From: a virus
Lineage: Duplodnaviria > Caudoviricetes
Virus record (IMG/VR): IMGVR_UViG_3300037961_002553
Coordinates: 4,572 to 68,571 of that record
Length of the DNA: 64,000 nucleotides
Direction: 5' to 3' (one strand)
Positions within the stretch are counted from its first letter, which is position 1; each line of letters starts with the position of its first letter. Below the pieces are notes generated by a model that saw only the letters and a list, made by a program, of their open reading frames with translations, had not been told where the DNA came from and searched no databases. Of this stretch, positions 1 to 64,000 are shown piece by piece. Position numbers and translations under genes: made by a program.

Positions 1-15
1 ATTAATTTAATTATT

Positions 16-243
16 TTAATTGCCAAAGTCTGTTAAACTAGTTTGTTTATCGTATCTATTAATAAAATCATTAATATGGCTTTTAACTGTTTGTAGTTTC
101 TGGCCTATTTCCCCTAGTTTAGTAATATCGGCTATACTCATATTCTTCATTTGTTTGCGTTTAGCCTTCATTTCAGATAAAATCGCGACAATCTCTTTAT
201 TGATACCCTGTAATAGTTCTAATGCCTTATCCTCACTAGACAT
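16..243 (-). CDS. hypothetical protein (helical, 75 aa)
   Basis: ATG-initiated ORF with a TTATA box ~30 nt upstream on the - strand. Confidence 0.6.
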   Translation of the reverse strand: MSSEDKALELLQGINKEIVAILSEMKAKRKQMKNMSIADITKLGEIGQKLQTVKSHINDFINRYDKQTSLTDFGN

Positions 244-749
244 CCTGTATCATGTAATGGGAGTAGGCCATACCCTATAATGGTGGCGGTTTTAGCCTTG
301 TTTAATTAAAGTTAATGCTTCAAAGAGGGGCTTTTAAAGCCTTTCGCTCTAGATGAGAAGAAATAAAAAATTTGAAACAAAGCCATATGGTTGTAGATTA
401 TGAATGCGGGAACGGTTGTTAATAACTACCATTTTCATCTATTGTCTTATTTTCATCTTCCTCTACGGTTTGCTATAGAACGCTATTGGTAACTACAAAA
501 TGTTTGTTTACAGCCATCTATGATGAATAACCATCTAAGTGCAGCAACCCTAAATGATAGTTATTAAAAACATTACAACCATATGGTGATGCTTTGCTAT
601 AACCCCCAAGTGGGACGGGAAGAATTACCTCTTTTCTTCCCGCCCCCGTATCTCCCTCTATTCCCTGTTTGTTTGGGTCATAGTGCCATGACGAGAGGCT
701 CATGGCTAACGGGCCGTTTTGGGGTGCTACGGACTTCATGCCGCATTGT

Positions 750-959
750 TTAGTCGTATAGGCCAGCCAAAGCCCATTGATATTCTTCTTCCCATTGTCG
801 CTTGTATTCATCAAGGAAATAGGCAAAGAAGCGACGAGAGGAGAAATTAGGGTTATCTCGCTGGAACATATCGGAAACGGCTTCAACGGTGGCTTGGCTC
901 ACATCAAAGACTTCTGCGAGGGTTTCAGCCATTTTCTTGTAGTGTCGTCGTTGGAACAT
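750..959 (-). CDS. cassette protein with DNPNFSSRRF motif (small phage-type protein)
   Basis: ATG at 959 lies ~22 nt downstream of an AAAACCTTATAT box, consistent with a leaderless transcript. Confidence 0.75.
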   Translation of the reverse strand: MFQRRHYKKMAETLAEVFDVSQATVEAVSDMFQRDNPNFSSRRFFAYFLDEYKRQWEEEYQWALAGLYD

Positions 960-1073
960 GATTAACCGCTTGATAAGCGGATATAAGGTTTTATTACCAA
1001 AGTATGCAACCATATGGTAATTGCTTTGGTTTTACCTCAAGCAGTTTAGACCCATGCTTAGGGGTGTTTAGAC

Positions 1074-1340
1074 TTAGATTACCTTAGAAGCGGCCCAGAC
1101 CTCAAGTTTTTGGATTTCTTCAGTTTGTAGGCCACGGTTAGAAGTCGGGTTAGGGAAACCGTGAATCTCCCGATAGTCGCGCAAACCAAAACGACGGTTC
1201 AAGTTATTCTTCGCGTATAGTCGCATTTTCTGGAATCTGTTGAAGTGTTGGTTAGAGTAGCCCAACCCATTGATTTCGTTCAAACAGAACTCTTCTCCGC
1301 TTATCTTGCATACCCCAGTAACTGTCTTTTCTTTTGACAT
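1074..1340 (-). CDS. cassette hypothetical protein (88 aa)
   Basis: Only ORF between sites 1009 and 1389; AAAACCCTAATATA box ~21 nt upstream. Confidence 0.75.
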   Translation of the reverse strand: MSKEKTVTGVCKISGEEFCLNEINGLGYSNQHFNRFQKMRLYAKNNLNRRFGLRDYREIHGFPNPTSNRGLQTEEIQKLEVWAASKVI

Positions 1341-1425
1341 GATACTTCTTAAATTAGTAATATATTAGGGTTTTATTCAAAGTATCAAACCATATGGTTA
1401 GGCTTTGCATTAACCCCATATAGGG

Positions 1426-2026
1426 GCTTCACAGGGGAAAAAGCCGTGAAGAGTATCATTCCTCCTCGGAAACCTCCATATCTGCTTTCACAGGGGTTGG
1501 AACGATTTGTGGCACACCGTCTTTGACGGCGAGGCCATCCCATCGGTTTTCCTTGATTGCCTTAACCATGTAGGTATGAGCCTTACCACGGAAAGAATCA
1601 ACCAATTCGCTGAAGGAGCCATAAACCCCGCCAGTTCGTCCGTGTGGCACGATAACCGACAGAATCAAGTCGTGATACTCAGTAGGGATTGTGGCAATAG
1701 CACCTGCCACGGTTTCCTCCACAGTCGCCAAAACAAGTTCCTGTTCGTCCGAAAGCGTGGATTCTCGCCCTCGTCGTGCCGCAGGAAAACCCTCCATAGT
1801 GGAGCCAATTGAACGAATAGCCGTCCAATAGGTGCTTCGTAGTTCATCAGTTCCCGCATTATCGCCCAAAGTGAGCGAAAGGAGAACAGCGTTCAAATTG
1901 TCGCTTGGTTCCTGTGTTTCGGCCCAAGCCCGCACTTTGTTTGTGTTCAATGTCCAATTCTTCATCTTCATTTTTTTCACCTCTTTCCTAAAAAAGATAC
2001 TCCGCGTCGTTTTTCCCCTGTGGAGC
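1426..2026. repeat. imperfect ~31-bp inverted repeats (1426-1457 / 1996-2026) bracketing paralog A
   Basis: GCTTCACAGGGGAAAAAGCCGTGAAGAGTATC versus reverse complement GCTCCACAGGGGAAAAACGACGCGGAGTATC. Confidence 0.85.
1456..1971 (-). CDS. cassette paralog A (unknown family; ELRSTYWTAIRSIG, PAARRGRES, PHGRTGG and RWDG motifs)
   Basis: GAGGTG Shine-Dalgarno (SD) before MKMKNW; strongly similar to 2599-3105. Confidence 0.85.
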   Translation of the reverse strand: MKMKNWTLNTNKVRAWAETQEPSDNLNAVLLSLTLGDNAGTDELRSTYWTAIRSIGSTMEGFPAARRGRESTLSDEQELVLATVEETVAGAIATIPTEYHDLILSVIVPHGRTGGVYGSFSELVDSFRGKAHTYMVKAIKENRWDGLAVKDGVPQIVPTPVKADMEVSEEE

Positions 2027-2136
2027 AATAACCCACGCAGGTTGGCGTATAAGGTTGTTTCTACGCAAAGCGATAAACAACCATATGGTGTTGCTTTGTT
2101 TATACCCTAAACAATACACCAACAAAAGAATAGGGC

Positions 2137-2385
2137 ATGAACAACCACCAAGCAACCGCGATTATGAATCTTATTGCAGAAACCTTTCCAAGCCTTATCC
2201 CGTGGCTTGAAGGACAATACATGAAAGCCGTTTTTAAGGATATGACGCTCTATGCCGATGAACCACACGCTATGATTGGATTAGCGGAATTTGCCGCCAG
2301 CATTGAGGCTTTTGCTGATGCTATCGCTGAAGCCTCACTTGAAGAGATGTTTCACCTTATGGCTGATATGATGGGAGGTGCTTGA
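2137..2385 (+). CDS. cassette hypothetical protein (82 aa, acidic, helical)
   Basis: ORF directly after site 2080, with TTTATA at 2099. Confidence 0.7.
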   Translation: MNNHQATAIMNLIAETFPSLIPWLEGQYMKAVFKDMTLYADEPHAMIGLAEFAASIEAFADAIAEASLEEMFHLMADMMGGA

Positions 2386-2387
2386 GT

Positions 2388-2552
2388 ATGAGAATTTCAC
2401 ATTGTCCGACCTGCGGCACAGAATTGGCTAAGGATGATTTCATGTCCTTCGCTTTCATCTTAGGAGGCAACATTTGCCGCCATTGTCTTGAGGACGACCC
2501 TTCGGGGTCAAAAGAACAAAGCATGACCATATGGTTGTGCTTTGCCAGTTGA
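2388..2552 (+). CDS. small CPxCG zinc-finger protein (54 aa) reading through palindromic site 2526
   Basis: GGAGGTG SD; MRISHCPTCG...ICRHC; translated by hand, below the ORF-track cutoff. Confidence 0.6.
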   Translation: MRISHCPTCGTELAKDDFMSFAFILGGNICRHCLEDDPSGSKEQSMTIWLCFAS

Positions 2553-2577
2553 AAACGAAACCCCGCCGCTAAGCGGG

Positions 2578-3153
2578 GCTGCGAGGGGAAAACCCGCATC
2601 ATTCCTCTTCTTGACCTCCTTCAGCCGATTTCACGGCAGGTGGGGTCAATGCTGGGATTTCACCGTTCATGGTTCCATCCCAACGACCTTCTTTGTAGCC
2701 CTTAACGAGAGCGTCATAGGCCTTTTTGCCCATTGACTGAGCAAATGCCATAACATCGTCAAATGCGCCACCAGTTCGCCCATGAGGGAGAATAACGGTG
2801 GTAATGAGGTCAGGGTTAGTAATGCCCGCAAAGGCAGTAATAACCGCATTCTTCACAGAAGTAGCATTTAGGTCTACTTCTTCGGGCAAAGACGATTCTC
2901 GGCCTCGGCGGGCGGCTGGGAAATCATCATAAGGACTCCCAATTGAGCGAATAGCCGTCCAGTAAGTAGACCGCAATTCATCGCTATCCGTTGCATTTCC
3001 AAGTGTAATAGACAAAGAAATGGCTTGACCCACTTCTCCCCTATCTTCACGCTCAAGCCACGCTTGAACGGCATTTGTGTTCTTAATCCAGTTATCTTGC
3101 TTCATAATCAATTCCTCCAAAAAGGTTTGATGCGTCCGTTTTCCCCTCGGAGC
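2578..3153. repeat. inverted repeats (2578-2601 / 3128-3153) bracketing paralog B
   Basis: GCTGCGAGGGGAAAAC-C-CGCATCA versus reverse complement GCTCCGAGGGGAAAAC-GGA-CGCATCA. Confidence 0.85.
2599..3105 (-). CDS. cassette paralog B (same family as 1456-1971)
   Basis: GGAGG SD before MKQDNW; shares DELRSTYWTAIRSIGS, FPAARRGRES, PHGRTGG and RWDG. Confidence 0.85.
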   Translation of the reverse strand: MKQDNWIKNTNAVQAWLEREDRGEVGQAISLSITLGNATDSDELRSTYWTAIRSIGSPYDDFPAARRGRESSLPEEVDLNATSVKNAVITAFAGITNPDLITTVILPHGRTGGAFDDVMAFAQSMGKKAYDALVKGYKEGRWDGTMNGEIPALTPPAVKSAEGGQEEE

Positions 3154-3274
3154 AACCAACGGCGACCATAGGCGACTATGGTTGCTTTTTCATTAAACAC
3201 TCGCAAAGCGAAAAGCAACCATATGGTAGGACTTTGGAAGTAGCCAAGCATAACCACCAATCAAGAGGATAACC

Positions 3275-3568
3275 ATGCAAAGCGTGTTCGTCGTCCAAAC
3301 CAATGAAATGCCTCTCTCCCGAAATCCCGATTGGAAAACTCAACTCCAATTCGGAATCTTCCGCCGTCGTGAAGATGCCGAGAAAACCATGTTCAATGTC
3401 ATGGCTCGCAAAATGCGAGACGGAATTGATGAGATTCGTGAAATGACCTCCACCAAGCGAGGCAAGGGCAAAGCCGCCTACAATGCCAAAGTCTACGAAA
3501 TCACCGAGGAAATCCCACGCTCAATTCGTGTTCACGAAATCCGTGTTTTGCCTGTCAGGGGTTTCTGA
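3275..3568 (+). CDS. cassette hypothetical protein (97 aa, basic)
   Basis: GAGG SD; followed by a GGGGC-TTCG-GCCCC hairpin. Confidence 0.75.
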   Translation: MQSVFVVQTNEMPLSRNPDWKTQLQFGIFRRREDAEKTMFNVMARKMRDGIDEIREMTSTKRGKGKAAYNAKVYEITEEIPRSIRVHEIRVLPVRGF

Positions 3569-3575
3569 CCTTGAC

Positions 3576-3592
3576 GGGGGCTTCGGCCCCCT
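3576..3592 (+). terminator. UUCG-loop hairpin ending the cassette
   Basis: GGGGCTTCGGCCCC right after the stop codon. Confidence 0.55.
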
Positions 3593-3715
3593 CTTGGCTA
3601 AAACAAAGTATTACCATATGGTATTGTTTCTTTGTTATAAATACCCTCCAAAATTCAAATCTTGAGGTTTAGGATTTAAATCAATAAGTTAGGAGCATAC
3701 CCACTTAGGAAGAAC

Positions 3716-3850
3716 ATGAAAGAAGCATACGAAGAAGTCAAGTGGTGGTATGAATTCGCTATGGGCCTAATGGAAGTCTGTCAAAAGAATTACCTCCATG
3801 CGGAGGTGCAAGAGGTGTTAAGTCGCCTTTGCGGGAGTGAGGAAGAATGA
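3716..3850 (+). CDS. cassette small protein (44 aa, MKEAYEEVKWWYEF...)
   Basis: Hand-translated ORF between sites 3613 and 3917. Confidence 0.55.
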   Translation: MKEAYEEVKWWYEFAMGLMEVCQKNYLHAEVQEVLSRLCGSEEE

Positions 3851-4039
3851 AAAGATGACCGATAACCCCTTCAAATACCCATTATATGGGAGCGTTGGGG
3901 TGAATAACAAAGCATTACCATATGGTTGTTGTTATGCTTTGCACTAATCAAATAACCATAAGTGAAACGCCGCCTACTCCATGCATATGAGACTCACTCC
4001 GATACTTTGTTTCTTCATCAAGAATTGGCGCGCCAATAA

Positions 4040-4213
4040 ATGATTACTTGTTGCTTTCTCGCCTTACTGCTCTGTGTTTCGGCTTTGTTTCACTATGGTT
4101 TTATGGCCACTAATAGCCATAGGAATGTGAAAGGGTGGGATGAAGAATTGGGTATCTCCAAGACTGGAGCGATTGGGTCGCTCTCACTAATTGGTGCTCC
4201 TTTGGTTTCTTAA
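4040..4213 (+). CDS. possible small membrane protein (57 aa), preceded by a 20-aa ORF at 3981-4043
   Basis: AACCATAAG box ~20 nt before ATG 3981; ATGA overlap; hydrophobic N-terminus. Confidence 0.4.
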   Translation: MITCCFLALLLCVSALFHYGFMATNSHRNVKGWDEELGISKTGAIGSLSLIGAPLVS

Positions 4214-4273
4214 GAGCCAGTCTGCTGATTTTACGAACATGGTTAGTAGCCATGCGCCTTTTGAGCCTTAATC

Positions 4274-4411
4274 GCTTTCACAGGGAACAAATAATCTATG
4301 CTACTCAGCCGTCATATCTGCTATGTGTCCCACTACAGGAAAAATCACACCTTACCCCCACCAACAAGGGTATTCGGTCAATCCCCTCCGAGGGGAGCGA
4401 CCCCCCGAAGC
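4274..4411 (-). ncRNA. putative ~140-nt structured non-coding RNA cassette
   Basis: AACCATAAG box upstream; begins GCTTCGGGGGG and ends TTCCCTGTGAAAGC like the other cassettes; internal CCCCTCGGAGGGG hairpin; no ORF. Confidence 0.45.
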
Positions 4412-4520
4412 AATAGAACCGAGCGATTATCGCTTATGGTTCTCCATGTGCAAAGCAATATAGAACCATATGGTTTTACTTTGGTAAAACCCCTCAGCAA
4501 TTGCTTCACAGGGGGGATAA

Positions 4521-4883
4521 TCACCATTCATCCCTTGGGTTGAAATAAGTGTGCCTTCCCCTATCATCGGAGACAAAAGAGCCGCCCCAACCCATTTCAT
4601 ATGAGCGAGTTCGCATTTCGGCGTTGTCCTCGTCAATTCGGGCTTGAATGTCCTTGTCGGTATAATGGAACGGTTTGTGCTCTGCTGCGTATTCCTTCCA
4701 AATTGGGAGAATCTCGTCCAAGTCGTCCTTTTCCATCATTTCGGAAGAAACATCGGCCTTCTCCCAAAAGGTTTCATAGATGGTATCTTCGCAGAAGAAA
4801 TACCTAACTCCTTCCATGTCCCTCACCCATCGGTTTTCATCGTCTGTTTTCTCAGTCAGCCATTTGTAAAAAGATTTTGCCAT
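4521..4883 (-). CDS. cassette hypothetical protein (120 aa, acidic and aromatic)
   Basis: GGAGG SD; ATACCTTAAT box upstream; 3' trailer CCCCCCTGTGAAGC. Confidence 0.75.
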   Translation of the reverse strand: MAKSFYKWLTEKTDDENRWVRDMEGVRYFFCEDTIYETFWEKADVSSEMMEKDDLDEILPIWKEYAAEHKPFHYTDKDIQARIDEDNAEMRTRSYEMGWGGSFVSDDRGRHTYFNPRDEW

Positions 4884-5080
4884 TTTTCAACCTCCAGCGA
4901 AAAATTGACGGTAGCGGGCGATTAAGGTATTATTTATTCAAAGTAAATAATACCATATGGTTTGAATAAATCAAAGAGCGCAGAATGTTCTTATTTAGCC
5001 ATATTCAAACACGCTGAAACGGGGAGGATTTTCAGCCCCCAAAAATCCGTCAAATTTGACAGGGTGTTTCTCAACTGTGG

Positions 5081-5545
5081 TTATATTAATTCGTATTCAT
5101 ATTCTAATATTCAATATTAGTATTATAGTAAAATAAATCGGTTGTCTCATGGTTGGGAGGGGATGAGACGAGACAACACACGGAAGAATCATCAAGGTTA
5201 TGCAACATAAGTAAAAATATATTTCTATTATCTCATTATCTCATCATCTCATCATCATCATCACTACTACTACACACAACCCCTTATTTTCTTAGGGGTA
5301 TGGAGAGAGAAAGATTCCCCTTTTGTGATGAGACGAGACGAGACAACTATTTTTTGCGTGTTTCCACAAGGTTCTAGGGGGTTGTGTTGCATAACCCCAT
5401 CGTCTCAAGATGAGACAACAGGCGAGACAGTCTCATGCACATGGCAATCAAAGTTATTTCAATGGGCAAACTATTGTTGAAAATAAAATCTATTTGATTC
5501 AACAAACGGATTAATTTATCATTTAAGTTAAAATGTAAAAGTGAA
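5081..5545. repeat. candidate replication origin or terminus: GAGAC/GTCTC iterons and a TCATCA microsatellite flanked by AT-rich tracts
   Basis: GTTGTCTCAT 5141, ATGAGACGAGACAAC 5163, ATGAGACGAGACGAGACAAC 5328, GTCTCAAGATGAGAC 5402, GAGACAGTCTC 5424; no credible ORF. Confidence 0.55.
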
Positions 5546-5622
5546 AAAGGGCCGTAGAAACTAGGGGTGCTTGTGAAAAAGTTAGTGATTCCCTCAAGGG
5601 AGGTGCATTCGGAGGCATTTCT

Positions 5623-5637
5623 GGACTCCTTTATATA
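5623..5637 (+). promoter_or_regulatory. conserved viral promoter GGACTCCTTTATATA (copy 1)
   Basis: Identical 15-mer also at 14280 and 30221; contains an archaeal TATA box. Confidence 0.75.
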
Positions 5638-5687
5638 CCGAAAGGCAACTGTTGAAAATACCCCGCAAAGGGGAAGGAGAGATATAC

Positions 5688-6161
5688 ATGGATGATACCA
5701 CATGGGAAAGCCTCAAAATTGAGGTGAACGAATACCTTGAAGCCGACACCACGCTTGATGCAGGATTGCGTCAAGTCGTTGAATTGAACCTGCAAATCGG
5801 GACGAACAACCCCGATGAGCGAACTGCCGCCGAAGGTGCGCTTAAAGCACTTTTGAAGGGCCGTGATGGAACCCCGTTCCGCCGAGGCCAAAAGAGCGCA
5901 GTTCCAGCCGCAGTTCGTGTTTCAATTGACCGAATCTGTGGAGTTGTTGAAGAAGCCGCAATTGGCTACTACAACCACGATGCAGTTATTGGTGCAATTA
6001 CCATGAAGCACATCAAATCTGGTGGCGGTGCTTACGATGGCGCAGAAGATTACGCTTCTGCCGTTGTGAAGAGAACCCGAAACAACCTTGGCAAGATGTT
6101 CAAGGACGGTTCTTGGGATGGTAGCGTTGATTCCCTTTTAGGCGAATCAAGCGACCTTTGA
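5688..6161 (+). CDS. diverged paralog C of the cassette family
   Basis: PFRRGQKS, HIKSGGGAYD and SWDG align by eye with PAARRGRES, HGRTGGAFD and RWDG; GGAG SD. Confidence 0.8.
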   Translation: MDDTTWESLKIEVNEYLEADTTLDAGLRQVVELNLQIGTNNPDERTAAEGALKALLKGRDGTPFRRGQKSAVPAAVRVSIDRICGVVEEAAIGYYNHDAVIGAITMKHIKSGGGAYDGAEDYASAVVKRTRNNLGKMFKDGSWDGSVDSLLGESSDL

Positions 6162-6209
6162 AGTTAATTCTTCAAACCCGCACAATTCCAGTTCTCTGAA
6201 CTGAACAAC

Positions 6210-6248
6210 GGGGAATAGGGAGCCAAGGCTCCTTATTCTCCCTTTTTT
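6210..6248 (+). terminator. hairpin plus T-tract terminator
   Basis: GGGAATAGGGAGCC-AA-GGCTCCTTATTCTC followed by CCTTTTTT. Confidence 0.65.
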
Positions 6249-6321
6249 CCACAAGGGGAAAGAGAGGGGCTGAGAGGGGCTTTCGGGCCTCACCTCTCTT
6301 TCCCCGCCTTTGGGTGGTTAA

Positions 6322-6579
6322 ATGCGATTAGTAGAAGAAGTCTTTGTTAAGGCTAAAGAGGATTTAATTTGTCAATCCTGCGGTGTTGATATACCGAAGG
6401 ATAGCAACCATCTTCTTGAGTCTTATGTTCATCATGGCGTTATTTCAACTAGTCATTACTGTTTAAACCCAAAGTGCAATCCACCAAATAATGTTCGTTT
6501 GAAGTTATTTTGGGGAACAATAGCCATAGGCGTTTCTCTGTGGCTAATTTACTTTTTCTATCAAAACGCAGGGTTTTAA
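6322..6579 (+). CDS. zinc-finger protein with C-terminal transmembrane (TM) helix
   Basis: CQSC...HYCLNPKC plus a hydrophobic tail. Confidence 0.65.
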   Translation: MRLVEEVFVKAKEDLICQSCGVDIPKDSNHLLESYVHHGVISTSHYCLNPKCNPPNNVRLKLFWGTIAIGVSLWLIYFFYQNAGF

Positions 6580-6586
6580 GTCTATT

Positions 6587-6661
6587 CGCTTAGGCGACCC
6601 GTGGCGGCGTGGCATATACGCCCTCGGCAGGTGGGGGTATGCTTGAACAGTCGCCAAGCGA
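6587..6661 (+). ncRNA. putative structured small RNA
   Basis: Closing stem TCGCTT(A)GGCGAC / GTCGCCAAGCGA with internal hairpins; lies upstream of the tRNAs. Confidence 0.4.
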
Positions 6662-6720
6662 CTTCATTTCACTTTTACAATTTGAAATGGTGTGGCTTTT
6701 CTTCTGTTTGAGTAATTCAC

Positions 6721-6805
6721 GCTGAGATGGCTGAGTTTGGTTAAAAGCGCAGGGCTTAAACTCCTGTCCGTATATGGTTCGCAGGTTCAAATCCTGCTCT
6801 CAGCA
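6721..6805 (+). tRNA. tRNA-Leu (TAA)
   Basis: Acceptor GCTGAGA/TCTCAGC, anticodon loop CTTAAAC, long variable arm, GTTCAAATC T-loop. Confidence 0.92.
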
Positions 6806-6814
6806 TCTTTTCAC

Positions 6815-6889
6815 GGAACGGTAGCACAGTCTGGTTAGTGCGCCAGTCTCATAAACTGGTGGTCGCAAGTTCAAATCTTGCCCGTTCCA
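6815..6889 (+). tRNA. tRNA with CAT anticodon (elongator Met or Ile2)
   Basis: Acceptor GGAACGG/CCGTTCC; anticodon arm CCAGT-CTCATAA-ACTGG; lacks initiator features. Confidence 0.92.
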
Positions 6890-6897
6890 TTTTACAT

Positions 6898-6959
6898 GGG
6901 GAAGGTTGAACAGGGGGCTAAAGAGTAATGACCGAGCAATCGGTTTTGTTCCCTTCCCC
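6898..6959 (+). ncRNA. putative hairpin RNA downstream of the tRNAs
   Basis: GGGGAAGG...CCTTCCCC closing stem; GAACAG/TTGTTC and ACCGA/TCGGT inner stems. Confidence 0.35.
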
Positions 6960-6990
6960 GCCTATTCCACATTTTTAAGAGGTAATAAAA

Positions 6991-8418
6991 ATGAAACATA
7001 CAAATGAACAAATCGCAATCTTTGATTGCATAGAAAACACAGAAGACCACCTAATTATTAATGCAGGTGCAGGAACAGGGAAAACGACAACGATTGTTGA
7101 AGCAGCAAATCGTATCAATGGACAGAAAGCCGCATTCTTGGCTTTCAATAAGTCTATTGCTACTGAATTAGCAGAAAGACTTCCAACCGATGTGGAAGCG
7201 AAAACCTTCCACGCTTTCGGATTCGCTGCGATTCGTGCGGCTGGTGTTAAAACAAAGGTGAACAATTTTAAGGTCAATAACATTATTAAAGACCTTCATG
7301 GTGCTGATTTTTATGTCGCTCCACTAAAGAAACTTGTTTCTCTCGTTAAGGGAAGTATGGTTGATGGAACCGACAAAAAGGCAATTAACCAACTGATTGA
7401 TGAATACAATATCAACTTCAATTCTGACCGTGAAGAACGAATTGCAGTAGAATCAATACCTGCAATTCTCACGATGTGCCGAACACAGACTCATATCATT
7501 GATTTTGATGACATGATTTGGATGCCCATTGTTAATGGCTATCCTTTCCCAAAATATGATGTTTTGTTTGTTGATGAAGCACAGGATTTTAACGAAGTGC
7601 AACGAGAAATGATTTCTTTGTGCGTCAATGGTGGCCGTTGTATTATTGTCGGTGATAAAAACCAAGCAATTTACGGTTTCCGTGGTGCTGATTCAAACTC
7701 AATTGCCATGTTCCGACAACGACTTCTCAAGGGTGAGAGAAAAATCAGCGAATTTCCTCTCTCAATTACTTGGCGTTGTCCTAAATCGGTTGTTCGTGAG
7801 GCCAACCGATATGTGCGTGAGTTTAATGCTCCTGATTTTGCCGAAGAAGGCACAGTTATTGTAGATGCTCCGTTCAATCCACAACGAAATGATATGGTTC
7901 TTTGCCGATACAATGCTCCTTTGGTGTCTGCTTTCTATGATTTGATTTCACAGGGCAAATCGGCTTATGTTCTTGGTCGTGATATGACGAAGGGTTTAAT
8001 TACCGCCGTTCAAAAGATTTCTAAGAACAACCACATGGGCGTTGAAGAGTTCACGCAGTTATTCCAAAAAGACTTTGCTTACAACTATCAACGACTTCTT
8101 GACCAAAACAAAGAGAATCAAGCGATGGCTCTTGAAGATAAGCGTGATTGTATTATGATTTTCGTCAAGAAAGCAACGACTGTTGGTGGAATCATTGAAG
8201 AGATTAAGCGTGTCTTTGATGGAAATGATGAAGGTGAAATCATGCTTTCAACTGTTCACAAGGCTAAAGGTCTTGAAGCAGACAATGTTTATATTCTCGC
8301 AACTGAGCGAATGCCTCATCCATACGGTAGTTTGGAAGAGAACAACATTTGCTATGTAGCGATTACACGGGCCAAAAAGAATTTGTTCTATTGTGGCCCA
8401 AAACCAGGAAAAATTTGA
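6991..8418 (+). CDS. UvrD/Rep-like superfamily 1 helicase
   Basis: AGAGTGKT, VDEAQD, VGDKNQAIYGFRGA, STVHKAKGLE, YVAITRAK. Confidence 0.95.
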   Translation: MKHTNEQIAIFDCIENTEDHLIINAGAGTGKTTTIVEAANRINGQKAAFLAFNKSIATELAERLPTDVEAKTFHAFGFAAIRAAGVKTKVNNFKVNNIIKDLHGADFYVAPLKKLVSLVKGSMVDGTDKKAINQLIDEYNINFNSDREERIAVESIPAILTMCRTQTHIIDFDDMIWMPIVNGYPFPKYDVLFVDEAQDFNEVQREMISLCVNGGRCIIVGDKNQAIYGFRGADSNSIAMFRQRLLKGERKISEFPLSITWRCPKSVVREANRYVREFNAPDFAEEGTVIVDAPFNPQRNDMVLCRYNAPLVSAFYDLISQGKSAYVLGRDMTKGLITAVQKISKNNHMGVEEFTQLFQKDFAYNYQRLLDQNKENQAMALEDKRDCIMIFVKKATTVGGIIEEIKRVFDGNDEGEIMLSTVHKAKGLEADNVYILATERMPHPYGSLEENNICYVAITRAKKNLFYCGPKPGKI

Positions 8419-8427
8419 GGTGAAAAA

Positions 8428-8643
8428 ATGAAATATGCAGAATTTATGAAAATTACAGATAAGTGGTCGGACAACGACATAGTTTGTTTCTTGATGGAAT
8501 ATCCATTGTGGAACGAAATGGTTATGCGTTTTATTATGCATAAGTGGCGTGATGATTGCCCCATTGAATATGAAGAGATTGAATGGTATGCTAATGACAA
8601 CAATATCATGGAATACACGGATTTGCCAGAGGTGGAAGAATGA
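8428..8643 (+). CDS. hypothetical protein
   Basis: GAGGTG SD; in operon. Confidence 0.7.
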   Translation: MKYAEFMKITDKWSDNDIVCFLMEYPLWNEMVMRFIMHKWRDDCPIEYEEIEWYANDNNIMEYTDLPEVEE

Positions 8644-8834
8644 TTACACGAATGCATTGTCGCCATGTTGATTATGAATTGACCGCAGAAGATTTGGAAT
8701 TGAACGAAATTTACAACATCATCCATCAACACTTTGTTTGTTTGGATTGTGGTGCAATTGGTGAACGAACATACCGTATTCCTAATAAAATCACTTGGAA
8801 CGGTAATCAAGACACCTTGCCTTTGGAGGAATAA
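8640..8834 (+). CDS. small zinc-binding protein
   Basis: CRH...CLDCG; ATGA overlap. Confidence 0.65.
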   Translation: MITRMHCRHVDYELTAEDLELNEIYNIIHQHFVCLDCGAIGERTYRIPNKITWNGNQDTLPLEE

Positions 8835-8836
8835 AT

Positions 8837-10141
8837 ATGGAATCAATCGTAGCAAAGCGAGAACTCGGTAATGGCCGATGGGATAAAGCCCTAAAGCGCA
8901 AAATGGTTGAATTGTCTGTTGCTGATAACTATGATGAAGCAAAAGAAGAATGGATTGCTACTGGTGAAGTTTGGTGGGCAGGAAACGAAGAAGTTCCTGA
9001 TTGGGTCGCTAATTCACAAATGGGACAAGGCAAATGTCTTTGTGGACATATTGTAGTTTATCACTTTCAAATCACCAACACCGAAAATGGCGTTGTTGAA
9101 TGCGTTGGTAGCGACCATATCAATACATATCTTATTATGCGAGCAATTGCAGAAGATGAGGGCATTTCAATTAATGCTATCACCGATGAGAAGATTCAAG
9201 AATGGATTGATGTGCGAACTAAATCAATGAAAGCAGAAGCGTGGTGGAAAGCCAACGGTGCTGGATTTGAAATGATGTTTGATTCTGTCAAGGAAATGGA
9301 TTTGTTCTTCAATGTTCGTGATACCAACAAAACCTTTTATGACTCTGAGATTCAAGCATATTCAACTGAAAAGCATATCCGTAAGCGAGCCGAAGGTCAA
9401 TTTGGTAGTCCTGAATATAAGATGGCTTCTATTGTTTGGCGTTGGAATCACCCAGATAATCCAAAGGCTCAAATCAATACGACAGGCTATCCGAATGATA
9501 ACTTGATGAAGGATTTGTCTTTGTTCTATGTGATGCAAGCCCAGTATCTTCCACAATTCAATAAAGCAAAGAAAGCGCGTGAAGAACGAATCTTTGAAAT
9601 TGCAGAAAGAAAGCGACGAGCAGAAGAACGAATGGAACGGGAACGAATTGCCCGTGAAGAACGAGAAGCCGAGCGTTTGCGTATTTACAATCTTCCTGAA
9701 AATGTTGAGAAGCGTCGTCTTCAAGCAATTGAAGAAGAAAAGCGTTTAGCGTCGTTGGCTGAAGCCCGACGACTTGCAGCAATTGAAGATGAAAAGCGTC
9801 GTAAAGCAAGAGCCATTCAAAGACAAATGGAGCAAGAAGACACTCTTCGGAATAATAATTCCGAGTTTGAGAATATGTGTGGCTACTATGGTATTCCAGT
9901 ATTTGATGAATCTTATGCAGGTAATGATTGGGAACGGGAGTTTTTGTCAAGTGTTAAGGAACAAATGTTGTCGGGCAAATCAATGTCCGATAGGCAACTT
10001 AGCACCATGAAAAGGATTCTAACCCAAGAGCCAGCAACATCAAAGCAAATTAACTACTTGATTAGCCTTGGCTTTGAAGGTCAAACTGATAATTTATCAA
10101 AAATGCAAGCAAGCAAGTTAATTAGTGAATATATTCAATAG
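8837..10141 (+). CDS. hypothetical protein: N-terminal Zn-binding region, central coiled coil, C-terminal PATxKQ..YL motif
   Basis: CLCGH...CVGSDH; E/R-rich helix; PATSKQINYLISLG...LSKMQASKLI. Confidence 0.8.
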   Translation: MESIVAKRELGNGRWDKALKRKMVELSVADNYDEAKEEWIATGEVWWAGNEEVPDWVANSQMGQGKCLCGHIVVYHFQITNTENGVVECVGSDHINTYLIMRAIAEDEGISINAITDEKIQEWIDVRTKSMKAEAWWKANGAGFEMMFDSVKEMDLFFNVRDTNKTFYDSEIQAYSTEKHIRKRAEGQFGSPEYKMASIVWRWNHPDNPKAQINTTGYPNDNLMKDLSLFYVMQAQYLPQFNKAKKAREERIFEIAERKRRAEERMERERIAREEREAERLRIYNLPENVEKRRLQAIEEEKRLASLAEARRLAAIEDEKRRKARAIQRQMEQEDTLRNNNSEFENMCGYYGIPVFDESYAGNDWEREFLSSVKEQMLSGKSMSDRQLSTMKRILTQEPATSKQINYLISLGFEGQTDNLSKMQASKLISEYIQ

Positions 10142-10363
10142 GCGGATTCGTGTAATCAGGTGAGGCTCGCTTTGTGCCTTGTTGTTGTTTCGCCGCCATT
10201 GATACCGCAGGTTTAAAAGTAAAAATCATCACAAGGTTCGGCATCTTTTAGATGGTTTTCCTGCACCCACTCACGGGTTTTTCCAGTAAAAACGACAATC
10301 TTTACCTCACGGAATAGTAGTGTTGCATTCTATGAGTCGTTTTCCCACACTTGAGGTGTTAAT

Positions 10364-10627
10364 ATGATTAATTGGATTAAGAAATACTTTGTTGTTGAAC
10401 AGAAAACAACACACACTAAAAAGTGCAACATATGTTATCTAAGAGCAGATTATCATATGTTGGTTCAATTCCAAAGAATTAATCTAGAAAATGTAGATAA
10501 TAAAATACTAATACAAATTTGCGAGAGTTGTTATAATGAAATTAATGAGAGATATAATCCCGACTCACAACCACCGCCTATACAAAAAGGAGTTTTTGTT
10601 GCGGAGTTGTTGGGCAGAAGAGAATAG
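10364..10627 (+). CDS. zinc-finger protein
   Basis: CNIC...CESC; GAGGTG SD. Confidence 0.65.
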   Translation: MINWIKKYFVVEQKTTHTKKCNICYLRADYHMLVQFQRINLENVDNKILIQICESCYNEINERYNPDSQPPPIQKGVFVAELLGRRE

Positions 10628-10710
10628 AAAAAGAATATTTAAAGAACTAAGGAGTTTAGGAATGCCTCCGTATCAAGCATTCCAAATATCAATAAAAAGG
10701 ATGTATGAAA

Positions 10711-10878
10711 ATGAATAAAGAAATTAAGAACAAAATGTGGTCGCTACTTGATTATGCGACCTCTACCTTGAAGCACTACGAAAACGAAAATACCCATTGG
10801 AAAACTACTCTTTCTTTGGCTCGTTTTGAAGCACAAGAATTGCTAGAATTGACAAAATCTCTGGATGAGGAGGAATGA
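10711..10878 (+). CDS. small hypothetical protein (55 aa)
   Basis: Hand-translated; ATGA overlap with the next gene. Confidence 0.55.
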   Translation: MNKEIKNKMWSLLDYATSTLKHYENENTHWKTTLSLARFEAQELLELTKSLDEEE

Positions 10879-11111
10879 ATATGGATAGTTTTATTACGAT
10901 TAAATACGGCAACACCCTTTACAATGATGGGACAATTAGCAAGACAACCATTTACAATTTTAATACTGTGGAGGCTTTCCGAACATCATGGGCAAATCGT
11001 AGCCAATTGTCAAATGCAGACTATCAAGCAAATGTTAAGGAATTGACCATTCAATGCCGAGAGTTTGTTGATGCTACTGAATACCTTAACTCTCTGGGTG
11101 AAGAAGAATGA
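10875..11111 (+). CDS. hypothetical protein
   Basis: GAGGAGG SD; coupled operon. Confidence 0.65.
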   Translation: MNMDSFITIKYGNTLYNDGTISKTTIYNFNTVEAFRTSWANRSQLSNADYQANVKELTIQCREFVDATEYLNSLGEEE

Positions 11112-11357
11112 ATCACGATGAAAGAATTGGAAACGGAGTCATGACAATGACTGTGGCTGAAATGGCCGCACTACCAACTGTTGAATTGGTTGGATTGATT
11201 TTGAATCTTCGGTTCAAACTGCGAGCATTTATGGGTGAACAACAATGAATGAAGTTATTTGTTTTCATTGCTCTAAACTTTTGGGCGTAAGTATTGATGT
11301 TGCGGAACAAGTTATTTTTTGTCTTGAATGTAAAAACATATGCGAGAAGGTGATGAT

Positions 11358-12011
11358 TTGAATATCTTTGCACTATCACGAAATCCTGTTGAAGCGGCTC
11401 AACAAATGATTGATAAGCATATTATCAAAATGCCGACTGAAACCTGTCAAATGTTGCATACTAACATTCTTTATATGCAATATGTCAAAGAACACGGTGA
11501 AGAACCTCAATTGAAAGACCTTAAGGCTTTTCACCTCGCCACCGAGTCAAAATTAATGAAGCCAGCCATGCTCAACCACCCCTCAACCATTTGGGCGAGG
11601 CAAACTTATGCTAATTGGAACTGGCTTTATGAACATGGCTTGGCTCTTTGTGATGAATATACTTATCGCTACGAGAAAAAGCATGGGACTCTACAAAGAA
11701 TCCTTGATTGTGTTCCTTACTTTGATGTGGTGTTTGAACACCCTTTTCAAAAGAAGCGACTACAACCTGTTTCAATTGCTATGGACGACCAGTATCGGAT
11801 TTCTAATCCAATGGATATTCCTAACTGGGATTTTGTGATTGAATCATATCGCCACTATTACCTTGAGGGCAAGTGGCGTATTGCTGAATGGCGTAAGAAC
11901 CGCCGACCTGAATGGTTTCCAGCAAACCACTACGCAAAGAAATATAATGTAGGTGTTCGTGCTTACAATGCTCGTAAGCCACGATACCCACAACAACTGA
12001 TGGAGGAATAA
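11358..12011 (+). CDS. pyrimidine-dimer DNA glycosylase / T4 endonuclease V-like protein
   Basis: (M)NIFALSRNPVEAAQQMIDKHIIKMPTETCQML, NHPSTIWAR, LCDEYTYRYEKKH, YRHYY; TTG start. Confidence 0.8.
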   Translation: MNIFALSRNPVEAAQQMIDKHIIKMPTETCQMLHTNILYMQYVKEHGEEPQLKDLKAFHLATESKLMKPAMLNHPSTIWARQTYANWNWLYEHGLALCDEYTYRYEKKHGTLQRILDCVPYFDVVFEHPFQKKRLQPVSIAMDDQYRISNPMDIPNWDFVIESYRHYYLEGKWRIAEWRKNRRPEWFPANHYAKKYNVGVRAYNARKPRYPQQLMEE

Positions 12012-12013
12012 AT

Positions 12014-12253
12014 ATGGTGGACTTAAATGAAGAAATGATTGAAGAAATATACGCAATACTTAAGGATGGTTGTAGTCAAACTGAATCTTGGTCTATTGAG
12101 AATAGAGTTAATGTGTATAGGCTACATTTTATCAAGATGTATATTGATAAAATGATTTATGGGACTTCTAATAAAGAAGTAGAGAATATGTTTGCAGAAT
12201 GGAATATCCCCAGACTGATTAATAAAGAAAAACCAGACGGATGGGAGGAATGA
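12014..12253 (+). CDS. hypothetical protein
   Basis: GGAGG SD. Confidence 0.6.
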   Translation: MVDLNEEMIEEIYAILKDGCSQTESWSIENRVNVYRLHFIKMYIDKMIYGTSNKEVENMFAEWNIPRLINKEKPDGWEE

Positions 12254-12507
12254 CAATGTATAGTGAGATTGAAATGACAATGCTTGAGTCTCTCAAGAAA
12301 GAATTTGGAGAGACTTACGAAGCATTAGAAGAAGTAATCGTGATGGATAAATTGCGAATTGCTCAAGAATTGTATAACAAAACAGTTGATGATTATCGTG
12401 GAAACCAATCAGCCAAAAACTACAATATGCTGGTGGTTGCTATGATTTGTCTCCAATATTGGGGGCAAAAGAAAGTCAAACTGTTTTCTCTTACGGAGGA
12501 CTTTTGA
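12250..12507 (+). CDS. hypothetical protein
   Basis: GGAGG SD, ATGA overlap. Confidence 0.6.
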   Translation: MTMYSEIEMTMLESLKKEFGETYEALEEVIVMDKLRIAQELYNKTVDDYRGNQSAKNYNMLVVAMICLQYWGQKKVKLFSLTEDF

Positions 12508-12619
12508 ATGTGTGGAGCAATTTCAGTTCCATGCAAAACAGAAGGTTGTGAACGCTTCACAAAAGAAGAGTATTGTTCACAATGTAAAACAAATATGAAT
12601 CATTTAACAGGTGTTTAAA

Positions 12620-12922
12620 ATGGAATGTAAAAAATGTGAAGGAAAGGGATGGTATAAAGTCCCAAATCATCGTCTTGAAATTATGGAGAATGTTGAATGT
12701 ATGGATTGTTTAGCACATGAACACTTCAAAGACCACTTGAAAGACGAATTATCTCGCTTGTTAATCAACACAAGTCCACAAAAACTGGCACAAATTGTAG
12801 CACAGTTAGTCGTTAATTCGGTGGATAGAAACGAGAATGACGACATTCAGCGCATTGAGGGCATCATTCATACGAAGAATGTCTTGAATGCGCTCACGCT
12901 TGCAGAAGCGTATTCACAGTAG
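12620..12922 (+). CDS. protein with CxxCxGxG zinc ribbon
   Basis: MECKKCEGKG...CMDC. Confidence 0.65.
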   Translation: MECKKCEGKGWYKVPNHRLEIMENVECMDCLAHEHFKDHLKDELSRLLINTSPQKLAQIVAQLVVNSVDRNENDDIQRIEGIIHTKNVLNALTLAEAYSQ

Positions 12923-12935
12923 GAATGGTTCACAT

Positions 12936-13011
12936 GGGCGTATGGTGTAATAGGATAGCATTTTGGCCTTCTAAGCCGAAGATTCGGGTTCAAATCCTGA
13001 TACGCCCGCCA
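12936..13011 (+). tRNA. tRNA-Arg (TCT) with encoded CCA
   Basis: Acceptor GGGCGTA/TACGCCC-G-CCA; anticodon arm TTGGC-CTTCTAA-GCCGA. Confidence 0.93.
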
Positions 13012-13122
13012 TTCCTTCTGTATGACCAACTTTTCGGTTGCGAGTCGCCCAAAATTGCGTTCTTTATATACACTCATGGGAACTCGTTTCACCCGAACTA
13101 ATATGAATAAAGAGGAAGAAAT

Positions 13123-13494
13123 ATGCACACAGAACAAGAAACAATACAAACCGTGTTGCTCAATGTAATGTTGAACAATGACGGTGCAACAACAGAAGAA
13201 TTAAAAAATGCTTTAATTCATGCTGGTTTGATTAAGCCAACAACGAATACTATGGACAACACAATTAGAGCAGGAATGATTGCATTACAAAGGCGATTTG
13301 CTAAGCAATTTAATATTGTATTGCATACAATTAGTCCCCATATCAAACAAAGAAAATACATTCCTTTTGAGAAGGCTAAGCAATTTTGCATAGATAATCT
13401 TTTGGAAGAGATGTATGATGAGGACGGAAACCATGTTGGATATTATTTCCAACACCCAATAGCACTAAGTAAAGAGAGGATTGATTTAATATGA
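13123..13494 (+). CDS. hypothetical protein (possible winged-helix N-terminus)
   Basis: Preceded by TCTTTATATA (13061) and GAGG SD. Confidence 0.65.
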   Translation: MHTEQETIQTVLLNVMLNNDGATTEELKNALIHAGLIKPTTNTMDNTIRAGMIALQRRFAKQFNIVLHTISPHIKQRKYIPFEKAKQFCIDNLLEEMYDEDGNHVGYYFQHPIALSKERIDLI

Positions 13495-13739
13495 CCCCAA
13501 GAATACCAAATGTAGAATTTAGAATAATTGACGCAGAAGATATGCCACCAATGGTTATATCACAGAATGAAAAGGATGAACCAAAGGTAGTGATTAACAC
13601 TTATCACCGACTTTGGTTAAGTCTTAACCGACGATTGATTGCTGGCATCATTGATGCTTTGCCTGAAAAACTAGATATGATTTTGACTTCATATCTTAAG
13701 GAACAGCGAAACTTTGAAAAAATGGATAGGGAGGAATAA
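13491..13739 (+). CDS. hypothetical protein
   Basis: Coupled ORF. Confidence 0.65.
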   Translation: MTPRIPNVEFRIIDAEDMPPMVISQNEKDEPKVVINTYHRLWLSLNRRLIAGIIDALPEKLDMILTSYLKEQRNFEKMDREE

Positions 13740-13741
13740 AT

Positions 13742-14167
13742 ATGGCTAATGGAATACAAAAGGAATGCATAATGTGTAAAGCAACATTTGTTACGAGAAC
13801 AATTTCTTCTGCTTCTTGGCAGAAACATTGTGAAGAGTGTCAAATCACAAGAAAGAGAGAACAACACATTCACCGAACTCAATCAAGGATTGAGAACCTT
13901 GAAGAATCTCTTCGCTCAGAAATGAAAACTTTGAGCCATAAAGTGTCAGATATTGATATTCTAATCTCAGCAGAGATTAGTAATGCCTTATCCAAACTTA
14001 CAGATAATGATTTGTATGAGGCTTTGATGGCTTCCATGCAAAAACAAATTGATGCATTTATGTCTCAGATTGAGGCAGATAACAAAAAGTTTAGAGAAAA
14101 GATGCAAAGGCAATTGCTCACCATGAACAACAAATTAGTAAAAATTATGCAGGAGATGGAAGAATGA
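13742..14167 (+). CDS. zinc-finger plus coiled-coil protein
   Basis: CIMC...CEEC followed by a heptad helix. Confidence 0.7.
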   Translation: MANGIQKECIMCKATFVTRTISSASWQKHCEECQITRKREQHIHRTQSRIENLEESLRSEMKTLSHKVSDIDILISAEISNALSKLTDNDLYEALMASMQKQIDAFMSQIEADNKKFREKMQRQLLTMNNKLVKIMQEMEE

Positions 14168-14279
14168 TTAAAACATTGGCAAAGATTGCATTTTGGGGAA
14201 CAGTCGGCGTAGCAACGGGTGTTGTGGGTATTGGCTTACTTGCCGCCCTTGACGATGCAGATTACCCTTTGGAGTAGGT

Positions 14280-14294
14280 GGACTCCTTTATATA
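14280..14294 (+). promoter_or_regulatory. conserved viral promoter GGACTCCTTTATATA (copy 2), driving the Ubl gene
   Basis: Identical to the 5623 and 30221 copies. Confidence 0.75.
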
Positions 14295-14332
14295 CTTTGG
14301 AAGAGTAGAGAAAACACAACGGAGATGATAAT

Positions 14333-14539
14333 ATGATTAAGTTGAGAATTATGAACGAAACGGGACACACAGAAGTTGTCCTTGCAGAAAGCGAAGTTAT
14401 TGACCAAATTGACCAGCACCCGACCCATTGGGTGTTTATTGACGGTGAAATGGTTGCTAGAGAATCTATCGGGGAAATTAACTGGGACACCGTTCAATCG
14501 GTGGATTTGACCCCCGCTATTGTTGGAGGAAGTTATTGA
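14333..14539 (+). CDS. ubiquitin-like beta-grasp protein (ThiS/MoaD/SAMP type) precursor ending GG-SY
   Basis: 68 aa; WVFIDGEMV and VDLTPAIVGG match the ThiS/MoaD pattern (V.vNG / V.i.PavaGG). Confidence 0.75.
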   Translation: MIKLRIMNETGHTEVVLAESEVIDQIDQHPTHWVFIDGEMVARESIGEINWDTVQSVDLTPAIVGGSY

Positions 14540-14574
14540 GATTAATTTCTCTTAACTCTTCCAAACCACCATTC

Positions 14575-14619
14575 GGGGGTAGCGTAGGATTTAATCCATC
14601 CTGCGCTATCCCCTTTTTT
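14575..14619 (+). terminator. strong hairpin plus T-tract terminator after the Ubl gene
   Basis: GGGGTAGCGTAGGAT...ATCCTGCGCTATCCCC-TTTTTT. Confidence 0.75.
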
Positions 14620-14621
14620 GG

Positions 14622-15005
14622 GTGATGACACCCGATTTGATAAATTTTATCAACCAAAATGGATTAAAAATAATGCTAGACCTCAAAGGATGGACTTATT
14701 CCTCCGCTATTGAGATAAATGGTTTAGCAGTAGTCAAACCCGACTTTTACCCACCCCGCCATGTCCTCGCTATGGGCAAGAGGGGCTACATTTATTGCGA
14801 CGGGCAGACTCGGATAGATTACGCAGGGCAAGTGTTTTCATCAACAGATGAATTACTCAATACCTGCGGAGAAGAAGCAATTCTTCATTTTAAGGACTGG
14901 GTATTCCTTGAAGAAAAAGAATGGGTGATAACCGATGGTAGTCGTTGGTTAGCCTCATTCTCAAATCTTTCAGAATTACCTAAAAGAAGTAAATATAGGT
15001 GTTAA
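14622..15005 (+). CDS. hypothetical protein
   Basis: 127-aa ORF between the Ubl gene and the RNR gene. Confidence 0.6.
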   Translation: MMTPDLINFINQNGLKIMLDLKGWTYSSAIEINGLAVVKPDFYPPRHVLAMGKRGYIYCDGQTRIDYAGQVFSSTDELLNTCGEEAILHFKDWVFLEEKEWVITDGSRWLASFSNLSELPKRSKYRC

Positions 15006-15007
15006 AT

Positions 15008-16873
15008 ATGACTCAAGCCCCAAACAAAAAGATTTTATCAGATATTACTGTTCACATGAAATATGCAAAATACAACCCAGAATTACTCCGAAGAGAATCG
15101 TGGGATGAAATTGTTGAAAGAAATATGCAAATGCACATCAAAACCTATCCTCAATTAGAAGAGGATATTCGTGATGTTTATACTCACTTTGTCAAAACCA
15201 AGAAAGTTTTGCCTTCCATGCGCTCAATGCAATTTGGTGGTAAGCCAATTGAGATTAGCCCAAACCGTGTCTATAATTGTGCTTATATGCCAATTGATAC
15301 TCACATCGCTTTTAGCGAGGCCATGTTTCTTTTGTTAGGAGGAACAGGTGTTGGATATTCTGTTCAGCGACACCATGTAGAATTAATGTCTGCAATTCAG
15401 CATCCTAATCCAAATCGCCAACGACGATATTTAGTAAATGATTCTATTGAAGGTTGGGCTGATGCAGTAAAGATTCTAATGGAATGTTATACGGGTGTTA
15501 GAACATCTACGCCTACATTTGATTATTCAGACATTAGACCAAAAGGTTCTCTTTTGAAAACTTCTGGTGGAAAAGCGCCAGGCCCACAACCATTGAGAGA
15601 ATGTCTCGTTAAAATTGAAGGTATGCTTCAAAACATTCCTAATGGTTCTATGTTGAAACCAATTCAAGCACACGATATTATGTGTCATATTGCCGATGCT
15701 GTTCTTAGTGGTGGTATTCGTCGTGCGGCTATGATTAGTTTATTTTCAGCAGACGACCATGAAATGATTGCTTGTAAATCTGGTAATTGGTGGGAAAACA
15801 ATCCCCAAAGAGGCAGAGCAAACAATTCAGCAGTTCTTTTGAGACACCGAGTAACAAAAGAATTCTTTATGGATTTGTGGAACAGAATCAAAGCATCTGG
15901 TTCTGGAGAACCTGGAATTTATTTCAATAATGATAAAGACTGGGGAACAAATCCCTGTTGTGAAATTGCACTCCGACCATATCAATTCTGCAATCTAACT
16001 GAGGTTAATGCTTCAGATATTACAGACCAAGCAGATTTAGAGTCAAGAGTTTCTGCCGCCGCTTTCCTCGGAACACTTCAAGCAGGATATACTGATTTCC
16101 ACTATCTTCGTGAAGTTTGGCGTAAAGCAACAGAAAAGGATGCTTTGCTCGGTGTTTCCATGACAGGTATTGCTTCAAATGTTGTTGAACATTTGGATTT
16201 AGAAATGGCCGCTTACGAAGTTAAGAAGGAGAATGAGCGTGTTGCCAAAGAAATCGGTATTAATCCAGCATCAAGAACAACCTGTGTTAAACCTGCTGGA
16301 ACAACTTCTCTTGTGTTAGGCACTTCTTCGGGGATTCATGCTTATCACGATGAGTATTACATTCGCCGTTTGCGTGTTGGTAAGAATGAAGCAATCTATG
16401 GTTATCTCGCAAATAATCATCCCGAATTGGTTGAGGATGAGTTCTTCAACCCGCACGAACAAGCAGTTATTTCAGTTCCTCAAAAAGCACCCGAAGGTGC
16501 AATTACACGCCACGAATCGGTATTTGATTTGTTAGAGCGAGTCAAAAACTTTAGTATTCGTTGGGTTCGTGCAGGGCATAATGATGGACTGAATACCCAC
16601 AATGTTTCCGCCACAATTTCTATTAAAGAAGATGAATGGGAAACAGTAGCCGATTGGATGTGGTTAAACCGACATTACTATAATGGTCTGTCTGTTCTCC
16701 CGTATGACGGAGGCACATATACTCAAGCACCTTTTGAAACCTGTGATAAAGAAACCTATGATAAATTGACCGAAACACTTCAAGATGTTGATTTAACAAT
16801 GGTTCAAGAATTACAAGATGATACAGACCTTTCGGGCGAATTAGCCTGTGCTGGTGGTGCTTGCGAAATCTAA
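15008..16873 (+). CDS. nrdJ: class II (adenosylcobalamin-dependent) ribonucleotide reductase
   Basis: LPSMRSM, YNCAY, GGIRRAA, TNPCCEI, TCVKPAGT, C-terminal CAGGACEI; no beta subunit in the window. Confidence 0.9.
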   Translation: MTQAPNKKILSDITVHMKYAKYNPELLRRESWDEIVERNMQMHIKTYPQLEEDIRDVYTHFVKTKKVLPSMRSMQFGGKPIEISPNRVYNCAYMPIDTHIAFSEAMFLLLGGTGVGYSVQRHHVELMSAIQHPNPNRQRRYLVNDSIEGWADAVKILMECYTGVRTSTPTFDYSDIRPKGSLLKTSGGKAPGPQPLRECLVKIEGMLQNIPNGSMLKPIQAHDIMCHIADAVLSGGIRRAAMISLFSADDHEMIACKSGNWWENNPQRGRANNSAVLLRHRVTKEFFMDLWNRIKASGSGEPGIYFNNDKDWGTNPCCEIALRPYQFCNLTEVNASDITDQADLESRVSAAAFLGTLQAGYTDFHYLREVWRKATEKDALLGVSMTGIASNVVEHLDLEMAAYEVKKENERVAKEIGINPASRTTCVKPAGTTSLVLGTSSGIHAYHDEYYIRRLRVGKNEAIYGYLANNHPELVEDEFFNPHEQAVISVPQKAPEGAITRHESVFDLLERVKNFSIRWVRAGHNDGLNTHNVSATISIKEDEWETVADWMWLNRHYYNGLSVLPYDGGTYTQAPFETCDKETYDKLTETLQDVDLTMVQELQDDTDLSGELACAGGACEI

Positions 16874-16882
16874 GGTGATTAA

Positions 16883-17257
16883 ATGAAACTCTCCAAAATT
16901 TCTAATTTTGAAGAGTATTTAGATGTAATAACAATAATGGCTAGAGATTTATCGGATGAATCTTTACATAGAATAGGTATGGCAATCAATGTCTGTGATT
17001 CTTACATGGATGAGCAGGAAAAAATATATAGGCTAAATACCACTCTCAAAAAATGTCTGTGGGAATATGAAGAAGCAATCAACATGGGCTTTCACAAATT
17101 CATAATCAAACAGACAGGTAAAATTAAAGAATTGCTTAACTACCACCACTATAATTGTGAAGGAGAATCATGCGATGTTTGTAATATATTGAAAGAAACT
17201 AAAATAAAAATGGTGATTAATAATGAAAGAGAAGAACCCGCAATATATTCTCAATAA
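16883..17257 (+). CDS. hypothetical protein
   Basis: GGTGA SD. Confidence 0.6.
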   Translation: MKLSKISNFEEYLDVITIMARDLSDESLHRIGMAINVCDSYMDEQEKIYRLNTTLKKCLWEYEEAINMGFHKFIIKQTGKIKELLNYHHYNCEGESCDVCNILKETKIKMVINNEREEPAIYSQ

Positions 17258-17388
17258 GAGAAGCAACAAACAAATAGCCACACGCTGTCGTGTATGTGGC
17301 GGCAACCTTATGGTTGCCCATGAAATCAAGAACGAAATTCATGACAAATGTGATAATGATGATAAAAATGTATATATGATGTGATACA

Positions 17389-18546
17389 ATGAAACTAAGA
17401 ATTAAAAAACCAGATGATAGTAATGATTATTTTGAAACGAACATTACTTGTGCTACCTATAATTTTAGAGAAGTTATGACGGTTAGTTATCTGCGAAGTG
17501 CTAAAGACCCAATTCAAGCAGGATTGGAAGCCTTTTGGAAAGATATTATTTCTCCTAGAAAATCAAGGAGAACCTATTATAATGGCTTTGGATATAACTT
17601 TCATCATATTGTTTTTATTGAAGGTTGTCCTATCGTTCTTTCAAGAGAAGGCATTCGTTATCAACTGAATGGTAAATCATACAGCCTTGCGACTATTTGT
17701 TCTGCTTTAGCAAGAATTACTTACAAATCATGTTTTGAGAAGAAGCCAGACGCTTTATTGTCTGCTTTGTATGCTACACTTAATTTACCAGAGAATGTCA
17801 AATATTGTATTGAAAATCGTGCGCCATTTCATTTCTTCCAAGACTTTGAGAAGCAAGATGTTCGTTTGAATGTCGTTCAAATTGATGATAAGATGCTCGC
17901 TATGGAAATCAGCGATGGTGTTTGGGGTGAAATAACTCCGAAGCAACTTGACTCTTACTGTAATTTCTATGTTCATGGTAAGCGAAGAGGCTCATGGAAG
18001 TATCTTTCTCCTAAATCCCTATATACTAGGTTGATGGGTCGTGAACCAACGGAGGCTGAATTGAAAGTGATGGTCGCCTTTTTGATGCAGAACAGAATGC
18101 AAGACATTGTGGATGCAAGAGCATTAGAATTAGTGGCTGATATGTTGGTTCAACACAAAGGCCGACTATCTGCTGAATATGACAATGATGGGGTTCTAAC
18201 AAATCTCTTCGTTAGAGGTAAAGATTATGATTGGCAATTGACAAATAATCGCTATAAGTCTGGTATTCAAATGGTTTCAACCTATGTCTGGCAACCAGTC
18301 TTAGAAGTCATTAGAGATGAAGATGATGTTAAAATCATCAAGGAAAAGAAAATGTCCGAACCAGATTGGCGTGGCCCAATTTGTATTGATAATATGGCTG
18401 ATGGCTCTCCATTAGGCGACCAATTCGCCGCAAGAGCGTTAGCCCTTCTTAACGACTCCTTTACAATAACAATAGTGAATACGATTAAGCGGTATCTTGC
18501 CGCCGAACCAAATGAATATAGGATTGATAATGATGATTTGCGATGA
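17389..18546 (+). CDS. putative E2-like (UBC-fold) conjugating protein with a large N-terminal domain
   Basis: C-terminal GPICIDNMADGSP...ALALLND resembles the E2 pattern G.ICLDIL...WSP...LL.D. Confidence 0.5.
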   Translation: MKLRIKKPDDSNDYFETNITCATYNFREVMTVSYLRSAKDPIQAGLEAFWKDIISPRKSRRTYYNGFGYNFHHIVFIEGCPIVLSREGIRYQLNGKSYSLATICSALARITYKSCFEKKPDALLSALYATLNLPENVKYCIENRAPFHFFQDFEKQDVRLNVVQIDDKMLAMEISDGVWGEITPKQLDSYCNFYVHGKRRGSWKYLSPKSLYTRLMGREPTEAELKVMVAFLMQNRMQDIVDARALELVADMLVQHKGRLSAEYDNDGVLTNLFVRGKDYDWQLTNNRYKSGIQMVSTYVWQPVLEVIRDEDDVKIIKEKKMSEPDWRGPICIDNMADGSPLGDQFAARALALLNDSFTITIVNTIKRYLAAEPNEYRIDNDDLR

Positions 18547-19390
18547 ATGTGGTAGCAACAATAACTCATTTGATGAGATACAAGGCGAAAGAATTTGTAA
18601 TGACTGTGGGCTTATCTTAGTCCAAGAGATGTTTGAAGAAACCGTTCACATTTTAGATACGGGCGGGAACCTCAAACATTCTGCTGATAAAGGCAGATTA
18701 GGTTCTGTTATTACAGGTAAAGGTTCTTACAAGTTTAATAAGTTCGGTAAGAATAGCGTAATTCCTCAGCATATTCAAAATGCTCTAATGCATTGTAATA
18801 TGATTTTGGCTCATGTTGCTCCTAATTTGGGATTGAATGAGCGTGTTGAGAAACTGTATCTTGATTTACATAGTAAGGGCGTATTCGGAAGAAGTCAAAT
18901 TGAAGCAAGAGCAACAGCAGTTGTCTTTTATGCTTTGAGAGAGAATGGAACGCCACATACCTTTGCAGAAGTTTCTGCTGAATTTGATGCTAACTTAAAA
19001 TCAGTTAAGAGATTAGTTAGAAAGATTAACCAAGTCTTTAGAAACAAAGCAGGTTATAGTCCTGTTAATCCACAGTATCTTTTAGAGAAAACTCTCAATG
19101 ATATTACCGATGATTTGGTGTTTAGGAGACAAACTATCAAGGTGTTGGAGTTCTTTGAAACAAAGGTAGCGCAAAATACCTTCAACAAGGGAAGGTCATA
19201 TTATGCTTCTATTATTTGGATTTCAGCAAACATGAATGTGAACACATTGATAACTCAAAATCTAATCACAAAGAAAACGGGGTTCTCTCGTTTCAATATT
19301 AGACGACAAACAAAAGCAATTCTATCTATGATTGGTTTAGAACTAGCCAGTCAAGTAAAAGGAAAACAATTAAGCGAACTAGGTGAATAA
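18530..19390 (+). CDS. tfb: transcription initiation factor TFB (TFIIB family)
   Basis: CDECGS...D..QGERICNDCGLI zinc ribbon; GRS...ATAVVFYALR and GRS..ASIIWI cyclin repeats. Confidence 0.88.
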   Translation: MMICDECGSNNNSFDEIQGERICNDCGLILVQEMFEETVHILDTGGNLKHSADKGRLGSVITGKGSYKFNKFGKNSVIPQHIQNALMHCNMILAHVAPNLGLNERVEKLYLDLHSKGVFGRSQIEARATAVVFYALRENGTPHTFAEVSAEFDANLKSVKRLVRKINQVFRNKAGYSPVNPQYLLEKTLNDITDDLVFRRQTIKVLEFFETKVAQNTFNKGRSYYASIIWISANMNVNTLITQNLITKKTGFSRFNIRRQTKAILSMIGLELASQVKGKQLSELGE

Positions 19391-19715
19391 TATGTTTGAA
19401 AAGGAATGGAATAAAATAGCAAAGAAAGTATATAAGAACGCAGTTAATCATGGGTTTTGGAAAGAAACCCCGAATGATGGTGAACGCATGGCTTTGATTC
19501 ATGCTGAAATTAGTGAAGCACTTGAGGCTTTGCGTGATGGAAACCCGTCATCTTCAAAGATTATTGAGTTCAGTAATCTTGAAGAAGAATTAGCCGATGC
19601 AGTAATTCGTATTATGGATTATGCTTTCGGCAAAGATTTAGATATTGCAGGAGCAATTCTAGCAAAAATGGAATATAATGAAAGCCGTGAATTCATGCAT
19701 GGTAAAACATTTTAA
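19383..19715 (+). CDS. MazG-like NTP pyrophosphohydrolase
   Basis: EISEALEA...EEELADAVIR...KMEYNESR. Confidence 0.85.
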   Translation: MNNMFEKEWNKIAKKVYKNAVNHGFWKETPNDGERMALIHAEISEALEALRDGNPSSSKIIEFSNLEEELADAVIRIMDYAFGKDLDIAGAILAKMEYNESREFMHGKTF

Positions 19716-19727
19716 GGAGGAATAAAT

Positions 19728-20285
19728 ATGAGAAAAGTATTAGTAATTGGAGCAGGCGGAATTGGAAGTTTTCTAATTCCTACATTAGATAAAGTTGGTC
19801 TTTACCGCATTCATGTGGCTGACCCCGATGGTGTAGAAACAAAGAATCTACCTTATCAAAACTTTAAGAAAGGCCATGTTGGGCAGAATAAGGCTCAAGT
19901 AATGATGGATTCCTACGAATCTGTTAGTTCTTTCAGTAAATACCCAATTTTAACGGCAAAACAAATGGAGGGCTATGACCTTGTGATTTGTTGCGTTGAT
20001 AACTTGGGCGTGAGGCGAACCTTATACAACACAACCCTTAAATGGCTTGACTTACGAGCGCAAGGCAGAAATGCCGCCCTTGTGTCGCATAAGGCCGACC
20101 CGAAGATGTATGATATGCTCTTAGCAGGTGAAGAAGGTTCATTCAGTTGTCAAGGGGATTCTTGGGATGGAACAAATAGTAATGTTCATTTTATGCAGGT
20201 CGCAATTGCAGGATTAGGCGCACAATGGATTCAAAGATACTTCAATGATGAAGAAGTGAGAGATTATATGGTGGTGAATGTATGA
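19728..20285 (+). CDS. ThiF/MoeB family E1-like adenylyltransferase
   Basis: VIGAGGIGS, DPDGVETKNLPYQ, GQNKA, DLVICCVDN...R; candidate catalytic Cys in FSCQ. Confidence 0.9.
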   Translation: MRKVLVIGAGGIGSFLIPTLDKVGLYRIHVADPDGVETKNLPYQNFKKGHVGQNKAQVMMDSYESVSSFSKYPILTAKQMEGYDLVICCVDNLGVRRTLYNTTLKWLDLRAQGRNAALVSHKADPKMYDMLLAGEEGSFSCQGDSWDGTNSNVHFMQVAIAGLGAQWIQRYFNDEEVRDYMVVNV

Positions 20286-21325
20286 GCAAAAAAAGAAATT
20301 TTTGGACGGATGAACAGTTAGCGTTCCTTGTTGTTTGCAGAACGAAGAAGCAATCATGGGAGCAGATTGCTAACTCTATGCAAGAGAAGTTCGGCTTTTG
20401 GAGAAGTCCCGCTAACATTGGCTCAAAATACCGTAGTCTATTTGATGGCGACCATGCCAAAGAATATACGCCCCAACAATCAAAATTCATTATTGATTGC
20501 TATTTGAATCACTTCCAGACAAAAGTGATTCTTGATGGTTATTTTGAACAGTTTGGTCAAAACATCAAGGAATCAGATATTGATGATGTCGTCAAAAAGC
20601 ATCTAGCGACAGAAAAGAAAGTAGATGCTGAAATCAAAACAATAAAAACAAAAATTAAGGAGAGAAAAAATATGAAGAGAAACGCATGGACAAAAGAAGA
20701 AGATGAGCAATTGCTTGCTTGTGGTTCTTGGAAAGAAGCGATGGAATTGCAGAATGGTCGTTCAAGGACGGCTAAGAACAACCGTTGGGCTTTGCTACAA
20801 AAGCGAAGAAAAGAACAAAAGAAAGGCGCAAAGCGTGGACGAATGACAAAGGCTGAATTAGAAATGATTCGCAATTGTAAAACTGTTGAAGAAGCATTGG
20901 CATTGAATTTGCGAAAGCCCGAAACAATTATTCGGCAATTTACTACTTTCAATTCAAAGAAGAAAGAAGTTGTGCTTGCTGTTGAGCCTAAGCCAAAGAA
21001 GGAGCGTAAGCAATATGCCCCTCGTTGGACGAAAGAAGAGGATTATGACCTAATCTTGAACTTTTACGAACTTTCAATTGACGAAGCCCGAAACCGATTT
21101 AATCGGTCATACGGGGCTATCGCAACCCGCTTAGAAAAGTTGGTTGATAGCACAAAGCCTGAGCATATCTCTATGCTTATGGAGGCTTCTAAGGAAATCA
21201 AGAGTCGCAAGAAGGCACAGAACCCAACGCCCAAAAAGAGCCGCAGAACGCTACGGAAGGAGCGAAAGAAGGCTAAGAAAGAGGCTAAGTTGAAGGCCAA
21301 GTTGCAGAAAATCCGAGGTGAATAA
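20282..21325 (+). CDS. multi-repeat Myb/SANT-like helix-turn-helix protein with Lys-rich tail
   Basis: Repeats WTDEQL, YTPQQS, WTKEEDEQL, MTKAEL, WTKEEDYDL, several followed by RS/RT-type HTH helices. Confidence 0.7.
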   Translation: MSKKRNFWTDEQLAFLVVCRTKKQSWEQIANSMQEKFGFWRSPANIGSKYRSLFDGDHAKEYTPQQSKFIIDCYLNHFQTKVILDGYFEQFGQNIKESDIDDVVKKHLATEKKVDAEIKTIKTKIKERKNMKRNAWTKEEDEQLLACGSWKEAMELQNGRSRTAKNNRWALLQKRRKEQKKGAKRGRMTKAELEMIRNCKTVEEALALNLRKPETIIRQFTTFNSKKKEVVLAVEPKPKKERKQYAPRWTKEEDYDLILNFYELSIDEARNRFNRSYGAIATRLEKLVDSTKPEHISMLMEASKEIKSRKKAQNPTPKKSRRTLRKERKKAKKEAKLKAKLQKIRGE

Positions 21326-21327
21326 AC

Positions 21328-21912
21328 ATGGGAAGAATTAAAGATAAAATGATTAAAGACGGTGATGACGACGATGATGATGGTTATGACCATTATGAGA
21401 TTGAACAAGCAGAATTGGAGTATTTTCGTCAAAAAGCAATTGATGACATTAAGGCTCACTATGAGATTCTTTTGAACGAACAGTTGCGTTCTTGCGTTGG
21501 CCCAAGAGAAAAACTAGAAGGTGTTGCTATGCATTCTTTAGCATTTCATGACACTATTTGGCAAGCATCTACGGAAACTCTTCCTAATCTTGAAGTGCAG
21601 GTTGTAATTGATGGAAAGAACAATTGTTTCGTTTCAACGGGAAGTCCGGGTTTTGTTGATTTCTTTGAGCCTCCAATTGGTATGACTCTTCCTATTCGTT
21701 GTTGGATTCATACTCATCCATTTGGTGCTGCTTATTTTAGTGGAACTGATATTCGGACTGTTTCTATCTGGGAACCAAATATGGAATGTGCATATGTTCT
21801 TGGTGGAACTGGGCATTATGGTTTTTGGGAGAGTCGCTTTGAACCTAAGCAATTAGGAATCTATGTGAACAATGAAGAACATGAAATCCAAACATGGGGT
21901 GAAGAAGAATGA
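21328..21912 (+). CDS. JAB/MPN+ metalloprotease (deubiquitinase-like)
   Basis: Upstream E (LEVQ) and WIHTHPFGAAYFSGTD = HxH-x7-S-x2-D JAMM motif. Confidence 0.88.
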   Translation: MGRIKDKMIKDGDDDDDDGYDHYEIEQAELEYFRQKAIDDIKAHYEILLNEQLRSCVGPREKLEGVAMHSLAFHDTIWQASTETLPNLEVQVVIDGKNNCFVSTGSPGFVDFFEPPIGMTLPIRCWIHTHPFGAAYFSGTDIRTVSIWEPNMECAYVLGGTGHYGFWESRFEPKQLGIYVNNEEHEIQTWGEEE

Positions 21913-22196
21913 GTAAGAGAATTAAAAGCGGTTTAAGCACCGCCGCAAAATATCCAGATAGACCGATGAGAGAAGCCGAAAAAATTTCTTTGAAGAAAAG
22001 AGCCGAGCGACACACAAATGCTCATCCTAATGATAAGAACACGCTAAAGGAAAACAAAGGTGTTCAATGGGCAAAGTCAAGAAAGACTGAGCGAGATAAG
22101 AAATTGAAGCAGTTTTACAAAACTCATGTTTATACTTGGGTTTCCGAAAACCGCCGAGCATGGGTCGCTATTCCTCCAATGGAGGAAGAAGAATGA
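21909..22196 (+). CDS. basic hypothetical protein
   Basis: Coupled ORF. Confidence 0.6.
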   Translation: MSKRIKSGLSTAAKYPDRPMREAEKISLKKRAERHTNAHPNDKNTLKENKGVQWAKSRKTERDKKLKQFYKTHVYTWVSENRRAWVAIPPMEEEE

Positions 22197-22411
22197 AGGC
22201 TTTGGGCAATTATGCAGTAATTAAACTGGAAAATTCAGTATCTGCATCAGGTATTCAGGTTAAAATTGATAGCACAGGTATTGTGCATTCTTGTCCCTCA
22301 ATGCCCGAAGTGGAAGGTAAATTGGTTCTATTTGACGATAGACACCGTTTCGTGACTCACGAAGATATGATAGTTGTTTCTGTTGAACATTTATTGGGAG
22401 TGATTGAATGA
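22193..22411 (+). CDS. groES: GroES-like co-chaperonin
   Basis: MKALGNYAVIK...SASGI...LLGVIE, directly upstream of groEL. Confidence 0.75.
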   Translation: MKALGNYAVIKLENSVSASGIQVKIDSTGIVHSCPSMPEVEGKLVLFDDRHRFVTHEDMIVVSVEHLLGVIE

Positions 22412-23931
22412 TTTTGAATGGAGAAGAAGTAAAACAAAAGTTGCTACAAGGCATTAACTTGGTTGCTGATACAGTTAAACCAACATTAGGGCCACAAGCA
22501 AAAACTGTGATTTTACAGGGTAATCCTCCTGTTGTGATTAACGACGGAGTGACGATTACAAAATATATTTCCCATGACGACCCTTATGTTCAAATGGGAG
22601 TTCAATTAGTTCAAAATCTAGCAAGTAAAGCCCAAGAAGGTTCAGGCGACGGAACCACTACTGCTTGCATTCTTGCACAGGCTTTTTGTAATGAATTAAT
22701 GAAGAATGAAGAACACATGACTACACATGACTTTAATCTTCTAATGGAATCTCTTCGTGAGCAAACCATTAGTTTCTTAGATAGTATCTCTATGACTGTT
22801 GATGATATGGATATTTTCAATGTTGCTACGATTGCCGCAAACAACGATGCTTCTTTGGGTTCTTTAATCAAAGAAGCATTTAATACGGTTGGTCGTGATG
22901 GTGTGATTACTGTTGAAGAATCTAATGATTATCAAACTCAATTGATTCTTCGTGAAGGTATGGAAATCCAAGAAGGTTATTTGAGCCATCTTATGTGCAA
23001 TACGGAAAGTGGAAAGGTAGAGTTTAATAACCCTGTTGTTTTCATGTCAAATATGAGCCTCCGTCATTTCAAGGACATTATGCCTCTGCTTGAATATTCA
23101 GCGAGTCAAAGCCGACCTCTTTTGATTATGTGCAAAGGTATGGATGGTTCAGCACTTAACAATTTGATTATGAATCTAATCAATAAGACTGTTGAATGTG
23201 CAGTAGTTATGGCTCCTAATTTCGGAGATGCTCAAATTGATGAGTTGTCGGATATTCAGTCTTTAATTGGTGGTAAAGTCTTTGTTGAAGAAAGCAAGGA
23301 CGATTCTAAACTCTTTACTGAAACTGATTTGGGAACCTGTTCTAAAGTCATTATCACAAAAGAAACCACGACCTTTATTGGCGGAGAAGGCAATACCGAA
23401 GATAGAATCAAAGCCCTGAAAGAACAGGCACTTGATTTGAAAGGGCATGACTTGGCTCGGATTAAATCAAGAGTAGCCCGCCTCAAGGGTGGAATTGCTA
23501 CTATCAAGGTTGGTGCTTCTTCATCAATTGAAATGCGAGAAAAGAAAGAACGACTTGATGATGCACTTCACGCAACAAAAGCCGCCTTAGAAGAAGGTAT
23601 TGTTGTTGGTGGTGGTGTTCCATTTATTCGTCTTGCTTATGCCATTGAAGCACCCGAATGGTTTAGAAAGTCTGTTGTAAAACCTTATCGTGTTTTGATG
23701 GATAACGCAAACTACACCGAACAAACAAGAGTTGTGGGTTTTGAAATTGAAAAGACAATTGATGGAACAAATCCTAACTGGGGATTCAATGCCGTTTCAT
23801 GTCAGCATGAAGATTTGTTTAAGGCGGGAGTCTTTGACCCTGTGAAGGTTTCTAAGAACAGTTTCTTAGCAGCATTGTCAATTGCTCAGTTGTTTTATTC
23901 AACAGATGTAGCAGTATTAGTGGAGGAATAA
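22408..23931 (+). CDS. groEL: group I chaperonin GroEL
   Basis: TLGP, NDGVTI, GDGTTTA, GRDGVITVEES, IKVGA...EKKERLDDALHATKAALEEGIVVGGG, DPVKV. Confidence 0.95.
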   Translation: MILNGEEVKQKLLQGINLVADTVKPTLGPQAKTVILQGNPPVVINDGVTITKYISHDDPYVQMGVQLVQNLASKAQEGSGDGTTTACILAQAFCNELMKNEEHMTTHDFNLLMESLREQTISFLDSISMTVDDMDIFNVATIAANNDASLGSLIKEAFNTVGRDGVITVEESNDYQTQLILREGMEIQEGYLSHLMCNTESGKVEFNNPVVFMSNMSLRHFKDIMPLLEYSASQSRPLLIMCKGMDGSALNNLIMNLINKTVECAVVMAPNFGDAQIDELSDIQSLIGGKVFVEESKDDSKLFTETDLGTCSKVIITKETTTFIGGEGNTEDRIKALKEQALDLKGHDLARIKSRVARLKGGIATIKVGASSSIEMREKKERLDDALHATKAALEEGIVVGGGVPFIRLAYAIEAPEWFRKSVVKPYRVLMDNANYTEQTRVVGFEIEKTIDGTNPNWGFNAVSCQHEDLFKAGVFDPVKVSKNSFLAALSIAQLFYSTDVAVLVEE

Positions 23932-24153
23932 ATATGGATAAAGAGATTGTAAGAATGACTACCGTTTATTCGGATGGGACTATGTGTATTCTCATTAAAG
24001 AAGATGATGGTCGTTTGAGAGTTGAATGGAGGGAACGCTGATGGAATGCCCTAATTGTAAAAGAAGCATTATGCCCTATTTTGGTGGGTATCATATGCGA
24101 AGATATGGTATGTGTCAAGATTGTTGGGAAGTAAAACTCAAGGAGACTAAGAA

Positions 24154-24552
24154 ATGAAAGAGAAAGCAATTACTGTTGTTTTACCTGCGCCACATAAGCA
24201 AAGGATAAAATGCCCTATCTGTGAAGGAAACAAATGTAAAGTCTGCAATATGTCTGGGGAACTAGGTATTAATGTAGCACCAAAAATTCCGATTCAAAGG
24301 GCGCATATCATCAAATATGTTGCTGAAAATATGCACGAAGTAGCAAAGGAAATTACTCGCAAATATGGTTTAGTGCCTGAAATTAATACGGCTGAAGTGA
24401 TAGAAGTAAATGGAGGACAATTTGAAGTTGTTCAGATTTCTAGTCTTGGCGGTGTTTGTTGGGTTGTGAATCGCTTGGATGATTTAGATACTCCAAGATA
24501 TTTTACATCAAAACAGGAACTTGACAAGTTTAAACAGGGGTGGATGAATTGA
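24154..24552 (+). CDS. zinc-finger protein
   Basis: CPICEGNKCKVCNMSG. Confidence 0.65.
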   Translation: MKEKAITVVLPAPHKQRIKCPICEGNKCKVCNMSGELGINVAPKIPIQRAHIIKYVAENMHEVAKEITRKYGLVPEINTAEVIEVNGGQFEVVQISSLGGVCWVVNRLDDLDTPRYFTSKQELDKFKQGWMN

Positions 24553-24761
24553 CAGATGAATTGGAAGTTAAAGGAACCATAGTCCGTAATGCTGAACTGG
24601 ACTGTAAAATAAAGCGTGGTGTCTATTGGAATATAGAGGTCGTGGATATTCGTTGGTATCGTAATGACAAACCAACGAATAAAGGCATTCGTTTGAATGT
24701 TGATGAAGCAAAATTGTTATTACAAATTTTAAGGAGAGAATTAGATGAAGAGAGTAAGTGA
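24549..24761 (+). CDS. PC4/YdbC-like ssDNA-binding protein or transcription coactivator
   Basis: VDIRWY...PTNKGIRL signature; start codon uncertain. Confidence 0.75.
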   Translation: MTDELEVKGTIVRNAELDCKIKRGVYWNIEVVDIRWYRNDKPTNKGIRLNVDEAKLLLQILRRELDEESK

Positions 24762-25008
24762 TGTTCAATCAAAGAAAAGCCTACGGGCGGCAAATGAAGA
24801 AAGACAATACGGACATAACGCTGTTCCTCGTTTTGGAACTTGTGCTGGAAAGATTATTGATTTGTTTGCCATTTATGTTGAAGAATGTATGACTGTTCCA
24901 CCTAAAGGCGGAAGAGGTTGTCGTGTTCAAAAAGAACACATTGATTTGTGTTTTGGTAAGTTTTATCAAGCGATGAGAGAATTTATGGATGGTGAAAAGA
25001 ATGAATAG
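24745..25008 (+). CDS. possible degenerate histone-fold protein
   Basis: Short helix, RQYGHNA, long helix, RVQKEHID: spacing resembles a histone fold. Confidence 0.4.
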   Translation: MKRVSDVQSKKSLRAANEERQYGHNAVPRFGTCAGKIIDLFAIYVEECMTVPPKGGRGCRVQKEHIDLCFGKFYQAMREFMDGEKNE

Positions 25009-25366
25009 ATATAATGAATTATTAGACTGGCTACAAAACGAACACAACGAAGTGTTTAATCAATGGGCGCAAATAGAAGAAGTAATGCGTCTTGAGGAAG
25101 AACAAAAATTAGCAGAAGAACATTCTAGAAATAATAGAATGTTTGATTACTGTATTTCTATGTATAAGAAAACATTTCCAAATACTTCACCAAGCATTTT
25201 AAATGCTATTGATATGATTAATGATTCAGTAGGTTTGGAATATTCATATAAAATGGACGCTATTCGTGCTTTGTTGCGTAATGATAGCGGAGTAATCTTT
25301 AGAGGTAGTGGTAATCTTTGGGGTAAATGGAAGCGTGAGTTTAAGGCATTGGAGGAAGAAGAATGA
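25001..25366 (+). CDS. hypothetical protein
   Basis: GGTGA SD. Confidence 0.6.
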   Translation: MNRYNELLDWLQNEHNEVFNQWAQIEEVMRLEEEQKLAEEHSRNNRMFDYCISMYKKTFPNTSPSILNAIDMINDSVGLEYSYKMDAIRALLRNDSGVIFRGSGNLWGKWKREFKALEEEE

Positions 25367-25716
25367 ATAAACTATATTTGATTACAACCAACAATAAGAA
25401 GTTTGATGCTTGGTCTAAGCAATTGAAGAAACAATTGAAGGGTATTGCTCTTGAGGCTTTTAGTGCAGGATATAATGAAGTGGTGAATGGAAATTATTTG
25501 GCAAGAGCCTCTTTTGTTTGCTACTGGGAAATTCATGCAAACGATTCCTTAGCAAGATTAGCACCAGCAATTACTCAAGCATCATTGATTCATATGTTGC
25601 ATAGATTCATGGATGCAGGAATGCACGAAGAAGTGAGGATTGTTGAGCAATTAATGATGAATTTCTTGCGACTCCTTCAAAGACTAGAAGGAGAGGAAAA
25701 CAATGAAGAAGAGTGA
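25363..25716 (+). CDS. hypothetical protein
   Basis: GGAGG SD, ATGA overlap. Confidence 0.65.
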   Translation: MNKLYLITTNNKKFDAWSKQLKKQLKGIALEAFSAGYNEVVNGNYLARASFVCYWEIHANDSLARLAPAITQASLIHMLHRFMDAGMHEEVRIVEQLMMNFLRLLQRLEGEENNEEE

Positions 25717-25945
25717 TTGGGTCTATCTAGCAAATGCTATGTGGACTTATTCGGAGAAGAATGAAGGAAGAATCAGTAGCCTTCTAAAACAACTGATTAG
25801 AGAAATAAATAACAATAAGGAGATGATTGAAAATGACATGGGAAAATATGAGCAGAATGCTACAAGCGACAGACCAATTGACACCGACTCAGCAGATAAG
25901 TCGGATTTCACGGGACTTGGAAACATTCACGACGGAGAAGAGTAA
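25703..25945 (+). CDS. hypothetical protein overlapping the ligase start
   Basis: GAGG SD. Confidence 0.45.
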   Translation: MKKSDWVYLANAMWTYSEKNEGRISSLLKQLIREINNNKEMIENDMGKYEQNATSDRPIDTDSADKSDFTGLGNIHDGEE

Positions 25946-27374
25946 TCCTTCTTTGGTTTTGCAGATTCTTGACAAAGATAAACTGGAAGCGAATAGCCTT
26001 GGTTTAGCAAAGGCAAAGAAATGGATGGCTAAAATCTTTGATGTTTTTGATGATGAGATTGATGGATTGATGTATGCTCACGATGATTTGGGCGAAGCAA
26101 TTTATCACCTTGACCCATCAGCAGAAAAGCAACGAAACTTTTCTGTTCAGTATGTTCATCGCATTTTGAACATGAACTGCGGAAAGATTGATTCTAATGA
26201 ATTTTCTATTCTTGAAGAATCAATTTTGGCTATGTCTGCAAATGCACGACGCTGGTTCATTCGCTATATGTTAAGAACACCACGAAACGGAATCAATGAA
26301 GGAACGGTTGCGAAGATTATTGCCAAGCACTACAATAAGAAGCAAGCAGATGTAAAGAAACATTTGAACTTCAATTCAATTGAAACAGTTGTTTCTCATT
26401 ATGTTGCAGGTTCTAATCCTCCATGCAATCTAACATATGGAAAGTTCGTTAAACCAATGCTTGCGAAAGAAGTTCCGATGAATAAGTGGCCGACTAACTT
26501 TGTTGTTGATTACAAATACGATGGAAACCGTTATCAAATTCACATTGATGGAGATAAGACTATGATTTTCAATCGTAAAGGTAAAATCGTAACTCAGCAA
26601 TTCCCCGATGTTGTTGAATTGGTTCAAGAATATGATGTTGAAAATGCGATTCTTGATGGTGAAATCTATCCTATCTTGGAAAATGGCGCACCTGCACCTC
26701 ATAAGCAAATGGGAACAAGGGTTCATTCAAAGAATGTTCAAGAGGCTATGGAAAGGGTCAAGGTTGAATGGGTCATTTTTGATTGTCTCATGTTGAACAA
26801 CGAAACAGTCATGGATTTGTCATACACGGAACGCTTGGAGAAGATGAAAGACTTGCCGAATCAAGCACACCGAATCACCGAGGGCGACATTATGGCCTTT
26901 TACCATGAAGCAATCAACGAAGGGTTTGAAGGAATCATCGTTAAGGATGCAAGCCAACCTTATCAATCAGGAAAACGCTCCGTTTTCTGGGCTAAATACA
27001 AACCTCCGCAGATTAATCTTGATGTTGTTATCCTCTCCGCAAAATACGGGGAAGGTAAGCGGTCAAATGTTTTCGGCACTTACGAATTAGGCGTGAGGGC
27101 TAATAATGGTTATCACAGCGTCGGATGGTGTGGAACAGGCTTCTCGGATAGCGATTTAATCAACCTCACCAACACGCTACGGCGTAATGTTGAATCCTTT
27201 GACAACGGGCGATTCTTTGTTTCGCCTGTTGTTGTTCTTGAAGTTAAGGCTGATTTGGTTAGCCGTGATGAAAAAGGAAACTTGGGTCTAAGGTTCCCAA
27301 GATGTGTCCGTATTCGTGATGATAAATTTGTTGCGGATATTAATACCTTGAATGATGTGGAGAGATTAGAATGA
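25833..27374 (+). CDS. lig: ATP-dependent DNA ligase
   Basis: KPMLA, DYKYDGNR, LDGEI, EGIIVK, WAKYK, LRFPRCVRIRDDK. Confidence 0.95.
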   Translation: MTWENMSRMLQATDQLTPTQQISRISRDLETFTTEKSNPSLVLQILDKDKLEANSLGLAKAKKWMAKIFDVFDDEIDGLMYAHDDLGEAIYHLDPSAEKQRNFSVQYVHRILNMNCGKIDSNEFSILEESILAMSANARRWFIRYMLRTPRNGINEGTVAKIIAKHYNKKQADVKKHLNFNSIETVVSHYVAGSNPPCNLTYGKFVKPMLAKEVPMNKWPTNFVVDYKYDGNRYQIHIDGDKTMIFNRKGKIVTQQFPDVVELVQEYDVENAILDGEIYPILENGAPAPHKQMGTRVHSKNVQEAMERVKVEWVIFDCLMLNNETVMDLSYTERLEKMKDLPNQAHRITEGDIMAFYHEAINEGFEGIIVKDASQPYQSGKRSVFWAKYKPPQINLDVVILSAKYGEGKRSNVFGTYELGVRANNGYHSVGWCGTGFSDSDLINLTNTLRRNVESFDNGRFFVSPVVVLEVKADLVSRDEKGNLGLRFPRCVRIRDDKFVADINTLNDVERLE

Positions 27375-27745
27375 AAGAAGAATCAGCAATATGGAATACA
27401 AAATACTTTGCAGACCAACATGGGCGTTGCAGGAAGATTTCCAAAATGAGCATGAATCAAACAAATGCAGCAATTAGAACTTCATTTACGAGAATGAAAA
27501 CTTCTATGCTACATTTAGAGAGACTCTATCAACGGAGATATGTTTTGAAGCAAGCATTAGGAGAAGAAGATTACATGGTGAGAAACCACAAGCAAAAGAT
27601 TATTCAAAATCTTGGTTTGAAATCGGAACTTGAGAAGAACGAACATATGCAACAGATTCTTCTAACTGCTTTGAGTTTCATTGAAAGTGGAAAAGACATT
27701 TCTTTGATTAAGGCTATTCTTGAACAAGCGAGGGATGATGAATGA
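27371..27745 (+). CDS. hypothetical protein
   Basis: Coupled ORF. Confidence 0.6.
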   Translation: MKEESAIWNTKYFADQHGRCRKISKMSMNQTNAAIRTSFTRMKTSMLHLERLYQRRYVLKQALGEEDYMVRNHKQKIIQNLGLKSELEKNEHMQQILLTALSFIESGKDISLIKAILEQARDDE

Positions 27746-28185
27746 TACAACAAGGAGAAATGACAATTATTGATGCGATTACTTACAGGTGTTTGAAAAT
27801 TGATGATGATGGCTATGCTCATCTAAAAAACATCTTGCATGAACAAGGCCGACCTAAGTTAGTTTTACAGAAGTATTGTCCTTACATTAAGGATAATCAA
27901 ATCATTGTTCCTGAAAAGCCTGCTTATAAGAAACCAAAACCTACCACCAAAATTAATGTAACTCAGTTAATTAAAGAAACAACTGACCTTCAAGTTTCAA
28001 ATGAGGCAAAGTATTTCATTACTCAATGGGTTGAAACAGCGATTGCCAACCTTATTAGCAACGCAGAAGAAAACGCAATTGACAGGGGAGAGTCTCGCTT
28101 AACTGCGGCTCATTTCTTTTGGCTTGAAACAAATACTGCACCTAATGGTTATTGGCCGTCAAATACAGAATATATGCAGGACTGA
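27742..28185 (+). CDS. protein with a C-terminal archaeal histone-like fold
   Basis: QLIKETTDLQVSNEAK...NAEENAIDRGESRLTAAHF parallels HMf-type RIIK..GA.RVS.DA...A...A.HAGRKTIKAEDI. Confidence 0.65.
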   Translation: MIQQGEMTIIDAITYRCLKIDDDGYAHLKNILHEQGRPKLVLQKYCPYIKDNQIIVPEKPAYKKPKPTTKINVTQLIKETTDLQVSNEAKYFITQWVETAIANLISNAEENAIDRGESRLTAAHFFWLETNTAPNGYWPSNTEYMQD

Positions 28186-28190
28186 TACTC

Positions 28191-28586
28191 ATGTATAGTA
28201 AAGATATGTTAATTGGTATCATGCTAACTGCTGGTAAGTTGGATTTTAATATTGAAAGAGCAAGTGATTCTCAAATCGGTTATCGTGTGAGAGTGAAAAT
28301 TATCCTTCGTGCTGAAGAATCATTTCTTAGGGCTGTTGAAAGAACACTTCTTCAACATGAAATCACTTCTTCTTACAAAGAAAAAGAGTCAAAGACAAGA
28401 CCGAAGCCTATTCTAAAGATTGGTGGAATCAAAAATCTGTATAAATTGACAGAATTAGTTCCTGTATTACCTGATGCAAAGGGAGAATGGGGAACATTTA
28501 GAGAACTCGTAGAATTAATTTCAGAGAATAAACATAGAACATCAAGTGGACTTGATAGAATATTTGAATTGAAAGGGGTCATTTAA
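28191..28586 (+). CDS. degenerate single-motif LAGLIDADG-fold protein
   Basis: LIGIMLTAG occupies the motif position; C-terminal FRELVELISENKHRTSSGLDRIFELK is typical of LAGLIDADG_1 proteins. Confidence 0.6.
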   Translation: MYSKDMLIGIMLTAGKLDFNIERASDSQIGYRVRVKIILRAEESFLRAVERTLLQHEITSSYKEKESKTRPKPILKIGGIKNLYKLTELVPVLPDAKGEWGTFRELVELISENKHRTSSGLDRIFELKGVI

Positions 28587-29440
28587 TGGGACTAACAAAT
28601 AGAAATAATGATAATAGAACAATTCTACTAACAGGCAAAACTGGAACTGGAAAATCAACAAAGGCACTTACATTCGTAAATGACCCAATCGTTCTATATG
28701 CAAACGACATTGATTTTGATGTAGGTTCGTTTCCTGTGGAGAACGGAATCGTTATTGAAGATGTGCATTACAAGCCCGATAAGTCAGCGATTTTGCACAT
28801 CATACGCAATTATCGTGGTCAAGTAGTATTGACTTCTATTAACCAAAAGTCTGTTCCCAAAGAAATTAAGGATATGTGTAAAATTAAAAGAGCAGGTTCT
28901 CATAATTTTCTTGAGGAAGAAATCAAAGCAATCGCTCCAAATAGCGAAACTCCTTTCTCTTTAGATAGAGATACTTATTCCATCGTGAATGGTTTTCTTA
29001 AGGAGAGAAATAGAGATTTGGTTGCTGAAATTTTACTGTTTAACAAACCATCAGATACACAGATTTTATCGTGGTTGTCTGAAAATATGCACCCTAATAG
29101 ATTAATTTTTGTTGATGGGAGAGTTAAGCGAAGATGGAGCCAAAGATACTTTTATGAGATGCTTGCCTATTCTCATACAGGTTCTTTTGTGGGACAATTG
29201 AATATGCCAAAAAGAAGAGCATATTCACAAATACCAAAACTAGCAAGAAGGCTTGGAGTTAAGAACCAAAGACTTCTTCCTGCTTTGTTGAAAGATGAAG
29301 CGTTTAAGGAACAGGCAAAAAAGAAACTTAATAATGCCGAATGCCGATTGCTTAAAATCGGTGAGAAGCGGCGAAGAAAGAAAACTACACCTATTGTAAT
29401 AACACAAACATCATTAGGTGATTTTATGAAGGAGGGATAA
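28586..29440 (+). CDS. replication factor C large-subunit-like AAA+ protein (diverged)
   Basis: GKTGTGKST, IVIEDV; C-terminal PCNA-interacting (PIP)-like QTSLGDF; next to rfcS. Confidence 0.65.
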   Translation: MGLTNRNNDNRTILLTGKTGTGKSTKALTFVNDPIVLYANDIDFDVGSFPVENGIVIEDVHYKPDKSAILHIIRNYRGQVVLTSINQKSVPKEIKDMCKIKRAGSHNFLEEEIKAIAPNSETPFSLDRDTYSIVNGFLKERNRDLVAEILLFNKPSDTQILSWLSENMHPNRLIFVDGRVKRRWSQRYFYEMLAYSHTGSFVGQLNMPKRRAYSQIPKLARRLGVKNQRLLPALLKDEAFKEQAKKKLNNAECRLLKIGEKRRRKKTTPIVITQTSLGDFMKEG

Positions 29441-29442
29441 AT

Positions 29443-29670
29443 ATGGGAACTCATGGATTTAGTATGGCTAAAGAAGAAATAATTAAATTGATTAAGAAAG
29501 AGGGGCCAATGCCCACCGAAGAAATCAAGGTGAAAATTGAAAATATTCCTAGACTTAAAAATACTAGAATAACCTCAAATCGTATTGGTCAGCATTTGCG
29601 TAGGATGCCCTTCATTGTTCATGGTGAACAACCAAATGGAACAAAAATATACGCACTAATGGAGGAATAA
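29443..29670 (+). CDS. small winged-helix-like protein
   Basis: IIKLIKKEGPMPTEEI...TSNRIGQHLR. Confidence 0.55.
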   Translation: MGTHGFSMAKEEIIKLIKKEGPMPTEEIKVKIENIPRLKNTRITSNRIGQHLRRMPFIVHGEQPNGTKIYALMEE

Positions 29671-29672
29671 AA

Positions 29673-30581
29673 ATGTTATGGACAGAAAAATATAGACCTA
29701 AAAATTTAAATGAAGTAATTGGACAAGAACACTTTGTATCTGATGCAAGAGGTTGGGTTGAAGAAAACAATATGCCTAATATCTTATTATACGGAAATCC
29801 TGGAAATGGTAAAACAGGCGCAGGATTAGTGATTGGAAGAGAAATCTTGGGTGATTCTTTTCAAGATAATTTTGTTGAAGTGAATGCATCTGATGATAGG
29901 CGATTAGAAAATGTGAGAACTACGATTAAGAATATCGCACAAAGCGGAACAATCGGGGATGCACCATTTAGAATCGTATTATTAGATGAAATGGATGGTA
30001 TGACCACCGATGCCCAAAACGCACTAAAGCGAATCATGGAACGATATGCAAGCAATATTCGTTTTATTATTACCTGCAACGACAGAAATAAGATTATTTT
30101 TGCATTACAAAGTCGGTGTGCAAATTATCATTTTAAGCCACTCTCTAATGAGGCTGTCTTGGAAGTATTGACTTCAATTCTCAAGGCTGAAGAAATAACC
30201 CGATTCTCCCAAGATGAATTGGACTCCTTTATATATGCTATGAATGGTGATATGCGGAGGGCGATTACGGAACTCCAAGCGGCAAAAGCAAGCAATTCCA
30301 CCCTCAAAACGCAAATTGATGCAGGATTGAATGAATACAAAAAATTGTTAATGAAAATTGTTAATAAAGATAACTTCGCATTAAGCACAATACACGATTT
30401 CTTACACAACGGATTTACTATCCGTGAAATCTGTATCGGCTTACACGATGCAGTTATTCAAACTGAATTAGAAAGTAATGTCAAATTCAAAATTTTAAGA
30501 ACCATAGGAGAAAGCGAATGGCGTTCAACCACTATGACTCCAAAGGTTTTAGCATCTTGGCTAGTTAGCCAACTATCATAG
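29673..30581 (+). CDS. rfcS: replication factor C small subunit (clamp loader)
   Basis: WTEKYRP, YGNPGNGKT, NASDDR, LDEMD, LQSRC, GDMRRAI. Confidence 0.95.
   Translation: MLWTEKYRPKNLNEVIGQEHFVSDARGWVEENNMPNILLYGNPGNGKTGAGLVIGREILGDSFQDNFVEVNASDDRRLENVRTTIKNIAQSGTIGDAPFRIVLLDEMDGMTTDAQNALKRIMERYASNIRFIITCNDRNKIIFALQSRCANYHFKPLSNEAVLEVLTSILKAEEITRFSQDELDSFIYAMNGDMRRAITELQAAKASNSTLKTQIDAGLNEYKKLLMKIVNKDNFALSTIHDFLHNGFTIREICIGLHDAVIQTELESNVKFKILRTIGESEWRSTTMTPKVLASWLVSQLS
30221..30235 (+). promoter_or_regulatory. conserved viral promoter GGACTCCTTTATATA (copy 3), inside rfcS and upstream of the SSB-like gene
   Basis: Identical 15-mer. Confidence 0.6.
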
Positions 30582-30606
30582 AATTGAACAAAGAAAAAAA
30601 ATAAAT

Positions 30607-31842
30607 ATGGAAGTGAAAAACATGGACGAAAACATGAAAGCAGAAATTGAAAAGGGCGCACAGGCTATCGGCTTGAGCGTTGAAGAAGCGAAGAACAAGT
30701 TTGAAGAGATTTGTTCCGAAAACAACATTGAAACCACAAACCCTATCGCAAAGGGTCTTTGGCGAAACTTTGTTGCGAATGTAAAGCGAACACAGAATAA
30801 TGATGGTGGTGAACAGAAAGACAACGATTCTTTCTACAAAGCAGCCTTTGGTTTCTTTGTATCGTTAGATGCTCCAAGAGATATGATGGCTTGGAACAGA
30901 ATGAAGGCAAAAGAAGAGTTTATGCGTGATGCTGACAACGCTCTTGAACAGGGTATTGTGGCTATTGCTTCACAGAACGCTCTTGGAAAGTGGGTTGTTT
31001 CCCGCTATCACAACGGAGAATACAACGAAAAGACCATTTCAACTCTCCCTTCGGGTGCAGAAGAAACAGAAGATGGTCGTTTCTTTATCCCATTGGATAA
31101 TACCGCCACTTACATGAATGGTGGTAAAAACAACAATTACGGTAAGCCTCTTCCCGCAGAACAAATGCGACGAAGTGGCGTTTTCTTTGGTTCTGTCGGA
31201 ACGGGAGAAATGAAACCGTATTACTTCTCTTACAAAAATCAAGGCGGAGTGGACTTTGCACCAAATACTTTTGAGTGGGTGCATTTCCTTTGTGTCGCTA
31301 ATGACAATGGGACGGACATTTACGGTGCTAAGGACTTGACTTTCAACAGTCTTTCCCTTAACTCTGAAATGAATCCCGATAATGAACTTTATCGTGATAT
31401 GTCCACCTTTGACTTTGAGGATTGCTTGCGAGAAAACTTTGCATCGCATCTTGTTCCTCTTGTTGATATGGATAAGGCCCACATTGAACGCCAAGCACTT
31501 CCTTCAAAGGAACGCTATGTCATTACAGACGGAACGGTGTGCAATATGAACATGACTCCAACAAAGAACGGAAACAGAATCATCAATCTAACTGACTTGA
31601 ATGCAGAAATGGATTATGATTCTAACGAATCTGGTATTACTACTTGCTGGATTCCTGAGCATTTGACGCTTGACTTTGGTATTGGTTCTTCTGTCGTTGT
31701 TATTGGCCGAACAAGCCAAAGAACAACTGATGAAGGTGTTGAACCAACAACAATCAATGTTGCTGGTCTTTACTGCACAGTTCGTCATGGTTCAGCCGTT
31801 GAGGTTTCTGTTCCCGTTGAAGAGGACTTTGACTGGTTTTGA
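30607..31842 (+). CDS. probable OB-fold ssDNA-binding (RPA-like) protein
   Basis: Replisome context; C-terminal OB-like strands (INLTD...TCWI...VVVIGRT); acidic aromatic tail EEDFDWF. Confidence 0.6.
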   Translation: MEVKNMDENMKAEIEKGAQAIGLSVEEAKNKFEEICSENNIETTNPIAKGLWRNFVANVKRTQNNDGGEQKDNDSFYKAAFGFFVSLDAPRDMMAWNRMKAKEEFMRDADNALEQGIVAIASQNALGKWVVSRYHNGEYNEKTISTLPSGAEETEDGRFFIPLDNTATYMNGGKNNNYGKPLPAEQMRRSGVFFGSVGTGEMKPYYFSYKNQGGVDFAPNTFEWVHFLCVANDNGTDIYGAKDLTFNSLSLNSEMNPDNELYRDMSTFDFEDCLRENFASHLVPLVDMDKAHIERQALPSKERYVITDGTVCNMNMTPTKNGNRIINLTDLNAEMDYDSNESGITTCWIPEHLTLDFGIGSSVVVIGRTSQRTTDEGVEPTTINVAGLYCTVRHGSAVEVSVPVEEDFDWF

Positions 31843-31921
31843 GTAAAACCATCCATTGTGTAGTCGTTGGCGTTAATGACGGCCATAGAGGTGCGAAGCC
31901 TTTCCCTTTGGAGGGAAAAAC

Positions 31922-32173
31922 ATGGATGATATAAAGAACGAAAGATTTTTAATTAAAGAAACAAGTTATCTCGTTGATTTGAAAGATGTAGATTTTATTA
32001 CTTGGAGCGAAAATGAAAGAGACTTAGGTAAGTATTTGGCTAAGTTGCACATTGGTTCTAAGGAAACAAGATATATGTGCCAATCAGCAGAAGATTTGAA
32101 AACTTTACTTCAAACTTGGTCGGAAGTTAAAGGAGAAAAATTAGACCTTGATGTAGATGAATTAACATGGTGA
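31922..32173 (+). CDS. hypothetical protein
   Basis: GGAGG SD. Confidence 0.65.
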   Translation: MDDIKNERFLIKETSYLVDLKDVDFITWSENERDLGKYLAKLHIGSKETRYMCQSAEDLKTLLQTWSEVKGEKLDLDVDELTW

Positions 32174-32177
32174 TAAC

Positions 32178-32999
32178 ATGGGATTAACTAGTAATACAAA
32201 TAAGAAAGCAGTAGAAGAAGGAATGTCTCAAAATGCAAGAGTTATTGCATTTAAAGAGAAATTAGCAAAGCAGACAGAAGGAAGAAAAGCACGAAGCAAC
32301 CGCCTTATTTGCGGCATTTGGGGAGAACCCAAGACTGTTAAAAGCGGTTTGGCTCTTGACTTTCCAGAGAAACAGATTTATGTTCTTGATTGGGACGATG
32401 GTTGCGAACCAACTTGGCGACAAAACCATGAAATGACTGATAGGATTACTCTTTGGAATCCTGAAGTGCGAAACAAAAACGGTGAATTGGATATTCAAAA
32501 GTCGGAAGCAAATTCCGAAGACTTTGTTTTGTTTGTGAAATCAAAGATTGAAGAGGGCGAAGATGTTCTTTTTGTTTTTGATGGAATTGATAAGTGGCTT
32601 GATTGTTGCACATTAAATGTGACTGGCTCTTCAAAAATCGGAAAGCCGCAGAAGATGAAATTTGAATGGGGTAAGAGAAACGCTCCTTTCTATTCTCTTT
32701 TGATGATGTGTAAGAATCTTAACTGCGACCAAATCTACATTACACACGCTAAGGCTGATTATGGTGCAACTGGAGAAGTTATTGGTTCTAAACCAAACTG
32801 GCACAATTGGGGTGATTACCTGTATCAAATTATTACGACGAGAAGGACACGCAAAAAGAATGATGTTGTTTATAAGGCTGAATTACTCAGCAGTAAAACC
32901 AACACCGAATTAGTGGGTAAATCTTGGGAAACATTGACTGTTGGTAGTGGAAAGGTTTCTTGGGAAGGTATGCCTGAATTGCGTGAGGGATTGATTTGA
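32178..32999 (+). CDS. RecA-fold AAA_24/Sak4-like ATPase
   Basis: GIWGEPKTVKS, VLDWDDG, FVFDGID, YITHAK. Confidence 0.7.
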   Translation: MGLTSNTNKKAVEEGMSQNARVIAFKEKLAKQTEGRKARSNRLICGIWGEPKTVKSGLALDFPEKQIYVLDWDDGCEPTWRQNHEMTDRITLWNPEVRNKNGELDIQKSEANSEDFVLFVKSKIEEGEDVLFVFDGIDKWLDCCTLNVTGSSKIGKPQKMKFEWGKRNAPFYSLLMMCKNLNCDQIYITHAKADYGATGEVIGSKPNWHNWGDYLYQIITTRRTRKKNDVVYKAELLSSKTNTELVGKSWETLTVGSGKVSWEGMPELREGLI

Positions 33000-33763
33000 A
33001 GTTCACAATTGATAGTGATACCCTAAAGAAAGCACTAGAAAGCGTTCAAGTGAGAGGCAAAGGAACAACGAATAGTGGGTTTGGCTCAACCAATTTCGGC
33101 ACTTATGCTTATTTGGTGGCTGATACTGCTTCTATTGAAATTTGGAATGGAAACGCTACCTTTTGTGTTAAAATTAGCCTTGATGCTACTGTTGAAGAAC
33201 AGGGTAGGGTTTGTTTTGATAGCGCAACGGTTATTCCCTATTTGAAAAATTTTGGTGGAGAAGATATTACTTTTTCCGTTGGTGATTTTATTGTCATCAA
33301 TTGCGGAACAAAGAAGGCTTCTATTCCTTTGGTAGTCAATCACCCGAATGCTGATGCTATCGCAAGAATCCAAAATATGTTGAATCCAGTTTCATACGAG
33401 ATTCAGCCGCAGACTCTTTTTAACTTTGGTAAATCTAAGTTTGAAGGAGCATTTACTCTTACACAACGGCAATTACAGGATGCAATTAAAGCCTGTGAAT
33501 TAGTCAAAAGTGGAGTGTATAAGTTTGATTTCAATAATGGTTTGTTGAATGTTTCAACCCGCCAAAATGTTACGAACAAATACGAAGAAACAATAACTCC
33601 TGTTTTTACTACGGGAGAACCTGCTACGGTGGAGTTTAGTTCGCCAATCTATGCTTTTTTTGAGAAAAACCAGATTTTGAACTTTTATGTAAAAGATGAT
33701 TTTCCTCTTTTAGTAGTAGCGACTGATAGAATACTGTTGAAAGCACCACATATTTCGGGGTGA
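32996..33763 (+). CDS. DNA sliding clamp (PCNA-like)
   Basis: 255 aa alpha/beta pattern (KFTID..TLKKALE...PLLV...LLKAP) between the clamp loader and PolB; TTG start. Confidence 0.7.
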   Translation: MKFTIDSDTLKKALESVQVRGKGTTNSGFGSTNFGTYAYLVADTASIEIWNGNATFCVKISLDATVEEQGRVCFDSATVIPYLKNFGGEDITFSVGDFIVINCGTKKASIPLVVNHPNADAIARIQNMLNPVSYEIQPQTLFNFGKSKFEGAFTLTQRQLQDAIKACELVKSGVYKFDFNNGLLNVSTRQNVTNKYEETITPVFTTGEPATVEFSSPIYAFFEKNQILNFYVKDDFPLLVVATDRILLKAPHISG

Positions 33764-33769
33764 ATAATA

Positions 33770-35437
33770 ATGATAATTAGTAGAATGAATGATGGAAATA
33801 GAATATATAAATCTTGGAGAGAAAACGGAGAAAAGAAACATGAGATTGTTCCCTTTAGACCTTATTTCTATGTTAAGGAAGATAGTGCAGAACCATTTGA
33901 ATATAGACCTTCTAAATATATTAGTCGGGAGTTTGAGTATATTCGTGGCGATTGGGTTAATCTTAACAACGAGCCGTTGAAGAAGGTAATCGTTGAGACT
34001 TCTCACGATATGCGAAAAGCAAAGGATATGTTCGGTGAAACCTATGAAGCCGATGTTCCTTTTCACTTTCGGTATTGTGTTGATGAGTTAGATGAAATGC
34101 CCGAATATAAAATGCGTAAATGGTATTGGGATATGGAATGGCAACAAGGTGGCGATTATCACGACCAATTGACTACAATTGTTGTTTATGATAACTACGA
34201 TGAGAAATACTATCAATGGTCGTGGTTCCCTGAAGATGAATGGATTCCGAACAAACAACTTCAAGCAACCGATAATTATGAAACATATTTTTCTTTTTCA
34301 GAAAGAACAATGATTGAGTCTTTTATGAACGCTATGATTGTAAAAGACCCCGATATGTTAATTGCTTGGTTTGGTCATTTTGCTGATTTACCAAAGTTAT
34401 TTGAACGAGCGTGTGCGGTGGGTCTTGACCCTCGCATTATTTCACCAACGGCAACAGTCAAGGGAGTTAAGTCTGTAAAAGACGGCTATGAGTTCAAATA
34501 TTCGGAGAAAGGTTTTTCTCCAATTGAACAACCTATTGGTGGGCGAATTACACTTTCTTTGGACTTAGCATTTGAAAGACAATGGAATGATTCTCAAAGA
34601 GGAACATTACCCTCGCTTTCTCTTGATTATATCGGTGAAACAGTTCTTGATAAAAAGAAGTTGGTATCGGAAAAGTTTCCAGACACCAATGAATTTTATC
34701 GCAGGGCTTGGTTAGAAGATACACAAACATACCTCAAATATGCTTTGAGAGATGTTGAATTGATGGTTGAGATTGACGAAACTAATTTTTGTAGTGAAGC
34801 AATTCTTTCTCTTCAACGATTACTGAAAGCACCATTTGATGCTTGTTTTTATGCAAGTCATATGGGTTCTATCTACTTTATGCGAAACGCTTGGTGGAAA
34901 GCACCAACGGGTAGTAAAGTGGATAAAAGAGAAGAATATGAAGGGGCTATGATTTACGACCCATTAAGTGAAGGAACAAACGGATTACATTTAAATGTAG
35001 CCGCCTTTGATTTTGCTGGTCTATACCCTTCAATGATGATTGCTCGCAATATCAGTTGGGAAACTAAATCAGTAGAGCCGACTGAATTTGCAGTTAATAT
35101 TCTTACTCCGAGAGACTTTAGCGAAACAAAACATGAGCAGATGCTCTATTACAAAACGGATAAACTCGGCTTACTACCAAGAGCCGTCCTTGAATTGAAG
35201 GAGTTGCGAAATGAATATAAACGACTGATGCGAGAGGCAAGAGAAACGGACAATGGCGAGTATGCGAAGTGGTATAACAATCAAATGGCAGTTAAGCGTC
35301 TAATGGCTTCTTTTTATGGCATTGTTGCCTTTCAAGGATTTGGTTGGGCTGATGTTGATTTGGCGGCATCTATTACTGCAAGTGCAAGAGAAGCAATTAG
35401 ATTAGCGGCGTTTGCTGCAAAGGAGATGGAAGCATGA
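33770..35437 (+). CDS. polB: family B DNA polymerase, N-terminal part (exonuclease plus motifs A and B)
   Basis: FRPYFY, YEADV, WDME, FDFAGLYPSMM, QMAVKRLMASFYG; ends at ITASAREAI before motif C. Confidence 0.93.
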   Translation: MIISRMNDGNRIYKSWRENGEKKHEIVPFRPYFYVKEDSAEPFEYRPSKYISREFEYIRGDWVNLNNEPLKKVIVETSHDMRKAKDMFGETYEADVPFHFRYCVDELDEMPEYKMRKWYWDMEWQQGGDYHDQLTTIVVYDNYDEKYYQWSWFPEDEWIPNKQLQATDNYETYFSFSERTMIESFMNAMIVKDPDMLIAWFGHFADLPKLFERACAVGLDPRIISPTATVKGVKSVKDGYEFKYSEKGFSPIEQPIGGRITLSLDLAFERQWNDSQRGTLPSLSLDYIGETVLDKKKLVSEKFPDTNEFYRRAWLEDTQTYLKYALRDVELMVEIDETNFCSEAILSLQRLLKAPFDACFYASHMGSIYFMRNAWWKAPTGSKVDKREEYEGAMIYDPLSEGTNGLHLNVAAFDFAGLYPSMMIARNISWETKSVEPTEFAVNILTPRDFSETKHEQMLYYKTDKLGLLPRAVLELKELRNEYKRLMREARETDNGEYAKWYNNQMAVKRLMASFYGIVAFQGFGWADVDLAASITASAREAIRLAAFAAKEMEA

Positions 35438-35643
35438 ACAGTTTTTGTAAAAATTGGATTAATCAAGAAATACCTAATATGCCAGATGGATTTACTGCAT
35501 CACAAATGCACAGCAGGCTATCTAATTTGGGCAAAACTTTAAAATATCTTGAAAATACGACTTGTATTGGGGTTTATCTCAAAAGACACAAAGCCTTAAC
35601 TATGAATGATTCATCGGGAATTAGAACCTATTGGAGGAAATAA
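35434..35643 (+). CDS. small hypothetical protein (winged-helix-like) between the polB halves
   Basis: ATGA overlap with polB-N. Confidence 0.55.
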   Translation: MNSFCKNWINQEIPNMPDGFTASQMHSRLSNLGKTLKYLENTTCIGVYLKRHKALTMNDSSGIRTYWRK

Positions 35644-35645
35644 AT

Positions 35646-35819
35646 ATGAAAACAAAATATATTACAGTTAAACTATCATATGATAGTGAAGAAACTTATG
35701 AAATTACAATGCAAGAAGTCAAAGAGATTTTTCAAATGATGAATAACCTCAAGCGGAACGCCATCATTGTAGATATTGAACAAGGTGTGAATGAAAATGA
35801 TGATGGACAGGACGAATGA
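35646..35819 (+). CDS. small hypothetical protein
   Basis: GGAGG SD before MKTKY. Confidence 0.55.
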   Translation: MKTKYITVKLSYDSEETYEITMQEVKEIFQMMNNLKRNAIIVDIEQGVNENDDGQDE

Positions 35820-35928
35820 ATTATTGGAGGAATTATTGATGATGATTAACAGAAGCAACAAAATTCTAATGATGGTCAATGTGGTTAATATTGCGACAAT
35901 CATTACATTACTGGTGGTGGTATTATGA
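35797..35928 (+). CDS. small membrane protein (43 aa)
   Basis: Hand-translated MMMDRTNELLEELL...IATIITLLVVVL. Confidence 0.5.
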   Translation: MMMDRTNELLEELLMMINRSNKILMMVNVVNIATIITLLVVVL

Positions 35929-36146
35929 CCGATGATAGAGTATATTTAGAAACACTAAAAGAAATTAAAAACATGAAAGAACAAATGCATAAAGAAATTT
36001 CTAGAATGAAGGCGGAAATGGATATTATGTATATTGAATTACAAAGAGCAAAACAAGAAATTGGTGCTATTCGTGAAATACAAGAAGAAGTAGCAAAATT
36101 AGCAGGTGTTCCTGTTGGAATGCTATTTACAAATTACCGAGCGTGA
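35925..36146 (+). CDS. coiled-coil hypothetical protein
   Basis: ATGA overlap; heptad pattern. Confidence 0.6.
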   Translation: MTDDRVYLETLKEIKNMKEQMHKEISRMKAEMDIMYIELQRAKQEIGAIREIQEEVAKLAGVPVGMLFTNYRA

Positions 36147-36150
36147 TAAC

Positions 36151-37044
36151 TTGAAAGTAGTTTATGGACATACAGATTCTATCTATGTGCAGATAGATTC
36201 GGTGGAGCAAGCACAAAAATCAATTAAAGAGATTGAGGCAAAAGTGCGAGAACATTTTCCTAATGTGATGGGATTAGATAATCATCCCGTTGTTCTTGAA
36301 TTTGAAAAGTATTATTCAGCATTGGGTGTTGGAACAACCAAAAACAGAAACGCAGGATTAGTGTCTTGGGAAGATGGAGAATGGTTAGAAAAACCAAAGT
36401 TCAGTATGACTGGATTTACGGCGAAGCGTGTTAGCGAAACAAAATTAGCGAAAGAAGTGCAAACAAATGCTCTCAAAATGTGGGTAGAACAAAAGACCTA
36501 TCCTGAAATTACCAAGTATTTGTATGAAACATTTAAATCTGTGAATGAAGGGGATATTCCAATCTCTTCCATTATCAAAAGAAGCCGTCTAAGGCAAAAC
36601 CGTTTCACAGTAAAATGCCCCGAATGCAAGACACAATATCATTTGCGTGATTGTATTCATCTAAAGCATAAAGTTTGTGAAAAGTGCGCTACACCAACGA
36701 AGCAATTTACCACTCTTGAAGGAAAGAAGCCGACGATTGGTTCGGGTATTGCTGGTGTTTTGTATGCTTGGGAAAAGAAAAAGGCTAATTTTGATGACTC
36801 TTATCTCTTCTTAAAAGTAAAGAGAGTAAATGATTTCTATACGCATCCTTTAACGCAAGAAAGGCGAGAAGTGGAATACTTATCAGGCATAACCTACGAG
36901 GATTTCAAGGGTTGTAGTCCCGATTGGGGCTTCTATTCGCAACAGGTTATCAAGAAGGCGGAACCCATTTTCAAGGCTATGGGATGGGACACAACGGCCA
37001 TACGCACAGGAAAAATACAGTCAAGCCTTGACGAATGGTGGTGA
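36151..37044 (+). CDS. polB: family B DNA polymerase, C-terminal part (motif C and thumb) with a Zn-ribbon insertion
   Basis: VVYGHTDSIYV, LEFEK, KNRNAG, CPEC...CEKC; C-terminal PIP-like QSSLDEWW; TTG start. Confidence 0.88.
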   Translation: MKVVYGHTDSIYVQIDSVEQAQKSIKEIEAKVREHFPNVMGLDNHPVVLEFEKYYSALGVGTTKNRNAGLVSWEDGEWLEKPKFSMTGFTAKRVSETKLAKEVQTNALKMWVEQKTYPEITKYLYETFKSVNEGDIPISSIIKRSRLRQNRFTVKCPECKTQYHLRDCIHLKHKVCEKCATPTKQFTTLEGKKPTIGSGIAGVLYAWEKKKANFDDSYLFLKVKRVNDFYTHPLTQERREVEYLSGITYEDFKGCSPDWGFYSQQVIKKAEPIFKAMGWDTTAIRTGKIQSSLDEWW

Positions 37045-37049
37045 AAAAC

Positions 37050-37961
37050 ATGAACACAGATGAAAAATATGAAGCAAGAATTAACTCAATGAGGCCATTT
37101 ACTTACGATTGGCAACCAGAAAATTATGACGACCCATCAAAGCCAATTTTGAAGATTAGTAAATCTTCTTTAGTAAATTCTTTTGGTTGGTGCAATAAGA
37201 AATACGAATTTGCTTATATTCAGCGACTACCAGCAGACCAAACAGAAGCGATGAGAAAGGGAACTATTCTACATAATCACCGTGAAGAATTTTTTGATGT
37301 CTTTGATATTAAGAAAGCAGAATCTATGAATAACTCAGAAGTGCTTGAATATTGCACATCTTTAATGCCTGTTGATGATTATTTTGATGTTTCATTAACA
37401 GTAGCGGCATTTGAAGCACAGCGATTCATTGAAGCAAGAAGTGAAGGAAGAGTTGATGAGTATTTGCCAGTCATTAATGAGCGAATGTTTGATTGCGAAA
37501 TTACTGTTCCTCAAAATGTAAGTAAGAAATATCCCCTACAACGAGATTATGTAGTGAGACTTCAAGGTATTATTGACCGTGTGTTTATTGAGAACGGCAA
37601 ACTAATTCCCTTTGAATACAAGACTGGGGGCTGGAAAGAAGGTAAAGAATCTTCTATGCGCCAAGAAATGGCCTTTTATCAATTGATGATTGAAAATGCA
37701 CCCGAAGAAGTGCTTGAAAAACATGGTTTGACAAAAGACATGGAAGTGAGCCATTGGGGTTGGTATTATCCCGTCGCTAACCATATTACCGTTGAACCTG
37801 TTAAGAAGCGTTCAATGACTGCTCTTTGGGATAATATTGCTAAGTTAATCTACACTTATGAACAAGGAGAATTTCCGACTAGTTTTTGGAGAAACACTTG
37901 TTCTCAGTATTGTTCCTATTATGGTATTTGTCCTGCGGCACAAGAGGATGCTTGGTTATGA
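37050..37961 (+). CDS. Cas4/AddB-like PD-(D/E)xK nuclease with Fe-S Cys motif
   Basis: ISKSS...WC, GIIDRV...EYKTG, QxxxYQ, CSQYCSYYGIC. Confidence 0.85.
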   Translation: MNTDEKYEARINSMRPFTYDWQPENYDDPSKPILKISKSSLVNSFGWCNKKYEFAYIQRLPADQTEAMRKGTILHNHREEFFDVFDIKKAESMNNSEVLEYCTSLMPVDDYFDVSLTVAAFEAQRFIEARSEGRVDEYLPVINERMFDCEITVPQNVSKKYPLQRDYVVRLQGIIDRVFIENGKLIPFEYKTGGWKEGKESSMRQEMAFYQLMIENAPEEVLEKHGLTKDMEVSHWGWYYPVANHITVEPVKKRSMTALWDNIAKLIYTYEQGEFPTSFWRNTCSQYCSYYGICPAAQEDAWL

Positions 37962-37970
37962 TAAAAGGAG

Positions 37971-38186
37971 GTGAAAAAAATGGTTGATTTAAAGAAAACA
38001 AGAGAAAATTTTAAGAGAGACACTAGAAGAGCGTATAGAATGAGACAGGCTACTATGGAAAAAATAGGAGTCAATTCTTATGAAGATTTTTTGATTGAGG
38101 AACTCATCAAAAAACATTATAAGCAGTTCTCGCACATTGATTACGAAAAATTATTGGAGAGTCTTTTAGATGAAAGAATTAATTGA
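37971..38186 (+). CDS. hypothetical protein
   Basis: GGAGG SD. Confidence 0.55.
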   Translation: MKKMVDLKKTRENFKRDTRRAYRMRQATMEKIGVNSYEDFLIEELIKKHYKQFSHIDYEKLLESLLDERIN

Positions 38187-38541
38187 AAAGAAAGTGCTTG
38201 GTAGAAATTGGACATTCAACGAGATTTCTAATCTCAATGATACAGTAGCCAATCTATCGCAAGACATTTACTCAGAGATGACTCTTATTGAGAAATTTAA
38301 ACTGGTTCAAGATTTAAGAATCAAAGAGGATTATGTAGGGGCCTATTTTGAAGATGTGCTTAAATTAACAGTAATGACAGTCTTAAACGGCGAAATTGCT
38401 ATGACAATCAAACAATTGCTCAATGGAGCAACAATTAATTTTGGAGGTAATACAAATGAAATTTCCGAGGGAAGTATGGGCGGGAAGCCACATCAAGAAC
38501 GCACCACAAATGAAAAGAAAAGTCGTCTTAGCGAGGAATGA
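38170..38541 (+). CDS. hypothetical protein
   Basis: ORF in operon. Confidence 0.6.
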   Translation: MKELIEKKVLGRNWTFNEISNLNDTVANLSQDIYSEMTLIEKFKLVQDLRIKEDYVGAYFEDVLKLTVMTVLNGEIAMTIKQLLNGATINFGGNTNEISEGSMGGKPHQERTTNEKKSRLSEE

Positions 38542-39496
38542 TTATGCTAACTTTATTAATGCTCAAAATAACAGGACAAATGTCTACACTACGGTCTATG
38601 ATTTTGAACATTTCTCAGAGAAAGCAAAAGTAGAATCTTCTGTAATTATTGATAGAATCTTTCTTGATTTTGATGCACACGAAGATGAATTAGATTTGGC
38701 TTGGAGGGATGTTAAAGTGGTAATGCAATTAGTTCATGAAAGAGATTATTTGCATACGCTTTTCTTTTCGGGCCGTGGCTTTCATCTATTTTTGTTTGGT
38801 AAGAAAACAAATAATATGAGAAATGTTCAAACTCTTTTCCGAGAGATTAAAGCATATCTCTCATCAAAAGTTGGTAGCAAAAATACACTTGATGATAGGG
38901 TAGGACAAACAACAAGATTACGCCGTATTCCTAATACTGTAAATATGTCATCTTCTGACGAAAATGGCAAACCCTATTATTGCATACCCTTGACACGATT
39001 TGACCTTATGTGTGAACTTGAAGATATTCTTGAGATTGCCAAAGAGCCTCGCCTTATCCCCTTCCAAAAGGATGGAAAAAACGAGGTTGTGTTTCCCGAT
39101 GCACCCCCCATTGAGGCGATAGAGGGCGAGGTTTCCGTTCCCGATACGGTAGGAAAACTTCCAATGTTGCCCTGTTTGCATAATGCGGTAATGACGGAGA
39201 ATCCTTCGCATATGGCGAGAGCATACCTTGTTTCTTGGTATCGTGATTTGCTTTCGGGCTATCGTGATTTATCTTCGGGACAAGAGAAAATGAAAGTGCT
39301 GGACTTAGTGGTTGAAGAACTTGAAAGAGTATTTTCTGAATCTGATTCGGTATGGCTTGATTGGGATAAAAACGAAACTAGAAAACACGCAAGATTTACA
39401 GTATTCAATAACTACAATACGCCTCATTGTGATAAATTGATTAGTGATGGCTTTTGTGTTGGAAAATGTTGGAGGTATCATAATGCTAGTAATTGA
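38456..39496 (+). CDS. archaeo-eukaryotic primase, PriS fused to a PriL-like Fe-S domain
   Basis: FLDFD, FSGRGFH, RLRRIPNT; C-terminal LPCL...PHCDKL...FCVGKC. Confidence 0.85.
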   Translation: MKFPREVWAGSHIKNAPQMKRKVVLARNDYANFINAQNNRTNVYTTVYDFEHFSEKAKVESSVIIDRIFLDFDAHEDELDLAWRDVKVVMQLVHERDYLHTLFFSGRGFHLFLFGKKTNNMRNVQTLFREIKAYLSSKVGSKNTLDDRVGQTTRLRRIPNTVNMSSSDENGKPYYCIPLTRFDLMCELEDILEIAKEPRLIPFQKDGKNEVVFPDAPPIEAIEGEVSVPDTVGKLPMLPCLHNAVMTENPSHMARAYLVSWYRDLLSGYRDLSSGQEKMKVLDLVVEELERVFSESDSVWLDWDKNETRKHARFTVFNNYNTPHCDKLISDGFCVGKCWRYHNASN

Positions 39497-40172
39497 TTCA
39501 AGAGAGAAGTCCAAATTAGCCAAATTGGTTATGCAGAAAGCAAAGGGCTTAAATATACAATACGAACAGCGTTGGATTGAGATAGGCGACTACATCTACG
39601 ACGATGTTTGTTTTGAAGCAAAATCAACAACAGATTTTTTAGGTTCAGTAATGACAAAAAGATTATGGACGCAAATTGACAACATGGATAGACACTATAA
39701 AACAAATGTAGTGATTATTCATGGTAGTCTTGATGAAGCAATTATGAATGTGATTGAAAACTCGGAAAGCAAAATGCCCATCGGAACAAGAAGCATTATG
39801 CTTAACAATAAATTTCTTGGTGCAATTGGTAGATTGATTCTTGATACAGATGTAAAACCAGTATGGGTTGAGACAGAAGAAGAAGCCGCTTTGATTATTA
39901 CAGCAGTAAGCAAAATGAAACCAATGACAAGAGATGTGATTGCCCCGCAAGTATTCAAGAGACTAACTACTGACGATTTGCGACTAGATTTGTTGTCCAG
40001 TATTAAAGGCGTATCAATTAAGAAAGCAAAAGAATTAATAAAACAATTTGGCTCTATTATGGAAATAGGTGAGTGTTCGGAATACGAATTACAAGCCATT
40101 GAAGGAATCGGAGAAACCTTAGCCAAAAGAATACTCTCCACATTAAACTCGGAAGAGAAGGTGAAAATATGA
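39483..40172 (+). CDS. ERCC4/XPF (Hef-like) endonuclease with HhH repeats
   Basis: VIDSRE, GDYI, FEAKSTTDF, IKGVS, IEGIGETLA. Confidence 0.88.
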   Translation: MLVIDSREKSKLAKLVMQKAKGLNIQYEQRWIEIGDYIYDDVCFEAKSTTDFLGSVMTKRLWTQIDNMDRHYKTNVVIIHGSLDEAIMNVIENSESKMPIGTRSIMLNNKFLGAIGRLILDTDVKPVWVETEEEAALIITAVSKMKPMTRDVIAPQVFKRLTTDDLRLDLLSSIKGVSIKKAKELIKQFGSIMEIGECSEYELQAIEGIGETLAKRILSTLNSEEKVKI

Positions 40173-41632
40173 ATGAAGAATATAATGAAGAAGAATATAT
40201 GGAAGCACTTGAAACAAACGCAGGTGTTTTCAGCGAAGCCTTGCCCAAAGTCGTTAGAGACTTTCAATCATCAGCAGTTGAGGTATCACACTACAATGAT
40301 ATTCCTGCTGGTATTTGTTTCTTTAACATTCTTGGTCAAGTGGTAAAAGATTTTATTACAATTCCTAATGGAAGAAACCATGAAGATACCCGAATCCATT
40401 TCTGTTGGGTTCAAACAAGCGGAACTGGTAAATCTACTATGTGGAACTTTGTTGGGCCAGTTGCGGAAAAAACATTTGGTATGATTAATTCTGCAAACAA
40501 CCACCCTCCGTTTGTTCGTAATAACTTACCAATGAATCGTATTTTCAACACATTCGGAGTAACTGATTATACCGATTCTGTTCTTATTGGCGGTTATGAT
40601 AAAGAAGTGGACGATGATGGAGAAATTGAATATCAAAGAAGGCCAGGCGTTTTAGAAGGTAATGGCCTTGCTCATTGGGATGAATTTGAATATTCAGGTA
40701 TCTTCAAACAAAGCCAACACAAAGAAAATTCTATTGTTTATCTCAATACTTTGATGAACTCATTAGCAGGTGAGTCTTGGATTATTTCTAAGGCTTTGAC
40801 TTCCTTTGGTGGCATGATTATGGAATGTTTCTGTGAGCGTTCAGTATTGGCTATGACTTATCCACCAAACAACCTTAACGATGTGATGGCGGAAAAGGGT
40901 GTTCTTCAAAGAATGCTTTTGTATGTTTGGGAAGTGCCTGAGTTTATTCAACACAAAATGCGTCTTGAACAAATTGACAAAGCAGGAACGGTTGAAGAAG
41001 TCAATCAACCTATTGATAAATATGCGAATGCTTTGTATAAAATTTATGAATTAACCCGTGAAAGGTTTAACCAAGTGGGAGGCGACCCTCTTAAAACCAT
41101 GAAATATACTCAAGACTTTAATCAAGTTCTAAGACTTGAATATGAAAGTATGCGTATGTATCTTCAAAACACCCGACCCGATGTTGCTAAAATTGCGGGT
41201 AATTTTACCACCCGTTTGATGAAGATTCTGTATAAAATGTCTGTTCTTTGTAGTGTCGCATCTGCGCCTTCAATTAAAGATAAAGACCAACAATTCGTAG
41301 TTACTGGGCATAATGTCCGTCAAGCGGCAACAATCGTCCGACAATGTTATATGACATTGGTTGATTGGCTAGAGCGAAGCCTGAGGGCGAAGCGCAAGAG
41401 CATAGCCGAGAACTCGCTTGAGTCGGTGTTTATGGACATTTACAACAAAATGAAGAAAGACGATGATGGTTTCGTCAATAAGACTACTCTCTTAACGGAA
41501 GTCCGAACAAAGGCTAAAAAATCAAGAGCGCAAGTGTATAGGCACTTTGATGTTATTAGACATAAGTTTGAAGAACAAAAAGGGCCAAGCAACAGGACTT
41601 ACATTAAGTTGATAAGGAGTGATGAAGAATGA
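40169..41632 (+). CDS. MCM-like AAA+ replicative helicase with C-terminal winged helix
   Basis: IHFCWVQTSGTGKST, PGVL, HWDEF, LQRM, TTRL; replisome context. Confidence 0.7.
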   Translation: MNEEYNEEEYMEALETNAGVFSEALPKVVRDFQSSAVEVSHYNDIPAGICFFNILGQVVKDFITIPNGRNHEDTRIHFCWVQTSGTGKSTMWNFVGPVAEKTFGMINSANNHPPFVRNNLPMNRIFNTFGVTDYTDSVLIGGYDKEVDDDGEIEYQRRPGVLEGNGLAHWDEFEYSGIFKQSQHKENSIVYLNTLMNSLAGESWIISKALTSFGGMIMECFCERSVLAMTYPPNNLNDVMAEKGVLQRMLLYVWEVPEFIQHKMRLEQIDKAGTVEEVNQPIDKYANALYKIYELTRERFNQVGGDPLKTMKYTQDFNQVLRLEYESMRMYLQNTRPDVAKIAGNFTTRLMKILYKMSVLCSVASAPSIKDKDQQFVVTGHNVRQAATIVRQCYMTLVDWLERSLRAKRKSIAENSLESVFMDIYNKMKKDDDGFVNKTTLLTEVRTKAKKSRAQVYRHFDVIRHKFEEQKGPSNRTYIKLIRSDEE

Positions 41633-41856
41633 AGTGGGAAAACACATACCTAGTGTTTCAAGTTGAAAAAGGGCCAAAAGTGATTATTGATACTCTAAAC
41701 ACTTATGGCGATGATGGATGGGAATGTTGTTCGCAATTAATTGTTGCGAATAAGCAAATCGTCTGCTTTTTAAAGCGACGAACCGACATTGACGAGGAAC
41801 CAAAGGTGAACAAGGAAGAAGAAAAGATTAGCAAACTTTGGTCTAACGGTGAATGA
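41629..41856 (+). CDS. DUF4177-like small protein
   Basis: MKWE...LNTYGDDGWE...FLKR. Confidence 0.6.
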   Translation: MKWENTYLVFQVEKGPKVIIDTLNTYGDDGWECCSQLIVANKQIVCFLKRRTDIDEEPKVNKEEEKISKLWSNGE

Positions 41857-42451
41857 TATGTCTGTATTGGCTATTGATTTAGAAACCAAAAATATGTCGT
41901 ATGACATTGGTGGTTTCGGTAATACCCATATGTTTCAGGTTTCAACCGTAGCAACATGGGATGGAAACAACGGAACTGTTTATGTTGATGAACCCGTTGA
42001 ATCCTTTGCTAAATCAGGCCATACCATTAAGCCTCTGTCCGAACTTAAATATGATTTAGATAATCATTTTCAAAAGGGAGGATTATTGTTGGGACACAAC
42101 ATTAAGGCTTTTGATTTGCCTGTTCTTAGAGATGCGATGGACATTTATTGTATCAATAAGTATCTAAAAGAAGAACAATTTATTGACACTTCAAGAATCC
42201 TTCTGAAAGAACATGGTGAGAGATTTCAATTGAAAAATCTCGTTAAATGCACCATGAATGATGCAAAATTAATGGAAAGTGCTGATGCACCTAAATTATG
42301 GAAGATGGGTCAATTTGATGATGTGGTTGAGTATTGTATGAAAGATACTCAATTAGTCTATGACCTTTGGAAGTATGGGCAAGATAATGGTATTGTTAAG
42401 GCTTTTTCCTTAGAACAAGGAGAACATAAAGAATTAGAGGTGATGTGGTAA
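41849..42451 (+). CDS. DnaQ/RNase H-like 3'-5' exonuclease
   Basis: AIDLET, GHNIKAFDLP, YCMKDT. Confidence 0.85.
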   Translation: MNDMSVLAIDLETKNMSYDIGGFGNTHMFQVSTVATWDGNNGTVYVDEPVESFAKSGHTIKPLSELKYDLDNHFQKGGLLLGHNIKAFDLPVLRDAMDIYCINKYLKEEQFIDTSRILLKEHGERFQLKNLVKCTMNDAKLMESADAPKLWKMGQFDDVVEYCMKDTQLVYDLWKYGQDNGIVKAFSLEQGEHKELEVMW

Positions 42452-42597
42452 TGACGACATGGGAATGGATTGGTTTATTCTTTTTCATCAGCATTCTAAT
42501 GCTTCTGTTCTTTGCCGCTTTCGGTGGGACAAATATCACCGATGAAAGCGTTGAAGAATACATGAAGCGGCTGATGGGCGAAGATAGCCAAAAGTGA
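42451..42597 (+). CDS. small membrane protein (48 aa)
   Basis: Hand-translated MTTWEWIGLFFFISILMLLFFAAF. Confidence 0.55.
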   Translation: MTTWEWIGLFFFISILMLLFFAAFGGTNITDESVEEYMKRLMGEDSQK

Positions 42598-42601
42598 TGA
42601 T

Positions 42602-42745
42602 ATGGGATTAAAGCAAGAATGTTTCTACTGTAAAGAAAAAACAGTAGCAAGACGATTACTTGGCTTTTATGTCGGTTCTACTGAACAGACAAAATTATGG
42701 GAATGCCGAGCCTGTAATGCCATTTGGTCGGAAAAAACAAAGTGA
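42602..42745 (+). CDS. small zinc-ribbon protein (47 aa)
   Basis: CFYC...CRAC. Confidence 0.55.
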   Translation: MGLKQECFYCKEKTVARRLLGFYVGSTEQTKLWECRACNAIWSEKTK

Positions 42746-42777
42746 GGGGGAGCGTATGCTCCCTCTCCTTTTTTTTT
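42744..42777 (+). terminator. terminator at the convergence of the replication and virion arms
   Basis: GAGGGGGAGC-GTAT-GCTCCCTCTC followed by a T-tract. Confidence 0.75.
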
Positions 42778-42945
42778 GGTTTTCCGACTTTTGTGAATTT
42801 TTTAAAAATTCATTAGGCCGTAATTTTTGTTTGGCTAAATGAGAACATTTCTTCTTTTTAGAAAAGGCGACCCCTTGCATTCAAAGGCTACCTGCCGAAG
42901 AATTGAATGCAACGCAAAAGTTGGTATTATTCGGCTAAAACCTCA

Positions 42946-44487
42946 TCAATTGAGTTGCATAAGCATCCATCTATCAGCATCAATACAGGTAATATCGTAA
43001 ATTTTACCTGCTGTTAAGGTATAAGGCAAAGAAAGAGTGGCCCCTGTTGGGTCTTCTATTGCATCATCTGTTCCTGTTCTATCCAAAGTTAGAGCAGAAC
43101 CCGCAACAGAAGCAATAAGTCTGTATGTTCTCCCAATATCCGTTGCTTCTGCATCTGGTAGATTTATCGTCAAATCATTTGGAGGAACCCCTGAAGGGGC
43201 TTTAGCGATAATAATGTCATCAGTAGCCAATGGACTATAATTCACAACAGGGGGAGGGCCAATCGCCGCACCGACTACTTCGGTAATGTTCCTAATATAG
43301 CCCTTACTTCTAATTTCTTGGCTAACTTCTAAATGCCCAGTAATGCTTGCAATTCTATTTGCTTCTGCACCATCTGTTCCAGCATCTAATTCAAGAATCT
43401 TTTGATTGCCATTTGAGTCTCCTGCGGCATAAAGTTGTAAATTGTCTCCTGCGTTATAAACCTGAATTTGGCCTGGCCCTGAGCCATAACCAGTTTGAAT
43501 TGTATTTACATATAATCTAGAATCAATTAAAACTGCGCCTGTTCCTTTAGTTTCAATTTCAAGACCAACATTGGTATCGTCGCCTGTCGCTAAAATTTGA
43601 GGTCTATTTCCTGTGGCGGCATTTGTAATTTCCACATAATTGACAGCACTTGCGGTTTCTTGGAAAATTAATTGCTCATTTCCGTTGCTGTCCCGAATAC
43701 CATGAGCGTCATCAAAATCAATATTATGACTATTGGTATCAAGGTTTCCTCCCAATTGTGGAGTAGTATCTTCAACCGTGTTTGCTATTGAAGCAGGTAA
43801 GGCCGCTAATGCTGCTTTTGTGTTTGAATGGGTATAAGTTAAAACATATCCGTCTTGACCCGAACCAACCGTTTGGTCGCCATCAATTGCTAATGTTCCT
43901 AATTTAACATCACCTGTTCCGTGTGGGGTCAAATTAATATCAGCATTTGAATTAGTCGTGGCAATATCAACACTATCTGCATCGGAAGTAATTGTTCCCA
44001 TTTCAGTATATCCTGAATTATTATAGCCAAGGCTTAGAGAGTTTTCAGTTTTATTTACCGTGAGATATTGAATACCCACATTCGCAGTTCCGTTATGAGT
44101 AATAACTGCAATAATAGTATCTCCTGCCGTATATTGAGCAACCTTATCAGCCGCAGTAGGGTTTCTTATGGTTAAAACTGGAGAAGAAGCACTACTAGCA
44201 ATTAATAAATGATAACCATTTGTATATGTTGAACTCAATGTTAAATTAGCAACTGCCGAAACCGCTACTCTTTTACCATCACGGAAAATAACGCCAGCAC
44301 CAACATCAATTTGTGTTGCGCTATCAATCGTGATGTCAAAACCGCTAATTGCATAGTTCTGACCTAAACCATCAGATAACGCTTTAATTATTCCTGTATG
44401 GGGAAAATCTACACCATCTTCAATTTGATTAGGCGTTCCATGTGTGCTTTGTCCATAAAAGTTCGGATTACTTACCATATTACTCAA
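42946..44487 (-). CDS. tail fiber / receptor-binding protein
   Basis: G/T/S-rich; DTTPQLGGNLDTN and LTPHGTGDV fiber motifs; at the end of the tail module. Confidence 0.7.
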   Translation of the reverse strand: MSNMVSNPNFYGQSTHGTPNQIEDGVDFPHTGIIKALSDGLGQNYAISGFDITIDSATQIDVGAGVIFRDGKRVAVSAVANLTLSSTYTNGYHLLIASSASSPVLTIRNPTAADKVAQYTAGDTIIAVITHNGTANVGIQYLTVNKTENSLSLGYNNSGYTEMGTITSDADSVDIATTNSNADINLTPHGTGDVKLGTLAIDGDQTVGSGQDGYVLTYTHSNTKAALAALPASIANTVEDTTPQLGGNLDTNSHNIDFDDAHGIRDSNGNEQLIFQETASAVNYVEITNAATGNRPQILATGDDTNVGLEIETKGTGAVLIDSRLYVNTIQTGYGSGPGQIQVYNAGDNLQLYAAGDSNGNQKILELDAGTDGAEANRIASITGHLEVSQEIRSKGYIRNITEVVGAAIGPPPVVNYSPLATDDIIIAKAPSGVPPNDLTINLPDAEATDIGRTYRLIASVAGSALTLDRTGTDDAIEDPTGATLSLPYTLTAGKIYDITCIDADRWMLMQLN

Positions 44488-44818
44488 CCTCCAACAAAAT
44501 AAACAGTTCTAATGTTTCTGTTGTGGAAAATGGGCCAACTCCTTCAAAATTGGTTCTATATACTAAATCGCTTCCGTTAAATAAACCGACTTCACGGATA
44601 ACTTGACCTTGAATAGCACTACCCGCTACTGATACCTTTACCTCAATAACATTTAATGTGGAATTTGTAATTGTTAATGTTGTAGAAGCAGATAATGGAA
44701 CATCTAAATCCGTAGCGGTTGGGCTAGTAGAGTTTCCACCAAGACCAATTTTTGCTGTATCAAAGAGATTATCTTTGATATGAGTAGCAATTAATGTTTT
44801 TAATTCATCTGTAATCAT
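44480..44818 (-). CDS. tail or baseplate small protein
   Basis: IGLG...IREVGLF motif of tail-collar-type proteins. Confidence 0.6.
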   Translation of the reverse strand: MITDELKTLIATHIKDNLFDTAKIGLGGNSTSPTATDLDVPLSASTTLTITNSTLNVIEVKVSVAGSAIQGQVIREVGLFNGSDLVYRTNFEGVGPFSTTETLELFILLEVE

Positions 44819-47800
44819 GCTAAATCTTCCTCCACTAAATCAGTAATTGTGATTGCTCCACCTGTAAATCCTAAAGCAGTAGTAAATCCTAACGCTGTTC
44901 CAAAACCGAGAGTCCGACCTGCGCCTCCCGCACTTCTCTTCCGAACCAACAATTTAAGTTCTTTGGTGTTCAAGGTGTTTAAGAAATTGTAAGAAATCTC
45001 ATTTGATTGTAAATTAGCACTTCTTAATGCTGCTTTTGTTTCTTTACTTGAAATCAGCAGTTCTGAGAAAACATCGGAAAGGTCTTTACTATAACGGCCA
45101 AGTTGTAATTTAATAAAACCAGTAAGTTGATGTTCCATCTCTAATACAATATATTCATTCATTTCAATGTTTTCTCTTGGAATAGAAACATTTACAATAT
45201 CCCCGACTCGTAGTTGATTTATTCCTTTATTTTGCATAGTAAAAGATAATTTTTGATTAAGACGAGAATGAATCATCAAAAGTTTAGTAGCCCTTTTATC
45301 TACTTCTTCTTGAGTAAGTAGTGTATTATCTACCACTTCTAATGTTTTTCTGCCTCTCTTGTTAATTGAACGCAAATCTTTACGAGTAGTCTTATGAGAA
45401 CTACCATAAACAATAATTTCATTAAAGAAATCAAAAAGCGTTGAAACCTTTTCAAATTCAGAAATCAAAAATTCTCCACTATCATCAATTAAAATATCTG
45501 TTCGTAGTGAATCCTCATCCTCTGGGAAAATTTTGAATGTATTGTTTTCTTCAACGAGTTTCATACCCTTTCTATCAAGAACATATCTTATTGCAGAATA
45601 CAAATCTACTCCTTGATAATTCGGTGCTAAATACATTGGCGTATCTGTTGAAGTTGTTATAAATTCAATTCCTTCTTGTTCAAGTAATTCATTGATTAAA
45701 TCTTCACCTTCAAGACCTATACTTACTGTTGAGCCAATACAGGCTCTTGTCGGGTCAATTTTTAAATCTTCCACAGTCTCAAAAGTAAAAGTTTCCGAAA
45801 GGCTTACTACTCCATCCATTTTTGATAGTTCACCAAAATTTAAAATTGTTTGGGTTTCTCCAGTAAATTCAATTCCAGATTTAACCCCTAAAGAAGTTGA
45901 GATTTTATTTTCACCATCAGACATAAAAATACTATATTCATTTTGCGGCAACGCTTCTAAAAAGTTTTTTGATTTTCTCATTACCAAATAGTCTTCACTA
46001 GTGCTTTGTTTATCAGGGTCAATGGCTACATACATTGATAAAAATGCTTCTCTTCTTGGGCCAGTTTTATCTGGTGTTGCTGGTGGCCCTCCACTTTTTG
46101 TTTTTCCTTCAACCCCTTCAACAATATCAATATCTTGTTGAACATTATACATTTTATCTTCTCCTGACATTTTCGTATATTTAGAAGATAAAGTATTCAA
46201 AGAAATTTCTTTTGGTGAAAATTCATAAAAGGTTGTTTCATTTGGTTTAAGGATACGATATGCTTCTTCATCAGTTAAGGTTTTATCAAGAATTAAATTA
46301 TGTTTTCTTGTCCCACTATTAGCCACAGTATGAGAAATAACATAAATTAAATCATCAGGGATAACTCCCTCCATGTTTCTTGAAGAAGTTGTATTTTCAT
46401 CACCCGTAGCAACATCTTCTTGTAAAATAGTGTCTTTTCCTGCTTCGGAAACTAAATAGCAGCCTGTTAAATCTACAAAGTCTATCCAACCAAGACTTTC
46501 ATTATATACATTTAACGAGTAGCGATAAAGAGTTCCATTAGAAGATGTTATTTCTTGATGGGTTTCATCCGAACCATCTCCATCAAAGTCAAACTCATGT
46601 TCACTTGCATCATACCATAATCTAGGTTTTAATCCAAATTTAATGCCTGTGGCTTCATATGGGCCGCTTCCTGAAGAAGTTACGGTATTAACTGTTTTAT
46701 CAGGATATTTATAACGAAAGTTTCTACTATTGCTTGCCAAAACAACTAAATCAGTAAAATTAGTCCCATCATCAAAATTATTTATGTTTCCAGTAGTTAA
46801 AGGAATAGTCACTCCCTTTTCAACTGGATATTTTTGAGCATCTTCAATATCGTAAGTATCTAACACAACAGAAATATTATGTTTATGTATATTTCCTATT
46901 CCTGCAAAAGTCATATAAAAAGCCCTAGATGGCATAATTCTTAAAGTAGAGGTTAAGGCAGGAGCCGCATTTGGATATTTAAATCGTATTGGTGCAACAA
47001 TTCTATCACTAGCACCTAGATTCAAAACAGTAGATGAGTTATTTGAATGCCAACTATTTGAAGAGTCGGACTGGTAATTTTGAGTTACTATTGCTCCTTT
47101 TAAAATATGTGCTCTATCTTGAGATATAAATGTGTTTTTATCCTTTGTGCCTTCTATATAAATAATATCATTTCTACTTCGTTGATAAACAGTTCCTACC
47201 GTAAATGTTCCATCATCATTTAAAAGAGCCGCACTTCCTAAAGTAATTGTTTTTGTTCCGCTATTATAACTACTAACTGTTCCAATTAACTTATAGTTTG
47301 CATCATAGAGAACATCTGTTCCTGTTGGTGGATTTGAACTTTCTACAGTATCTAAAATTAAAGTGGTAGTTGAAGCGGCTAATGAATTTGTAATTGATGT
47401 AGAACTTAAAGTCCCAACAGCAGAAAAGGTATATCCATCAAACTGACCAGCACTTAAATAATTAGCGTCCTTTACTGTTTCTTTTTCAGGATTAAATAAG
47501 TTATAATGAATATCAAAACAGAGTTCTGTTAATCTCATTATACCTACTCTTTTTAAAGAAGATATGTCAGTATTTTCAGCAATAGAAATTGTTTGATAAG
47601 AATTATCTGTAAGTAAAATCTGATTTCCTGATGAAGTTTCGGTATATTCTAAAACGCTATCTTTGACATTTTTATTTTCTAACAAAAATAAATTATATTT
47701 TGATAAAGTTTTATTACCATCCATAAGACTATCTTTTCTTAGAGAAGAATAAGGTAATAAATCACCAGTAATGTATAAAAATAAAGTAGAAGCAGATGTA

Positions 47801-50800
47801 ACTTTTTGGTCTAAGGATGCTATCAAGTTTTCAAGTTGATAAACATTAGTGTCAAATTCATCAGTATATTTAGTATCATCACTAACATTTCTTCTTACTC
47901 TTGAAAGACCATTAAAAATAGAACCATATGCACTACCGAAACCTCGCATATCAAAGTCCATATGAATATCATCACCTGTTCCTGTTTTATCATAAGAACT
48001 TAAGTTATTAGATGAAATATTAGGAGAAAACTTATAATTAATAGTATTATGTTTTATATTTGAACTATTAACATGAGTTTCTCTAAAAGGATATGTAATT
48101 TTAGATGGAGTAAAAGTTAATTGATTAAAATTACCTTTTGATTTAGAGATTGATTTATAGTAAGGCTGTCCATATTTTTTGTTAGTATCTGTATTGCTTC
48201 CGTAAATATTTTCAACATTTAAAGGAACTGCGCCACTTGATGTTAATTTACTATGAGGATGAATTAATATTTTTCCTCCCCACAAATGTTCTCCATTTAT
48301 CAAAAATAAATCATGTGTATCTTTGCTTACAGAATAAATTTTATGTCCAGCAGTTGTAGTAAAGTCTCTATCTAAATATAATAAATTACTCTGGTCAGCA
48401 GTCCCTCTTTGCATTCTTTTTGTTCTAACAAATCCAGCAAAAGAAGCGGTGCTTGCACTTGCACCAATAAATACTGGGTCATTTCGGTCTAAATTTTTAA
48501 TTCCATCATCTGTGGCTTCAATAATGTTTGGTCTTGTGCTATTGATATTTGCACCTGTATGTTCAATAGTTGCTCTTTCTGTTAAAGAATACCCCTCAGA
48601 GTTTCCAAAATTAGGTATTTTTTTACCTAAAGTAATAGGAACATATGGGGCTAATTCTATTACGGTTGTGTTATCTTTCTTTGAAGTTGAAACCACTTCA
48701 AAATCAATTAGTGTATTTACAGTATCAAAGGTTGATTCTCCTGCGCTCCCGTGTTCGTCTTTTAATTTTGATTGAAAGGCAAAGTCATTTGAAATAGATG
48801 ACGGTTTATGAATTGCATATCCAATTGCACCAACACTTGTATTTGCACTACTTGAAACTAAAGAGTCGCTTTCAGCACCGCTTGACATTGTGATTTGGTT
48901 TCCTGCTGTAAAAATTAATCCTTTATTAGCGGCTCCTGTAAGAGAAGAGGGTTTGTTTGTAGCAAGGTGGGATGAACCAAGTGCCTTTGAGAGAATATAA
49001 TTTTTCTCGGTATCAATGTAAATTTTTTCTGAATTGGCTTCTGTTAATGCTGCAGTAAAATTGATTGTTAATGGGTCGCCAGAAGTAGAAGTAATTTCTC
49101 CTATATATCCATTAACCGTGAAAATTTTATCGCCTGTTGTTGGAACAATATCAAAGTCCGATACTGCAATCCCTGTTGCTTTTGTTGTATCTCCTAAAGC
49201 GATTGAGAGTGTAGTAGAATCAATCTGTGATAATTTATTATACGGGCTATTGCTAGAATAAATAATATCTTCAGTAAACAAAGTATTTAAATTCACAACA
49301 GGAGAGAGTAATTTACTAAACTTATCTCTTCCCTGAATTTCCATAATTGTTTGCCCATTTTCCTTTTTATTCTCAATATTTTCAATTTCACCATTAAATC
49401 TTTCAATAAAAATTTGATATTGTCCTTTAGCAAAACTCAATGGGTTAGTATGGTATGAATCGGTATCAAACGATAGCGTAATCATTCCTTTCGTATTATC
49501 ACAAGCGGTAATTGTAGCAAACCTTTCATTGTGGTTTAATGATGTAAAAGCAACATACATCTTGCTAAACCTGCCATTTAATAGTGAAATATCAAGCATA
49601 AGTGTTCCGTCAGTTGCGTTATATGCTCGCCTGTGAAGCACATCTCCGCTTGTTGGGGTCGTGGACTGTGCGGTAAAAGAAGCGTCGTTCTCCGTTCTTA
49701 CATAGGGGTGTGTGGACGACTGGAAGGTTATCTCTTGGGTTGTTCCAGACAGGCTTCCAAAGGATTGAACAATTAAAATGTTATTTCCTAACTTGACCTC
49801 ATCTCCTGCATTTAGAACAGTATTTAAATTATACTCAGTATTGAAAGAAAATACTGCATTAGAAGTCTTTGAACTATATGTTGCGGCTAAAGCGAAAAAC
49901 TCGTTCATATCACCACGATGAATGTTATGTCGCACACGATATGCGTCAAACTCTTTCACTTTTCTTGGCATAATTCTGCCGTTATCAATGACAGAGGTTT
50001 CTGCAAATCCACCCTTTCCATCAATTGATTCTGTGTTTGTGTGGTCATATACATTGTAAAGAAGATTAGATTTTGTTGGTGAAAAATCGTAATGTAAATA
50101 TCTTTTTGGCCCAGTATATGTGGGAGAATTGATTTCATCATCGCCCATTCTTCTTGCATTTGGGTATGCCCCTTGATAACTTGAATAAGATAAAGAAACA
50201 GTTCCTCCTTCGTTTTTAGTGGTGCTTCCTCCACCACCAACATCTAAATCTCTTAATTTATCTGTTAATGTGACTCTATGAGTAAATCTACTATAATCAA
50301 TAACTACTTTACCAAAGTCTTGAACAGTCCTAAATGTAATAGCATTTGTTGTATCAAAGGTATGAGAAGTGGTGGATATGCTGGCGTGTTTTTGCATAGC
50401 ATAATATTTGGTATTGTGGTCTAATTCATTGTTCTTATCAAGCAATCCATTAAAGAAATAAAACAAAGGTCTAGCACATGAAAGTTTATCTTCTAAAGTA
50501 AGGCTTGAAGTATTGTTTAGAATACCAGCAGAGAACGCAAGAATATTATTGTTGGTTATTGCGTGTCCCTTGAAAATCATAAACTTCGTATCTTTAGGAA
50601 TTTCATTTCCTAACTTTGGTTCAAACTCAAAAGCATCTCCCGCAGAATCTTCTGCTAAAATTTCTGTAATTCTAGCAAAATGATGGCGAGTATCTGTGTC
50701 CGAATATACTAAAACAAAGTAATAGTGAGTAGCAAAGGCGGCGGGATTAAATTGTATTCCATCTGTTGTGAGGGCATCATAGCACTTAATTCTAAACCCT

Positions 50801-50982
50801 TTGGTTGTATTTAGATTAGAATATTGAGTAGTTCCTGTAAAGACTTCTGTTGTAAAAGTGTTTGCTCCATCAGCAGCGATAGCCGTAAAAATACGCTCAT
50901 CATTATTTATGGAGGTGTCTTTAAATAAAGGGTTTGTTGGAGCATCATCTTTATCTCCTGCTGGATTCAAGTCAAAACTCAT
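44815..50982 (-). CDS. very large tail tip / hub protein (2055 aa)
   Basis: MEIQGRD hub-like motif; C-terminal NEIIVYG...LRVGDIVNV; downstream of the tape measure gene. Confidence 0.7.
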   Translation of the reverse strand: MSFDLNPAGDKDDAPTNPLFKDTSINNDERIFTAIAADGANTFTTEVFTGTTQYSNLNTTKGFRIKCYDALTTDGIQFNPAAFATHYYFVLVYSDTDTRHHFARITEILAEDSAGDAFEFEPKLGNEIPKDTKFMIFKGHAITNNNILAFSAGILNNTSSLTLEDKLSCARPLFYFFNGLLDKNNELDHNTKYYAMQKHASISTTSHTFDTTNAITFRTVQDFGKVVIDYSRFTHRVTLTDKLRDLDVGGGGSTTKNEGGTVSLSYSSYQGAYPNARRMGDDEINSPTYTGPKRYLHYDFSPTKSNLLYNVYDHTNTESIDGKGGFAETSVIDNGRIMPRKVKEFDAYRVRHNIHRGDMNEFFALAATYSSKTSNAVFSFNTEYNLNTVLNAGDEVKLGNNILIVQSFGSLSGTTQEITFQSSTHPYVRTENDASFTAQSTTPTSGDVLHRRAYNATDGTLMLDISLLNGRFSKMYVAFTSLNHNERFATITACDNTKGMITLSFDTDSYHTNPLSFAKGQYQIFIERFNGEIENIENKKENGQTIMEIQGRDKFSKLLSPVVNLNTLFTEDIIYSSNSPYNKLSQIDSTTLSIALGDTTKATGIAVSDFDIVPTTGDKIFTVNGYIGEITSTSGDPLTINFTAALTEANSEKIYIDTEKNYILSKALGSSHLATNKPSSLTGAANKGLIFTAGNQITMSSGAESDSLVSSSANTSVGAIGYAIHKPSSISNDFAFQSKLKDEHGSAGESTFDTVNTLIDFEVVSTSKKDNTTVIELAPYVPITLGKKIPNFGNSEGYSLTERATIEHTGANINSTRPNIIEATDDGIKNLDRNDPVFIGASASTASFAGFVRTKRMQRGTADQSNLLYLDRDFTTTAGHKIYSVSKDTHDLFLINGEHLWGGKILIHPHSKLTSSGAVPLNVENIYGSNTDTNKKYGQPYYKSISKSKGNFNQLTFTPSKITYPFRETHVNSSNIKHNTINYKFSPNISSNNLSSYDKTGTGDDIHMDFDMRGFGSAYGSIFNGLSRVRRNVSDDTKYTDEFDTNVYQLENLIASLDQKVTSASTLFLYITGDLLPYSSLRKDSLMDGNKTLSKYNLFLLENKNVKDSVLEYTETSSGNQILLTDNSYQTISIAENTDISSLKRVGIMRLTELCFDIHYNLFNPEKETVKDANYLSAGQFDGYTFSAVGTLSSTSITNSLAASTTTLILDTVESSNPPTGTDVLYDANYKLIGTVSSYNSGTKTITLGSAALLNDDGTFTVGTVYQRSRNDIIYIEGTKDKNTFISQDRAHILKGAIVTQNYQSDSSNSWHSNNSSTVLNLGASDRIVAPIRFKYPNAAPALTSTLRIMPSRAFYMTFAGIGNIHKHNISVVLDTYDIEDAQKYPVEKGVTIPLTTGNINNFDDGTNFTDLVVLASNSRNFRYKYPDKTVNTVTSSGSGPYEATGIKFGLKPRLWYDASEHEFDFDGDGSDETHQEITSSNGTLYRYSLNVYNESLGWIDFVDLTGCYLVSEAGKDTILQEDVATGDENTTSSRNMEGVIPDDLIYVISHTVANSGTRKHNLILDKTLTDEEAYRILKPNETTFYEFSPKEISLNTLSSKYTKMSGEDKMYNVQQDIDIVEGVEGKTKSGGPPATPDKTGPRREAFLSMYVAIDPDKQSTSEDYLVMRKSKNFLEALPQNEYSIFMSDGENKISTSLGVKSGIEFTGETQTILNFGELSKMDGVVSLSETFTFETVEDLKIDPTRACIGSTVSIGLEGEDLINELLEQEGIEFITTSTDTPMYLAPNYQGVDLYSAIRYVLDRKGMKLVEENNTFKIFPEDEDSLRTDILIDDSGEFLISEFEKVSTLFDFFNEIIVYGSSHKTTRKDLRSINKRGRKTLEVVDNTLLTQEEVDKRATKLLMIHSRLNQKLSFTMQNKGINQLRVGDIVNVSIPRENIEMNEYIVLEMEHQLTGFIKLQLGRYSKDLSDVFSELLISSKETKAALRSANLQSNEISYNFLNTLNTKELKLLVRKRSAGGAGRTLGFGTALGFTTALGFTGGAITITDLVEEDLA

Positions 50983-52142
50983 TCATCCACCTCCTCAAAT
51001 CGTAAATATAAAACAGTATTATTTAGATTAGGCATTAGATTATTAACTGCGCTAAATTCAGTTTTTCTAATATTCATTATACTTAACTCATGCAATTCTC
51101 CCATGAATTGATTATTGGTAGTGGCTGAATTAGCCCCTGTTGCACCTCCACCATTCGCCCCAATATAGAAATCCTCTCCTTCCATTGTAAAAGAATCTGT
51201 TTGAGTATGGGTTCCTGTTTTGACTATTCTTCCATTTAAGAAGACTAGCACTTCTTTATTTTCATTATCCCATGAGCAAGCAACATGATAAGTATTATTT
51301 ATGTAAGAAGGTTCAAAGAAATCGTCATGTATAAATATTTCACTACCCGAAGAAACAGAAACAGAAGGGTCTAATTTTAAAGTGAGTGCGCTAGATGTAG
51401 CAGAATCAACAATACCAAAGGAAGTAAAAGTAAAACCATCTCTAATAAATACTTCTTTTCCATCAAAAACATATTGATTTGCATTAGATAAATTAGCAGC
51501 CTTACTTGAAAAGGCACTTGTAGTAGAACCAATTGATTTATACTTTACTTTTCCATCTTCTTCAAAGCCCTTTTCCACAAAAGAATCATATTGACTCCCA
51601 AGATTCGGAGCAATCACCGCATCGCTTGTAAAGTATTCCATTGATGCAGTTCCTAATTTAATTCCAACTTTAATTTTGTATCTTGCTGGATTATTCTCAT
51701 TGTGTAAAGTATCATTCACTAAACTCACTTGAAAATTTGTGCTGTGAAAAATTCTCATTTCGTGTGTAATTCTGCTGGCTCTTGGTAAATATAATTCACT
51801 TTCAAAATTATTTTGTTCAGTAGCAGTAAAAACTGCTTGACTTAATCCAGGCATTATTTTCTTATTGTTTGCATTAAAAGAATGCCCACTACCGATAGAA
51901 GTTTGTGTTATATTATCGGGTTTAGTGATAGAACCAGCCGTTCTGTAAGTCCCATAGCCATTAATCTCATAAGGAGTTAAAACGCACTCAAATGTAAAAT
52001 TGTTGTCTAAATCCCAAAGACCGTAGGGAATACCTGTTCCTGTTGAAGCAACATTATCTGTATAGTCTAAAGTCAAAAAACCATTACACATAATCGGAAA
52101 AACAAGCGAGCGTTGTTTTCCTGTGAAAATAGCATATGACAT
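50979..52142 (-). CDS. tail protein with a LamG/concanavalin-like domain
   Basis: FTFECVL...YHVACSWD...VFLNG...FYIGA...FMGELHELSI. Confidence 0.75.
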   Translation of the reverse strand: MSYAIFTGKQRSLVFPIMCNGFLTLDYTDNVASTGTGIPYGLWDLDNNFTFECVLTPYEINGYGTYRTAGSITKPDNITQTSIGSGHSFNANNKKIMPGLSQAVFTATEQNNFESELYLPRASRITHEMRIFHSTNFQVSLVNDTLHNENNPARYKIKVGIKLGTASMEYFTSDAVIAPNLGSQYDSFVEKGFEEDGKVKYKSIGSTTSAFSSKAANLSNANQYVFDGKEVFIRDGFTFTSFGIVDSATSSALTLKLDPSVSVSSGSEIFIHDDFFEPSYINNTYHVACSWDNENKEVLVFLNGRIVKTGTHTQTDSFTMEGEDFYIGANGGGATGANSATTNNQFMGELHELSIMNIRKTEFSAVNNLMPNLNNTVLYLRFEEVDE

Positions 52143-52151
52143 AATAAAACC

Positions 52152-52778
52152 TCAAGGAAGAACGGTAGCAACGGCAAACTCCATAGAAAAGGAAATATCA
52201 ACAGATTCTCCTGTCATTTCATAAGAAAAATTTTGAACAAATCCCGAAAGACCTGAAGAAGTTGAGGAAGTAGGAAATGGTTTAGCCAAAACAACATTTG
52301 TGTTATCTTTTTCTAAAGAACCACCTCTTGAAGCAAAGGTTAAAGGAATGTTTCTTTCAGCAACCTGTGAGTAGTTTTCATCCACCTTTGAAGGAATCAA
52401 AATGACTAATTCATTAATTGCTTGATAAGAAGCCAGACCTGTTGAATCAACACCAGACGCAATCATTTGAGCCAATTCTTGAGGAGTAAAATCAAGAGAA
52501 GTGGGGGTGCTTCCTGTTTTTGTGTGTGTTCTTTGAATGGCGGTTTCAGTAATAAATCCACTTAAACTAATTCTTTTGTTTGACATTCCTAAATCTAATG
52601 CGACTGTTGAAGATTCTCCTGTGGCTAATCCACTTAAAGGAATAGGGATTGCAGGAATTGTTTTATCAACAGAAACACTTACAGTATTTACTCTAAGAGG
52701 TATGGTATCAATAGAAGCACTACTTCCTGAATGGTTTTGCAGTTTCAAATAAACGAAATAGTCTGTCATTTGTATCAC
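52152..52778 (-). CDS. distal tail-like protein
   Basis: Immediately after the tape measure gene; beta-rich. Confidence 0.55.
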   Translation of the reverse strand: MIQMTDYFVYLKLQNHSGSSASIDTIPLRVNTVSVSVDKTIPAIPIPLSGLATGESSTVALDLGMSNKRISLSGFITETAIQRTHTKTGSTPTSLDFTPQELAQMIASGVDSTGLASYQAINELVILIPSKVDENYSQVAERNIPLTFASRGGSLEKDNTNVVLAKPFPTSSTSSGLSGFVQNFSYEMTGESVDISFSMEFAVATVLP

Positions 52779-54544
52779 CTAAATGTGCTAGAAGAAGTGC
52801 TTCTGTTAATCTTTGAATTAATCATTCGTCCGATTTCATCGGCCATTCTTCTCATCTCTGCCTTTGAAGTGTCCTTTGCATTAATAGTAATATTGAAATT
52901 ATTTACTGTTCCGCCAGCCCTTCCTCTTGAATTGCTATTTGAATGGACTCTTGAACCTGCTGGTAATGAAACTAACTCTGGGCCTTTTTCACCAACAAGT
53001 TGCATTCCTCCTGTAATTAGACCACCAGAAGCAAATCCTAATTTATCCTTCACACCACCAAAGAACTTCTTAACTTTCTTTCCTGATGGCAAAACTTCTT
53101 TTAATTTACCCCATATCCATTTAAGACCAGTAAAGATAACTATGATTCCAAGAGCAGTTAAAGCCGCAGGTAGCCCAACAAAGAAAGCAATAGCAGCGAC
53201 TACGCCAAGAGCAATTTTGCCGATGTTTTTCTTAAAGAAGTCAAAGTCTGTAAATACCTTGTAAAAGAACTCGCCTATTCCTACAATGAAATTCATTACC
53301 ACTTGAATTGCGAAATCAAATAATGCAAGAACACCCGCATACACAACGCCAATAACTACTTGAAGCACACCTAAAGCAATATCAAGAATACCCTCAATCA
53401 TCATCATTAAGTCGCCATTAATAAGTCCCGTAAAGACCGTCTTAACTCCCTCAAAGATATTTCCAAATCCTGCAAGAACTAGTCCTAAATTTTCTTTAAA
53501 TGTATCAAACGCAGATTTTATCGCAGGCCAAATTGTTTTTCTTATGAGGACTATAACAAGAGCAATACCAGTTAAATACATTAATCCAGTAACCAAGAAT
53601 TGCATAACTGGTGTTTTAATTAGTTTGATAAATTGGTCTGCTATTGTTTTTCCTCTTTCTTTCATGCTCATAACATAAAAATTAGATGCTGCATCTAAAA
53701 ATTTCTTCTCCAATCTTAGTGTTTTTACCTTTGCTTTTAAAAACATCAATTCTAAGAATGCTCTTGCTTTTTCTACTCTTAATGGAACGCCCGCTAAAGC
53801 ATCTTTTGTTTTTGTAAATGCAGTTGTGTTTTTAGCAACAAAACTCCTAAGACCAGCAAGTTCTTTCTTTTTAGCACTATCAACCTTATTTCCTTGTGCA
53901 TCTGTCCCATGCATCAAATAATCGGGTAAAGACTCTAATTCTGATATTCTAGCCCTTGCTTTTGAAACATCTCTTCCACCCGTTCCAAATATTTTTGAAG
54001 GAGAAACTCTTTTTGCTGCCCTACCAATCGTAGTAAAAATATTATTTGCTTCTCCTTCTTCGGGCGCACCCATTTTTAAATTTCTAGTAACTGAGCCTAA
54101 TGTTCTAAACCCAGTTGATAATTTATTTACTAATCTAAACATTCCAGGAGGTAAAAACCCATACATGATTTTTCTAGCATTAGCCGCTTCTAAACCAAAA
54201 ATCTTGACCTGTTCACTTGCAGAAGATAAAGCAACATCAAAGAACTCAAAGATATTTCCGCCAGCCTCTTTGAATGCTTCTCTTGAAGCCTTACTAAAAA
54301 TCTCAAAAGCCTTACCCTGTTTATTTAATGCTGCGGTTGCATCAGTTAATGCTCTTGTTCTCCTTTCAAAACGAATATCTAGTTCATTTTCTGCTCTTAC
54401 CTGTTCCTTAACAACCTTAGTTACTTTTTCAGTTTTTTTCTTAAAATCATCAAAAGTCGTGCCTAATTTGAACATATTTTTTTGCATAACCTCTAGGCTT
54501 TGGTTATACCCACCCATTAATTCTGCTAATGTTCCTCTAGCCAT
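52775..54544 (-). CDS. tape measure protein
   Basis: Long helical and hydrophobic stretch; FASGG...VGEKGPELV motif; follows the tail chaperones. Confidence 0.8.
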   Translation of the reverse strand: MARGTLAELMGGYNQSLEVMQKNMFKLGTTFDDFKKKTEKVTKVVKEQVRAENELDIRFERRTRALTDATAALNKQGKAFEIFSKASREAFKEAGGNIFEFFDVALSSASEQVKIFGLEAANARKIMYGFLPPGMFRLVNKLSTGFRTLGSVTRNLKMGAPEEGEANNIFTTIGRAAKRVSPSKIFGTGGRDVSKARARISELESLPDYLMHGTDAQGNKVDSAKKKELAGLRSFVAKNTTAFTKTKDALAGVPLRVEKARAFLELMFLKAKVKTLRLEKKFLDAASNFYVMSMKERGKTIADQFIKLIKTPVMQFLVTGLMYLTGIALVIVLIRKTIWPAIKSAFDTFKENLGLVLAGFGNIFEGVKTVFTGLINGDLMMMIEGILDIALGVLQVVIGVVYAGVLALFDFAIQVVMNFIVGIGEFFYKVFTDFDFFKKNIGKIALGVVAAIAFFVGLPAALTALGIIVIFTGLKWIWGKLKEVLPSGKKVKKFFGGVKDKLGFASGGLITGGMQLVGEKGPELVSLPAGSRVHSNSNSRGRAGGTVNNFNITINAKDTSKAEMRRMADEIGRMINSKINRSTSSSTFR

Positions 54545-54548
54545 TTAA

Positions 54549-54779
54549 TCACCTAAGATTATTCATGGAACTTTTCGTTGCTTTGTCCATTTCTTCTGCT
54601 TTGATTTTCTCCGCTTCTGCATGGACTATCAATAAATCCTTAACTAAATTAACAGGCATTTGGTATATTTCTAATGGGCTTATTCCAAGTGCTTGAGATA
54701 AAGAATAAACAACAGTAAGAGACACAATTTCAGGGTCAGCAACCTGTCCCTTCAAAGCGGCTCTTACTCTTCTTTTTTT
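54549..54779 (-). CDS. tail assembly chaperone C-terminal extension, reached by -1 frameshift
   Basis: The -1 frame is open from A-AAA-AAA through RRVRAALKGQVADPE... Confidence 0.7.
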   Translation of the reverse strand, partial: KKRRVRAALKGQVADPEIVSLTVVYSLSQALGISPLEIYQMPVNLVKDLLIVHAEAEKIKAEEMDKATKSSMNNLR

Positions 54780-55141
54780 CCTTCATCATCCTCCAACGCC
54801 GTAAATGGATTTGGCAGGACTTCTTTTAATTGATTCCCAATATAGGGTGTGAGTCGTAAAATGTCAATTGCGGAAAGACTTGGTTCAGTCTTTACCACAA
54901 AGTTTTCAACCATGAATTTAAACATAGCATTCAAATCAATGTCCATGTCTTGACGCTTTGCATCAATCTTCATCATACTGTTCATGGCTTTGTCCACCTC
55001 AAGCCATGTGGGTTCTTTGACCCACACTTTGAGGTATTCATCGCTTTCGGGTGCTACACGAATATAGTGTAGTTTTGGCTCGGTTAGTGCAAATAGCACA
55101 CTTTTATCTGATACAATCTTTCTGTTCAACATATTATCCAC
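54764..55141 (-). CDS. tail assembly chaperone
   Basis: Between tail tube and tape measure genes; ends in slippery GGA AAA AAA GAA. Confidence 0.75.
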   Translation of the reverse strand: MDNMLNRKIVSDKSVLFALTEPKLHYIRVAPESDEYLKVWVKEPTWLEVDKAMNSMMKIDAKRQDMDIDLNAMFKFMVENFVVKTEPSLSAIDILRLTPYIGNQLKEVLPNPFTALEDDEGKKEE

Positions 55142-55292
55142 CTTTTATACCAACAAACAAACAAACGGTGTTGGTGGAATATCATTCTTTTAACTTAGAT
55201 TTTGGCTTAGTAGTTTCCTTTTTGGGTTTCTTTTTTACTTTAGATTCTTCAACCCTTTTAAGGTTCTTTTGGAATTTAGAAGGCATTTAAAA

Positions 55293-56873
55293 TCACCCTT
55301 GAAGCATCCAATGAGTTAAAACTGTGCATAGAGATAATTCTCTTGGCATAACTGTTGCTTCAACAACAAGCGGCCCTTTATCATCAGGAATTGGGAAATT
55401 GTTTGCACTAAGATAGTATTTGCTAAAGTTTAGAACTATTTCTTCTCCTGTTGATTTTTTGAAAGTAAGTTCAATGGTATTGCTAGTATCTTCTGTATTA
55501 TTTACTAATTCTTGATATAATCTGTCATCTGTTACATGACCCGTAAATGAAATTTCATAACTTCTTTGTGCAGGAATAGCCTCTTGGATAGATTTACTAC
55601 CTACTCCAAAGAATCTTCGGTCTTGTAAATTATTATTCATGGTAATAGTCAAAGTATTAATCTTTAAGAAAGAATGCCCAAAGCACTTAAAAGTTCCATC
55701 TGAAAAGAAGAAAGGCTCTCTAAATTCGTCAACAGAATTAAAATTAAAGAAAGAGGTTTCATCTTCAACGCCTCTTCTTGCTCTATATTCTTCATCTGTT
55801 TCTAAAGCATGGACATTTCTAGTATTAGCACTAATTGACATCTTAAGTTCTTCATTTTCGTTTGCGGTCAAGGTTAAAGTATTGACACGACAGCCTCTTG
55901 CGATTTTAACAAAATTGAATGATTCTAAGGTTTCAGTTGAATCAGTATCATAAATATTGGTTGAACCAGCAGGGTCGGTTAATTTGCTGATGGTTTGTTC
56001 CATAGCAAACGAAGGCAGTAAATCGTGTTCTTGTTCCGCAAAAGTATATTTAATACCTTGCCGAATTTCACCTGAATTTAAAGAAGAAGCAGTAACTCTA
56101 TCAATGTTTCCTGCAACATCTTGAGCAGGATTTACATAAGGAGTCATAACGGTTCCAACAGACCTAAAGAAAATTGGCCCAGTTTCTTCTACATCGTTAT
56201 AATTAATATATATTTCATTTGCTCCACCTGCATTAGCAGCATTAGCAGCACTATTACCAGATAGAGGAGTTTCGCTAAATGTGCCACCTGAAACATTACC
56301 AATATCAACATTTGTGCATTTTCCTAAGAAATAATACAACCAAGCACCATGATTTGCTACAATGCTCAAATCAGCCGCACCTGCGGTTTCAATTCCTTTG
56401 TATTGATAAGTAAAGTTTCTTGAACCACCAAGAGATAAATTCGTTTGTTTCATTTCTACTTCGGTAGTAGGGAAAGTAATGCTTTCTGTAATTCCTAGCC
56501 ATGTATCAGCAAGAAGAGTCTTTTTTGCACCAACGGCAGGAGCAGGACATGGTGCGCCATAACTATCAATAACGAAGTAATCTCCGCTACTTATCGTTGT
56601 TGAAGGAGTAAAAGTAATTGTGTTAGCAGTATTCCCAGTAATTCTGTGAGTAGAGACATAAGCATTTCCACCAGTATATTTCTTAAAAACACAACCAACA
56701 TATAAATTATTGATTAATTTAAAATCAGTTCCAAATTCTGTTCCTGATGCTGTGCTTGCTGTAACGGTAGTCAATGTTCCACTAGTCTCCGTAATTGGAA
56801 AATAAATATCCAATTCTGGAATTTTCGTAATACTTGCTCCGCTTCCTAAAAATATATCTGTATTTACTGCCAT
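55293..56873 (-). CDS. major tail tube protein
   Basis: LPSFAMEQ, GCRVNTLTL, TITMNNNL, RSYEISF; gene position. Confidence 0.75.
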   Translation of the reverse strand: MAVNTDIFLGSGASITKIPELDIYFPITETSGTLTTVTASTASGTEFGTDFKLINNLYVGCVFKKYTGGNAYVSTHRITGNTANTITFTPSTTISSGDYFVIDSYGAPCPAPAVGAKKTLLADTWLGITESITFPTTEVEMKQTNLSLGGSRNFTYQYKGIETAGAADLSIVANHGAWLYYFLGKCTNVDIGNVSGGTFSETPLSGNSAANAANAGGANEIYINYNDVEETGPIFFRSVGTVMTPYVNPAQDVAGNIDRVTASSLNSGEIRQGIKYTFAEQEHDLLPSFAMEQTISKLTDPAGSTNIYDTDSTETLESFNFVKIARGCRVNTLTLTANENEELKMSISANTRNVHALETDEEYRARRGVEDETSFFNFNSVDEFREPFFFSDGTFKCFGHSFLKINTLTITMNNNLQDRRFFGVGSKSIQEAIPAQRSYEISFTGHVTDDRLYQELVNNTEDTSNTIELTFKKSTGEEIVLNFSKYYLSANNFPIPDDKGPLVVEATVMPRELSLCTVLTHWMLQG

Positions 56874-56903
56874 GCTAAACTCCCCCTTTTCCTAACAAAC
56901 TTA

Positions 56904-57416
56904 CTAGGGAATACTTAATGCAAATCTTTTCGCTTCTAATGATACTTTATATCCGAACAAACGCTTGGCTCTATCATTTGATTCGCTTCTTGAACCAACA
57001 AATAATTGATTAAATCTTGAACCATCACTTGCAGTATAACCTTTCCGTTTGCTCTCAAGAACCCTACGCAGTATCAAGTATATAGCCCTTAGCCTATCTT
57101 TTCCGTGTGAGGCATCTGCCCCGCCTCGCTCATCGTGCAAAACACGAATATGAAGAGTAAATGAATATGTTTCATTTCTTACATCATAATGAATTGTTGG
57201 ATATTCTATGTTTTGTGAATCTTCAAAAACAACAATTGTTGCAGGTGTTCGACTCAAATCTACACGAACACCCTTATTTGCAGACAATGTTCTAATGTCA
57301 ATAAAATCAGGAGTAACCGCATGAGAAGCATCAATCTCTCCTGCACTAACAAGAGCAGTAGCATTAGATGACCAATTGTTTGATAGCAAATCTAAGAGAA
57401 GAGAGACTTCATCCAT
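56904..57416 (-). CDS. tail terminator / neck protein
   Basis: Size, beta pattern and position upstream of the tail tube gene. Confidence 0.55.
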   Translation of the reverse strand: MDEVSLLLDLLSNNWSSNATALVSAGEIDASHAVTPDFIDIRTLSANKGVRVDLSRTPATIVVFEDSQNIEYPTIHYDVRNETYSFTLHIRVLHDERGGADASHGKDRLRAIYLILRRVLESKRKGYTASDGSRFNQLFVGSRSESNDRAKRLFGYKVSLEAKRFALSIP

Positions 57417-57607
57417 CCTTCAACCTCCTTATTTATTTGCTGCTCAATTTGTTTTTGATATTCTTCTAAAGCAAACTTCATAACTTCATCATCACTAAAG
57501 CCAATATCAATTCCTAATACTTCAGATGCTTCTTTCATAGCCAATTGTCTTTCTTTTTGGATTTGAAGCAATTCATTAAATTTAGACAAATCCATTTTAA
57601 TTGCCAT
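57392..57607 (-). CDS. hypothetical protein
   Basis: ORF in the virion operon. Confidence 0.55.
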   Translation of the reverse strand: MAIKMDLSKFNELLQIQKERQLAMKEASEVLGIDIGFSDDEVMKFALEEYQKQIEQQINKEVEGWMKSLFS

Positions 57608-57612
57608 AAAAA

Positions 57613-58923
57613 TCAGTCCAAGAAATAAACTAAATCGCCTTTGCCTTTCAAAATATCCATCGCTTCTTTACGAAGTATATCATATTTTTCTTTAGTAGAA
57701 ATATTACCACCCGATTCTGTAATTAGAATACTTTGGTCATCATGCCGTATAATTTCAGATGCTGCTAATTTTGTTGTTGCTTCGTGAATAGCAGAAGGAA
57801 CTCGATTATCTCCAGCAATATATGAAACAATAACTGAATTGTTTCTATGATAAGGATAATCTTTCAAAAAGAAAATACGGCCTTCTTCATTAATTGTCCA
57901 ATAGTCGCCAAGTCTTCTTAAATCTTCTTTGTCTGTAAATGCGTCTAATGTGCAAACAGTTGGTATTTCACTAGTAGTAGTAAATGTCAAATTTCCTGAA
58001 AATGCGCCTCCTGTTGTAGCATGAGTTAAAACAACAGTAGTTGAATCAGTAATAGAAGCAATTGTAGCCGCAGAAGGAACATTAGCACTTCTTTCACCAC
58101 TTATTGTCATCCCTACTGCTAATTTACTAGAATCAGCAACGGTGAGATTAACTGAGTTATTACCCGAAGTAGCCTGTTTTATGGTAGCCTTGAGAACACA
58201 ATCAGCCCCATCATCGCCCGAAAGTAGGGATGAGAAGAGGATTTGCTTGCCATTTGACTTGGCCTTTGCCGCATAGAAAAAGTCTGAAATGGATAAATTA
58301 GATTGAGTGAGGCTTTTTGGAGCAGTTGCACCAGTAAATTGCGACATTGAAGGAAATGATTCATTTACCAAAGAGATGATTTCTTCATTGGTTGTTTTGA
58401 TACCAAAGGTATTATTGAACTCATCGTTTGCTAAATCAGTCAAATCATTTTCTGCAAGCATCTCAAAAGACACACCGCTATTCGGTAATTGAAGAATAAT
58501 AGAATTTAAATCTCTAAAGTTATCAAGCAAAGTTATTTTTGCTTGAGCCGATGCAATTTCAATATACTGGCTGCCTTGCCACAAAAGCAAGGAAACAATC
58601 TTTCTTACTTTCATTTTGGCTAATTGCACAAAACCAACATGACCACCGTAATATGCCTTGTGTGGCAAGTGAGAAAATTCAAAGTTATGATACTCGTCCT
58701 TCGTGATAATTGGACGGTATGAACGCTTTACCTTGTCATCAATGATTCCTTCAACCCTTTTGATGATTGAACCGACTTGAGCCAATGTGGGGTATGTTGA
58801 TGCTGAAAAGGCAGGAACTTGGAGTAAATTAGCAACCTCAGTAGCATTTGTATAAAAACCCCGACCTTGAGAGTAATCGGGATTAATTTCTGTAAAATCG
58901 CTTGGCGAGATTGTTGTTCCCAT
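57613..58923 (-). CDS. head-tail adaptor with a large beta-rich insertion
   Basis: YTNATEV...IIDD N-terminus; VIVSYIAGDNRVPSAIHEATTKLAA C-terminus. Confidence 0.65.
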   Translation of the reverse strand: MGTTISPSDFTEINPDYSQGRGFYTNATEVANLLQVPAFSASTYPTLAQVGSIIKRVEGIIDDKVKRSYRPIITKDEYHNFEFSHLPHKAYYGGHVGFVQLAKMKVRKIVSLLLWQGSQYIEIASAQAKITLLDNFRDLNSIILQLPNSGVSFEMLAENDLTDLANDEFNNTFGIKTTNEEIISLVNESFPSMSQFTGATAPKSLTQSNLSISDFFYAAKAKSNGKQILFSSLLSGDDGADCVLKATIKQATSGNNSVNLTVADSSKLAVGMTISGERSANVPSAATIASITDSTTVVLTHATTGGAFSGNLTFTTTSEIPTVCTLDAFTDKEDLRRLGDYWTINEEGRIFFLKDYPYHRNNSVIVSYIAGDNRVPSAIHEATTKLAASEIIRHDDQSILITESGGNISTKEKYDILRKEAMDILKGKGDLVYFLD

Positions 58924-58924
58924 T

Positions 58925-60556
58925 TTAGACACCAATCATTCTCTTTAATTTCCTTACATTCTTTTTGAGTTTATTTGAGTAAGCAACCATGCTTCTGTTT
59001 TGCCTTGAACGAGAACCGCTTAGGTTATATTCACCATGCTTAGTCGCTTCAAATGTTAATTCAACATAGGCTTGTTTAAAAGCATCTTCAAGGTCTGCGG
59101 CACGAACAGTTTCGGCCTTTACCTCTTCTTCACCAAATTCAGCAGAATCTTTTGTGCTTTTGACTCCACTTTCATCGACCTCATAATATCTAATTTCAGA
59201 CTTATAGTTTTCTTTTTCTTCTTTTGGTAATTTAGCATATTCTTCTTCAGAAATAAAAATTGGGTTTCCATCCTCATCTTTTTCTGTTTTATGACTAAAT
59301 GCTCTTTTAGATTGTTCATCAATCATAGATTGAGTTAATGGCTTTCCTTCTTTTCCTGTTTCTACATCCATTACCCGTAAATCTTCTGCCGATTCGGTAG
59401 CAAATTCTCTATATGTTGGCGCAGTTTTCTTTTTGGTTTTAATATTTCCAATGACCTTAAAAGAATAAACTTCATCAGGAACAACTAAAAATGGGTTAAG
59501 TATTCTCATAATGATATTTTTAACTGCTTCATCTTTAAAGAAGCCTTCAATTGTTCCTGCTCCATCTCCTTCAAATTCAAGGTATGCTTGTTTATCTGAC
59601 TCTCCTTGAGGAGTAAATTGATAGGTATAATATTTATCTCCAATTTGAATAATATCTTCATCTCTCATTTCATCAGTTCTATCTAAACTGTCCACCGCAG
59701 CAGGAACTGTAAAAATATTTATTTCGTCATTTGTGTCTTCTGATATTGGAATTTTACCCCCAACTGATTCAAATTGACCATCTTCGTTTATTTTAGCCTC
59801 TATAACATAATCATCTTTTGCTGATTCTATATCTAATTTTTCTAAAACAGATTTAGGAATATCAAAGGAATAATCAATTACTTCCTTTGCAATATTTATT
59901 TTTGTATTGCTTGGTCTATAACCTGCTTCTTGACCAGTTGTTTCTAAAATAAAATCTGCTTTTACTTTTTCTAAATCACCGTAATCAAATGCAGGAAACT
60001 TAGCCTCAATGTGTCCTTTAAGGCCACTTCGGGCAGGTTGGTGAGAATAATTAAATCTATCATTATATCTTGCGTGTTCTCTAAAAAGAAGTTCAAAAGC
60101 AATTCGAGGTTTTTTTCCATATGCTGAAAAGAAATCATCAAAATCAAAGTCAGGTAGTTTGGTTTTACCACCACGAATAAAAGAAACATCTGTTCCTTTC
60201 AATCTGCCAAGAACTCTTGCATTAGTAATATCTCCAACTGTTTTATCTTCAATAAAAGAAAGATTTGCTTCATTTGGTGTTTTATCTCTCTTACGAGAAA
60301 ACCCTTTCCATGAAGCAGCATCTCTCTCTAAGATTGGTTTTAGCGGCTCATTAAGAACCTTTTCTAAAATTTTGGTTAATTCGCTCTTTAATGCAGCACT
60401 ATTTGGTTCACTATCTTCTACACTTTCAATGGCCTTTCTCATCTTACGACGAAATTCTTTATCGCCATTAAGAACATAGTCTTTCATTTGTGTTTCAATA
60501 AAAGACGCTGAACGGGGCAAACTAAGAGTCTGCTTACCCCAATTGAAATTAACCAT
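58925..60556 (-). CDS. hypothetical protein (543 aa)
   Basis: GAGGTG SD; long ORF. Confidence 0.7.
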   Translation of the reverse strand: MVNFNWGKQTLSLPRSASFIETQMKDYVLNGDKEFRRKMRKAIESVEDSEPNSAALKSELTKILEKVLNEPLKPILERDAASWKGFSRKRDKTPNEANLSFIEDKTVGDITNARVLGRLKGTDVSFIRGGKTKLPDFDFDDFFSAYGKKPRIAFELLFREHARYNDRFNYSHQPARSGLKGHIEAKFPAFDYGDLEKVKADFILETTGQEAGYRPSNTKINIAKEVIDYSFDIPKSVLEKLDIESAKDDYVIEAKINEDGQFESVGGKIPISEDTNDEINIFTVPAAVDSLDRTDEMRDEDIIQIGDKYYTYQFTPQGESDKQAYLEFEGDGAGTIEGFFKDEAVKNIIMRILNPFLVVPDEVYSFKVIGNIKTKKKTAPTYREFATESAEDLRVMDVETGKEGKPLTQSMIDEQSKRAFSHKTEKDEDGNPIFISEEEYAKLPKEEKENYKSEIRYYEVDESGVKSTKDSAEFGEEEVKAETVRAADLEDAFKQAYVELTFEATKHGEYNLSGSRSRQNRSMVAYSNKLKKNVRKLKRMIGV

Positions 60557-60566
60557 TTATTTCACC

Positions 60567-61226
60567 TCACATGAGCCATTTTGCCCAAGCAGCACCTTTT
60601 TGAATTGCTGAACCTAAACCTAAACCGCTTTGCGGTGGTTCATAACTCATTTGGCCTTGTGCATCAATCCAGTAAGGTCGGCCATATCCGTCTGTTCCCG
60701 ATGGAGGAACAGGATAACCTGAGCCATTATTCATAGCGCCCTGCATTTGGGCATATTGTTGCTGATTGCCAGTAATTCCTGCGATTGCTGATGCTGCGGT
60801 TGGCTGAGTAATTTGTTGTATTCCATTGCCACCAAAACCTTGAGATTCGAGATATTGCTGTTTAGCCATCTTTCTTTGCATAATAACTTCAGTATTGATA
60901 GCCGATTGTAATAACTTCTGAATATCTAAATCAATGTTTTCTTGAGTAATTCTTTCGTATTCACGAAGAGCATCTCTATTGACAGTAAGGTTGCTTCCGT
61001 TAGAATCAAAACTTAACTTAGCCAACATTTGAGAAACTACTCGTTCAACAACATCTTCCATTAACTTTTCAAGAGCAACCAAGAATTGTTCTCCATGATA
61101 TTGAAAGAACTCCTCAACATGATTTTCCTGTAAAGATAATAAATTATTTACTGTCTTAAATTGTGCGTCTGATTGTTGCTGAACTGCATTTAAAACTGTT
61201 CCATTGCTTGTTCCTAAAATTCCCAT
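60567..61226 (-). CDS. Gln/Gly-rich protein with C-terminal amphipathic helix
   Basis: GGAGG SD; ends GLGSAIQKGAAWAKWLM. Confidence 0.7.
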   Translation of the reverse strand: MGILGTSNGTVLNAVQQQSDAQFKTVNNLLSLQENHVEEFFQYHGEQFLVALEKLMEDVVERVVSQMLAKLSFDSNGSNLTVNRDALREYERITQENIDLDIQKLLQSAINTEVIMQRKMAKQQYLESQGFGGNGIQQITQPTAASAIAGITGNQQQYAQMQGAMNNGSGYPVPPSGTDGYGRPYWIDAQGQMSYEPPQSGLGLGSAIQKGAAWAKWLM

Positions 61227-61228
61227 GT

Positions 61229-61909
61229 TTATGCCTCCTTAACCAATTCCTCTTTTGCTTCGTCTTGCGGTAATTCATTTTGTGCTTGAACATTGTGCTT
61301 AAGCATTAAATGATTGAGTCTTTCTGTCATAATATTTATTTCTGTAATCAAACGAATGACTTCATCCGTTGCCGTCTTTGAATCTCCTAATGCGGGTGGG
61401 GTTATAAACCATCCTGCTGATGTAAGGCTCATAACATCTTCTTTGCTTAAATTCTTAATTGGGCCACTCTTAAGTATTTTAGGCATTCGTGGTTTGAAGG
61501 CACTAAATTCAAGTCCATGCTTATCTGCAAGAATTTGTTGTTGTAGCATTTCTAATTGCATATACATAGAAGCGTGTTTAGGACAATAAGTTCCCATTAG
61601 GGGTCTTCCTTTCACTACACCATCTAAAGGCATAGGTGGACGCATATAATCTCCTTGTTCCCAAATATGATGGAAACCACAGACAACACACCTATCTTTA
61701 AGATTAAATTTCTTTCCATACTTAATACCTAAAAACTTCTTTGGTTCTGCTTTTAAAACCAATTTAAGTTCTTTTAATTGAGTCTTAGGTTTATATGAAA
61801 TAAACTTGTATTCTTGCACAACACCGCTTGCTCTTGCCTGTTGAAGTGGCGAAAGAGCAGGATTAAATTGTTGTGGTGCAGTTTGTCCTATAATATTGTT
61901 TTGATACAT
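61229..61909 (-). CDS. zinc-binding protein with coiled-coil tail
   Basis: CVVCGFHH...YCPKH. Confidence 0.7.
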   Translation of the reverse strand: MYQNNIIGQTAPQQFNPALSPLQQARASGVVQEYKFISYKPKTQLKELKLVLKAEPKKFLGIKYGKKFNLKDRCVVCGFHHIWEQGDYMRPPMPLDGVVKGRPLMGTYCPKHASMYMQLEMLQQQILADKHGLEFSAFKPRMPKILKSGPIKNLSKEDVMSLTSAGWFITPPALGDSKTATDEVIRLITEINIMTERLNHLMLKHNVQAQNELPQDEAKEELVKEA

Positions 61910-61914
61910 AATAA

Positions 61915-62583
61915 TCAGTAGTCCTTTATCATTGTAGTAATTCCTCTATAAACCATTTCGGGGTCAGACTTTGCAGATACAATATATTTAAAACATGGTA
62001 TTCCTTTATCGTTTAACTTTCTCATGCCGTATTTGAATGGTTCAAAAATCTCATGTTTATCTATTTCTTGGCCTTCCGCTAAAGGGTATTTCTTTCCCCA
62101 AATATCATATTTATTTGCCCAAATACCTACTGCCATTGGATAATCAGATTCTCTTTTCTTTTTTCCATTTGACCATGTTTTTGAAATTATGGTATCAACT
62201 AAAAATTTCCATGCTAATTGGTGGTCTAAGTTAATTTCATTATCTAAATGTCGGTGGTCAATCATAAAAACAATGTATTTTACTCGTCGATTTTGCATAT
62301 CTTTTTCCCATTCTTTCCAGTAAATTGCTTCTCCGCCAATATCTGCACTTCTTACTGTATGAGAATTACCATCTATTTTAACATTTTTTCTCGTTGCTCT
62401 ATGTCGTCCAACGGTTCTTTCATTAATTTGTTGAACTTCTCCTCTCGTTCTTAATTGATGACTTAATGTTGTTTTACCAACCATCGTTGCTCCATAAACT
62501 CCAAAATTAATAGCGTGAACCTTTTTGTAAAATCCTATAATTGCTTCACCGACAAGAATAGCAAATCCTGTCATTAATGACAT
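61915..62583 (-). CDS. Ras-superfamily (Arf-like) small GTPase
   Basis: G1 GATMVGKTT, G2 RTVG, G3 DIGGE, G4 NKYD, G5 SAK; hydrophobic N-terminal helix. Confidence 0.85.
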   Translation of the reverse strand: MSLMTGFAILVGEAIIGFYKKVHAINFGVYGATMVGKTTLSHQLRTRGEVQQINERTVGRHRATRKNVKIDGNSHTVRSADIGGEAIYWKEWEKDMQNRRVKYIVFMIDHRHLDNEINLDHQLAWKFLVDTIISKTWSNGKKKRESDYPMAVGIWANKYDIWGKKYPLAEGQEIDKHEIFEPFKYGMRKLNDKGIPCFKYIVSAKSDPEMVYRGITTMIKDY

Positions 62584-62801
62584 TAATGCCCCCACCCATT
62601 GAGAAGGTTATCAAATAACCAACCCATAACATTAATATCAAAAACACCCATGATGTTTCCGATTAAAAATGCTGAAAGCGTAGCACAAGAAGCCCAAAAA
62701 AGCATTCGCATCTTCAAAAAGAAAATGTCTGCTGAATGCGCTCTTTGAGCATTGTAAGCATAATCTGAATCAGAAAAGCCCATTATGTCGCCAAAGACCA
62801 T
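62583..62801 (-). CDS. small membrane protein
   Basis: Hydrophobic segment MLFWASCATLSAFLIGNIMGVF. Confidence 0.65.
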   Translation of the reverse strand: MVFGDIMGFSDSDYAYNAQRAHSADIFFLKMRMLFWASCATLSAFLIGNIMGVFDINVMGWLFDNLLNGWGH

Positions 62802-62812
62802 TCTTTCACCGC

Positions 62813-63196
62813 CTATTGAAGTGCGGCTAAGAACTCATTACCAACGCTATTCTCTTCTTCCTGCTGAACAGGTTGATAAAAGGTAGTGTTGTATTGCTTT
62901 GCGCTTTCACGCATCTTTTGGCGTTGTTGTTCATCTCTAGCCTTTCTTTCCCAGTATGCCGCAATTTTACGGTCTAAGAGCCAAAGTTCAATTCTATCAT
63001 TGAGTGATAAATCAAAGATTGCTTTCATAACCATAATTGCGCCAATTGTTCCTAAACCAAATAGAACAGAATGGGCTAATGGGCCATATGGGAAATTCAT
63101 CCCAAATGCTGCATATGCCCAAACATTTGTTCCGCTTAATGCACCGACAAATAAAATTGTCATAATTAGACGAGTATCTTGACTTAATGCTGCCAT
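62813..63196 (-). CDS. two-TM membrane protein with coiled-coil tail
   Basis: Two hydrophobic segments; GAGGTG SD. Confidence 0.7.
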   Translation of the reverse strand: MAALSQDTRLIMTILFVGALSGTNVWAYAAFGMNFPYGPLAHSVLFGLGTIGAIMVMKAIFDLSLNDRIELWLLDRKIAAYWERKARDEQQRQKMRESAKQYNTTFYQPVQQEEENSVGNEFLAALQ

Positions 63197-63205
63197 TTAA
63201 ACACC

Positions 63206-63481
63206 TCAAGCGAAATTAATGAATACTGTGCCATTGTTTGTAGTTTCTTCATAAAAGATACCATCTGACATTAATACTCCATGCATATCAAATTCAACGG
63301 TAGAATCTGGTGCAACAAGAAATCTAGCGACTTCTTTACCAGTATTATCTGTGCCATCAAATACTTTACAAGTAAATGGTGCGCCACCATCGGCACAAAC
63401 ATGAATTGAAATCAATTTGCATTTACCTGTAAAAACTTGCTTATCTGTTGTTAATGCTCCACTACTTCTGCAACTTGGCAT
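63206..63481 (-). CDS. small beta-rich protein, probably virion-associated
   Basis: ORF in the structural operon. Confidence 0.6.
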   Translation of the reverse strand: MPSCRSSGALTTDKQVFTGKCKLISIHVCADGGAPFTCKVFDGTDNTGKEVARFLVAPDSTVEFDMHGVLMSDGIFYEETTNNGTVFINFA

Positions 63482-63542
63482 GATTCATCACTCTCGCTCA
63501 AACTGTCTATGAGGCATCACCCTCTTAACCCTATCGCTAAGA

Positions 63543-63863
63543 TTATTCAGTCAAAGACGACTTTTTATTCTTAGCAGGGGCTTTCTTAGGTTTAGCCTTA
63601 GCGGGAAGAAGATATGCACACAGTTTATCGTGTGTATCTAAATCCCTGCCTAAAGCCTTTCCTAATCGAGTTAAAATAGAAGGGTCAATTTGCTTCAATT
63701 CCTTTCTTTCGCTTTCAGCAAAAGAAATATCAAGACAATTATCGCCCAAATATCGTAAAGCGTCTTGAACAGGAACATCTAAAGAAATATCCCTCGCCAA
63801 TAACTCTCCATTGACAAAGAGCGTTTTTGCTCTTGAACCTTTGGTTAGTTTAATTGTTGCCAA
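63543..63863 (-). CDS. hypothetical protein with Lys-rich tail
   Basis: GAGGTG SD, TTG start. Confidence 0.6.
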   Translation of the reverse strand: MATIKLTKGSRAKTLFVNGELLARDISLDVPVQDALRYLGDNCLDISFAESERKELKQIDPSILTRLGKALGRDLDTHDKLCAYLLPAKAKPKKAPAKNKKSSLTE

Positions 63864-63873
63864 TTAAAACACC

Positions 63874-64000
63874 TCAAAGGAGGCCAAAAACTCTTACACG
63901 AACCATTCCTTCATCAGCAGTTCCGCTTTGTTGAGCAGAACCAGTAGAAAGAATGATTTTAACGCTAGAAACTGATTCATAAGCACCTGCGGTTGAAATC
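63874..64000 (-). CDS. 3' end of a probable minor virion protein (truncated by the window)
   Basis: Open frame ...GSAQQSGTADEGMVRVRVFGLL*. Confidence 0.5.
   Translation of the reverse strand, partial: ISTAGAYESVSSVKIILSTGSAQQSGTADEGMVRVRVFGLL

What the first reader, a model, noticed from the sequence alone, without database searches (positions are those of the whole stretch)
378..4969. Array of self-contained gene cassettes separated by 11 palindromic sites (integron/shufflon-like layout)
Seen: ACCATATGGT cores at 382 (variant), 578, 1009, 1389, 2080, 2526, 3218, 3613, 3917, 4465 and 4952, mostly with CAAAG...CTTTG arms and a 4-nt spacer on at least one side. Intervals are 196-692 bp. Most intervals hold one or two small genes with their own TATA-like box and a 3' hairpin, and orientations are mixed. 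Site 2526 lies between two convergent 3' ends with no promoter next to it, which a simple operator model does not explain. The two paralogous cassettes are 691 and 692 bp core-to-core, suggesting whole-cassette duplication. I did not notice the full 10-mer elsewhere in the window. Inference: a symmetric recombination or protein-binding site that allows cassettes to be acquired, shuffled or inverted in the early (host-takeover) region. No recombinase is visible in the window.
Basis: partly seen in the sequence, partly recalled or inferred. Interest (0 to 1): 0.92.

Follow-up and report, generated by a model that had tools for sequence, protein, structure and literature searches.

The report
Shuffled gene cassettes joined by palindromes
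A marine archaeal virus keeps its small accessory genes in one array of self-contained cassettes joined end to end by an invariant 10-base palindrome, and close relatives have gained, lost, moved and occasionally flipped whole cassettes exactly at that palindrome.

Summary
ACCATATGGT occurs 10 times at the stated coordinates (0.05 expected), there is one variant at 382, and there are no other copies in the 68.5-kb contig.

The array is family-wide:
- 57 of 116 fetched viral loci hold 3 or more cores.
- Five complete relatives each hold all their cores in one ~3.5-kb array (two arrays in one 185-kb record).
- In 24 of 26 anchored loci the array lies just upstream of one conserved gene.

New anatomy: the CAAAG/CTTTG "arms" are hairpin loops. 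Each core is ATAT between two cassette-specific hairpins whose stems start at GGT and end at ACC. The stems covary. On 5' sides a TATA-like box abuts the hairpin.

Relatives differ by cassette gain, loss, transposition and rare inversion. At 52 of 61 high-identity boundaries with a changed neighbour, homology runs to within 3 nt of the core centre. Contigs from other sequencing runs skip single cassettes core to core.

No tyrosine or serine recombinase, or Y1 transposase above cut-off, was found.

Best reading: a PeSL-like terminator/promoter junction module, probably protein-bound, that doubles as a recombination hotspot. A dedicated, unknown cut-and-rejoin system is not excluded. I rate it a new variant of a known kind. 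I found no description of it in the three magrovirus papers I word-searched.

The parts
382..391 (.). Left-boundary variant core GCCATATGGT. It has no hairpin on its left (fixed-flank) side.
   Evidence: GCCATATGGT accounts for 19 of the 32 one-mismatch cores found in 22 arrays.
578..587 (.). Core ACCATATGGT, junction 1
1009..1018 (.). Core, junction 2. The TATA-like box of gene 959<-750 lies just beyond its left hairpin.
1389..1398 (.). Core, junction 3
2080..2089 (.). Core, junction 4, between divergent genes (paralogue A on the - strand, ORF 2137 on the + strand)
2526..2535 (.). Core, junction 5, between convergent 3' ends. CAAAG and CTTTG both lie 4 nt from the core.
3218..3227 (.). Core, junction 6, between divergent genes
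3613..3622 (.). Core, junction 7
   Evidence: A contig of run X10 joins 3609 to 3914.
3917..3926 (.). Core, junction 8
4465..4474 (.). Core, junction 9
4952..4961 (.). Core, junction 10 and right boundary of the array. It lies about 735 nt upstream of the anchor gene, as in 9 anchored relatives.
1016..1036 (.). Hairpin, 5-bp stem GGTAA/TTACC, loop with CTTTG (3' end of cassette 1019-1388)
1369..1391 (.). Hairpin, 5-bp stem, loop with CAAAG. A TATA-like box (TAATATAT on the - strand) abuts it.
1396..1415 (.). Hairpin, 5-bp stem GGTTA/TAACC (3' end of paralogue-A cassette)
2053..2082 (.). Hairpin, 8-bp stem. TTATAC (- strand) abuts it, upstream of paralogue A.
2087..2120 (.). Hairpin, 5-bp stem (a shorter alternative with one G-T pair exists), upstream of ORF 2137
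2506..2528 (.). Hairpin, 5-bp stem GGTCA/TGACC, inside the 3' end of ORF 2388-2552
3180..3220 (.). Hairpin, 10-bp stem, upstream of paralogue B
3620..3645 (.). Hairpin, 6-bp stem GGTATT/AATACC, upstream of ORF 3716
4438..4467 (.). Hairpin, 6-bp stem. ATAAGC (- strand) abuts it, upstream of the manA-like RNA.
4472..4491 (.). Hairpin, 8-bp stem GGTTTTAC/GTAAAACC, loop TTTG (3' end of cassette 4475-4951)
4926..4954 (.). Hairpin, 11-bp stem. TTAATC (- strand) abuts it, upstream of ORF 4883<-4521.
392..577 (.). First cassette, 196 bp core to core, with no ORF of 40 aa or more. It is nt-family 3 and is the first cassette in 7 of 22 arrays.
750..959 (-). Cargo ORF, 69 aa, no family match
1074..1340 (-). 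Cargo ORF, 88 aa, no family match
1456..1971 (-). Cargo: paralogue A (171 aa) of the unknown all-helical family
   Evidence: Its cassette family is present in 16 of 22 arrays.
2137..2385 (+). Cargo ORF, 82 aa
2388..2552 (+). Cargo ORF, 54 aa, zinc-ribbon-like (only sub-threshold Pfam hits). It runs through core 2526.
2599..3108 (-). Cargo: paralogue B (169 aa)
   Evidence: Its cassette family is present in 15 of 22 arrays.
3275..3568 (+). Cargo ORF, 97 aa
3716..3850 (+). Cargo ORF, 44 aa. This cassette (3613-3917) is inverted in relatives L121 and L122 and is absent from a contig of run X10.
4132..4407 (-). Cargo: manA-like structured RNA in a cassette with no convincing ORF (longest 81 aa). 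It begins about 25 nt after the TATA-like box beside hairpin 4438-4467.
   Evidence: RF01745, 47.4 bits against a gathering score of 55.2, E = 4.5e-11, full model length.
4521..4883 (-). Cargo ORF, 120 aa
5688..6161 (+). Conserved anchor gene (157 aa, third paralogue of A and B) that always lies just downstream of the array

Best explanation
What it is. The array is the hyperplastic accessory-gene region of a magrovirus-type archaeal tailed virus. Each cassette is an autonomous unit: hairpin, TATA-like box, small gene or RNA, GC-rich hairpin, then a terminal hairpin. Neighbouring cassettes meet at an invariant junction, [GGT-stem-(CAAAG loop)-stem-ACC] ATAT [GGT-stem-(CTTTG loop)-stem-ACC].

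Shown:
- the junction anatomy and stem covariation;
- the single-locus array, conserved across relatives;
- cassettes gained, lost, transposed, replaced by diverged alleles and occasionally inverted, with the crossover confined to the ~10-bp core.

Inferred:
1. The twin hairpins plus the A/T-rich box that follows them insulate cassettes transcriptionally in either direction. This is a terminator/promoter composite like the PeSLs of T4-type phages.
2. The invariant palindrome and the loops are kept by binding of a dimeric protein, not yet identified.
3. Because the core is the only sequence shared by all junctions and reads the same on both strands, short-homology recombination or template switching between cores gives deletion, insertion, transposition or inversion of whole working units. 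This would use the virus's own replication and repair enzymes: nucleases, helicase and ligase.
For: Statistics and conservation:
- 10 exact cores against 0.05 expected.
- 57 of 116 non-own viral loci have 3 or more cores.
- All cores lie in one array in each of G001, G003, G004 and G005; the fifth complete relative, G002 (185 kb), has two arrays.
- The array is upstream of the anchor gene in 24 of 26 anchored loci, and no core lies downstream in up to 8 kb in those 24 (the paralogue locus L146 has one at +567).
- In 22 arrays there are 160 exact cores and 32 one-mismatch cores, 19 of which are the boundary variant. There are 0 exact cores in 257 kb of flanks.

Hairpins:
- Contiguous Watson-Crick stems of 5 bp or more from the GGT base occur in 37.2% of 621 half-sites, against 8.0% in chimeric permutations. 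For 6 bp or more the figures are 20.0% and 2.8%.
- All four pair types occur at stem positions 4-6.
- Mean MFE is -6.10 against -4.74 in chimeras, Mann-Whitney p = 1e-19, over 765 half-sites.
- 204 of 231 loops hold CTTTG.

Promoter and terminator asymmetry (163 single-gene cassettes):
- 5' sides are enriched in ACCCTA, ACCTTA and TATA-like words.
- 3' sides are enriched in CCGAAG (45 against 1).

Shuffling:
- The window, L119 and L021 differ by whole cassettes.
- L094 and L033 are 90-96% identical with colinear flanks, yet 11 cassettes are reordered and 3 inverted, with 9 aligned end to end (full length of both).
- 22 anchored arrays give 162 cassettes in 76 families. The A/B order is swapped in 3 against 12 genomes, and one cassette is transposed among L130, L131 and L132.
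- Cassette 3613-3917 is inverted in L122: 232 of 320 columns identical as reverse complement against 174 of 326 forward.
- At 52 of 61 boundaries with a changed neighbour (pairs at 84% identity or more), homology reaches within 3 nt of the centre.
- Cassette identity is decoupled from backbone identity, for example 72% against 94% and 87% against 76%.

Other runs:
- A 1312-nt contig of X10 joins 3609 to 3914, with 13 shared letters.
- A 431-nt contig of X17 joins 1007 to 1388, with 11 shared letters.
- Loose ends fall at cores 578, 2078, 2526, 2538 and 3926.

Enzymes present: ERCC4-HhH nuclease, PD-(D/E)XK nuclease, UvrD helicase, ATP-dependent ligase.

Precedent: PeSLs (PMC2839356, abstract and sections 13 and 16 read) and the HGTV-1 motif (PMC3950731, passage read).
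Against: - No transcript data. All runs were available only as contigs, so promoter and terminator activity is not shown.
- Archaeal termination is not known to need hairpins (general knowledge). A pure terminator would not need conserved loops or an invariant core.
- Only 37% of half-sites have a perfect stem of 5 bp or more, and stability is modest.
- Mismatch types give no clear strand or RNA signal: 17 G-T/T-G against 7 A-C.
- Shared identity at junctions is only about 10 bp plus 5-nt loops, which is short for classical homologous recombination. PeSL conservation spans about 100 bp (PMC2839356, section 16).
- No Rad51/RadA Pfam match in the contig or 4 complete relatives. Philosof et al. 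do report a RadA-like ATPase in all magroviruses (PMC5434244, passage read).
- The distance from core to TATA varies with hairpin length, which is awkward for a classical operator.
- No binding protein was identified.
Confidence: 0.5

Rival explanations
1. A dedicated site-specific cassette-exchange system. A virus-encoded enzyme outside the tyrosine and serine recombinase families recognises the twin-hairpin junction, cuts in the central ATAT and rejoins. Candidates are a structure-specific nuclease working with the viral ligase, or the unknown family that supplies both the anchor gene and the commonest cassettes. The palindromic cut site would allow either orientation.
For: - Crossovers are confined to a 10-bp core.
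- Conservation is all-or-none: 160 exact cores, few decayed ones, and none outside arrays.
- Whole-cassette inversions include the terminal hairpins.
- There is a distinct conserved boundary variant at the left edge, analogous to attI.
- Covarying hairpins at every cassette end recall folded attC sites.
- Close relatives (anchor protein 97% identical, backbone DNA about 90-94% identical) differ by several events.
- Cassettes insert only at cores and never elsewhere in 5 complete genomes.
- One gene family is always adjacent to the array.
Against: - No PF00589 or PF00239 match, and no PF01797 match above cut-off, in the contig and 4 complete relatives.
- The adjacent family has no invariant Ser or Tyr, its model is only moderate (pLDDT 70) and it has no PDB fold match.
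- Orientation is fixed in 25 of 26 families, so flipping is rare.
- No circular or 'goes back' joints were reported among the contigs.
Confidence: 0.27
2. Pure operator. The palindrome is only the binding site of a dimeric transcription factor that co-regulates a regulon of small genes, and the rearrangements are incidental.
For: - A 10-bp perfect palindrome is typical of dimeric regulators (general knowledge).
- Cores sit a median of 65 nt from start codons, with TATA-like boxes nearby.
- The virus encodes candidate regulators: a TFB-like protein at 18497-19390 (sub-threshold) and a D5-like/Myb-like protein at 20282-21325.
Against: - Site 2526 has no adjacent promoter.
- Both cassette ends carry the half-site, 3' ends included.
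- Arrays of 100-150-bp non-coding cassettes exist in another lineage.
- Breakpoint concentration at cores is far above chance.
- Core-to-TATA spacing is variable.
- The two-armed site was found in no host-type genome: 37 of 38 genome hits are single, about the number I estimated for chance, and in unrelated bacteria.
Confidence: 0.13
3. A replication-linked element. The hairpins are single-strand initiation or origin-associated structures next to a candidate origin, and recombination is a by-product of stalled forks.
For: - Iteron-like GATGAGACGAGAC repeats and an AT-rich palindrome lie directly right of the array, at 5100-5430.
- The cumulative GC-skew minimum is at about 4-6 kb.
- Hairpins show no strand bias, which fits DNA-level folding.
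Against: - GC skew also follows gene orientation, so it is not independent evidence.
- Junctions are spread over 4.6 kb between genes, unlike known origins.
- The asymmetry with respect to gene ends fits transcription better.
Confidence: 0.05
4. Assembly artefact. Repeats cause chimeric contigs, so the shuffling is not real.
For: All the genomes compared are metagenome assemblies.
Against: - Shared sequence at junctions is 11-13 nt. I took that to be shorter than the assemblers' k-mers (an assumption; no call gives a k-mer size), in which case a contig that spans a junction needs real reads across it.
- The same cassette families recur in independent assemblies and studies.
- Flanks are colinear.
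Confidence: 0.02

Closest known systems
PeSLs (promoter-early stem-loops) of T4-type phages (Arbiol et al. 2010, PMC2839356; Comeau et al. 2014, PMC4122927)
   Same: Short composite promoter plus stem-loop motifs are repeated in hyperplastic regions. They lie next to small genes of unknown function. Insertions, deletions and replacements between close relatives map to them. Each cassette carries its own promoter and terminator.
   Different: - PeSLs have sigma-70 -35/-10 boxes, their conservation spans about 100 bp, they are scattered over several regions (about 50 per genome), and exchange is attributed to homologous recombination. Mini-circles were shown experimentally.
- Here the virus is archaeal and the boxes are TATA-like.
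- Identity is limited to a 10-bp perfect palindrome and two 5-nt loops.
- Each junction has twin covarying hairpins.
- There is one array per genome at a fixed locus.
- Whole-cassette inversions occur.
- No circle evidence is available.
Conserved TATA-plus-inverted-repeat motif before the left-arm ORFs of haloarchaeal myovirus HGTV-1 (Sencilo et al. 2013, as described in PMC3950731; only that passage was read)
   Same: It is an archaeal tailed virus. The motif combines a TATA-like box and an inverted repeat in front of many small ORFs, and was likened to PeSLs.
   Different: I could not see the motif itself or any comparative evidence of shuffling. I know of no invariant palindromic junction or cassette inversion reported there; the primary paper was not read.
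Integron cassette arrays (attC sites, IntI)
   Same: There is a single-locus array. Cassettes are bounded by a short conserved junction core flanked by cassette-specific imperfect inverted repeats of variable length that keep their pairing. One boundary site is distinct. Cassettes insert only at existing sites.
   Different: - No tyrosine recombinase.
- The core is ACCATATGGT, not GTTRRRY (the latter is recalled).
- Each cassette has hairpins at both ends and its own promoter.
- Orientations are mixed.
- The host is a lytic-type virus of archaea.
Shufflons (R64 Rci/sfx) and other invertible-segment systems
   Same: Multiple segments are bounded by short repeats and can be reordered or inverted.
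   Different: - Shufflons need a tyrosine recombinase and switch the C-terminus of one gene (recalled).
- Here there is no such recombinase, the cassettes are independent genes, and inversion is rare (1 of 26 families).

Membership tests
Integron | Adjacent IntI-type tyrosine recombinase | tested here: not met
   PF00589: 0 matches in the contig and 4 complete relatives; the control rang in 14 of 14 known genomes.
Integron | attC sites with the GTTRRRY junction core (recalled definition) | tested here: not met
   The junction core is ACCATATGGT. Only the principle is shared: a conserved core plus covarying inverted repeats.
Integron | Mostly promoterless cassettes in one orientation, driven by a common promoter (recalled) | tested here: not met
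   Orientations are mixed and each cassette has its own TATA-like box.
Shufflon / invertase systems | Dedicated tyrosine (Rci) or serine (Hin/Gin) recombinase | tested here: not met
   PF00589 and PF00239: 0 matches in 5 records.
Shufflon / invertase systems | Frequent inversion of segments between inverted repeats | tested here: inconclusive
   Inversions exist: own cassette 3613-3917 against L121/L122, and 3 cassettes between L094 and L033. But 25 of 26 families keep one orientation. Within-population rates are not measurable from contigs.
PeSL-type mobile regulatory cassettes | Repeated composite of promoter and stem-loop in intergenic positions of a hyperplastic region | tested here: met
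   Covarying hairpins abut TATA-like boxes on 5' sides. 162 cassettes fall into 76 nucleotide-level families in 22 arrays. Promoter activity itself is not testable here.
PeSL-type mobile regulatory cassettes | Indels and replacements between close relatives map to the motifs | tested here: met
   At 52 of 61 changed-neighbour boundaries homology reaches within 3 nt of the core centre. Contigs join core to core.
PeSL-type mobile regulatory cassettes | Sigma-70 -35/-10 promoter and ~100-bp conserved motif | tested here: not met
   The boxes are archaeal-type and TATA-like. Invariant sequence is limited to 10 bp plus loops.
PeSL-type mobile regulatory cassettes | Excised mini-circles | not testable with these tools
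   Only Logan contigs were available, and no 'goes back' joints were listed.
IS200/IS605-type single-strand transposons | Y1 HUH transposase with subterminal hairpins | tested here: not met
   PF01797: no match over the cut-off in 5 records. One 15-bit hit in G003 lies outside the array.
MITE/REP-like dispersed repeats | Copies dispersed around the genome | tested here: not met
   All cores lie in a single array in G001, G003, G004 and G005 and in the own contig; the 185-kb record G002 has two arrays.
manA RNA (RF01745), for cargo 4132-4407 | Score at or above Rfam's gathering threshold | tested here: inconclusive
   The window scores 47.4 bits and L033 scores 48.6 bits, against a gathering score of 55.2. 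Both cover the full model length, E about 1e-10. No hit reached gathering in 9 relatives.
Magrovirus (group-B-like) | Split PolB, RNR, chaperonin and archaeal-type ligase in the replicative block, with a genome of about 95-100 kb (Philosof 2017 passages) | tested here: met
   PolB is in two ORFs (33770-35437 and 36106-37044). RNR, Cpn60 and a ligase are present. Complete relatives are 94.6-96.9 kb. No named record was available for direct comparison.

The most novel reading that the evidence does not exclude
Magroviruses carry a self-contained, integrase-free 'viral integron'. A twin-hairpin junction with an invariant palindromic cut site is recognised and cut by virus-encoded enzymes of no known recombinase family, then rejoined. 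Candidates are a structure-specific nuclease working with the viral ligase, or the unknown helical family that always flanks the array. Whole promoter-gene-terminator units, including a structured RNA, are captured, moved, flipped and traded between virus lineages in the ocean.
Probability: 0.25. Interest if true: 0.9.

Novelty: new variant of a known kind. Interest (0 to 1): 0.74.

Why it matters
Magroviruses are among the most abundant viruses of the surface ocean (Philosof 2017, highlights seen), and most of their small genes have no known function.

A fixed, recognisable junction partitions the accessory genome into portable units. That gives three things:
- a rule for finding and delimiting accessory cassettes, including non-coding RNA cargo, in thousands of metagenomic contigs;
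- a natural system for asking how short palindromes and hairpins drive modular exchange in an archaeal virus, where the only precedent I found is a passing comparison for HGTV-1;
- a concrete 60-bp bait for finding the binding or cutting protein.

If the exchange turns out to be enzymatic, it would be a new kind of site-specific recombination.

Tried and rejected
The unknown helical family (anchor gene and paralogues A and B):
- No Pfam, PHROG or PDB sequence match.
- The AF2 model has pLDDT 70 and is all-helical. The best Foldseek PDB match has E = 1.4.
- The ESM Atlas gave only 'hypothetical protein' clusters.
- 242 close homologues and 194 representative clusters were found, all unnamed apart from hypothetical-protein labels.
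- It therefore remains only a positional candidate for the site-binding factor.

Recombinase and repair families:
- PF00589, PF00239 and PF08423 gave no match. PF01797 gave only one 15-bit sub-threshold hit.
- Pfam and PHROG scans of 50 window ORFs found no recombinase. Not every ORF was scanned. The structural module and the first 4.5 kb of the contig were left out.

Host use of the site:
- The two-armed pattern in 185,579 species genomes gave 38 loci.
- 37 are single hits in unrelated bacteria; I estimated about 35 chance hits.
- 1 is an array, on a contig labelled as an Altibacter MAG.
- None is in Poseidoniales. I could not obtain a Poseidoniales handle, so the core-only count in host genomes was not done.

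Strand or RNA signal from wobble pairs: no clear bias.

HSP end-point enrichment is real but modest: 31.5% against 12.5% of ends lie within 20 bp of a core. For low-identity pairs homology often fades before the core, reaching it at 184 of 453 boundaries.

Spacer rule ('3' ends have spacer 4, 5' ends 6-9'): only a tendency. On 3' sides the mode is 4 (56 of 163). On 5' sides the modes are 6 (42), 4 (33) and 5 (29).

ACC+TATA words outside the array are mostly in coding sequence, so no general promoter consensus could be drawn.

Sequencing runs:
- Run X17 is an RNA library, but as contigs it cannot show transcription.
- Joints with sides under 30 nt were not used. These are 1477->4465, 2099->4952, 2544->3907, 394->574, 395->2080 and 3227->4465.

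Named relatives: GenBank phages hold no near relative. There was no DNA match, and the best PolB match is 25.7% to a Halorubrum virus.

Literature:
- 'accatatggt' occurs in 52 papers; the 20 listed looked unrelated by title (neuroscience, enzymology, cloning work).
- The words palindrom, promoter and inverted repeat are absent from all three magrovirus papers PMC5434244, PMC11706807 and PMC10160649; intergenic, motif, cassette and recombinase were each searched in only one or two of them and were also absent.
- Two further searches found nothing relevant.
- Supplements were not seen and might hold motif analyses.

Rows dropped:
- From the anchored set: L126 and L144 (same spacing as L125 and L145), L140 and L142 (truncated), L146 (paralogue).
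- Cassettes over 2500 bp or under 60 bp were excluded.

Full report
**Observation.** ACCATATGGT occurs exactly 10 times in the window, at 578, 1009, 1389, 2080, 2526, 3218, 3613, 3917, 4465 and 4952. Dinucleotide shuffles give a mean of 0.05. One mismatch adds GCCATATGGT at 382 and one unrelated site at 17305. The window is bases 4572-68571 of a 68,571-base virus record estimated 74% complete, and the remaining 4.5 kb holds no further copy. ORFs of mixed orientation fill the intervals. The paralogue cassettes are 691 and 692 bp core to core.

**What the genome is.** The window encodes the following:
- a UvrD helicase, a ribonucleotide reductase and a Cpn60-type chaperonin;
- an ATP-dependent ligase and an RFC-like clamp loader;
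- a family-B polymerase split into two ORFs;
- a PD-(D/E)XK nuclease and an ERCC4-HhH nuclease;
- a sub-threshold TFB-like protein and a sub-threshold histone fold;
- a tail tube protein.

Passages of Philosof et al. 2017 (PMC5434244) give the split polymerase, RNR, chaperonin and replicative-block ligase as features of group-B magroviruses of about 100 kb. Complete relatives found here are 94.6-96.9 kb. GenBank phages hold no near relative, so the assignment rests on gene content.

**The array is a family feature.**
57 of these hold 3 or more exact cores, 7 hold two and 52 hold one.
- In five complete relatives every exact core lies in one ~3.5-kb array of 7-8 sites. One 184.7-kb record has two different arrays.
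- A conserved gene lies just right of the array (window 5688-6161). It is 26% identical to paralogue A and has 242 close homologues. Using it as an anchor gave 26 oriented loci.
- In 24 of these the cores (2-11 per locus) all lie 0.56-5.65 kb upstream of the anchor, with none downstream. The two exceptions are a locus with only 390 bases upstream and a distant paralogue.
- In 22 non-redundant arrays there are 160 exact cores and 32 one-mismatch cores. 19 of the latter are the left-boundary variant GCCATATGGT. Two-mismatch 10-mers are no more frequent than in the flanks, and 257 kb of flanks hold no exact core.
- The core stays identical while the anchor protein drops to 64% identity.

**New anatomy.** Aligning half-sites by gene end showed that the CAAAG/CTTTG 'arms' are loops.
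- Reading outward from the centre, each half is GGT + x...x, a loop holding RCTTTG, then x'...x' + ACC.
- The core is therefore the foot of the left hairpin (ACC), then ATAT, then the foot of the right hairpin (GGT).
- The 'variable spacer' is simply the variable stem.
- An unselected test on 621 unique half-sites found contiguous Watson-Crick stems of 5 bp or more from the GGT base in 37.2%. Chimeras that pair one site's 5' strand with another site's remainder gave 8.0%. The figures are 20.0% against 2.8% for 6 bp or more, and 10.5% against 0.8% for 7 bp or more. 204 of 231 loops hold CTTTG.
- Stem positions 4-6 show all four pair types in numbers, for example TA 85, GC 81, AT 53 and CG 40 at one position.
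- Mean folding energy of 765 half-sites is -6.10 kcal/mol, against -4.16 for shuffles and -4.74 for chimeras (p = 1e-19).
- In the window 14 of 22 half-sites have 4 or more contiguous pairs. The strongest stems (8, 10 and 11 bp) lie upstream of paralogue A, paralogue B and ORF 4883.
- The hairpins are modest, and absent or weak at roughly half of the half-sites. Mismatch types (17 G-T/T-G against 7 A-C) do not say whether RNA or DNA folds.

**Relation to genes.** In 163 single-gene cassettes the start codon lies a median of 65 nt from the core centre, and the stop a median of 68 nt.
- 5' sides are enriched in ACCCTA, ACCTTA and TATA-like words directly after the hairpin.
- 3' sides are enriched in a second, GC-rich hairpin: CCGAAG in 45 against 1.
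- In the window the boxes TTATAT, TAATAT, TTATAC, ATAAGC and TTAATC abut the hairpins upstream of five units.
- One cassette (3927-4464) has no convincing ORF (the longest is 81 aa). It holds a full-length but sub-threshold match to the manA RNA motif (47.4 bits against a gathering score of 55.2) that starts about 25 nt after such a box.
- A 497-bp cassette of a different array lineage gives the same kind of match, 48.6 bits.
- Both ends of a cassette carry a hairpin and half a core, so cassettes have inverted terminal structures.

**Shuffling.**
- Against the closest locus (L119, 81-87% identity) whole cassettes align core to core, but paralogue B follows the first junction and A comes later. 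L021 lacks three window cassettes, with junctions at cores.
- L094 and L033 are 90-96% identical with about 4.5 kb of colinear flank. In the array, 11 cassettes match, 9 of them from centre to centre over their full length. Their order is scrambled and three are inverted, including a 499-bp one at 91.5% identity.
- In the 22 anchored arrays, 162 cassettes fall into 76 nucleotide-level families. The A/B order is one way in 3 genomes and the other way in 12. One cassette changes place among L130, L131 and L132.
- The window's cassette 3613-3917 is inverted in L121 and L122, whose anchor proteins are 97% identical to the window's. The inversion includes both terminal hairpins.
- Against the shufflon picture, 25 of 26 multi-member families keep one orientation.
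- For cassette pairs of 84% identity or more, homology reaches within 3 nt of the core centre at 52 of 61 boundaries where the neighbour differs. Where the neighbour is the same the figure is 49 of 51.
- The commonest family has at least 8 different left neighbours among 16 members.
- Cassette and backbone identities are decoupled: 72% against 94% and 78.5% against 97.6% one way, 87% against 76% the other. This indicates exchange of diverged alleles between lineages.
- All-against-all HSP ends lie within 20 bp of a core in 31.5% of cases, against 12.5% for random points.

**Independent samples.** The array's words occur in 20 runs from 12 studies. Only contigs were available.
- A 1312-nt contig of DNA run X10 joins 3609 to 3914, skipping cassette 3613-3917, with 13 letters shared by both sides.
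- A 431-nt contig of run X17 joins 1007 to 1388, skipping cassette 1009-1389, with 11 shared letters.
- Loose ends fall at cores 578, 2078, 2526, 2538 and 3926.
- The shared stretch looks too short to mislead a k-mer assembler (my assumption; no call gives the k-mer sizes used), so I read these as real molecules.
- Joints with sides under 30 nt were ignored.

**Mechanism.**
- No tyrosine or serine recombinase, and no Y1 transposase above cut-off, is detectable in the contig or in four complete relatives. Controls rang in known genomes.
- No host-type genome holds the two-armed site. 37 of 38 genome hits are single (I estimated about 35 by chance) and lie in unrelated bacteria. The one array is on a contig binned as Altibacter, and a protein of the same family was earlier labelled Altibacter.
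- The closest described system is the PeSL of T4-type phages. PeSLs are promoter plus stem-loop composites in hyperplastic regions that bound ORFans and mediate indels and replacements by recombination (PMC2839356, abstract and sections 13 and 16; PMC4122927, abstract). A review passage likens a TATA-plus-inverted-repeat motif in haloarchaeal virus HGTV-1 to PeSLs (PMC3950731).
- I therefore read the junction as a bidirectional terminator/promoter insulator whose invariant palindrome is probably protein-bound. The palindrome is the only sequence common to all junctions and is strand-symmetric, so it channels short-homology recombination or template switching into exchanges of whole working units.
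- The anatomy, the conservation and the breakpoints are shown. The transcriptional role, the binding protein and the recombination pathway are inferred.
- Several features are unlike PeSLs and keep a dedicated, unknown cut-and-rejoin system alive, at about one chance in four: the 10-bp crossover window, the all-or-none conservation, the distinct left-boundary variant, and a gene family that both flanks the array and is its commonest cargo.

**Literature.** The words palindrom, promoter and inverted repeat are absent from all three magrovirus papers checked by word search; intergenic, motif and cassette were each checked in only one or two of them and were also absent. The 10-mer occurs in 52 papers, and the 20 listed looked unrelated by title. 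Two further searches found nothing relevant. Supplements were closed and could hold motif analyses.

**Verdict.** This is a real, family-wide and previously undescribed cassette array. It is a new variant of the PeSL kind of mobile regulatory cassette, with integron-like logic but no integron membership.

Noticed in passing
window 4132-4407 (-); L033 5163-5399 (+): Full-length, sub-threshold matches to the manA RNA motif (RF01745; 47.4 and 48.6 bits against a gathering score of 55.2). They lie in cassettes of two different array lineages that lack a convincing ORF. The L033 copy is the 497-bp cassette that is inverted relative to L094. From recall, manA RNAs are known from marine bacteria and cyanophages, so an archaeal-virus home would be new.
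   Followed up: partly
window 5100-5430: Directly right of the array there are iteron-like GATGAGACGAGAC(A/G)A repeats, 3 direct copies (5162, 5327, 5409) plus an inverted partial copy at 5141-5150. There is also an AT-rich near-palindrome at 5101-5123 and long inverted repeats. This may be a replication origin. The cumulative GC-skew minimum is nearby.
   Followed up: partly
window 1456-1971 (-), 2599-3108 (-), 5688-6161 (+): A three-member family of ~160-aa helical proteins of unknown function. One copy is a highly conserved gene that always flanks the array (242 homologues, 194 representative clusters). Two copies are the commonest cassettes. There is no Pfam, PHROG, PDB or fold match.
   Followed up: yes
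G000:C1:540-4393 (contig bases left of the window): Five minus-strand ORFs (109, 280, 68, 102 and 135 aa) all begin with a similar M-(S/G)-W-(K/R/F)-(D/E)-I-(L/I/R)-(K/R) N-terminus. This may be a shared targeting or processing signal.
   Followed up: no
L033 4586-7141 and L094 8288-10795: A second array lineage has 100-150-bp non-coding cassettes between CCATATGG cores. The cassettes lack CTTTG arms, and most of them (about 8 of the 10 short L033 cassettes, read by eye) carry a motif like CACTTCGTTT...ACTAAGCGT in either orientation.
   Followed up: no
L174 (contig labelled as an Altibacter sp. MAG): A 14.8-kb contig binned in a flavobacterial MAG carries five two-armed sites in an array. It is most likely a mis-binned magrovirus fragment. 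A homologue of the anchor protein also carries an Altibacter label.
   Followed up: partly
G002 (184,733-base record): The record has two different arrays, at 5306-9029 and 99604-103195. Each lies upstream of its own anchor copy (89% and 68% identical to the window's). The record looks like two related genomes joined in one sequence.
   Followed up: no
window 18497-19390 (+), 27742-28185 (+), 20282-21325 (+): Three possible virus-encoded transcription or chromatin factors. One is a TFB-like protein (zinc ribbon 24.7 bits against a cut-off of 29, plus a weak TFIIB repeat). One is a histone-fold protein (19.2 bits against 21.4). One is a D5-like/Myb-like putative regulator.
   Followed up: partly
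window 1426-1460, 1990-2040, 2565-2600, 3125-3160: Read by eye: both paralogue cassettes carry a GCTYC..AGGGGAAAA-type hairpin in the 5' leader, and its inverse near the 3' end. I did not test it.
   Followed up: no

Follow-up and report, generated by a model that had tools for sequence, protein, structure and literature searches.

Inverted repeats enclosing paralogs A and B

The locus raises the question of why a pair of paralogous viral genes, A and B, are each enclosed on the minus strand by an inverted repeat, which starts where transcription is predicted to begin and reaches as far as the stop codon and the 3′UTR. The window, meaning the whole stretch of viral DNA that was analyzed, comprises 64,000 nucleotides. 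In the original prediction, the leader and the trailer of each mRNA were proposed to be complementary, and all four arms quoted there were located in the window on the minus strand. The genes and their flanking elements are as follows:

1456-1971, minus strand: coding sequence of paralog A in the list of open reading frames, 171 aa, UGA stop at 1456-1458
1996-2026, minus strand: leader element of paralog A, predicted +1 at 2026, outer arm 2010-2026, inner arm 1996-2002
1426-1458, minus strand: trailer element of paralog A, beginning at the stop codon, inner arm 1451-1457, outer arm 1426-1442
2599-3105, minus strand: coding sequence of paralog B, an open reading frame of 168 aa, UGA stop at 2599-2601
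3128-3153, minus strand: leader element of paralog B, predicted +1 at 3153, outer arm 3138-3153, inner arm 3128-3134
2578-2601, minus strand: trailer element of paralog B, inner arm 2595-2601 including the stop codon, outer arm 2578-2593

The outer arms measure 17 nt in A and 16 nt in B, with 94% complementarity in both cases. The inner stems are formed by GAGUAUC/GAUACUC in A (1996-2002 with 1451-1457) and by CGCAUCA/UGAUGCG in B (3128-3134 with 2595-2601). The predicted leader/trailer pairs, which start at the predicted +1 and reach the stop codon, number 26 in A and 33 in B. Both stems had been described as reaching the stop codon, and the inner stems do overlap the UGA triplets at 1456-1458 and 2599-2601. 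The leader arms stop 24 nt (A) and 19 nt (B) short of AUG, and the GAGGTG and GGAGG motifs are situated 3′ of the duplex, with the ribosome-binding site and the start codon outside the helix in both genes.

Strength and specificity of the pairing within the genome

A whole-genome scan for inverted repeats (at least 13 matches, spacing 120-2500 nt) yielded 107 repeats, compared with 43-68 in 20 shuffled sequences, a result too noisy to serve as evidence. Since repeats of such size are not rare in the genome, the case rests on their placement, on conservation and covariation in homologs, and on specificity within the genome.

Leader/trailer duplex energies were calculated for 12 genes in the first 6.6 kb of the window, and a strong duplex was obtained only for A (−45.5 kcal/mol) and B (−52.9 kcal/mol), the other 10 genes ranging from −4.0 to −28.2 kcal/mol. 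The proteins of A and B are 48% identical. A third, distant paralog served as an internal negative control:

5688-6161, plus strand: coding sequence of paralog C, whose protein is 20% identical to that of A

Its leader and trailer yielded −12.3 kcal/mol, i.e., they are without pairing, and values from −9.1 to −20.7 kcal/mol were found for five C-type orthologs. When cognate pairs were compared with A/B cross pairs within the same genome, the cognate pairs were stronger in 7/7 genomes. A search of Rfam with window positions 1-7000 left the arms and the UTRs unmatched; only two tRNAs and a sub-threshold manA-like RNA were detected elsewhere in that region.

Covariation across homologous units

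At least 181 metagenomic homologs of the paralog A protein were found, and covariation was evaluated in a set of 32 homologous units, all distinct and taken from contigs of related viruses. It had been claimed that the arm sequences are unlike between the paralogs while the pairing is retained; this holds for A and B and extends to the 32 units, in which the arms vary in sequence yet remain complementary. Covariation analysis of homologs, which had been suggested as a check, showed compensatory changes, with 13 of the 17 stem pairs altered on both sides and at least 24 double changes as counted from pair types.

Pairing was observed in 78.8% of stem cells compared to 64.9% after shuffling, and the covariation score was 0.355 compared to 0.136; for both measures, none of 500 shuffles reached a value as high. 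The score dropped to 0.126 or less when the partners were slid by 1-3 columns. The mean duplex energy was −39.0 kcal/mol for cognate and −24.6 kcal/mol (sd 6.7) for non-cognate combinations, and for 29 of 33 leaders the cognate trailer ranked among the top 3 of 33. Additional A/B-type units were found in locus flanks, and all six with usable flanks were paired.

Pairing was retained in units down to 30% protein identity, the arms differing at most positions. Even at approximately 90% protein identity the arms diverge widely, as exemplified by paralog A of the window and the homologous unit L002. Pairs 1 and 2 (G-C and C-G) are invariant across the units, which may simply reflect the start-site consensus and the base of the terminator hairpin. 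Taken from these sequence comparisons, selection for leader/trailer pairing is strongly supported.

These data also bear on the view that an inverted duplication left the repeat behind and that it has no present function. The only point in its favor is that the arms resemble each other. Neutral decay would, however, erase the pairing, which is kept at 30% protein identity despite the divergence of the arms, and paralog C exemplifies what a unit free of the constraint looks like. Such an origin is therefore considered extremely improbable.

Local hairpins and folds of the full-length mRNA

According to the original prediction, both helices carry a mismatch at position 4. A non-pair was indeed present at this position in both paralogs (C.A in A, C.C in B); however, rather than belonging to the long helix, it marks a local 5′-terminal hairpin that had been missed. 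Folded alone, the leader of A forms this 5′-terminal hairpin, and the trailer of A alone also forms a hairpin (CUUCAC...GUGAAG). The leader hairpin is, in its loop and most of its stem, the reverse complement of the trailer hairpin.

RNAalifold gave no consensus for the 32 leaders because loop lengths vary and the alignment is gapless, so a register-free helix test was used instead. A 5-bp helix starting at nucleotide 1 was found in 18 of 25 distinct leaders, compared to 4.3 in shuffled sequences, with none of 1000 shuffles as high. Positions 1-5 pair locally, and positions 3-4 stay local through a base-pair flip between the arms. Position 4 was paired locally in 27/32 units and with the trailer in 5/32. 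The conserved non-pair at position 4 is thus explained by the fact that each arm also folds as a local hairpin.

In folds of the full-length mRNAs, the panhandle was present in both the minimum-energy and the centroid structures, with z values of −5.75 for A and −6.55 for B. Across the units, 19-33 pairs are predicted for the long-range duplex, with small loops between them. This long helix and the local hairpins are in competition with each other.

That two mutually exclusive conformers are both under selection would fit a hok-like timing switch, in which the closed form is an inert storage form, the open two-hairpin form is translated or degradable, and the trigger is 3′ trimming or a factor. 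The long helix covaries, the local hairpins are enriched and positions 3-4 are locally paired, and an early 5′ hairpin combined with 5′/3′ closure corresponds to the design of hok mRNA as outlined in PMC9841398. However, with the Shine-Dalgarno sequence and the start codon outside the duplex in A and B, closure does not obviously block initiation. Moreover, no antisense partner RNA is known, and the protein bears no sign of being a toxin. A switch of this kind is regarded as quite unlikely.

Predicted promoters, terminators and transcript ends

The positions of the repeats were compared with the predicted transcription signals, which are listed below:

2047-2057, minus strand: TATA-like box of A, CAACCTTATAC, at −31 to −21 from the start of the arm
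3174-3185, minus strand: TATA-like box of B, GCAACCATAGTC, at the same distance from the start of the arm as in A
1414-1426, minus strand: 3′ hairpin of A, CCCC-UAUAU-GGGG, adjoining the trailer arm and followed by UUAAUG, present in the full-length fold
2559-2580, minus strand: terminator-like hairpin of B, 9 pairs with the U-rich tail TCGTTTTCAA, present in the full-length fold

Each A/B-type gene is predicted to form its own transcription unit. The layout of a unit consists of an operator-like palindrome, a TATA-like box, the predicted start, a leader element of about 30 nt, a Shine-Dalgarno sequence, the open reading frame, UGA, a trailer element of about 30 nt and a terminator-like hairpin. 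The stop codon of the units is always UGA and is usually paired with the leader.

The conserved TATA-like box, CAACCTTATA, is located at −31 to −22. Both leaders had been placed about 22 nt past this box, and both arms were found to start 22 nt after its end. In the start context of the 32 units, T occurs at −25 in 27/32, A at −24 in 26/32 and T at −1 in 28/32. Pairing is possible at +1 in 29/32 units and at −1 in 5/32, i.e., complementarity halts at the predicted start. At the other end, a CCCC...GGGG hairpin follows the trailer arm on its 3′ side in most homologs, and the hairpin of A is presumed to be a terminator or a 3′-end hairpin. A stretch of five U within the trailer arm of A could halt archaeal RNA polymerase with the arm still incomplete.

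RNA evidence consisted of assembled contigs with small shares (at most 0.17 in RNA runs), in which coverage gaps and missing joints are uninformative. Two metatranscriptome contigs from one study end at 3153 ± 1 nt, the predicted start of B, which is a weak hint, and one RNA contig from another study crosses this start. The best RNA contig for A ends at 1995, within the leader.

Module rearrangement and possible action of the repeat in DNA

Modules A and B are bounded by a palindrome for which 10 copies were counted compared to 0.05 expected:

1389-1398, 2080-2089, 2526-2535 and 3218-3227: palindrome ACCATATGGT, the copy at 1389-1398 lying 3′ of module A

The region is recombinogenic. In relatives, modules are reordered and one is inverted, the blocks running from palindrome to palindrome. 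The blocks in common with these rearranged relatives cover 1368-2132 and 2526-3236. A Pfam scan of 81 window ORFs gave no transposase domain, and the sole open reading frame inside the unit had no match in Pfam or PHROG and no informative fold match. Terminal inverted repeats of a mobile unit, which had been offered as an alternative to the mRNA panhandle, are disfavored by the position of the breakpoints, found at the ACCATATGGT palindromes and not at the arms.

More generally, the repeat might act in DNA, as mobile-cassette termini, as inversion sites, as inverted protein-binding sites, or as a cruciform or single-strand panhandle in replication. At the sequence level, complementary segments of an RNA are nothing other than an inverted repeat of its DNA, and for this reason covariation by itself does not tell the two apart. 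Mismatches of the G.U type (11, sense strand) and of the A.C type (13) were equally common, without strand bias, and with counts this close the strand test is uninformative on pairing in DNA or on the antisense strand. Besides the recombination of modules, action in DNA would be in keeping with the observation that each arm is itself a small palindrome, like many protein-binding sites.

On the other hand, the moved blocks overshoot the arms by 52-106 nt, and since they reach the palindromes, the arms are not junctions. With respect to inversion, no flipped gene was seen, the orientation of the open reading frame relative to the TATA-like box and the Shine-Dalgarno sequence being identical in 38/38 paired units. 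Next to the arms no direct repeat occurs: in most of the 32 units the upstream flank is TA(G/T)T and the downstream one CCC.

It also speaks against action in DNA that the repeat begins at the predicted +1. The divergence of the arms between proteins of about 90% identity fits pairing better than recognition of a fixed sequence, and homogenization of the arms would erase the conserved non-pair at positions 3-4. A role of the repeat in DNA is accordingly judged unlikely.

A further candidate, in which the trailer arm is the leader of an antisense promoter starting from the downstream palindrome, was rejected: the spacing differs (about 19 nt compared to 40 nt from CTTTG), and unit-specific covariation would be left unexplained.

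Possible RNA processing and ligation

Long-range pairing of flanks is also known from archaeal rRNA processing stems, which carry bulge-helix-bulge motifs, and the ends of archaeal rRNA precursors are cut and sealed into circles. By analogy, the panhandle could be a processing or ligation site at which an endonuclease cuts or the ends are sealed into a circular mRNA. Its geometry recalls the stalks of rRNA processing, in which flanks pair around a functional RNA; with the 5′ end positioned beside the base of the 3′ hairpin, both ends would be near each other.

The long-range flank pairing is therefore shared with archaeal rRNA stems, whereas the bulge-helix-bulge motif is not: the bulge(3)-helix(4)-bulge(3) arrangement was present in 0/32 predicted duplexes. 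A motif for the archaeal splicing endonuclease, cleavage by which had been suggested as a check, is thus absent. The size of the internal loops is not conserved, and the scan of the 81 window ORFs revealed neither RtcB nor a dedicated RNA ligase nor an RNase III domain, which argues further against processing. In that set the only ligase-related match was an ATP-dependent DNA ligase. No back-joined contigs were observed in four RNA runs, contigs being a poor test of circular junctions. Overall, processing or ligation at the panhandle appears very unlikely.

Proposed mechanism

Pairing of the 5′ and 3′ UTRs at the RNA level, in which hairpins with matching loops give rise to a panhandle, is proposed as the best explanation and is considered probable. 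This RNA panhandle is favored because the repeat starts at the predicted +1, ends at the terminator-like hairpin and persists in full-length folds. The original prediction of a selected RNA panhandle is upheld by the covariation as far as selection for pairing is concerned. The sequences themselves show the complementarity, its covariation and unit specificity, its exact match to the predicted transcript boundaries and the local hairpins, whereas action in RNA, folding order and function are inferred.

The 5′ hairpin, starting from nucleotide 1 or 2, would fold first during transcription. After synthesis of the 3′UTR, the complementary loops would dock and then zip into the long-range duplex. 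The resulting panhandle would tie the stop codon and the entire 3′UTR to the first 30 nt or so of the message, with the Shine-Dalgarno sequence and AUG free. It might shield both RNA ends from exonucleases, or otherwise set both stability and translation of a strongly expressed early gene; the role of the pairing is most likely post-transcriptional.

A bolder version assumes a protein-free closed loop, in which UGA would be placed about 10-25 nt from the Shine-Dalgarno sequence, so that terminating ribosomes would re-initiate; in its stronger form, the ends would be sealed and the mRNA circular. This version is considered unlikely. If true, the closed loop or circle would give archaeal viruses their equivalent of eukaryotic mRNA circularization, brought about by base pairing alone.

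Archaeal mRNA has neither a cap nor a poly(A) tail, and the panhandle would offer a testable handle on the protection of archaeal mRNA ends or on their coupling to translation. Retained at 30% protein identity, with compensatory changes numbering in the dozens, the pairing counts among the better-supported long-range mRNA structures that sequence alone can yield. The units also represent a natural set of mutually orthogonal 5′/3′ pairing modules, and they yield predicted starts, a promoter/operator layout and terminators for abundant uncultured marine viruses.

Comparison with known systems

Precedents for end-to-end mRNA pairing come from RNA virus genomes and a few bacterial messages. In influenza viruses, bunyaviruses and flaviviruses, the genome termini pair with covariation and close the molecule, in a structure that serves the viral polymerase. 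Unlike these panhandles of RNA genomes, the pairing described here would take place in the mRNA of a double-stranded DNA virus.

In hok mRNA of type I toxin-antitoxin systems, the extreme 5′ end pairs with the 3′ end (tac/fbi), and the closed form is strongly stabilized, according to the account in PMC9841398. The closure of the whole message from end to end and the alternative local structures are common to both systems. In contrast, hok closure is described there as sequestering the Shine-Dalgarno sequence, and hok has an antisense RNA and encodes a toxin. In the viral units, the helix does not include the ribosome-binding site, the product is a helical protein of about 170 aa, the host is archaeal, and there is no sequence relationship.

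[quoted passage not shown] That case, as presented in the source, concerns a single bacterial gene and includes nuclease experiments, whereas the viral units form a multi-copy family whose pairing, known from sequence, is longer at 19-33 predicted pairs and extends to the stop codon.

In haloarchaea, both UTRs jointly control expression, which is framed in PMC2636863 as a forerunner of mRNA circularization. Its abstract reports neither base pairing between UTRs nor covariation, in contrast to the explicit pairing predicted here. The literature search revealed no end-to-end mRNA pairing for archaea or archaeal viruses, and the magrovirus papers examined are silent on promoters, UTRs and inverted repeats.

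The genome contains a split family-B DNA polymerase, a GroEL-type chaperonin, a ribonucleotide reductase, tRNA-Leu, tRNA-Arg and tailed-virus structural genes. Judged by this gene content, the virus, known from metagenomic sequence, would fit group B of the magroviruses, i.e., viruses of Marine Group II archaea, as far as these are characterized in PMC5434244.

Protein products of the units

The product of paralog A matched no family in Pfam or PHROG, and searches against PDB sequences, Foldseek (PDB and viral), VIA-align and Atlas gave no lead on the function of the A/B proteins. No DNA match was obtained in the phage database, and no remnant paralog was detected by tblastn at 3940-4412. The predicted structure of the A protein is confident (pLDDT 85.1) and all-helical. 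Its best VIA-align match, with a Z of 7.9, was a generic three-helix arrangement.

Paired Arms of Paralogs A and B

The original prediction described two paralogous messages whose 5′ leader is complementary to their 3′ trailer. All the sequences quoted there were found, on the minus strand, and the outer arm pairs of both genes, paralog A (1456–1971, minus strand) and paralog B (2599–3105, minus strand), were reported by a repeat finder. In both genes position 4 of the arms was a non-pair, as described, and a 7-bp inner stem overlapped the UGA stop codon, in agreement with the claim that the stems reach it.

1426–1442 with 2010–2026: outer arms of paralog A, 17 nt, 94% complementary
2578–2593 with 3138–3153: outer arms of paralog B, 16 nt, 94% complementary
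5688–6161, plus strand: paralog C, a third paralog

Protein identity was 48% between A and B and 20% between C and A, and tblastn yielded no further copies of the gene family. The encoded protein gave a confident all-helical model (pLDDT 85.1) and no family, fold or Atlas match.

Inverted repeats as such are not remarkable in this genome, which contains 107 of comparable size versus 43–68 in shuffles; their placement is. In a test of 12 genes from the first 6.6 kb, a strong leader/trailer duplex was found only in A and B (−45.5 and −52.9 kcal/mol, respectively, versus −4.0 to −28.2 kcal/mol for the other genes).

Conservation and Covariation of the Pairing

The protein had 181 metagenomic relatives at E ≤ 0.001, many from marine surveys, and a scan of viral contigs provided 34 loci with flanks. 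RNAduplex predicted a long leader/trailer duplex in essentially every A/B-type unit (gene with leader and trailer), with sequences differing from unit to unit. After removal of four duplicates, 33 distinct units including paralog C were compared, and the mean duplex energy was −39.0 kcal/mol for cognate and −24.6 kcal/mol (sd 6.7) for non-cognate combinations. The cognate trailer ranked first for 15 leaders and no lower than third for 29; loci L002, L019 and L020 and paralog C were the exceptions. In seven genomes with two paired units, each leader preferred its own trailer. Additional A/B-type units in the locus flanks were paired in 6/6 cases with usable flanks, those of eight more being too short. 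The C-type orthologs (n = 5) were unpaired (−9.1 to −20.7 kcal/mol), as was paralog C of the window.

Covariation was counted over the 17 outer-stem pairs of paralog A in an alignment of 32 whole units. Stem cells able to pair amounted to 78.8% versus 64.9% after shuffling, a value equaled in 0/500 shuffles. Both sides had changed in 13 of the 17 pairs, and double-change cells numbered 83 versus 33.5 in shuffles. The covariation score was 0.355, compared to 0.136 for shuffles, in which relatedness remains, and at most 0.126 with partners slid by 1–3 columns, a control over which the reference structure is somewhat favored, being that of one aligned sequence. Judging from the table of pair types, those differing on both sides imply at least 24 compensatory double changes. 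Several stem columns carried three or four different Watson–Crick pairs, and the covariation conclusion is therefore robust; the claim that pairing is kept across differing sequences withstood this check. Stem pairs 1 and 2 were invariant, perhaps only because they belong to the start-site consensus and the terminator hairpin base. GCU also starts other predicted transcripts of the region.

Relation to the Predicted Transcript

The conserved box CAACCTTATA was found 5′ of every leader arm, at −31 to −22 from the predicted transcription start (+1), the first nucleotide of the arm (2026 in A, 3153 in B). Within it, T at −25 was present in 27/32 units and A at −24 in 26/32; next to the start, T at −1 was present in 28/32. 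Such spacing is that known for TATA boxes and start sites in archaea. Complementarity to the trailer was possible at +1 in 29/32 units and at +2 in 28/32, but at −1 in only 5/32, and farther upstream it was at chance level. On the 3′ side, a CCCC...GGGG hairpin carrying a U-rich tail followed immediately after the trailer arm. The repeat thus placed coincides exactly with the predicted transcript.

The minimum-energy and centroid folds of the whole predicted mRNAs of A and B each contained the panhandle, i.e., the long-range duplex of the two arms; the full-length z scores were −5.75 and −6.55 (20 shuffles each).

The arms had alternatively been proposed as DNA terminal inverted repeats of a mobile unit, a reading at odds with the rearrangements. 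In a related viral genome (G002) A and B had exchanged places, and the blocks in common (window 1368–2132 and 2526–3236) spanned from one copy to another of a recurrent palindrome, ending 52–106 nt past the arms. Gene orientation relative to the promoter box was constant in 38/38 paired units. Duplex mismatches on the sense strand carried no strand signature, since A·C-type (13) were as frequent as G·U-type (11). Three results, namely the transcript fit, the whole-mRNA folds and the lack of arm-to-arm movement, favor an RNA-level element; the missing strand signature and the thin contig data given next weigh against certainty.

RNA data consisted of assembled contigs. Two contigs from one study ended at 3153 (±1 nt), where B is predicted to start, a low-depth contig from another study spanned this position, and the best contig for A ended at 1995. 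Among these contigs neither a 3′ end nor a back-joined form was seen, and read support for the transcript ends is thin.

Local Hairpins and the Position-4 Mismatch

The non-pair at position 4 was conserved in 25/32 units, and position 3 was unpaired in 17/32. Folded alone, the leader formed a hairpin from nucleotide 1 or 2, and the trailer one ending at the last bases of the arm. Leader position 4 was paired locally in 27/32 units, versus possible trailer pairing in 5/32; for position 3 the values were 31/32 and 17/32, respectively. The corresponding trailer positions were paired locally in 21–23 of the 32 units. In a register-free test, an uninterrupted 5-bp helix beginning at nucleotide 1 was found in 18 of 25 distinct leaders, compared to 4.3 (sd 1.9, maximum 11) after downstream shuffling, and 0/1000 shuffles reached 18.

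In L002-like units a base pair was flipped, U-A in the leader stem and A-U in the trailer stem; both hairpins were perfect, but the long helix contained U·U and A·A mismatches. The hairpin loops were complementary, e.g., GGGGAAA and UUUCCCC. Two conformers are thus under selection, terminal hairpins with complementary loops and an extended panhandle.

The stop codon was UGA in 32/32 aligned and 6/6 additional units, and in nearly all units the duplex started at this codon or a few bases beyond, with the Shine–Dalgarno sequence and AUG outside it. Internal loop sizes varied among the 32 duplexes, and a bulge–helix–bulge motif was found in 0/32, contrary to the idea of a splicing-endonuclease site. 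A bolder possibility, considered improbable, is that the helix holds terminating ribosomes near the start site, or else that the ends become joined by ligation. Members of the protein family share a conserved acidic C-terminal tail (EEE; window 1459–1467 and 2602–2610, minus strand), whose codons GAGGAGGAA and GAAGAGGAA resemble Shine–Dalgarno sequences immediately 5′ of the paired UGA.

Virus and Genome Setting

The window comprises bases 4572–68571 of a 68,571-base record. Its genes are tailed-virus genes with replication functions of archaeal style, including a split family-B DNA polymerase, clamp loader, processivity factor and ATP-dependent DNA ligase. Ribonucleotide reductase, a GroEL-type chaperonin, a tape-measure protein and tail genes were also found.

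6721–6889: tRNA-Leu(TAA) and tRNA-Met(CAT) in tandem; 12936–13011: tRNA-Arg(TCT); viral tRNA genes
33770–35437 and 36106–37044: family-B DNA polymerase in two ORFs, ~670 nt between

This content matches the published description of group B magroviruses, viruses of Marine Group II archaea, including their Leu and Arg tRNAs and split family-B DNA polymerase (PMC5434244). The record is probably a fragment from an incomplete assembly, because close relatives that share its gene order are rated complete at ~94 kb, versus 68.6 kb here.

Proposed Mechanism and Precedents

We regard it as fairly probable that the paired arms act as a long-range UTR interaction at the RNA level. Of the panhandle originally predicted, the pairing itself stood, as it covaries, starts at the predicted +1 and is kept in full-length folds, while its action in RNA remains predicted. 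The 5′ hairpin would form during transcription, the 3′UTR hairpin loop would dock onto it, and the two would zip into the panhandle, which would link the 5′ end with the stop codon and the entire 3′UTR while the ribosome-binding site stays open. Most likely it would serve to protect both ends, or to control the stability and translation of an early viral message.

The closest precedent is the B. subtilis hbs mRNA with a 14-bp 5′/3′ UTR pairing (PMC5737220); hok mRNA shares the two-conformer design, but the ribosome-binding site of the A/B messages, unlike that of hok, is not hidden (PMC9841398). In haloarchaea, translation is described as controlled by both UTRs together (PMC2636863), and the panhandle could offer a physical route for such coupling. 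Open-access main texts on magroviruses mentioned no promoters, UTRs, palindromes or comparable inverted repeats, and the open-access literature on archaeal mRNA UTR panhandles yielded nothing relevant. Long-range mRNA end pairing is a known phenomenon; the domain of life would be new, and comparative support is unusually strong.

Palindromes and Module Exchange

Within the initial ~5 kb of the window, which differs from the remainder, short genes lay on both strands and G+C was 42–47%, versus 32–40% elsewhere. The palindrome ACCATATGGT occurred there in 10 copies, versus 0.05 expected; a variant copy brought the sites to 11.

383, 578, 1009, 1389, 2080, 2526, 3218, 3613, 3917, 4465, 4952: cores of the 11 copies of palindrome (A/G)CCATATGGT, span 383–4961

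Most copies lay within CAAAG-N-...-N-CTTTG, and the element separated nearly all genes of this region and flanked the A/B gene family in all related contigs. TATA-like boxes adjoined the palindromes on one or both sides. The palindromes resemble operator sites shared by bidirectional early promoters.

A neighboring module was inverted between palindromes in two related genomes (window 3613–3942 in G001 and 3613–3965 in G003), and G001 contained nothing matching module 3237–3612. The palindromes seem to be where recombination takes place. The 12-mer GCTTCACAGGGG, the outer end of the paralog A trailer arm, also occurred 3′ of an unrelated gene (4521–4883, minus strand), without a partner in its leader; the complementary CCCCCCGAAGC lay ~100 nt off across a palindrome (4401–4412, 4503–4516). 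This pair may have been left behind by an exchange of modules.

Other Elements of the Region

4132–4407, minus strand: full-length match to the manA RNA motif (RF01745), 47.4 bits, E 5.3e-10, gathering score 55.2
5130–5650: non-coding stretch with short repeats (GAGACGAGAC runs, CATCAT runs)
5196–5210 with 5382–5396: inverted repeat inside this stretch

The manA-like match was below the gathering score and lay within an ORF-free stretch of ~470 nt, 3′ of a palindrome promoter whose predicted transcript begins GCUUCGGGGGG. The element probably represents a structured viral non-coding RNA.

Follow-up and report, generated by a model that had tools for sequence, protein, structure and literature searches.

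A tailed virus of marine archaea carries, within the 64,000-nt window that we analysed (the whole stretch of DNA under study), genes for a ubiquitin-like protein (Ubl68), an E1-like enzyme (ThiF185) and a JAMM protease (JAB194), with a candidate E2 (p385) encoded among them. The set of Ubl, E1 and JAMM protease is real, its three members very probably work together, and we consider it probable that the virus encodes a ubiquitin-like protein-tagging module of its own. The four open reading frames and their motifs, as first proposed in an initial annotation made from the sequence alone, were confirmed in place, all on the plus strand, and their motif features are far beyond what chance would produce. 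The source record is 68.6 kb long, with an estimated completeness of 74%, and the identity of the virus, judged by its RNR, GroEL, tRNA-Leu and tRNA-Arg genes, agrees with the description of group B magroviruses in the literature, the available part of which lists the same four (PMC5434244). The genes of interest are interspersed with genes for RNR, TFB, MazG and a Myb-like protein, and those for Ubl, E1 and JAMM protease lie in a replication and early-gene block, with the tail genes on the opposite strand.

Ubl68 (68 amino acids; positions 14333..14539, plus strand) comprises a predicted beta-grasp core (residues 1–61), the segment AIVGG (62–66) and a dispensable two-residue tail, SY, so that its C terminus reads VDLTPAIVGGSY. 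Its ubiquitin-like character, proposed from the C terminus, is borne out by a conserved terminal Gly-Gly and by the beta-grasp fold of its AlphaFold model (pLDDT 85.6; strand–strand–helix–strand–strand–helix–strand). The best 50 Foldseek matches listed for this model were all ubiquitin, ISG15, NEDD8, SUMO or MoaD (best E = 0.015), and VIA placed it closest to MoaD (Z = 5.4, top row), bacterial BilA (Z = 5.3) and ISG15 (Z = 5.2), within a range of 4.2–5.4 for ubiquitin, Ubl and MoaD structures. With Z no higher than 5.4, these matches to the model are of modest strength and do not separate a ubiquitin-like from a MoaD-like protein; the highest identities, 20–21%, were to MoaD and CysO. Searches of Pfam, PHROG, NCBIfam and PADLOC returned no ThiS, MoaD, ubiquitin or Urm1 match. 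We identified 313 homologues (E ≤ 0.01), and the motif A(I/V)VGG is kept in 119 of the 120 that were listed, so the conservation of the Gly-Gly held. The Gly-Gly is followed by no residue in 21 of these homologues, by one in 2 and by two in 96, with 22 different dipeptides; a constant Gly-Gly before a tail that varies in length and sequence is the pattern expected of a cleaved tail. Mean column identity in the Ubl68 alignment is 79%, the highest in the block.

ThiF185 (185 amino acids; 19728..20285, plus strand) is a minimal E1-like adenylyltransferase containing VIGAGGIGS, and its proposed place in the ThiF/E1 family is secured by a Pfam ThiF (PF00899) score above the curated cut-off (E = 1.2 × 10−16, 61.1 bits against 28.1, residues 3–141). 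It has 700 homologues at E ≤ 1 × 10−5 and the second highest mean column identity in the block (76%). Across 31 aligned sequences G8, G10, G11, G13, D32, K55 and D91-N92 are invariant, and the nucleotide loop (GAGGIG, 8–13), the lysine and the DN motif align to the corresponding motifs of Cap2 and other E1 proteins. Cys141, in SFSCQGD, is likewise invariant in the 31 sequences and lies 50 residues past the DN motif, a spacing that presumably matches that of the catalytic cysteine in MoeB, ThiF and UBA5. Sequence matches in the PDB were SAE2, Cap2, UBA3, UBA5 and MoeB, with MccB and TcdA among them. PADLOC returned 31 'E1-E2' models (best E = 1.9 × 10−9), all through the E1 part of Cap2-type models only. 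All NCBIfam matches fell far below their cut-offs: the best reached 48.4 bits against 159, the top ones being ThiS and ThiF adenylyltransferase models, and the PRTRC ThiF and SAMP E1 (UbaA) models gave 40.7 bits against 144.75 and 29.7 bits against 450, respectively. The canonical NLxRQ arginine is absent; the stretch reads NLPYQ, and the invariant Tyr43 (31 sequences) is aligned with the arginine that Cap2 and a second ThiF-type protein have there (NLNRQ and NLSRH in PDB chains). MoeB has an N-terminal arginine finger, for which ThiF185 has no room because it starts only two residues before the nucleotide-binding strand. It also has no CxxC zinc motifs, and given these three features its chemistry may differ from that of canonical enzymes.

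The predicted complex of ThiF185 with residues 1–66 of Ubl68 scored 0.47, compared with 0.02 for the best control. The score passes a mark that 58 of 80 solved complexes attain, as do 2 of 110 mismatched pairs, although those scoring 0.60 or below comprise only 7 of the 80 solved complexes plus both passing mismatches. Runs agreed in at least 92% of contacts, with a partner pLDDT of at least 82. Because structures of E1–Ubl complexes already exist, resemblance to these may account for the pass, and the prediction lends weak support to a partnership.

JAB194 (194 amino acids; 21328..21912, plus strand) is a JAMM/MPN+ metalloprotease, as had been proposed: its motif is intact (HTHPFGAAYFSGTD, matching HxHx7Sx2D), and E89, H128, H130, S138 and D141 are invariant in 36 aligned sequences. 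Its match to Pfam Prok-JAB lies under the cut-off (E = 5.8 × 10−4; 20.2 bits against 25). The 12 best PDB matches of its family profile are the deubiquitinases AMSH-LP, AMSH and Sst2, the best of them (AMSH-LP, E = 0.0034) in the motif region only. One fragment in the 90% cluster of JAB194 bears the JGI name 'proteasome lid subunit RPN8/RPN11'. The JAB gene is kept in every locus in which the Ubl already ends at Gly-Gly (7 of 43 in one locus set and 10 of 55 in a second); trimming can therefore not be the sole job of JAB194.

The candidate E2, p385 (385 amino acids; 17389..18546, plus strand), has a C-terminal domain at about residues 236–385 (nucleotides 18094–18546) that weakly resembles the UBC/RWD fold in a predicted model (pLDDT 84.1). 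Cys332, in W.GPICIDN and followed by GDQ..R.....ND, is invariant in 34 sequences and present in all 132 aligned representatives of 50%-identity clusters. In the whole-protein model it follows the strands and lies 10 residues ahead of a helix (342–354). In E2 enzymes the catalytic cysteine comes after the fourth strand and before the next helix, which we take to be the place that Cys332 occupies. A wide VIA search matched p385 to FANCL (Z = 6.1), E2S (Z = 5.5) and Ubc9 (Z = 5.4). For the C-terminal domain, 40 of the 50 VIA rows listed were by title E2, UEV, RWD or FANCL proteins (rmsd 3.0–6.0 Å over 85–123 aligned residues), at Z scores of 3.9–6.1 that, by the tool's own warning, may mean merely a common arrangement. 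Foldseek found no match to the model, and p385 matched no family in Pfam, PADLOC or NCBIfam, including UQ_con and Prok-E2, and no PDB sequence; nor did its 34 aligned homologues and 60 distant members match any E2 sequence profile. There is no conserved HPN motif in the 34 sequences, the stretch reading YVWQP and varying. Of the E2 assignment in the initial annotation, what stood was the invariant cysteine at a topologically fitting place, with a low-scoring UBC/RWD fold match; no sequence family could be put beside it, and the label 'E2-like' is an interpretation rather than an observation. An E2 role is plausible on the predicted structure, and our identification of p385 as the E2 of this set is tentative.

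Two small genes accompany p385. That for p53 (53 amino acids; 17223..17384, plus strand) is always immediately upstream of p385 in the locus comparison, and C22, C25, H40 and C43 of its product are invariant in a CxxC...HxxC zinc-knuckle-like pattern (32 sequences). The gene for p124 (124 amino acids; 16883..17257, plus strand) is found between those for the Ubl and p385 in every relative covered; the protein is conserved in alignment, has a C-terminal YH..NC....C..C cluster and matches no Pfam family above its cut-off.

Wherever the contig reaches, the genes of the set were found in the 62 loci anchored on ThiF. Among 80 loci anchored on JAB, 76 contained ThiF, 63 contained p385 and 55 contained the Ubl, and in those without ThiF, p385 or Ubl the contig always ends within 6.3 kb upstream of JAB; the two sets of loci have contigs in common. 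Gene order is conserved in all related viral contigs of sufficient reach, and in compact genomes (for example, L138) the genes for Ubl, p124, p53, p385, TFB, ThiF and JAB are contiguous. The co-occurrence check proposed at the outset thus found the four genes together and in the same order in relatives with sufficient contig, and none of the three observations named as grounds for abandoning the proposal (no beta-grasp fold in the 68-residue protein, an unconserved Gly-Gly, genes that do not co-occur) was made. The co-occurrence is confined to one syntenic viral lineage and therefore gives no independent support for a functional link.

The set most likely serves to tag proteins, with an output that is probably protein conjugation rather than sulfur transfer only. 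Less likely, and in our view improbable, is a sulfur carrier, in which ThiF185 would adenylate Ubl68, a cofactor, a small molecule or a base of tRNA or DNA would receive sulfur from the resulting C-terminal thiocarboxylate, JAB194 would only trim and p385 would be unrelated. The sulfur carrier QbsE extends two residues beyond its Gly-Gly until the JAMM enzyme QbsD cleaves them off, and JAMM enzymes trim the tails of some bacterial sulfur carriers, to which this explanation likens JAB194. It would also accommodate MoaD and CysO as the structures of highest identity to Ubl68, the ThiS/ThiF models at the top of the NCBIfam matches of ThiF185 and an E2 that sequence searches do not detect. In the available text of PMC1779556, prokaryotic triads that unite an E1 and a JAB protease with a ThiS/MoaD-like protein are classically linked to sulfur assimilation, in clusters that resemble the viral set in their beta-grasp Gly-Gly protein, ThiF/MoeB-like enzyme and JAB but that carry genes for sulfate/sulfite assimilation or cofactors; none was found here. 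We scanned 100 ORFs of the window against Pfam (16 at E ≤ 0.1, and 27 and 57 at E ≤ 0.001) and found no MoaE, ThiG, PP-loop thiolase, rhodanese or cysteine desulfurase, and thus no acceptor, relay or sulfurtransferase enzyme, in agreement with the earlier remark that no thiamine, molybdopterin or tRNA-thiolation genes are visible. PAPS_reduct was not found in the 68.6-kb record, whereas control genomes were positive in 14 of 14 cases. Completeness of the record is about 74%, and the host could supply such enzymes; however, a sulfur carrier would leave unexplained both the JAMM gene retained where no trimming is needed and the co-conserved UBC-like protein with its invariant cysteine.

We think it quite unlikely that the genes act by interference, with the viral JAMM protease stripping SAMP-type or defence conjugates of the host, and the Ubl and E1 serving as decoys, competitors or inhibitors, with no productive tagging. 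Archaeal Borg elements do encode numerous JAMM 'deSAMPylases' believed to strip host SAMP (PMC12660748, available text), bacterial Ubl systems act against phages (PMC10557695, available text), and an E1-like protein lacking the canonical catalytic arginine would fit a non-productive binder. The Gly-Gly of the Ubl, the loop, lysine, aspartate and cysteine of ThiF and the JAMM site are nevertheless invariant down to about 40–70% identity, a sequence pattern that speaks for active enzymes acting on a cognate substrate, and a decoy would need no trimmed, variable tail. Still more improbable is that the genes form no system at all, with ThiF185 adenylating another substrate (a peptide, nucleotide or tRNA base, in the manner of MccB or TcdA), the JAMM protein a general peptidase, the Gly-Gly protein unrelated and the block merely syntenic. 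The intervening RNR, TFB, MazG and Myb-like genes, co-occurrence within a single lineage and the presence of MccB and TcdA among the PDB matches of ThiF185 would all fit such an explanation, and crAss-like phages have adjacent JAMM-motif and ThiF-like genes for which no conserved Gly-Gly protein was found. It would, however, make a coincidence of one block that holds a beta-grasp protein with an invariant free-end Gly-Gly, an E1-family enzyme and a JAMM protease, and the weakly positive ThiF–Ubl prediction also points away from it.

Among known systems, Bil (BilABCD) has separate genes for Ubl, E2, JAB and E1, as here, where the E2 is a candidate. In the available text on Bil (PMC10557695), the Ubl has one or more residues after the reactive glycine that the DUB of the system removes before activation, and bacterial E2s superpose only loosely on eukaryotic E2s, with an rmsd of 3.2–3.4 Å over 93–99 residues, comparable to p385; the Ubl68 model itself matches BilA. 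The same text describes Bil as host-encoded and anti-phage, whereas the set here is viral, and its E1 as having a zinc site, a mobile Cys domain and adenylation domains both active and inactive, in contrast to the single 185-residue domain of ThiF185. The CEHH motif that it gives for BilB is absent from p385, the genes here do not form one tight operon, and PADLOC matched only ThiF185, with 7 other proteins tested, including p385, giving no match. Sampylation (SAMP, UbaA and HvJAMM1), as set out in the available text of PMC4443979 and PMC4895103, takes place in archaeal cells and likewise brings together a beta-grasp Gly-Gly modifier, a JAMM protease and an E1-like enzyme of one domain; the structural matches of Ubl68 include SAMP1 (Z = 4.2). 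It needs no E2, whereas the viral set includes a possible one, and ThiF185 is much shorter than its E1, whose model it matches far below the cut-off.

Type II CBASS (Cap2/Cap3) provides the best PADLOC models for ThiF185, as well as Cap2 matches in the PDB, in each case through the E1 part, and has a JAB partner. Cap2, however, is an E2–E1 fusion that conjugates the CD-NTase; here no fusion was seen and the E2 half went unmatched, and the window yielded neither a nucleotidyltransferase nor an effector. In viruses of prokaryotes, the lambda/T1 tail-assembly proteins TAPI and TAPK are the known pairing of a Ubl that has a conserved terminal glycine with an adjoining JAB but, in the available text of PMC1779556, are without an E1 or E2, lie in the tail module and are fused to other domains. 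Single parts of Ubl pathways are described in archaeal viruses and elements, namely the Asgard 'Nidhogg' viruses, whose E1-like proteins are proposed to harness the Ubl system of the host (bioRxiv 10.1101/2021.07.29.454249), and Borgs, for which the account deals chiefly with JAMM proteases, one having a SAMP of its own (PMC12660748). The available portions of these two accounts contain no set of Ubl, E1, JAMM protease and candidate E2 in one virus.

From the observed motifs, strong conservation and fixed gene order, and from the predicted folds, we infer how viral protein tagging would proceed. Ubl68 would be made with zero to two extra residues past its invariant Gly-Gly, and JAB194 would trim these and later strip the tag from its targets. 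ThiF185 would bind ATP and adenylate Gly66, possibly forming a thioester on Cys141, and the tag would be transferred to lysines of host or viral proteins. Transfer may be direct, as in archaeal sampylation, or may use p385 as a divergent E2, passing through Cys332 of its UBC-like C-terminal domain; the N-terminal two-thirds of the protein would then bind the E1 or substrates. The main texts of the magrovirus literature that we searched do not mention the set. The gene set suggests that an abundant group of viruses uses machinery of its own to tag proteins in the cells that it infects.

Conjugation of ubiquitin-like proteins (Ubls) occurs in eukaryotes, in archaea (SAMPs) and, as recently recognized, in bacterial anti-phage defence. 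Our analyses make it highly probable that the window carries a virus-encoded Ubl, E1 and JAMM module. An ORF listing recovered, at the coordinates originally assigned, all four genes from which the initial annotation had proposed a conjugation cascade, on the + strand: Ubl68, a 68-aa ubiquitin-like protein (14333..14539); p385, a 385-aa candidate E2 (17389..18546); ThiF185, a minimal E1-like protein (19728..20285); and JAB194, a JAMM protease (21328..21912). The cascade interpretation stands for the Ubl, E1 and JAMM set and is weakly supported in its E2 part. In public annotation these genes appear as 'hypothetical protein' or, in error, as 'D-arabinose 1-dehydrogenase-like Zn-dependent alcohol dehydrogenase'.

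Ubl68 ends in VDLTPAIVGGSY. Its homologues number 313 at E ≤ 0.01, and among the 120 listed A(I/V)VGG is kept in 119, the remaining one reading VRG. The GG is followed by no residue in 21 of the 120 listed, by one in 2 and by two in 96, with 22 different dipeptides among the two-residue tails. An invariant GG with a short, freely varying and dispensable tail is the pattern expected of a precursor from which the tail is cut. The AlphaFold model (27-sequence alignment, pLDDT 85.6) runs strand, strand, helix, strand, strand, short helix, strand, with residues 65–68 disordered. All 50 Foldseek matches listed are ubiquitin, ISG15, NEDD8, SUMO, other Ubl-domain proteins or MoaD (best E = 0.015), and an independent structure search, VIA, placed MoaD (Z = 5.4), the bacterial BilA Ubl (5.3), ISG15 (5.2), MOCS2A (5.1) and SUMO1 (5.0) at the top, with ThiS, SAMP1 and Caldiarchaeum ubiquitin ranked lower. 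Pfam, PHROGs, PADLOC and NCBIfam gave no family match. The predicted fold is a beta-grasp, with VIA Z values so modest and tied that the fit to any one subfamily is undistinguished. By every computational test run, Ubl68 is a ubiquitin-like modifier, and the initial reading of the 68-aa protein gains both a predicted beta-grasp and a conserved terminal GG.

Judged from its sequence, ThiF185 is a real E1-family protein, but an unusual one that shows three departures from canonical E1s. It scores 61.1 bits against Pfam ThiF (cut-off 28.1), its PDB sequence matches include SAE2, Cap2, UBA3, UBA5, MccB, MoeB and ThiF, and PADLOC matched 31 Cap2-type models to it, in each case through the E1 half alone; in an NCBIfam scan every match fell far under its cut-off. 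The nucleotide loop, D32, K55, D91-N92, R96 and C141 are invariant in 31 sequences (mean column identity 76%), as is K39. C141 lies 50 residues past the DN motif, which we take to correspond roughly to the position of the loop cysteine of MoeB, ThiF and UBA5. An invariant Tyr stands in place of the NLxRQ arginine, which Cap2 and a further ThiF-type chain have at the aligned position, and K39 or some other residue might compensate for the loss; the protein starts two residues ahead of the first strand; and CxxC zinc motifs are absent from its sequence. The Pfam score upholds the family assignment initially claimed, and the candidate cysteine, C141, is invariant. When ThiF185 was modelled with residues 1–66 of the Ubl, the complex scored 0.47 compared with 0.02 for the best control. 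Among 80 solved complexes 58 attained the mark of 0.47, as did 2 of the 110 mismatches, but true pairs seldom scored 0.60 or lower. The contacts agreed to 92% or more, and the pLDDT of the partner was no lower than 82. The prediction lends weak support to a ThiF185–Ubl pairing; resemblance to solved E1–Ubl complexes may contribute to the score.

JAB194 contains HTHPFGAAYFSGTD, an exact HxHx7Sx2D, and E89, H128, H130, S138 and D141 are invariant in 36 family sequences with overall identity down to 42%. On the strength of this complete motif JAB194 is assigned as a JAMM enzyme, in agreement with the protease originally called. Its score against Pfam Prok-JAB is 20.2 bits, under the cut-off of 25. 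The 12 best PDB matches of the family profile are AMSH-LP, AMSH and Sst2 (best E = 0.0034), those after them are Rpn11-type chains apart from one coatomer row, and one fragment in the JAB cluster was annotated 'proteasome lid subunit RPN8/RPN11' by JGI. The JAMM gene, ThiF and p385 are present in all loci in which the Ubl already ends at GG (7 of 43 in one set and 10 of 55 in the other), so removing the tail cannot be all that the protease does.

The candidate E2, p385, contains W.GPICIDN and matched no family in Pfam, PHROGs, PADLOC or NCBIfam. Pfam scans of 34 close homologues and 60 distant representatives found no family in common, and PDB sequence searches with alignment profiles of p385 (A2) and its C-terminal domain (A7) found nothing beyond CorA (E = 1.4). 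The family is a narrow one: the A7 profile matched 154 clusters among 1.84 billion representatives, nearly all of 370–480 aa with the domain at the C-terminus, and none of these connects to an E2 family; a Cna_B repeat protein among them was taken as spurious. A UQ_con scan of the viral record gave no match, yet control genomes were equally silent, which makes the scan uninformative. ESM Atlas scores reached at most 0.78, an uninformative level. The model is multi-domain (pLDDT 84.1, pTM 0.51); Foldseek searches with it returned unrelated rows from the PDB (best E = 0.068) and three unnamed homologues only from BFVD.

VIA, which is independent of Foldseek, matched p385 residues ~236–385 to FANCL (Z = 6.1, rmsd 3.0 Å over 85 residues), E2S (Z = 5.5, 4.0 Å over 111 residues), Ubc9 (5.4) and UBE2F (5.0), although Z values under 8 may reflect merely a common arrangement. 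A long series of E2, UEV and RWD domains follows, among them one E2 from a virus and one from bacterial CBASS, and this fold group, judged by titles, makes up 40 of the 50 matches listed. In the modelled C-terminal domain a long helix leads into four strands and a variable hairpin insertion; the Cys, C332, comes next, ahead of three helices, and presumably falls at the E2 catalytic-cysteine position. The consistency of the list, the near-whole-domain coverage and the secondary-structure order that places C332 together lift the UBC-like match above noise. All 132 aligned representatives have C332, and 99–100% of them have D344, Q345, R349, N355 and D356; an HPN motif shows no conservation in the alignment. 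The fit of bacterial E2s to eukaryotic E2s is also loose (rmsd 3.2–3.4 Å over 93–99 residues for BilB; PMC10557695). Of the E2-like character first proposed, the cysteine is invariant and the predicted fold resembles UBC weakly, at low Z, and the sequence searches yielded no family match. That p385 acts as an E2 is a tentative proposal, with chances slightly below even.

To follow the gene set across relatives we used IMG/VR searches anchored on ThiF (62 loci) and on JAB (333 related stretches, 80 loci kept), two sets that share contigs. The order p82, Ubl, (p127), (RNR), p124, p53, p385, TFB, (MazG), ThiF, (Myb-like), JAB, ..., GroEL is kept in all loci whose contig extends far enough; here p124 (16883..17257, +) and p53 (17223..17384, +) are conserved small proteins between the Ubl and p385 genes. 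Among the 80 JAB-anchored loci, 76 have ThiF, 63 p385 and 55 the Ubl, and where one is missing the contig always ends no more than 6.3 kb upstream of JAB. The predicted co-occurrence of the four genes holds on every related contig that extends far enough. RNR (29), MazG (33) and p127 (32) are variable members of these 80 loci, and in compact genomes, such as that of locus L138, the Ubl, p124, p53, p385, TFB, ThiF and JAB genes are contiguous. The set has been jointly retained over the long term while p385 and JAB diverged to ~40% identity; all loci represent one syntenic lineage, so co-retention does not count as independent proof that the genes work together. Two metatranscriptome studies include contigs that are 90–96% relatives over the Ubl, p385–TFB, ThiF and JAB genes; these are not counted as expression because RNA libraries may include DNA carry-over, and gaps in their coverage carry no meaning.

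Two further genes lie among these. In all relatives the viral TFIIB homologue (TFB; 18497–19390), with a zinc ribbon and a weak cyclin-repeat match, is placed within the conserved block, after p385 and ahead of ThiF; linking it to the gene set would be pure speculation. In many but not all relatives the gene for p127 (14622–15005) closely follows that for the Ubl; the protein matched no known family, and its conserved K(Y/F)RC ending has a final Cys that is almost invariant. Many + strand proteins terminate in EE, EEE or EEEE (gene ends at 12011, 12253, 13739, 14167, 21912, 22196, 23931 and 25366), and in most cases the 20 bases preceding the next start codon contain a GGAGG- or GGTGA-like ribosome-binding site; the acidic tails look like a by-product of Shine–Dalgarno sequences embedded in the 3′ end of the upstream gene.

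Family searches identify the + strand from ~7 kb to 42 kb as a replication and early-gene block, with a UvrD-like helicase, class II ribonucleotide reductase, TFIIB homologue, MazG, GroEL, ATP-dependent DNA ligase, RFC-like clamp loader, split family-B polymerase, Cas4-like nuclease and ERCC4 nuclease. Large structural genes, including that for a tail-tube protein, are on the − strand beyond 42.9 kb, and three tRNA genes (Leu-TAA, Met-CAT and Arg-TCT) occur at 6721–6889 and 12936–13011. The polymerase is split into two ORFs (33770–35437 and 36106–37044) that cover Pfam DNA_pol_B positions 37–194 and 217–369 and are separated by ~670 bases with small ORFs. A 73-aa protein (24540–24761) has a sub-threshold match (E = 4.6 × 10−5, 23.3 bits, cut-off 25) to PC4, the ssDNA-binding transcriptional coactivator p15. 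The ORF just upstream of GroEL, p91 (22136–22411), which we took to resemble a GroES-like co-chaperonin, has neither a Pfam nor a PDB sequence match and was set aside. According to the magrovirus report, GroES is not encoded by the chaperonin-bearing phages that it cites, and probably not by magroviruses either (PMC5434244). That report also describes RNR, GroEL, tRNA-Leu, tRNA-Arg and a near-complete replication apparatus in group B magroviruses (PMC5434244); the gene content of the window agrees with this description, and we infer from it the label magrovirus-like. The window spans 64 kb of the viral record, which is 68.6 kb long and an estimated 74% complete.

Relatives of ThiF185 in the phage collection searched are confined to crAss-like Bacteroides phages and some Xanthomonas, Erwinia and Vibrio phages. 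The ThiF-like protein of Bacteroides phage DAC15 shares 28.6% identity with ThiF185 over 97% of the query and reads NLSGQ, without the NLxRQ arginine. Directly upstream, in both DAC15 (gene pair at 4551–5648 and 5650–6660 of locus L144) and bajarodcaudo virus 1 (4598–5803 and 5800–6654 of locus L145), is a gene carrying HxHx7Sx2D, which in DAC15 matches Prok-JAB (E = 6.5 × 10−5). The pair is located in the replication module, and GenBank names its members 'hypothetical protein', 'thiamine biosynthesis protein' or 'E1 enzyme family protein'. No conserved GG protein was found near the pair in these two phages: DAC15 gene 83 (ending AIIGGYED) was rejected as a Ubl, as its bajarodcaudo virus 1 homologue lacks the GG and hhalign aligned 6 columns only, and the 394-aa DAC15 neighbour was rejected as a p385 counterpart (hhalign probability 0.2). 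The JAMM and ThiF-like pair may be a related system in bacterial viruses.

The known cases of Ubl-pathway genes in prokaryote viruses are partial: a tail-assembly Ubl with JAB in lambda and T1 (PMC1779556), lone E1-like genes in an Asgard virus (bioRxiv 10.1101/2021.07.29.454249) or JAMM proteases, such as the JAMM 'deSAMPylases' of Borgs (PMC12660748). The main text of a jumbo-phage survey has no JAB, ThiF, E1-like or Ubl term (PMC7824862), and 'ThiF', 'JAB' and 'ubiquitin' are absent from the main text of the magrovirus papers searched, whose supplementary gene tables may list such domains. The nearest architecture is bacterial Bil, which comprises Ubl, E2, JAB and E1 and in which JAB removes the residue or residues past the reactive Gly (PMC10557695); the nearest biological setting is archaeal sampylation (PMC4443979, PMC4895103). 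The module in the window departs from both: a virus encodes it, the E1 consists of nothing more than a 185-aa domain, the putative E2 forms part of a larger protein and represents an orphan family, and the genes lie scattered across an early-gene block.

The output of the module could in principle be sulfur transfer, with Ubl68 as the carrier. The highest-identity structural matches of Ubl68 are indeed MoaD and CysO, and partners could come from host enzymes or from the missing quarter of the genome. However, the 100 window ORFs scanned include no MoaE, ThiG or ThiH, PP-loop thiolase, rhodanese or desulfurase, consistent with the initial observation that no thiamine, molybdopterin or tRNA-thiolation genes are visible, and PAPS_reduct is missing from the whole record, whereas control genomes were positive in 14 of 14 cases. 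We consider a sulfur-carrier role unlikely and protein tagging the likeliest output, at somewhat better than even odds. A bolder proposal, possible although we would not bet on it, is that group B-like magroviruses and the relatives examined run a self-contained ubiquitin-like cascade that retargets host or viral proteins early in infection. Such a cascade would comprise a 66-residue modifier, a 185-aa E1, a new E2 family within a three-domain protein and a JAMM protease, and its E1, without the canonical arginine and zinc site, would be the smallest known. Tagging might, for example, deliver host factors to the proteasome of the archaeon, or it might modify the transcription machinery, as the presence of a viral TFB gene in the block would suggest.

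Viruses of prokaryotes are known to carry no more than fragments of such pathways, whereas a conserved Ubl, E1 and JAMM enzyme and a candidate E2 occur together in this virus. If the full cascade is real, a complete Ubl conjugation pathway would for the first time be seen encoded by a prokaryote virus. An active system would also give mechanistic studies a very small E1–Ubl pair and add an E2-like family that is new. Group B-like magroviruses and the relatives examined count among the archaeal viruses that are most abundant in the surface ocean, and the lineage with the gene set is common in marine metagenomes (700 clusters of ThiF at 90% identity); if active, the set would reverse the usual picture, with tagging done by the virus instead of the host.
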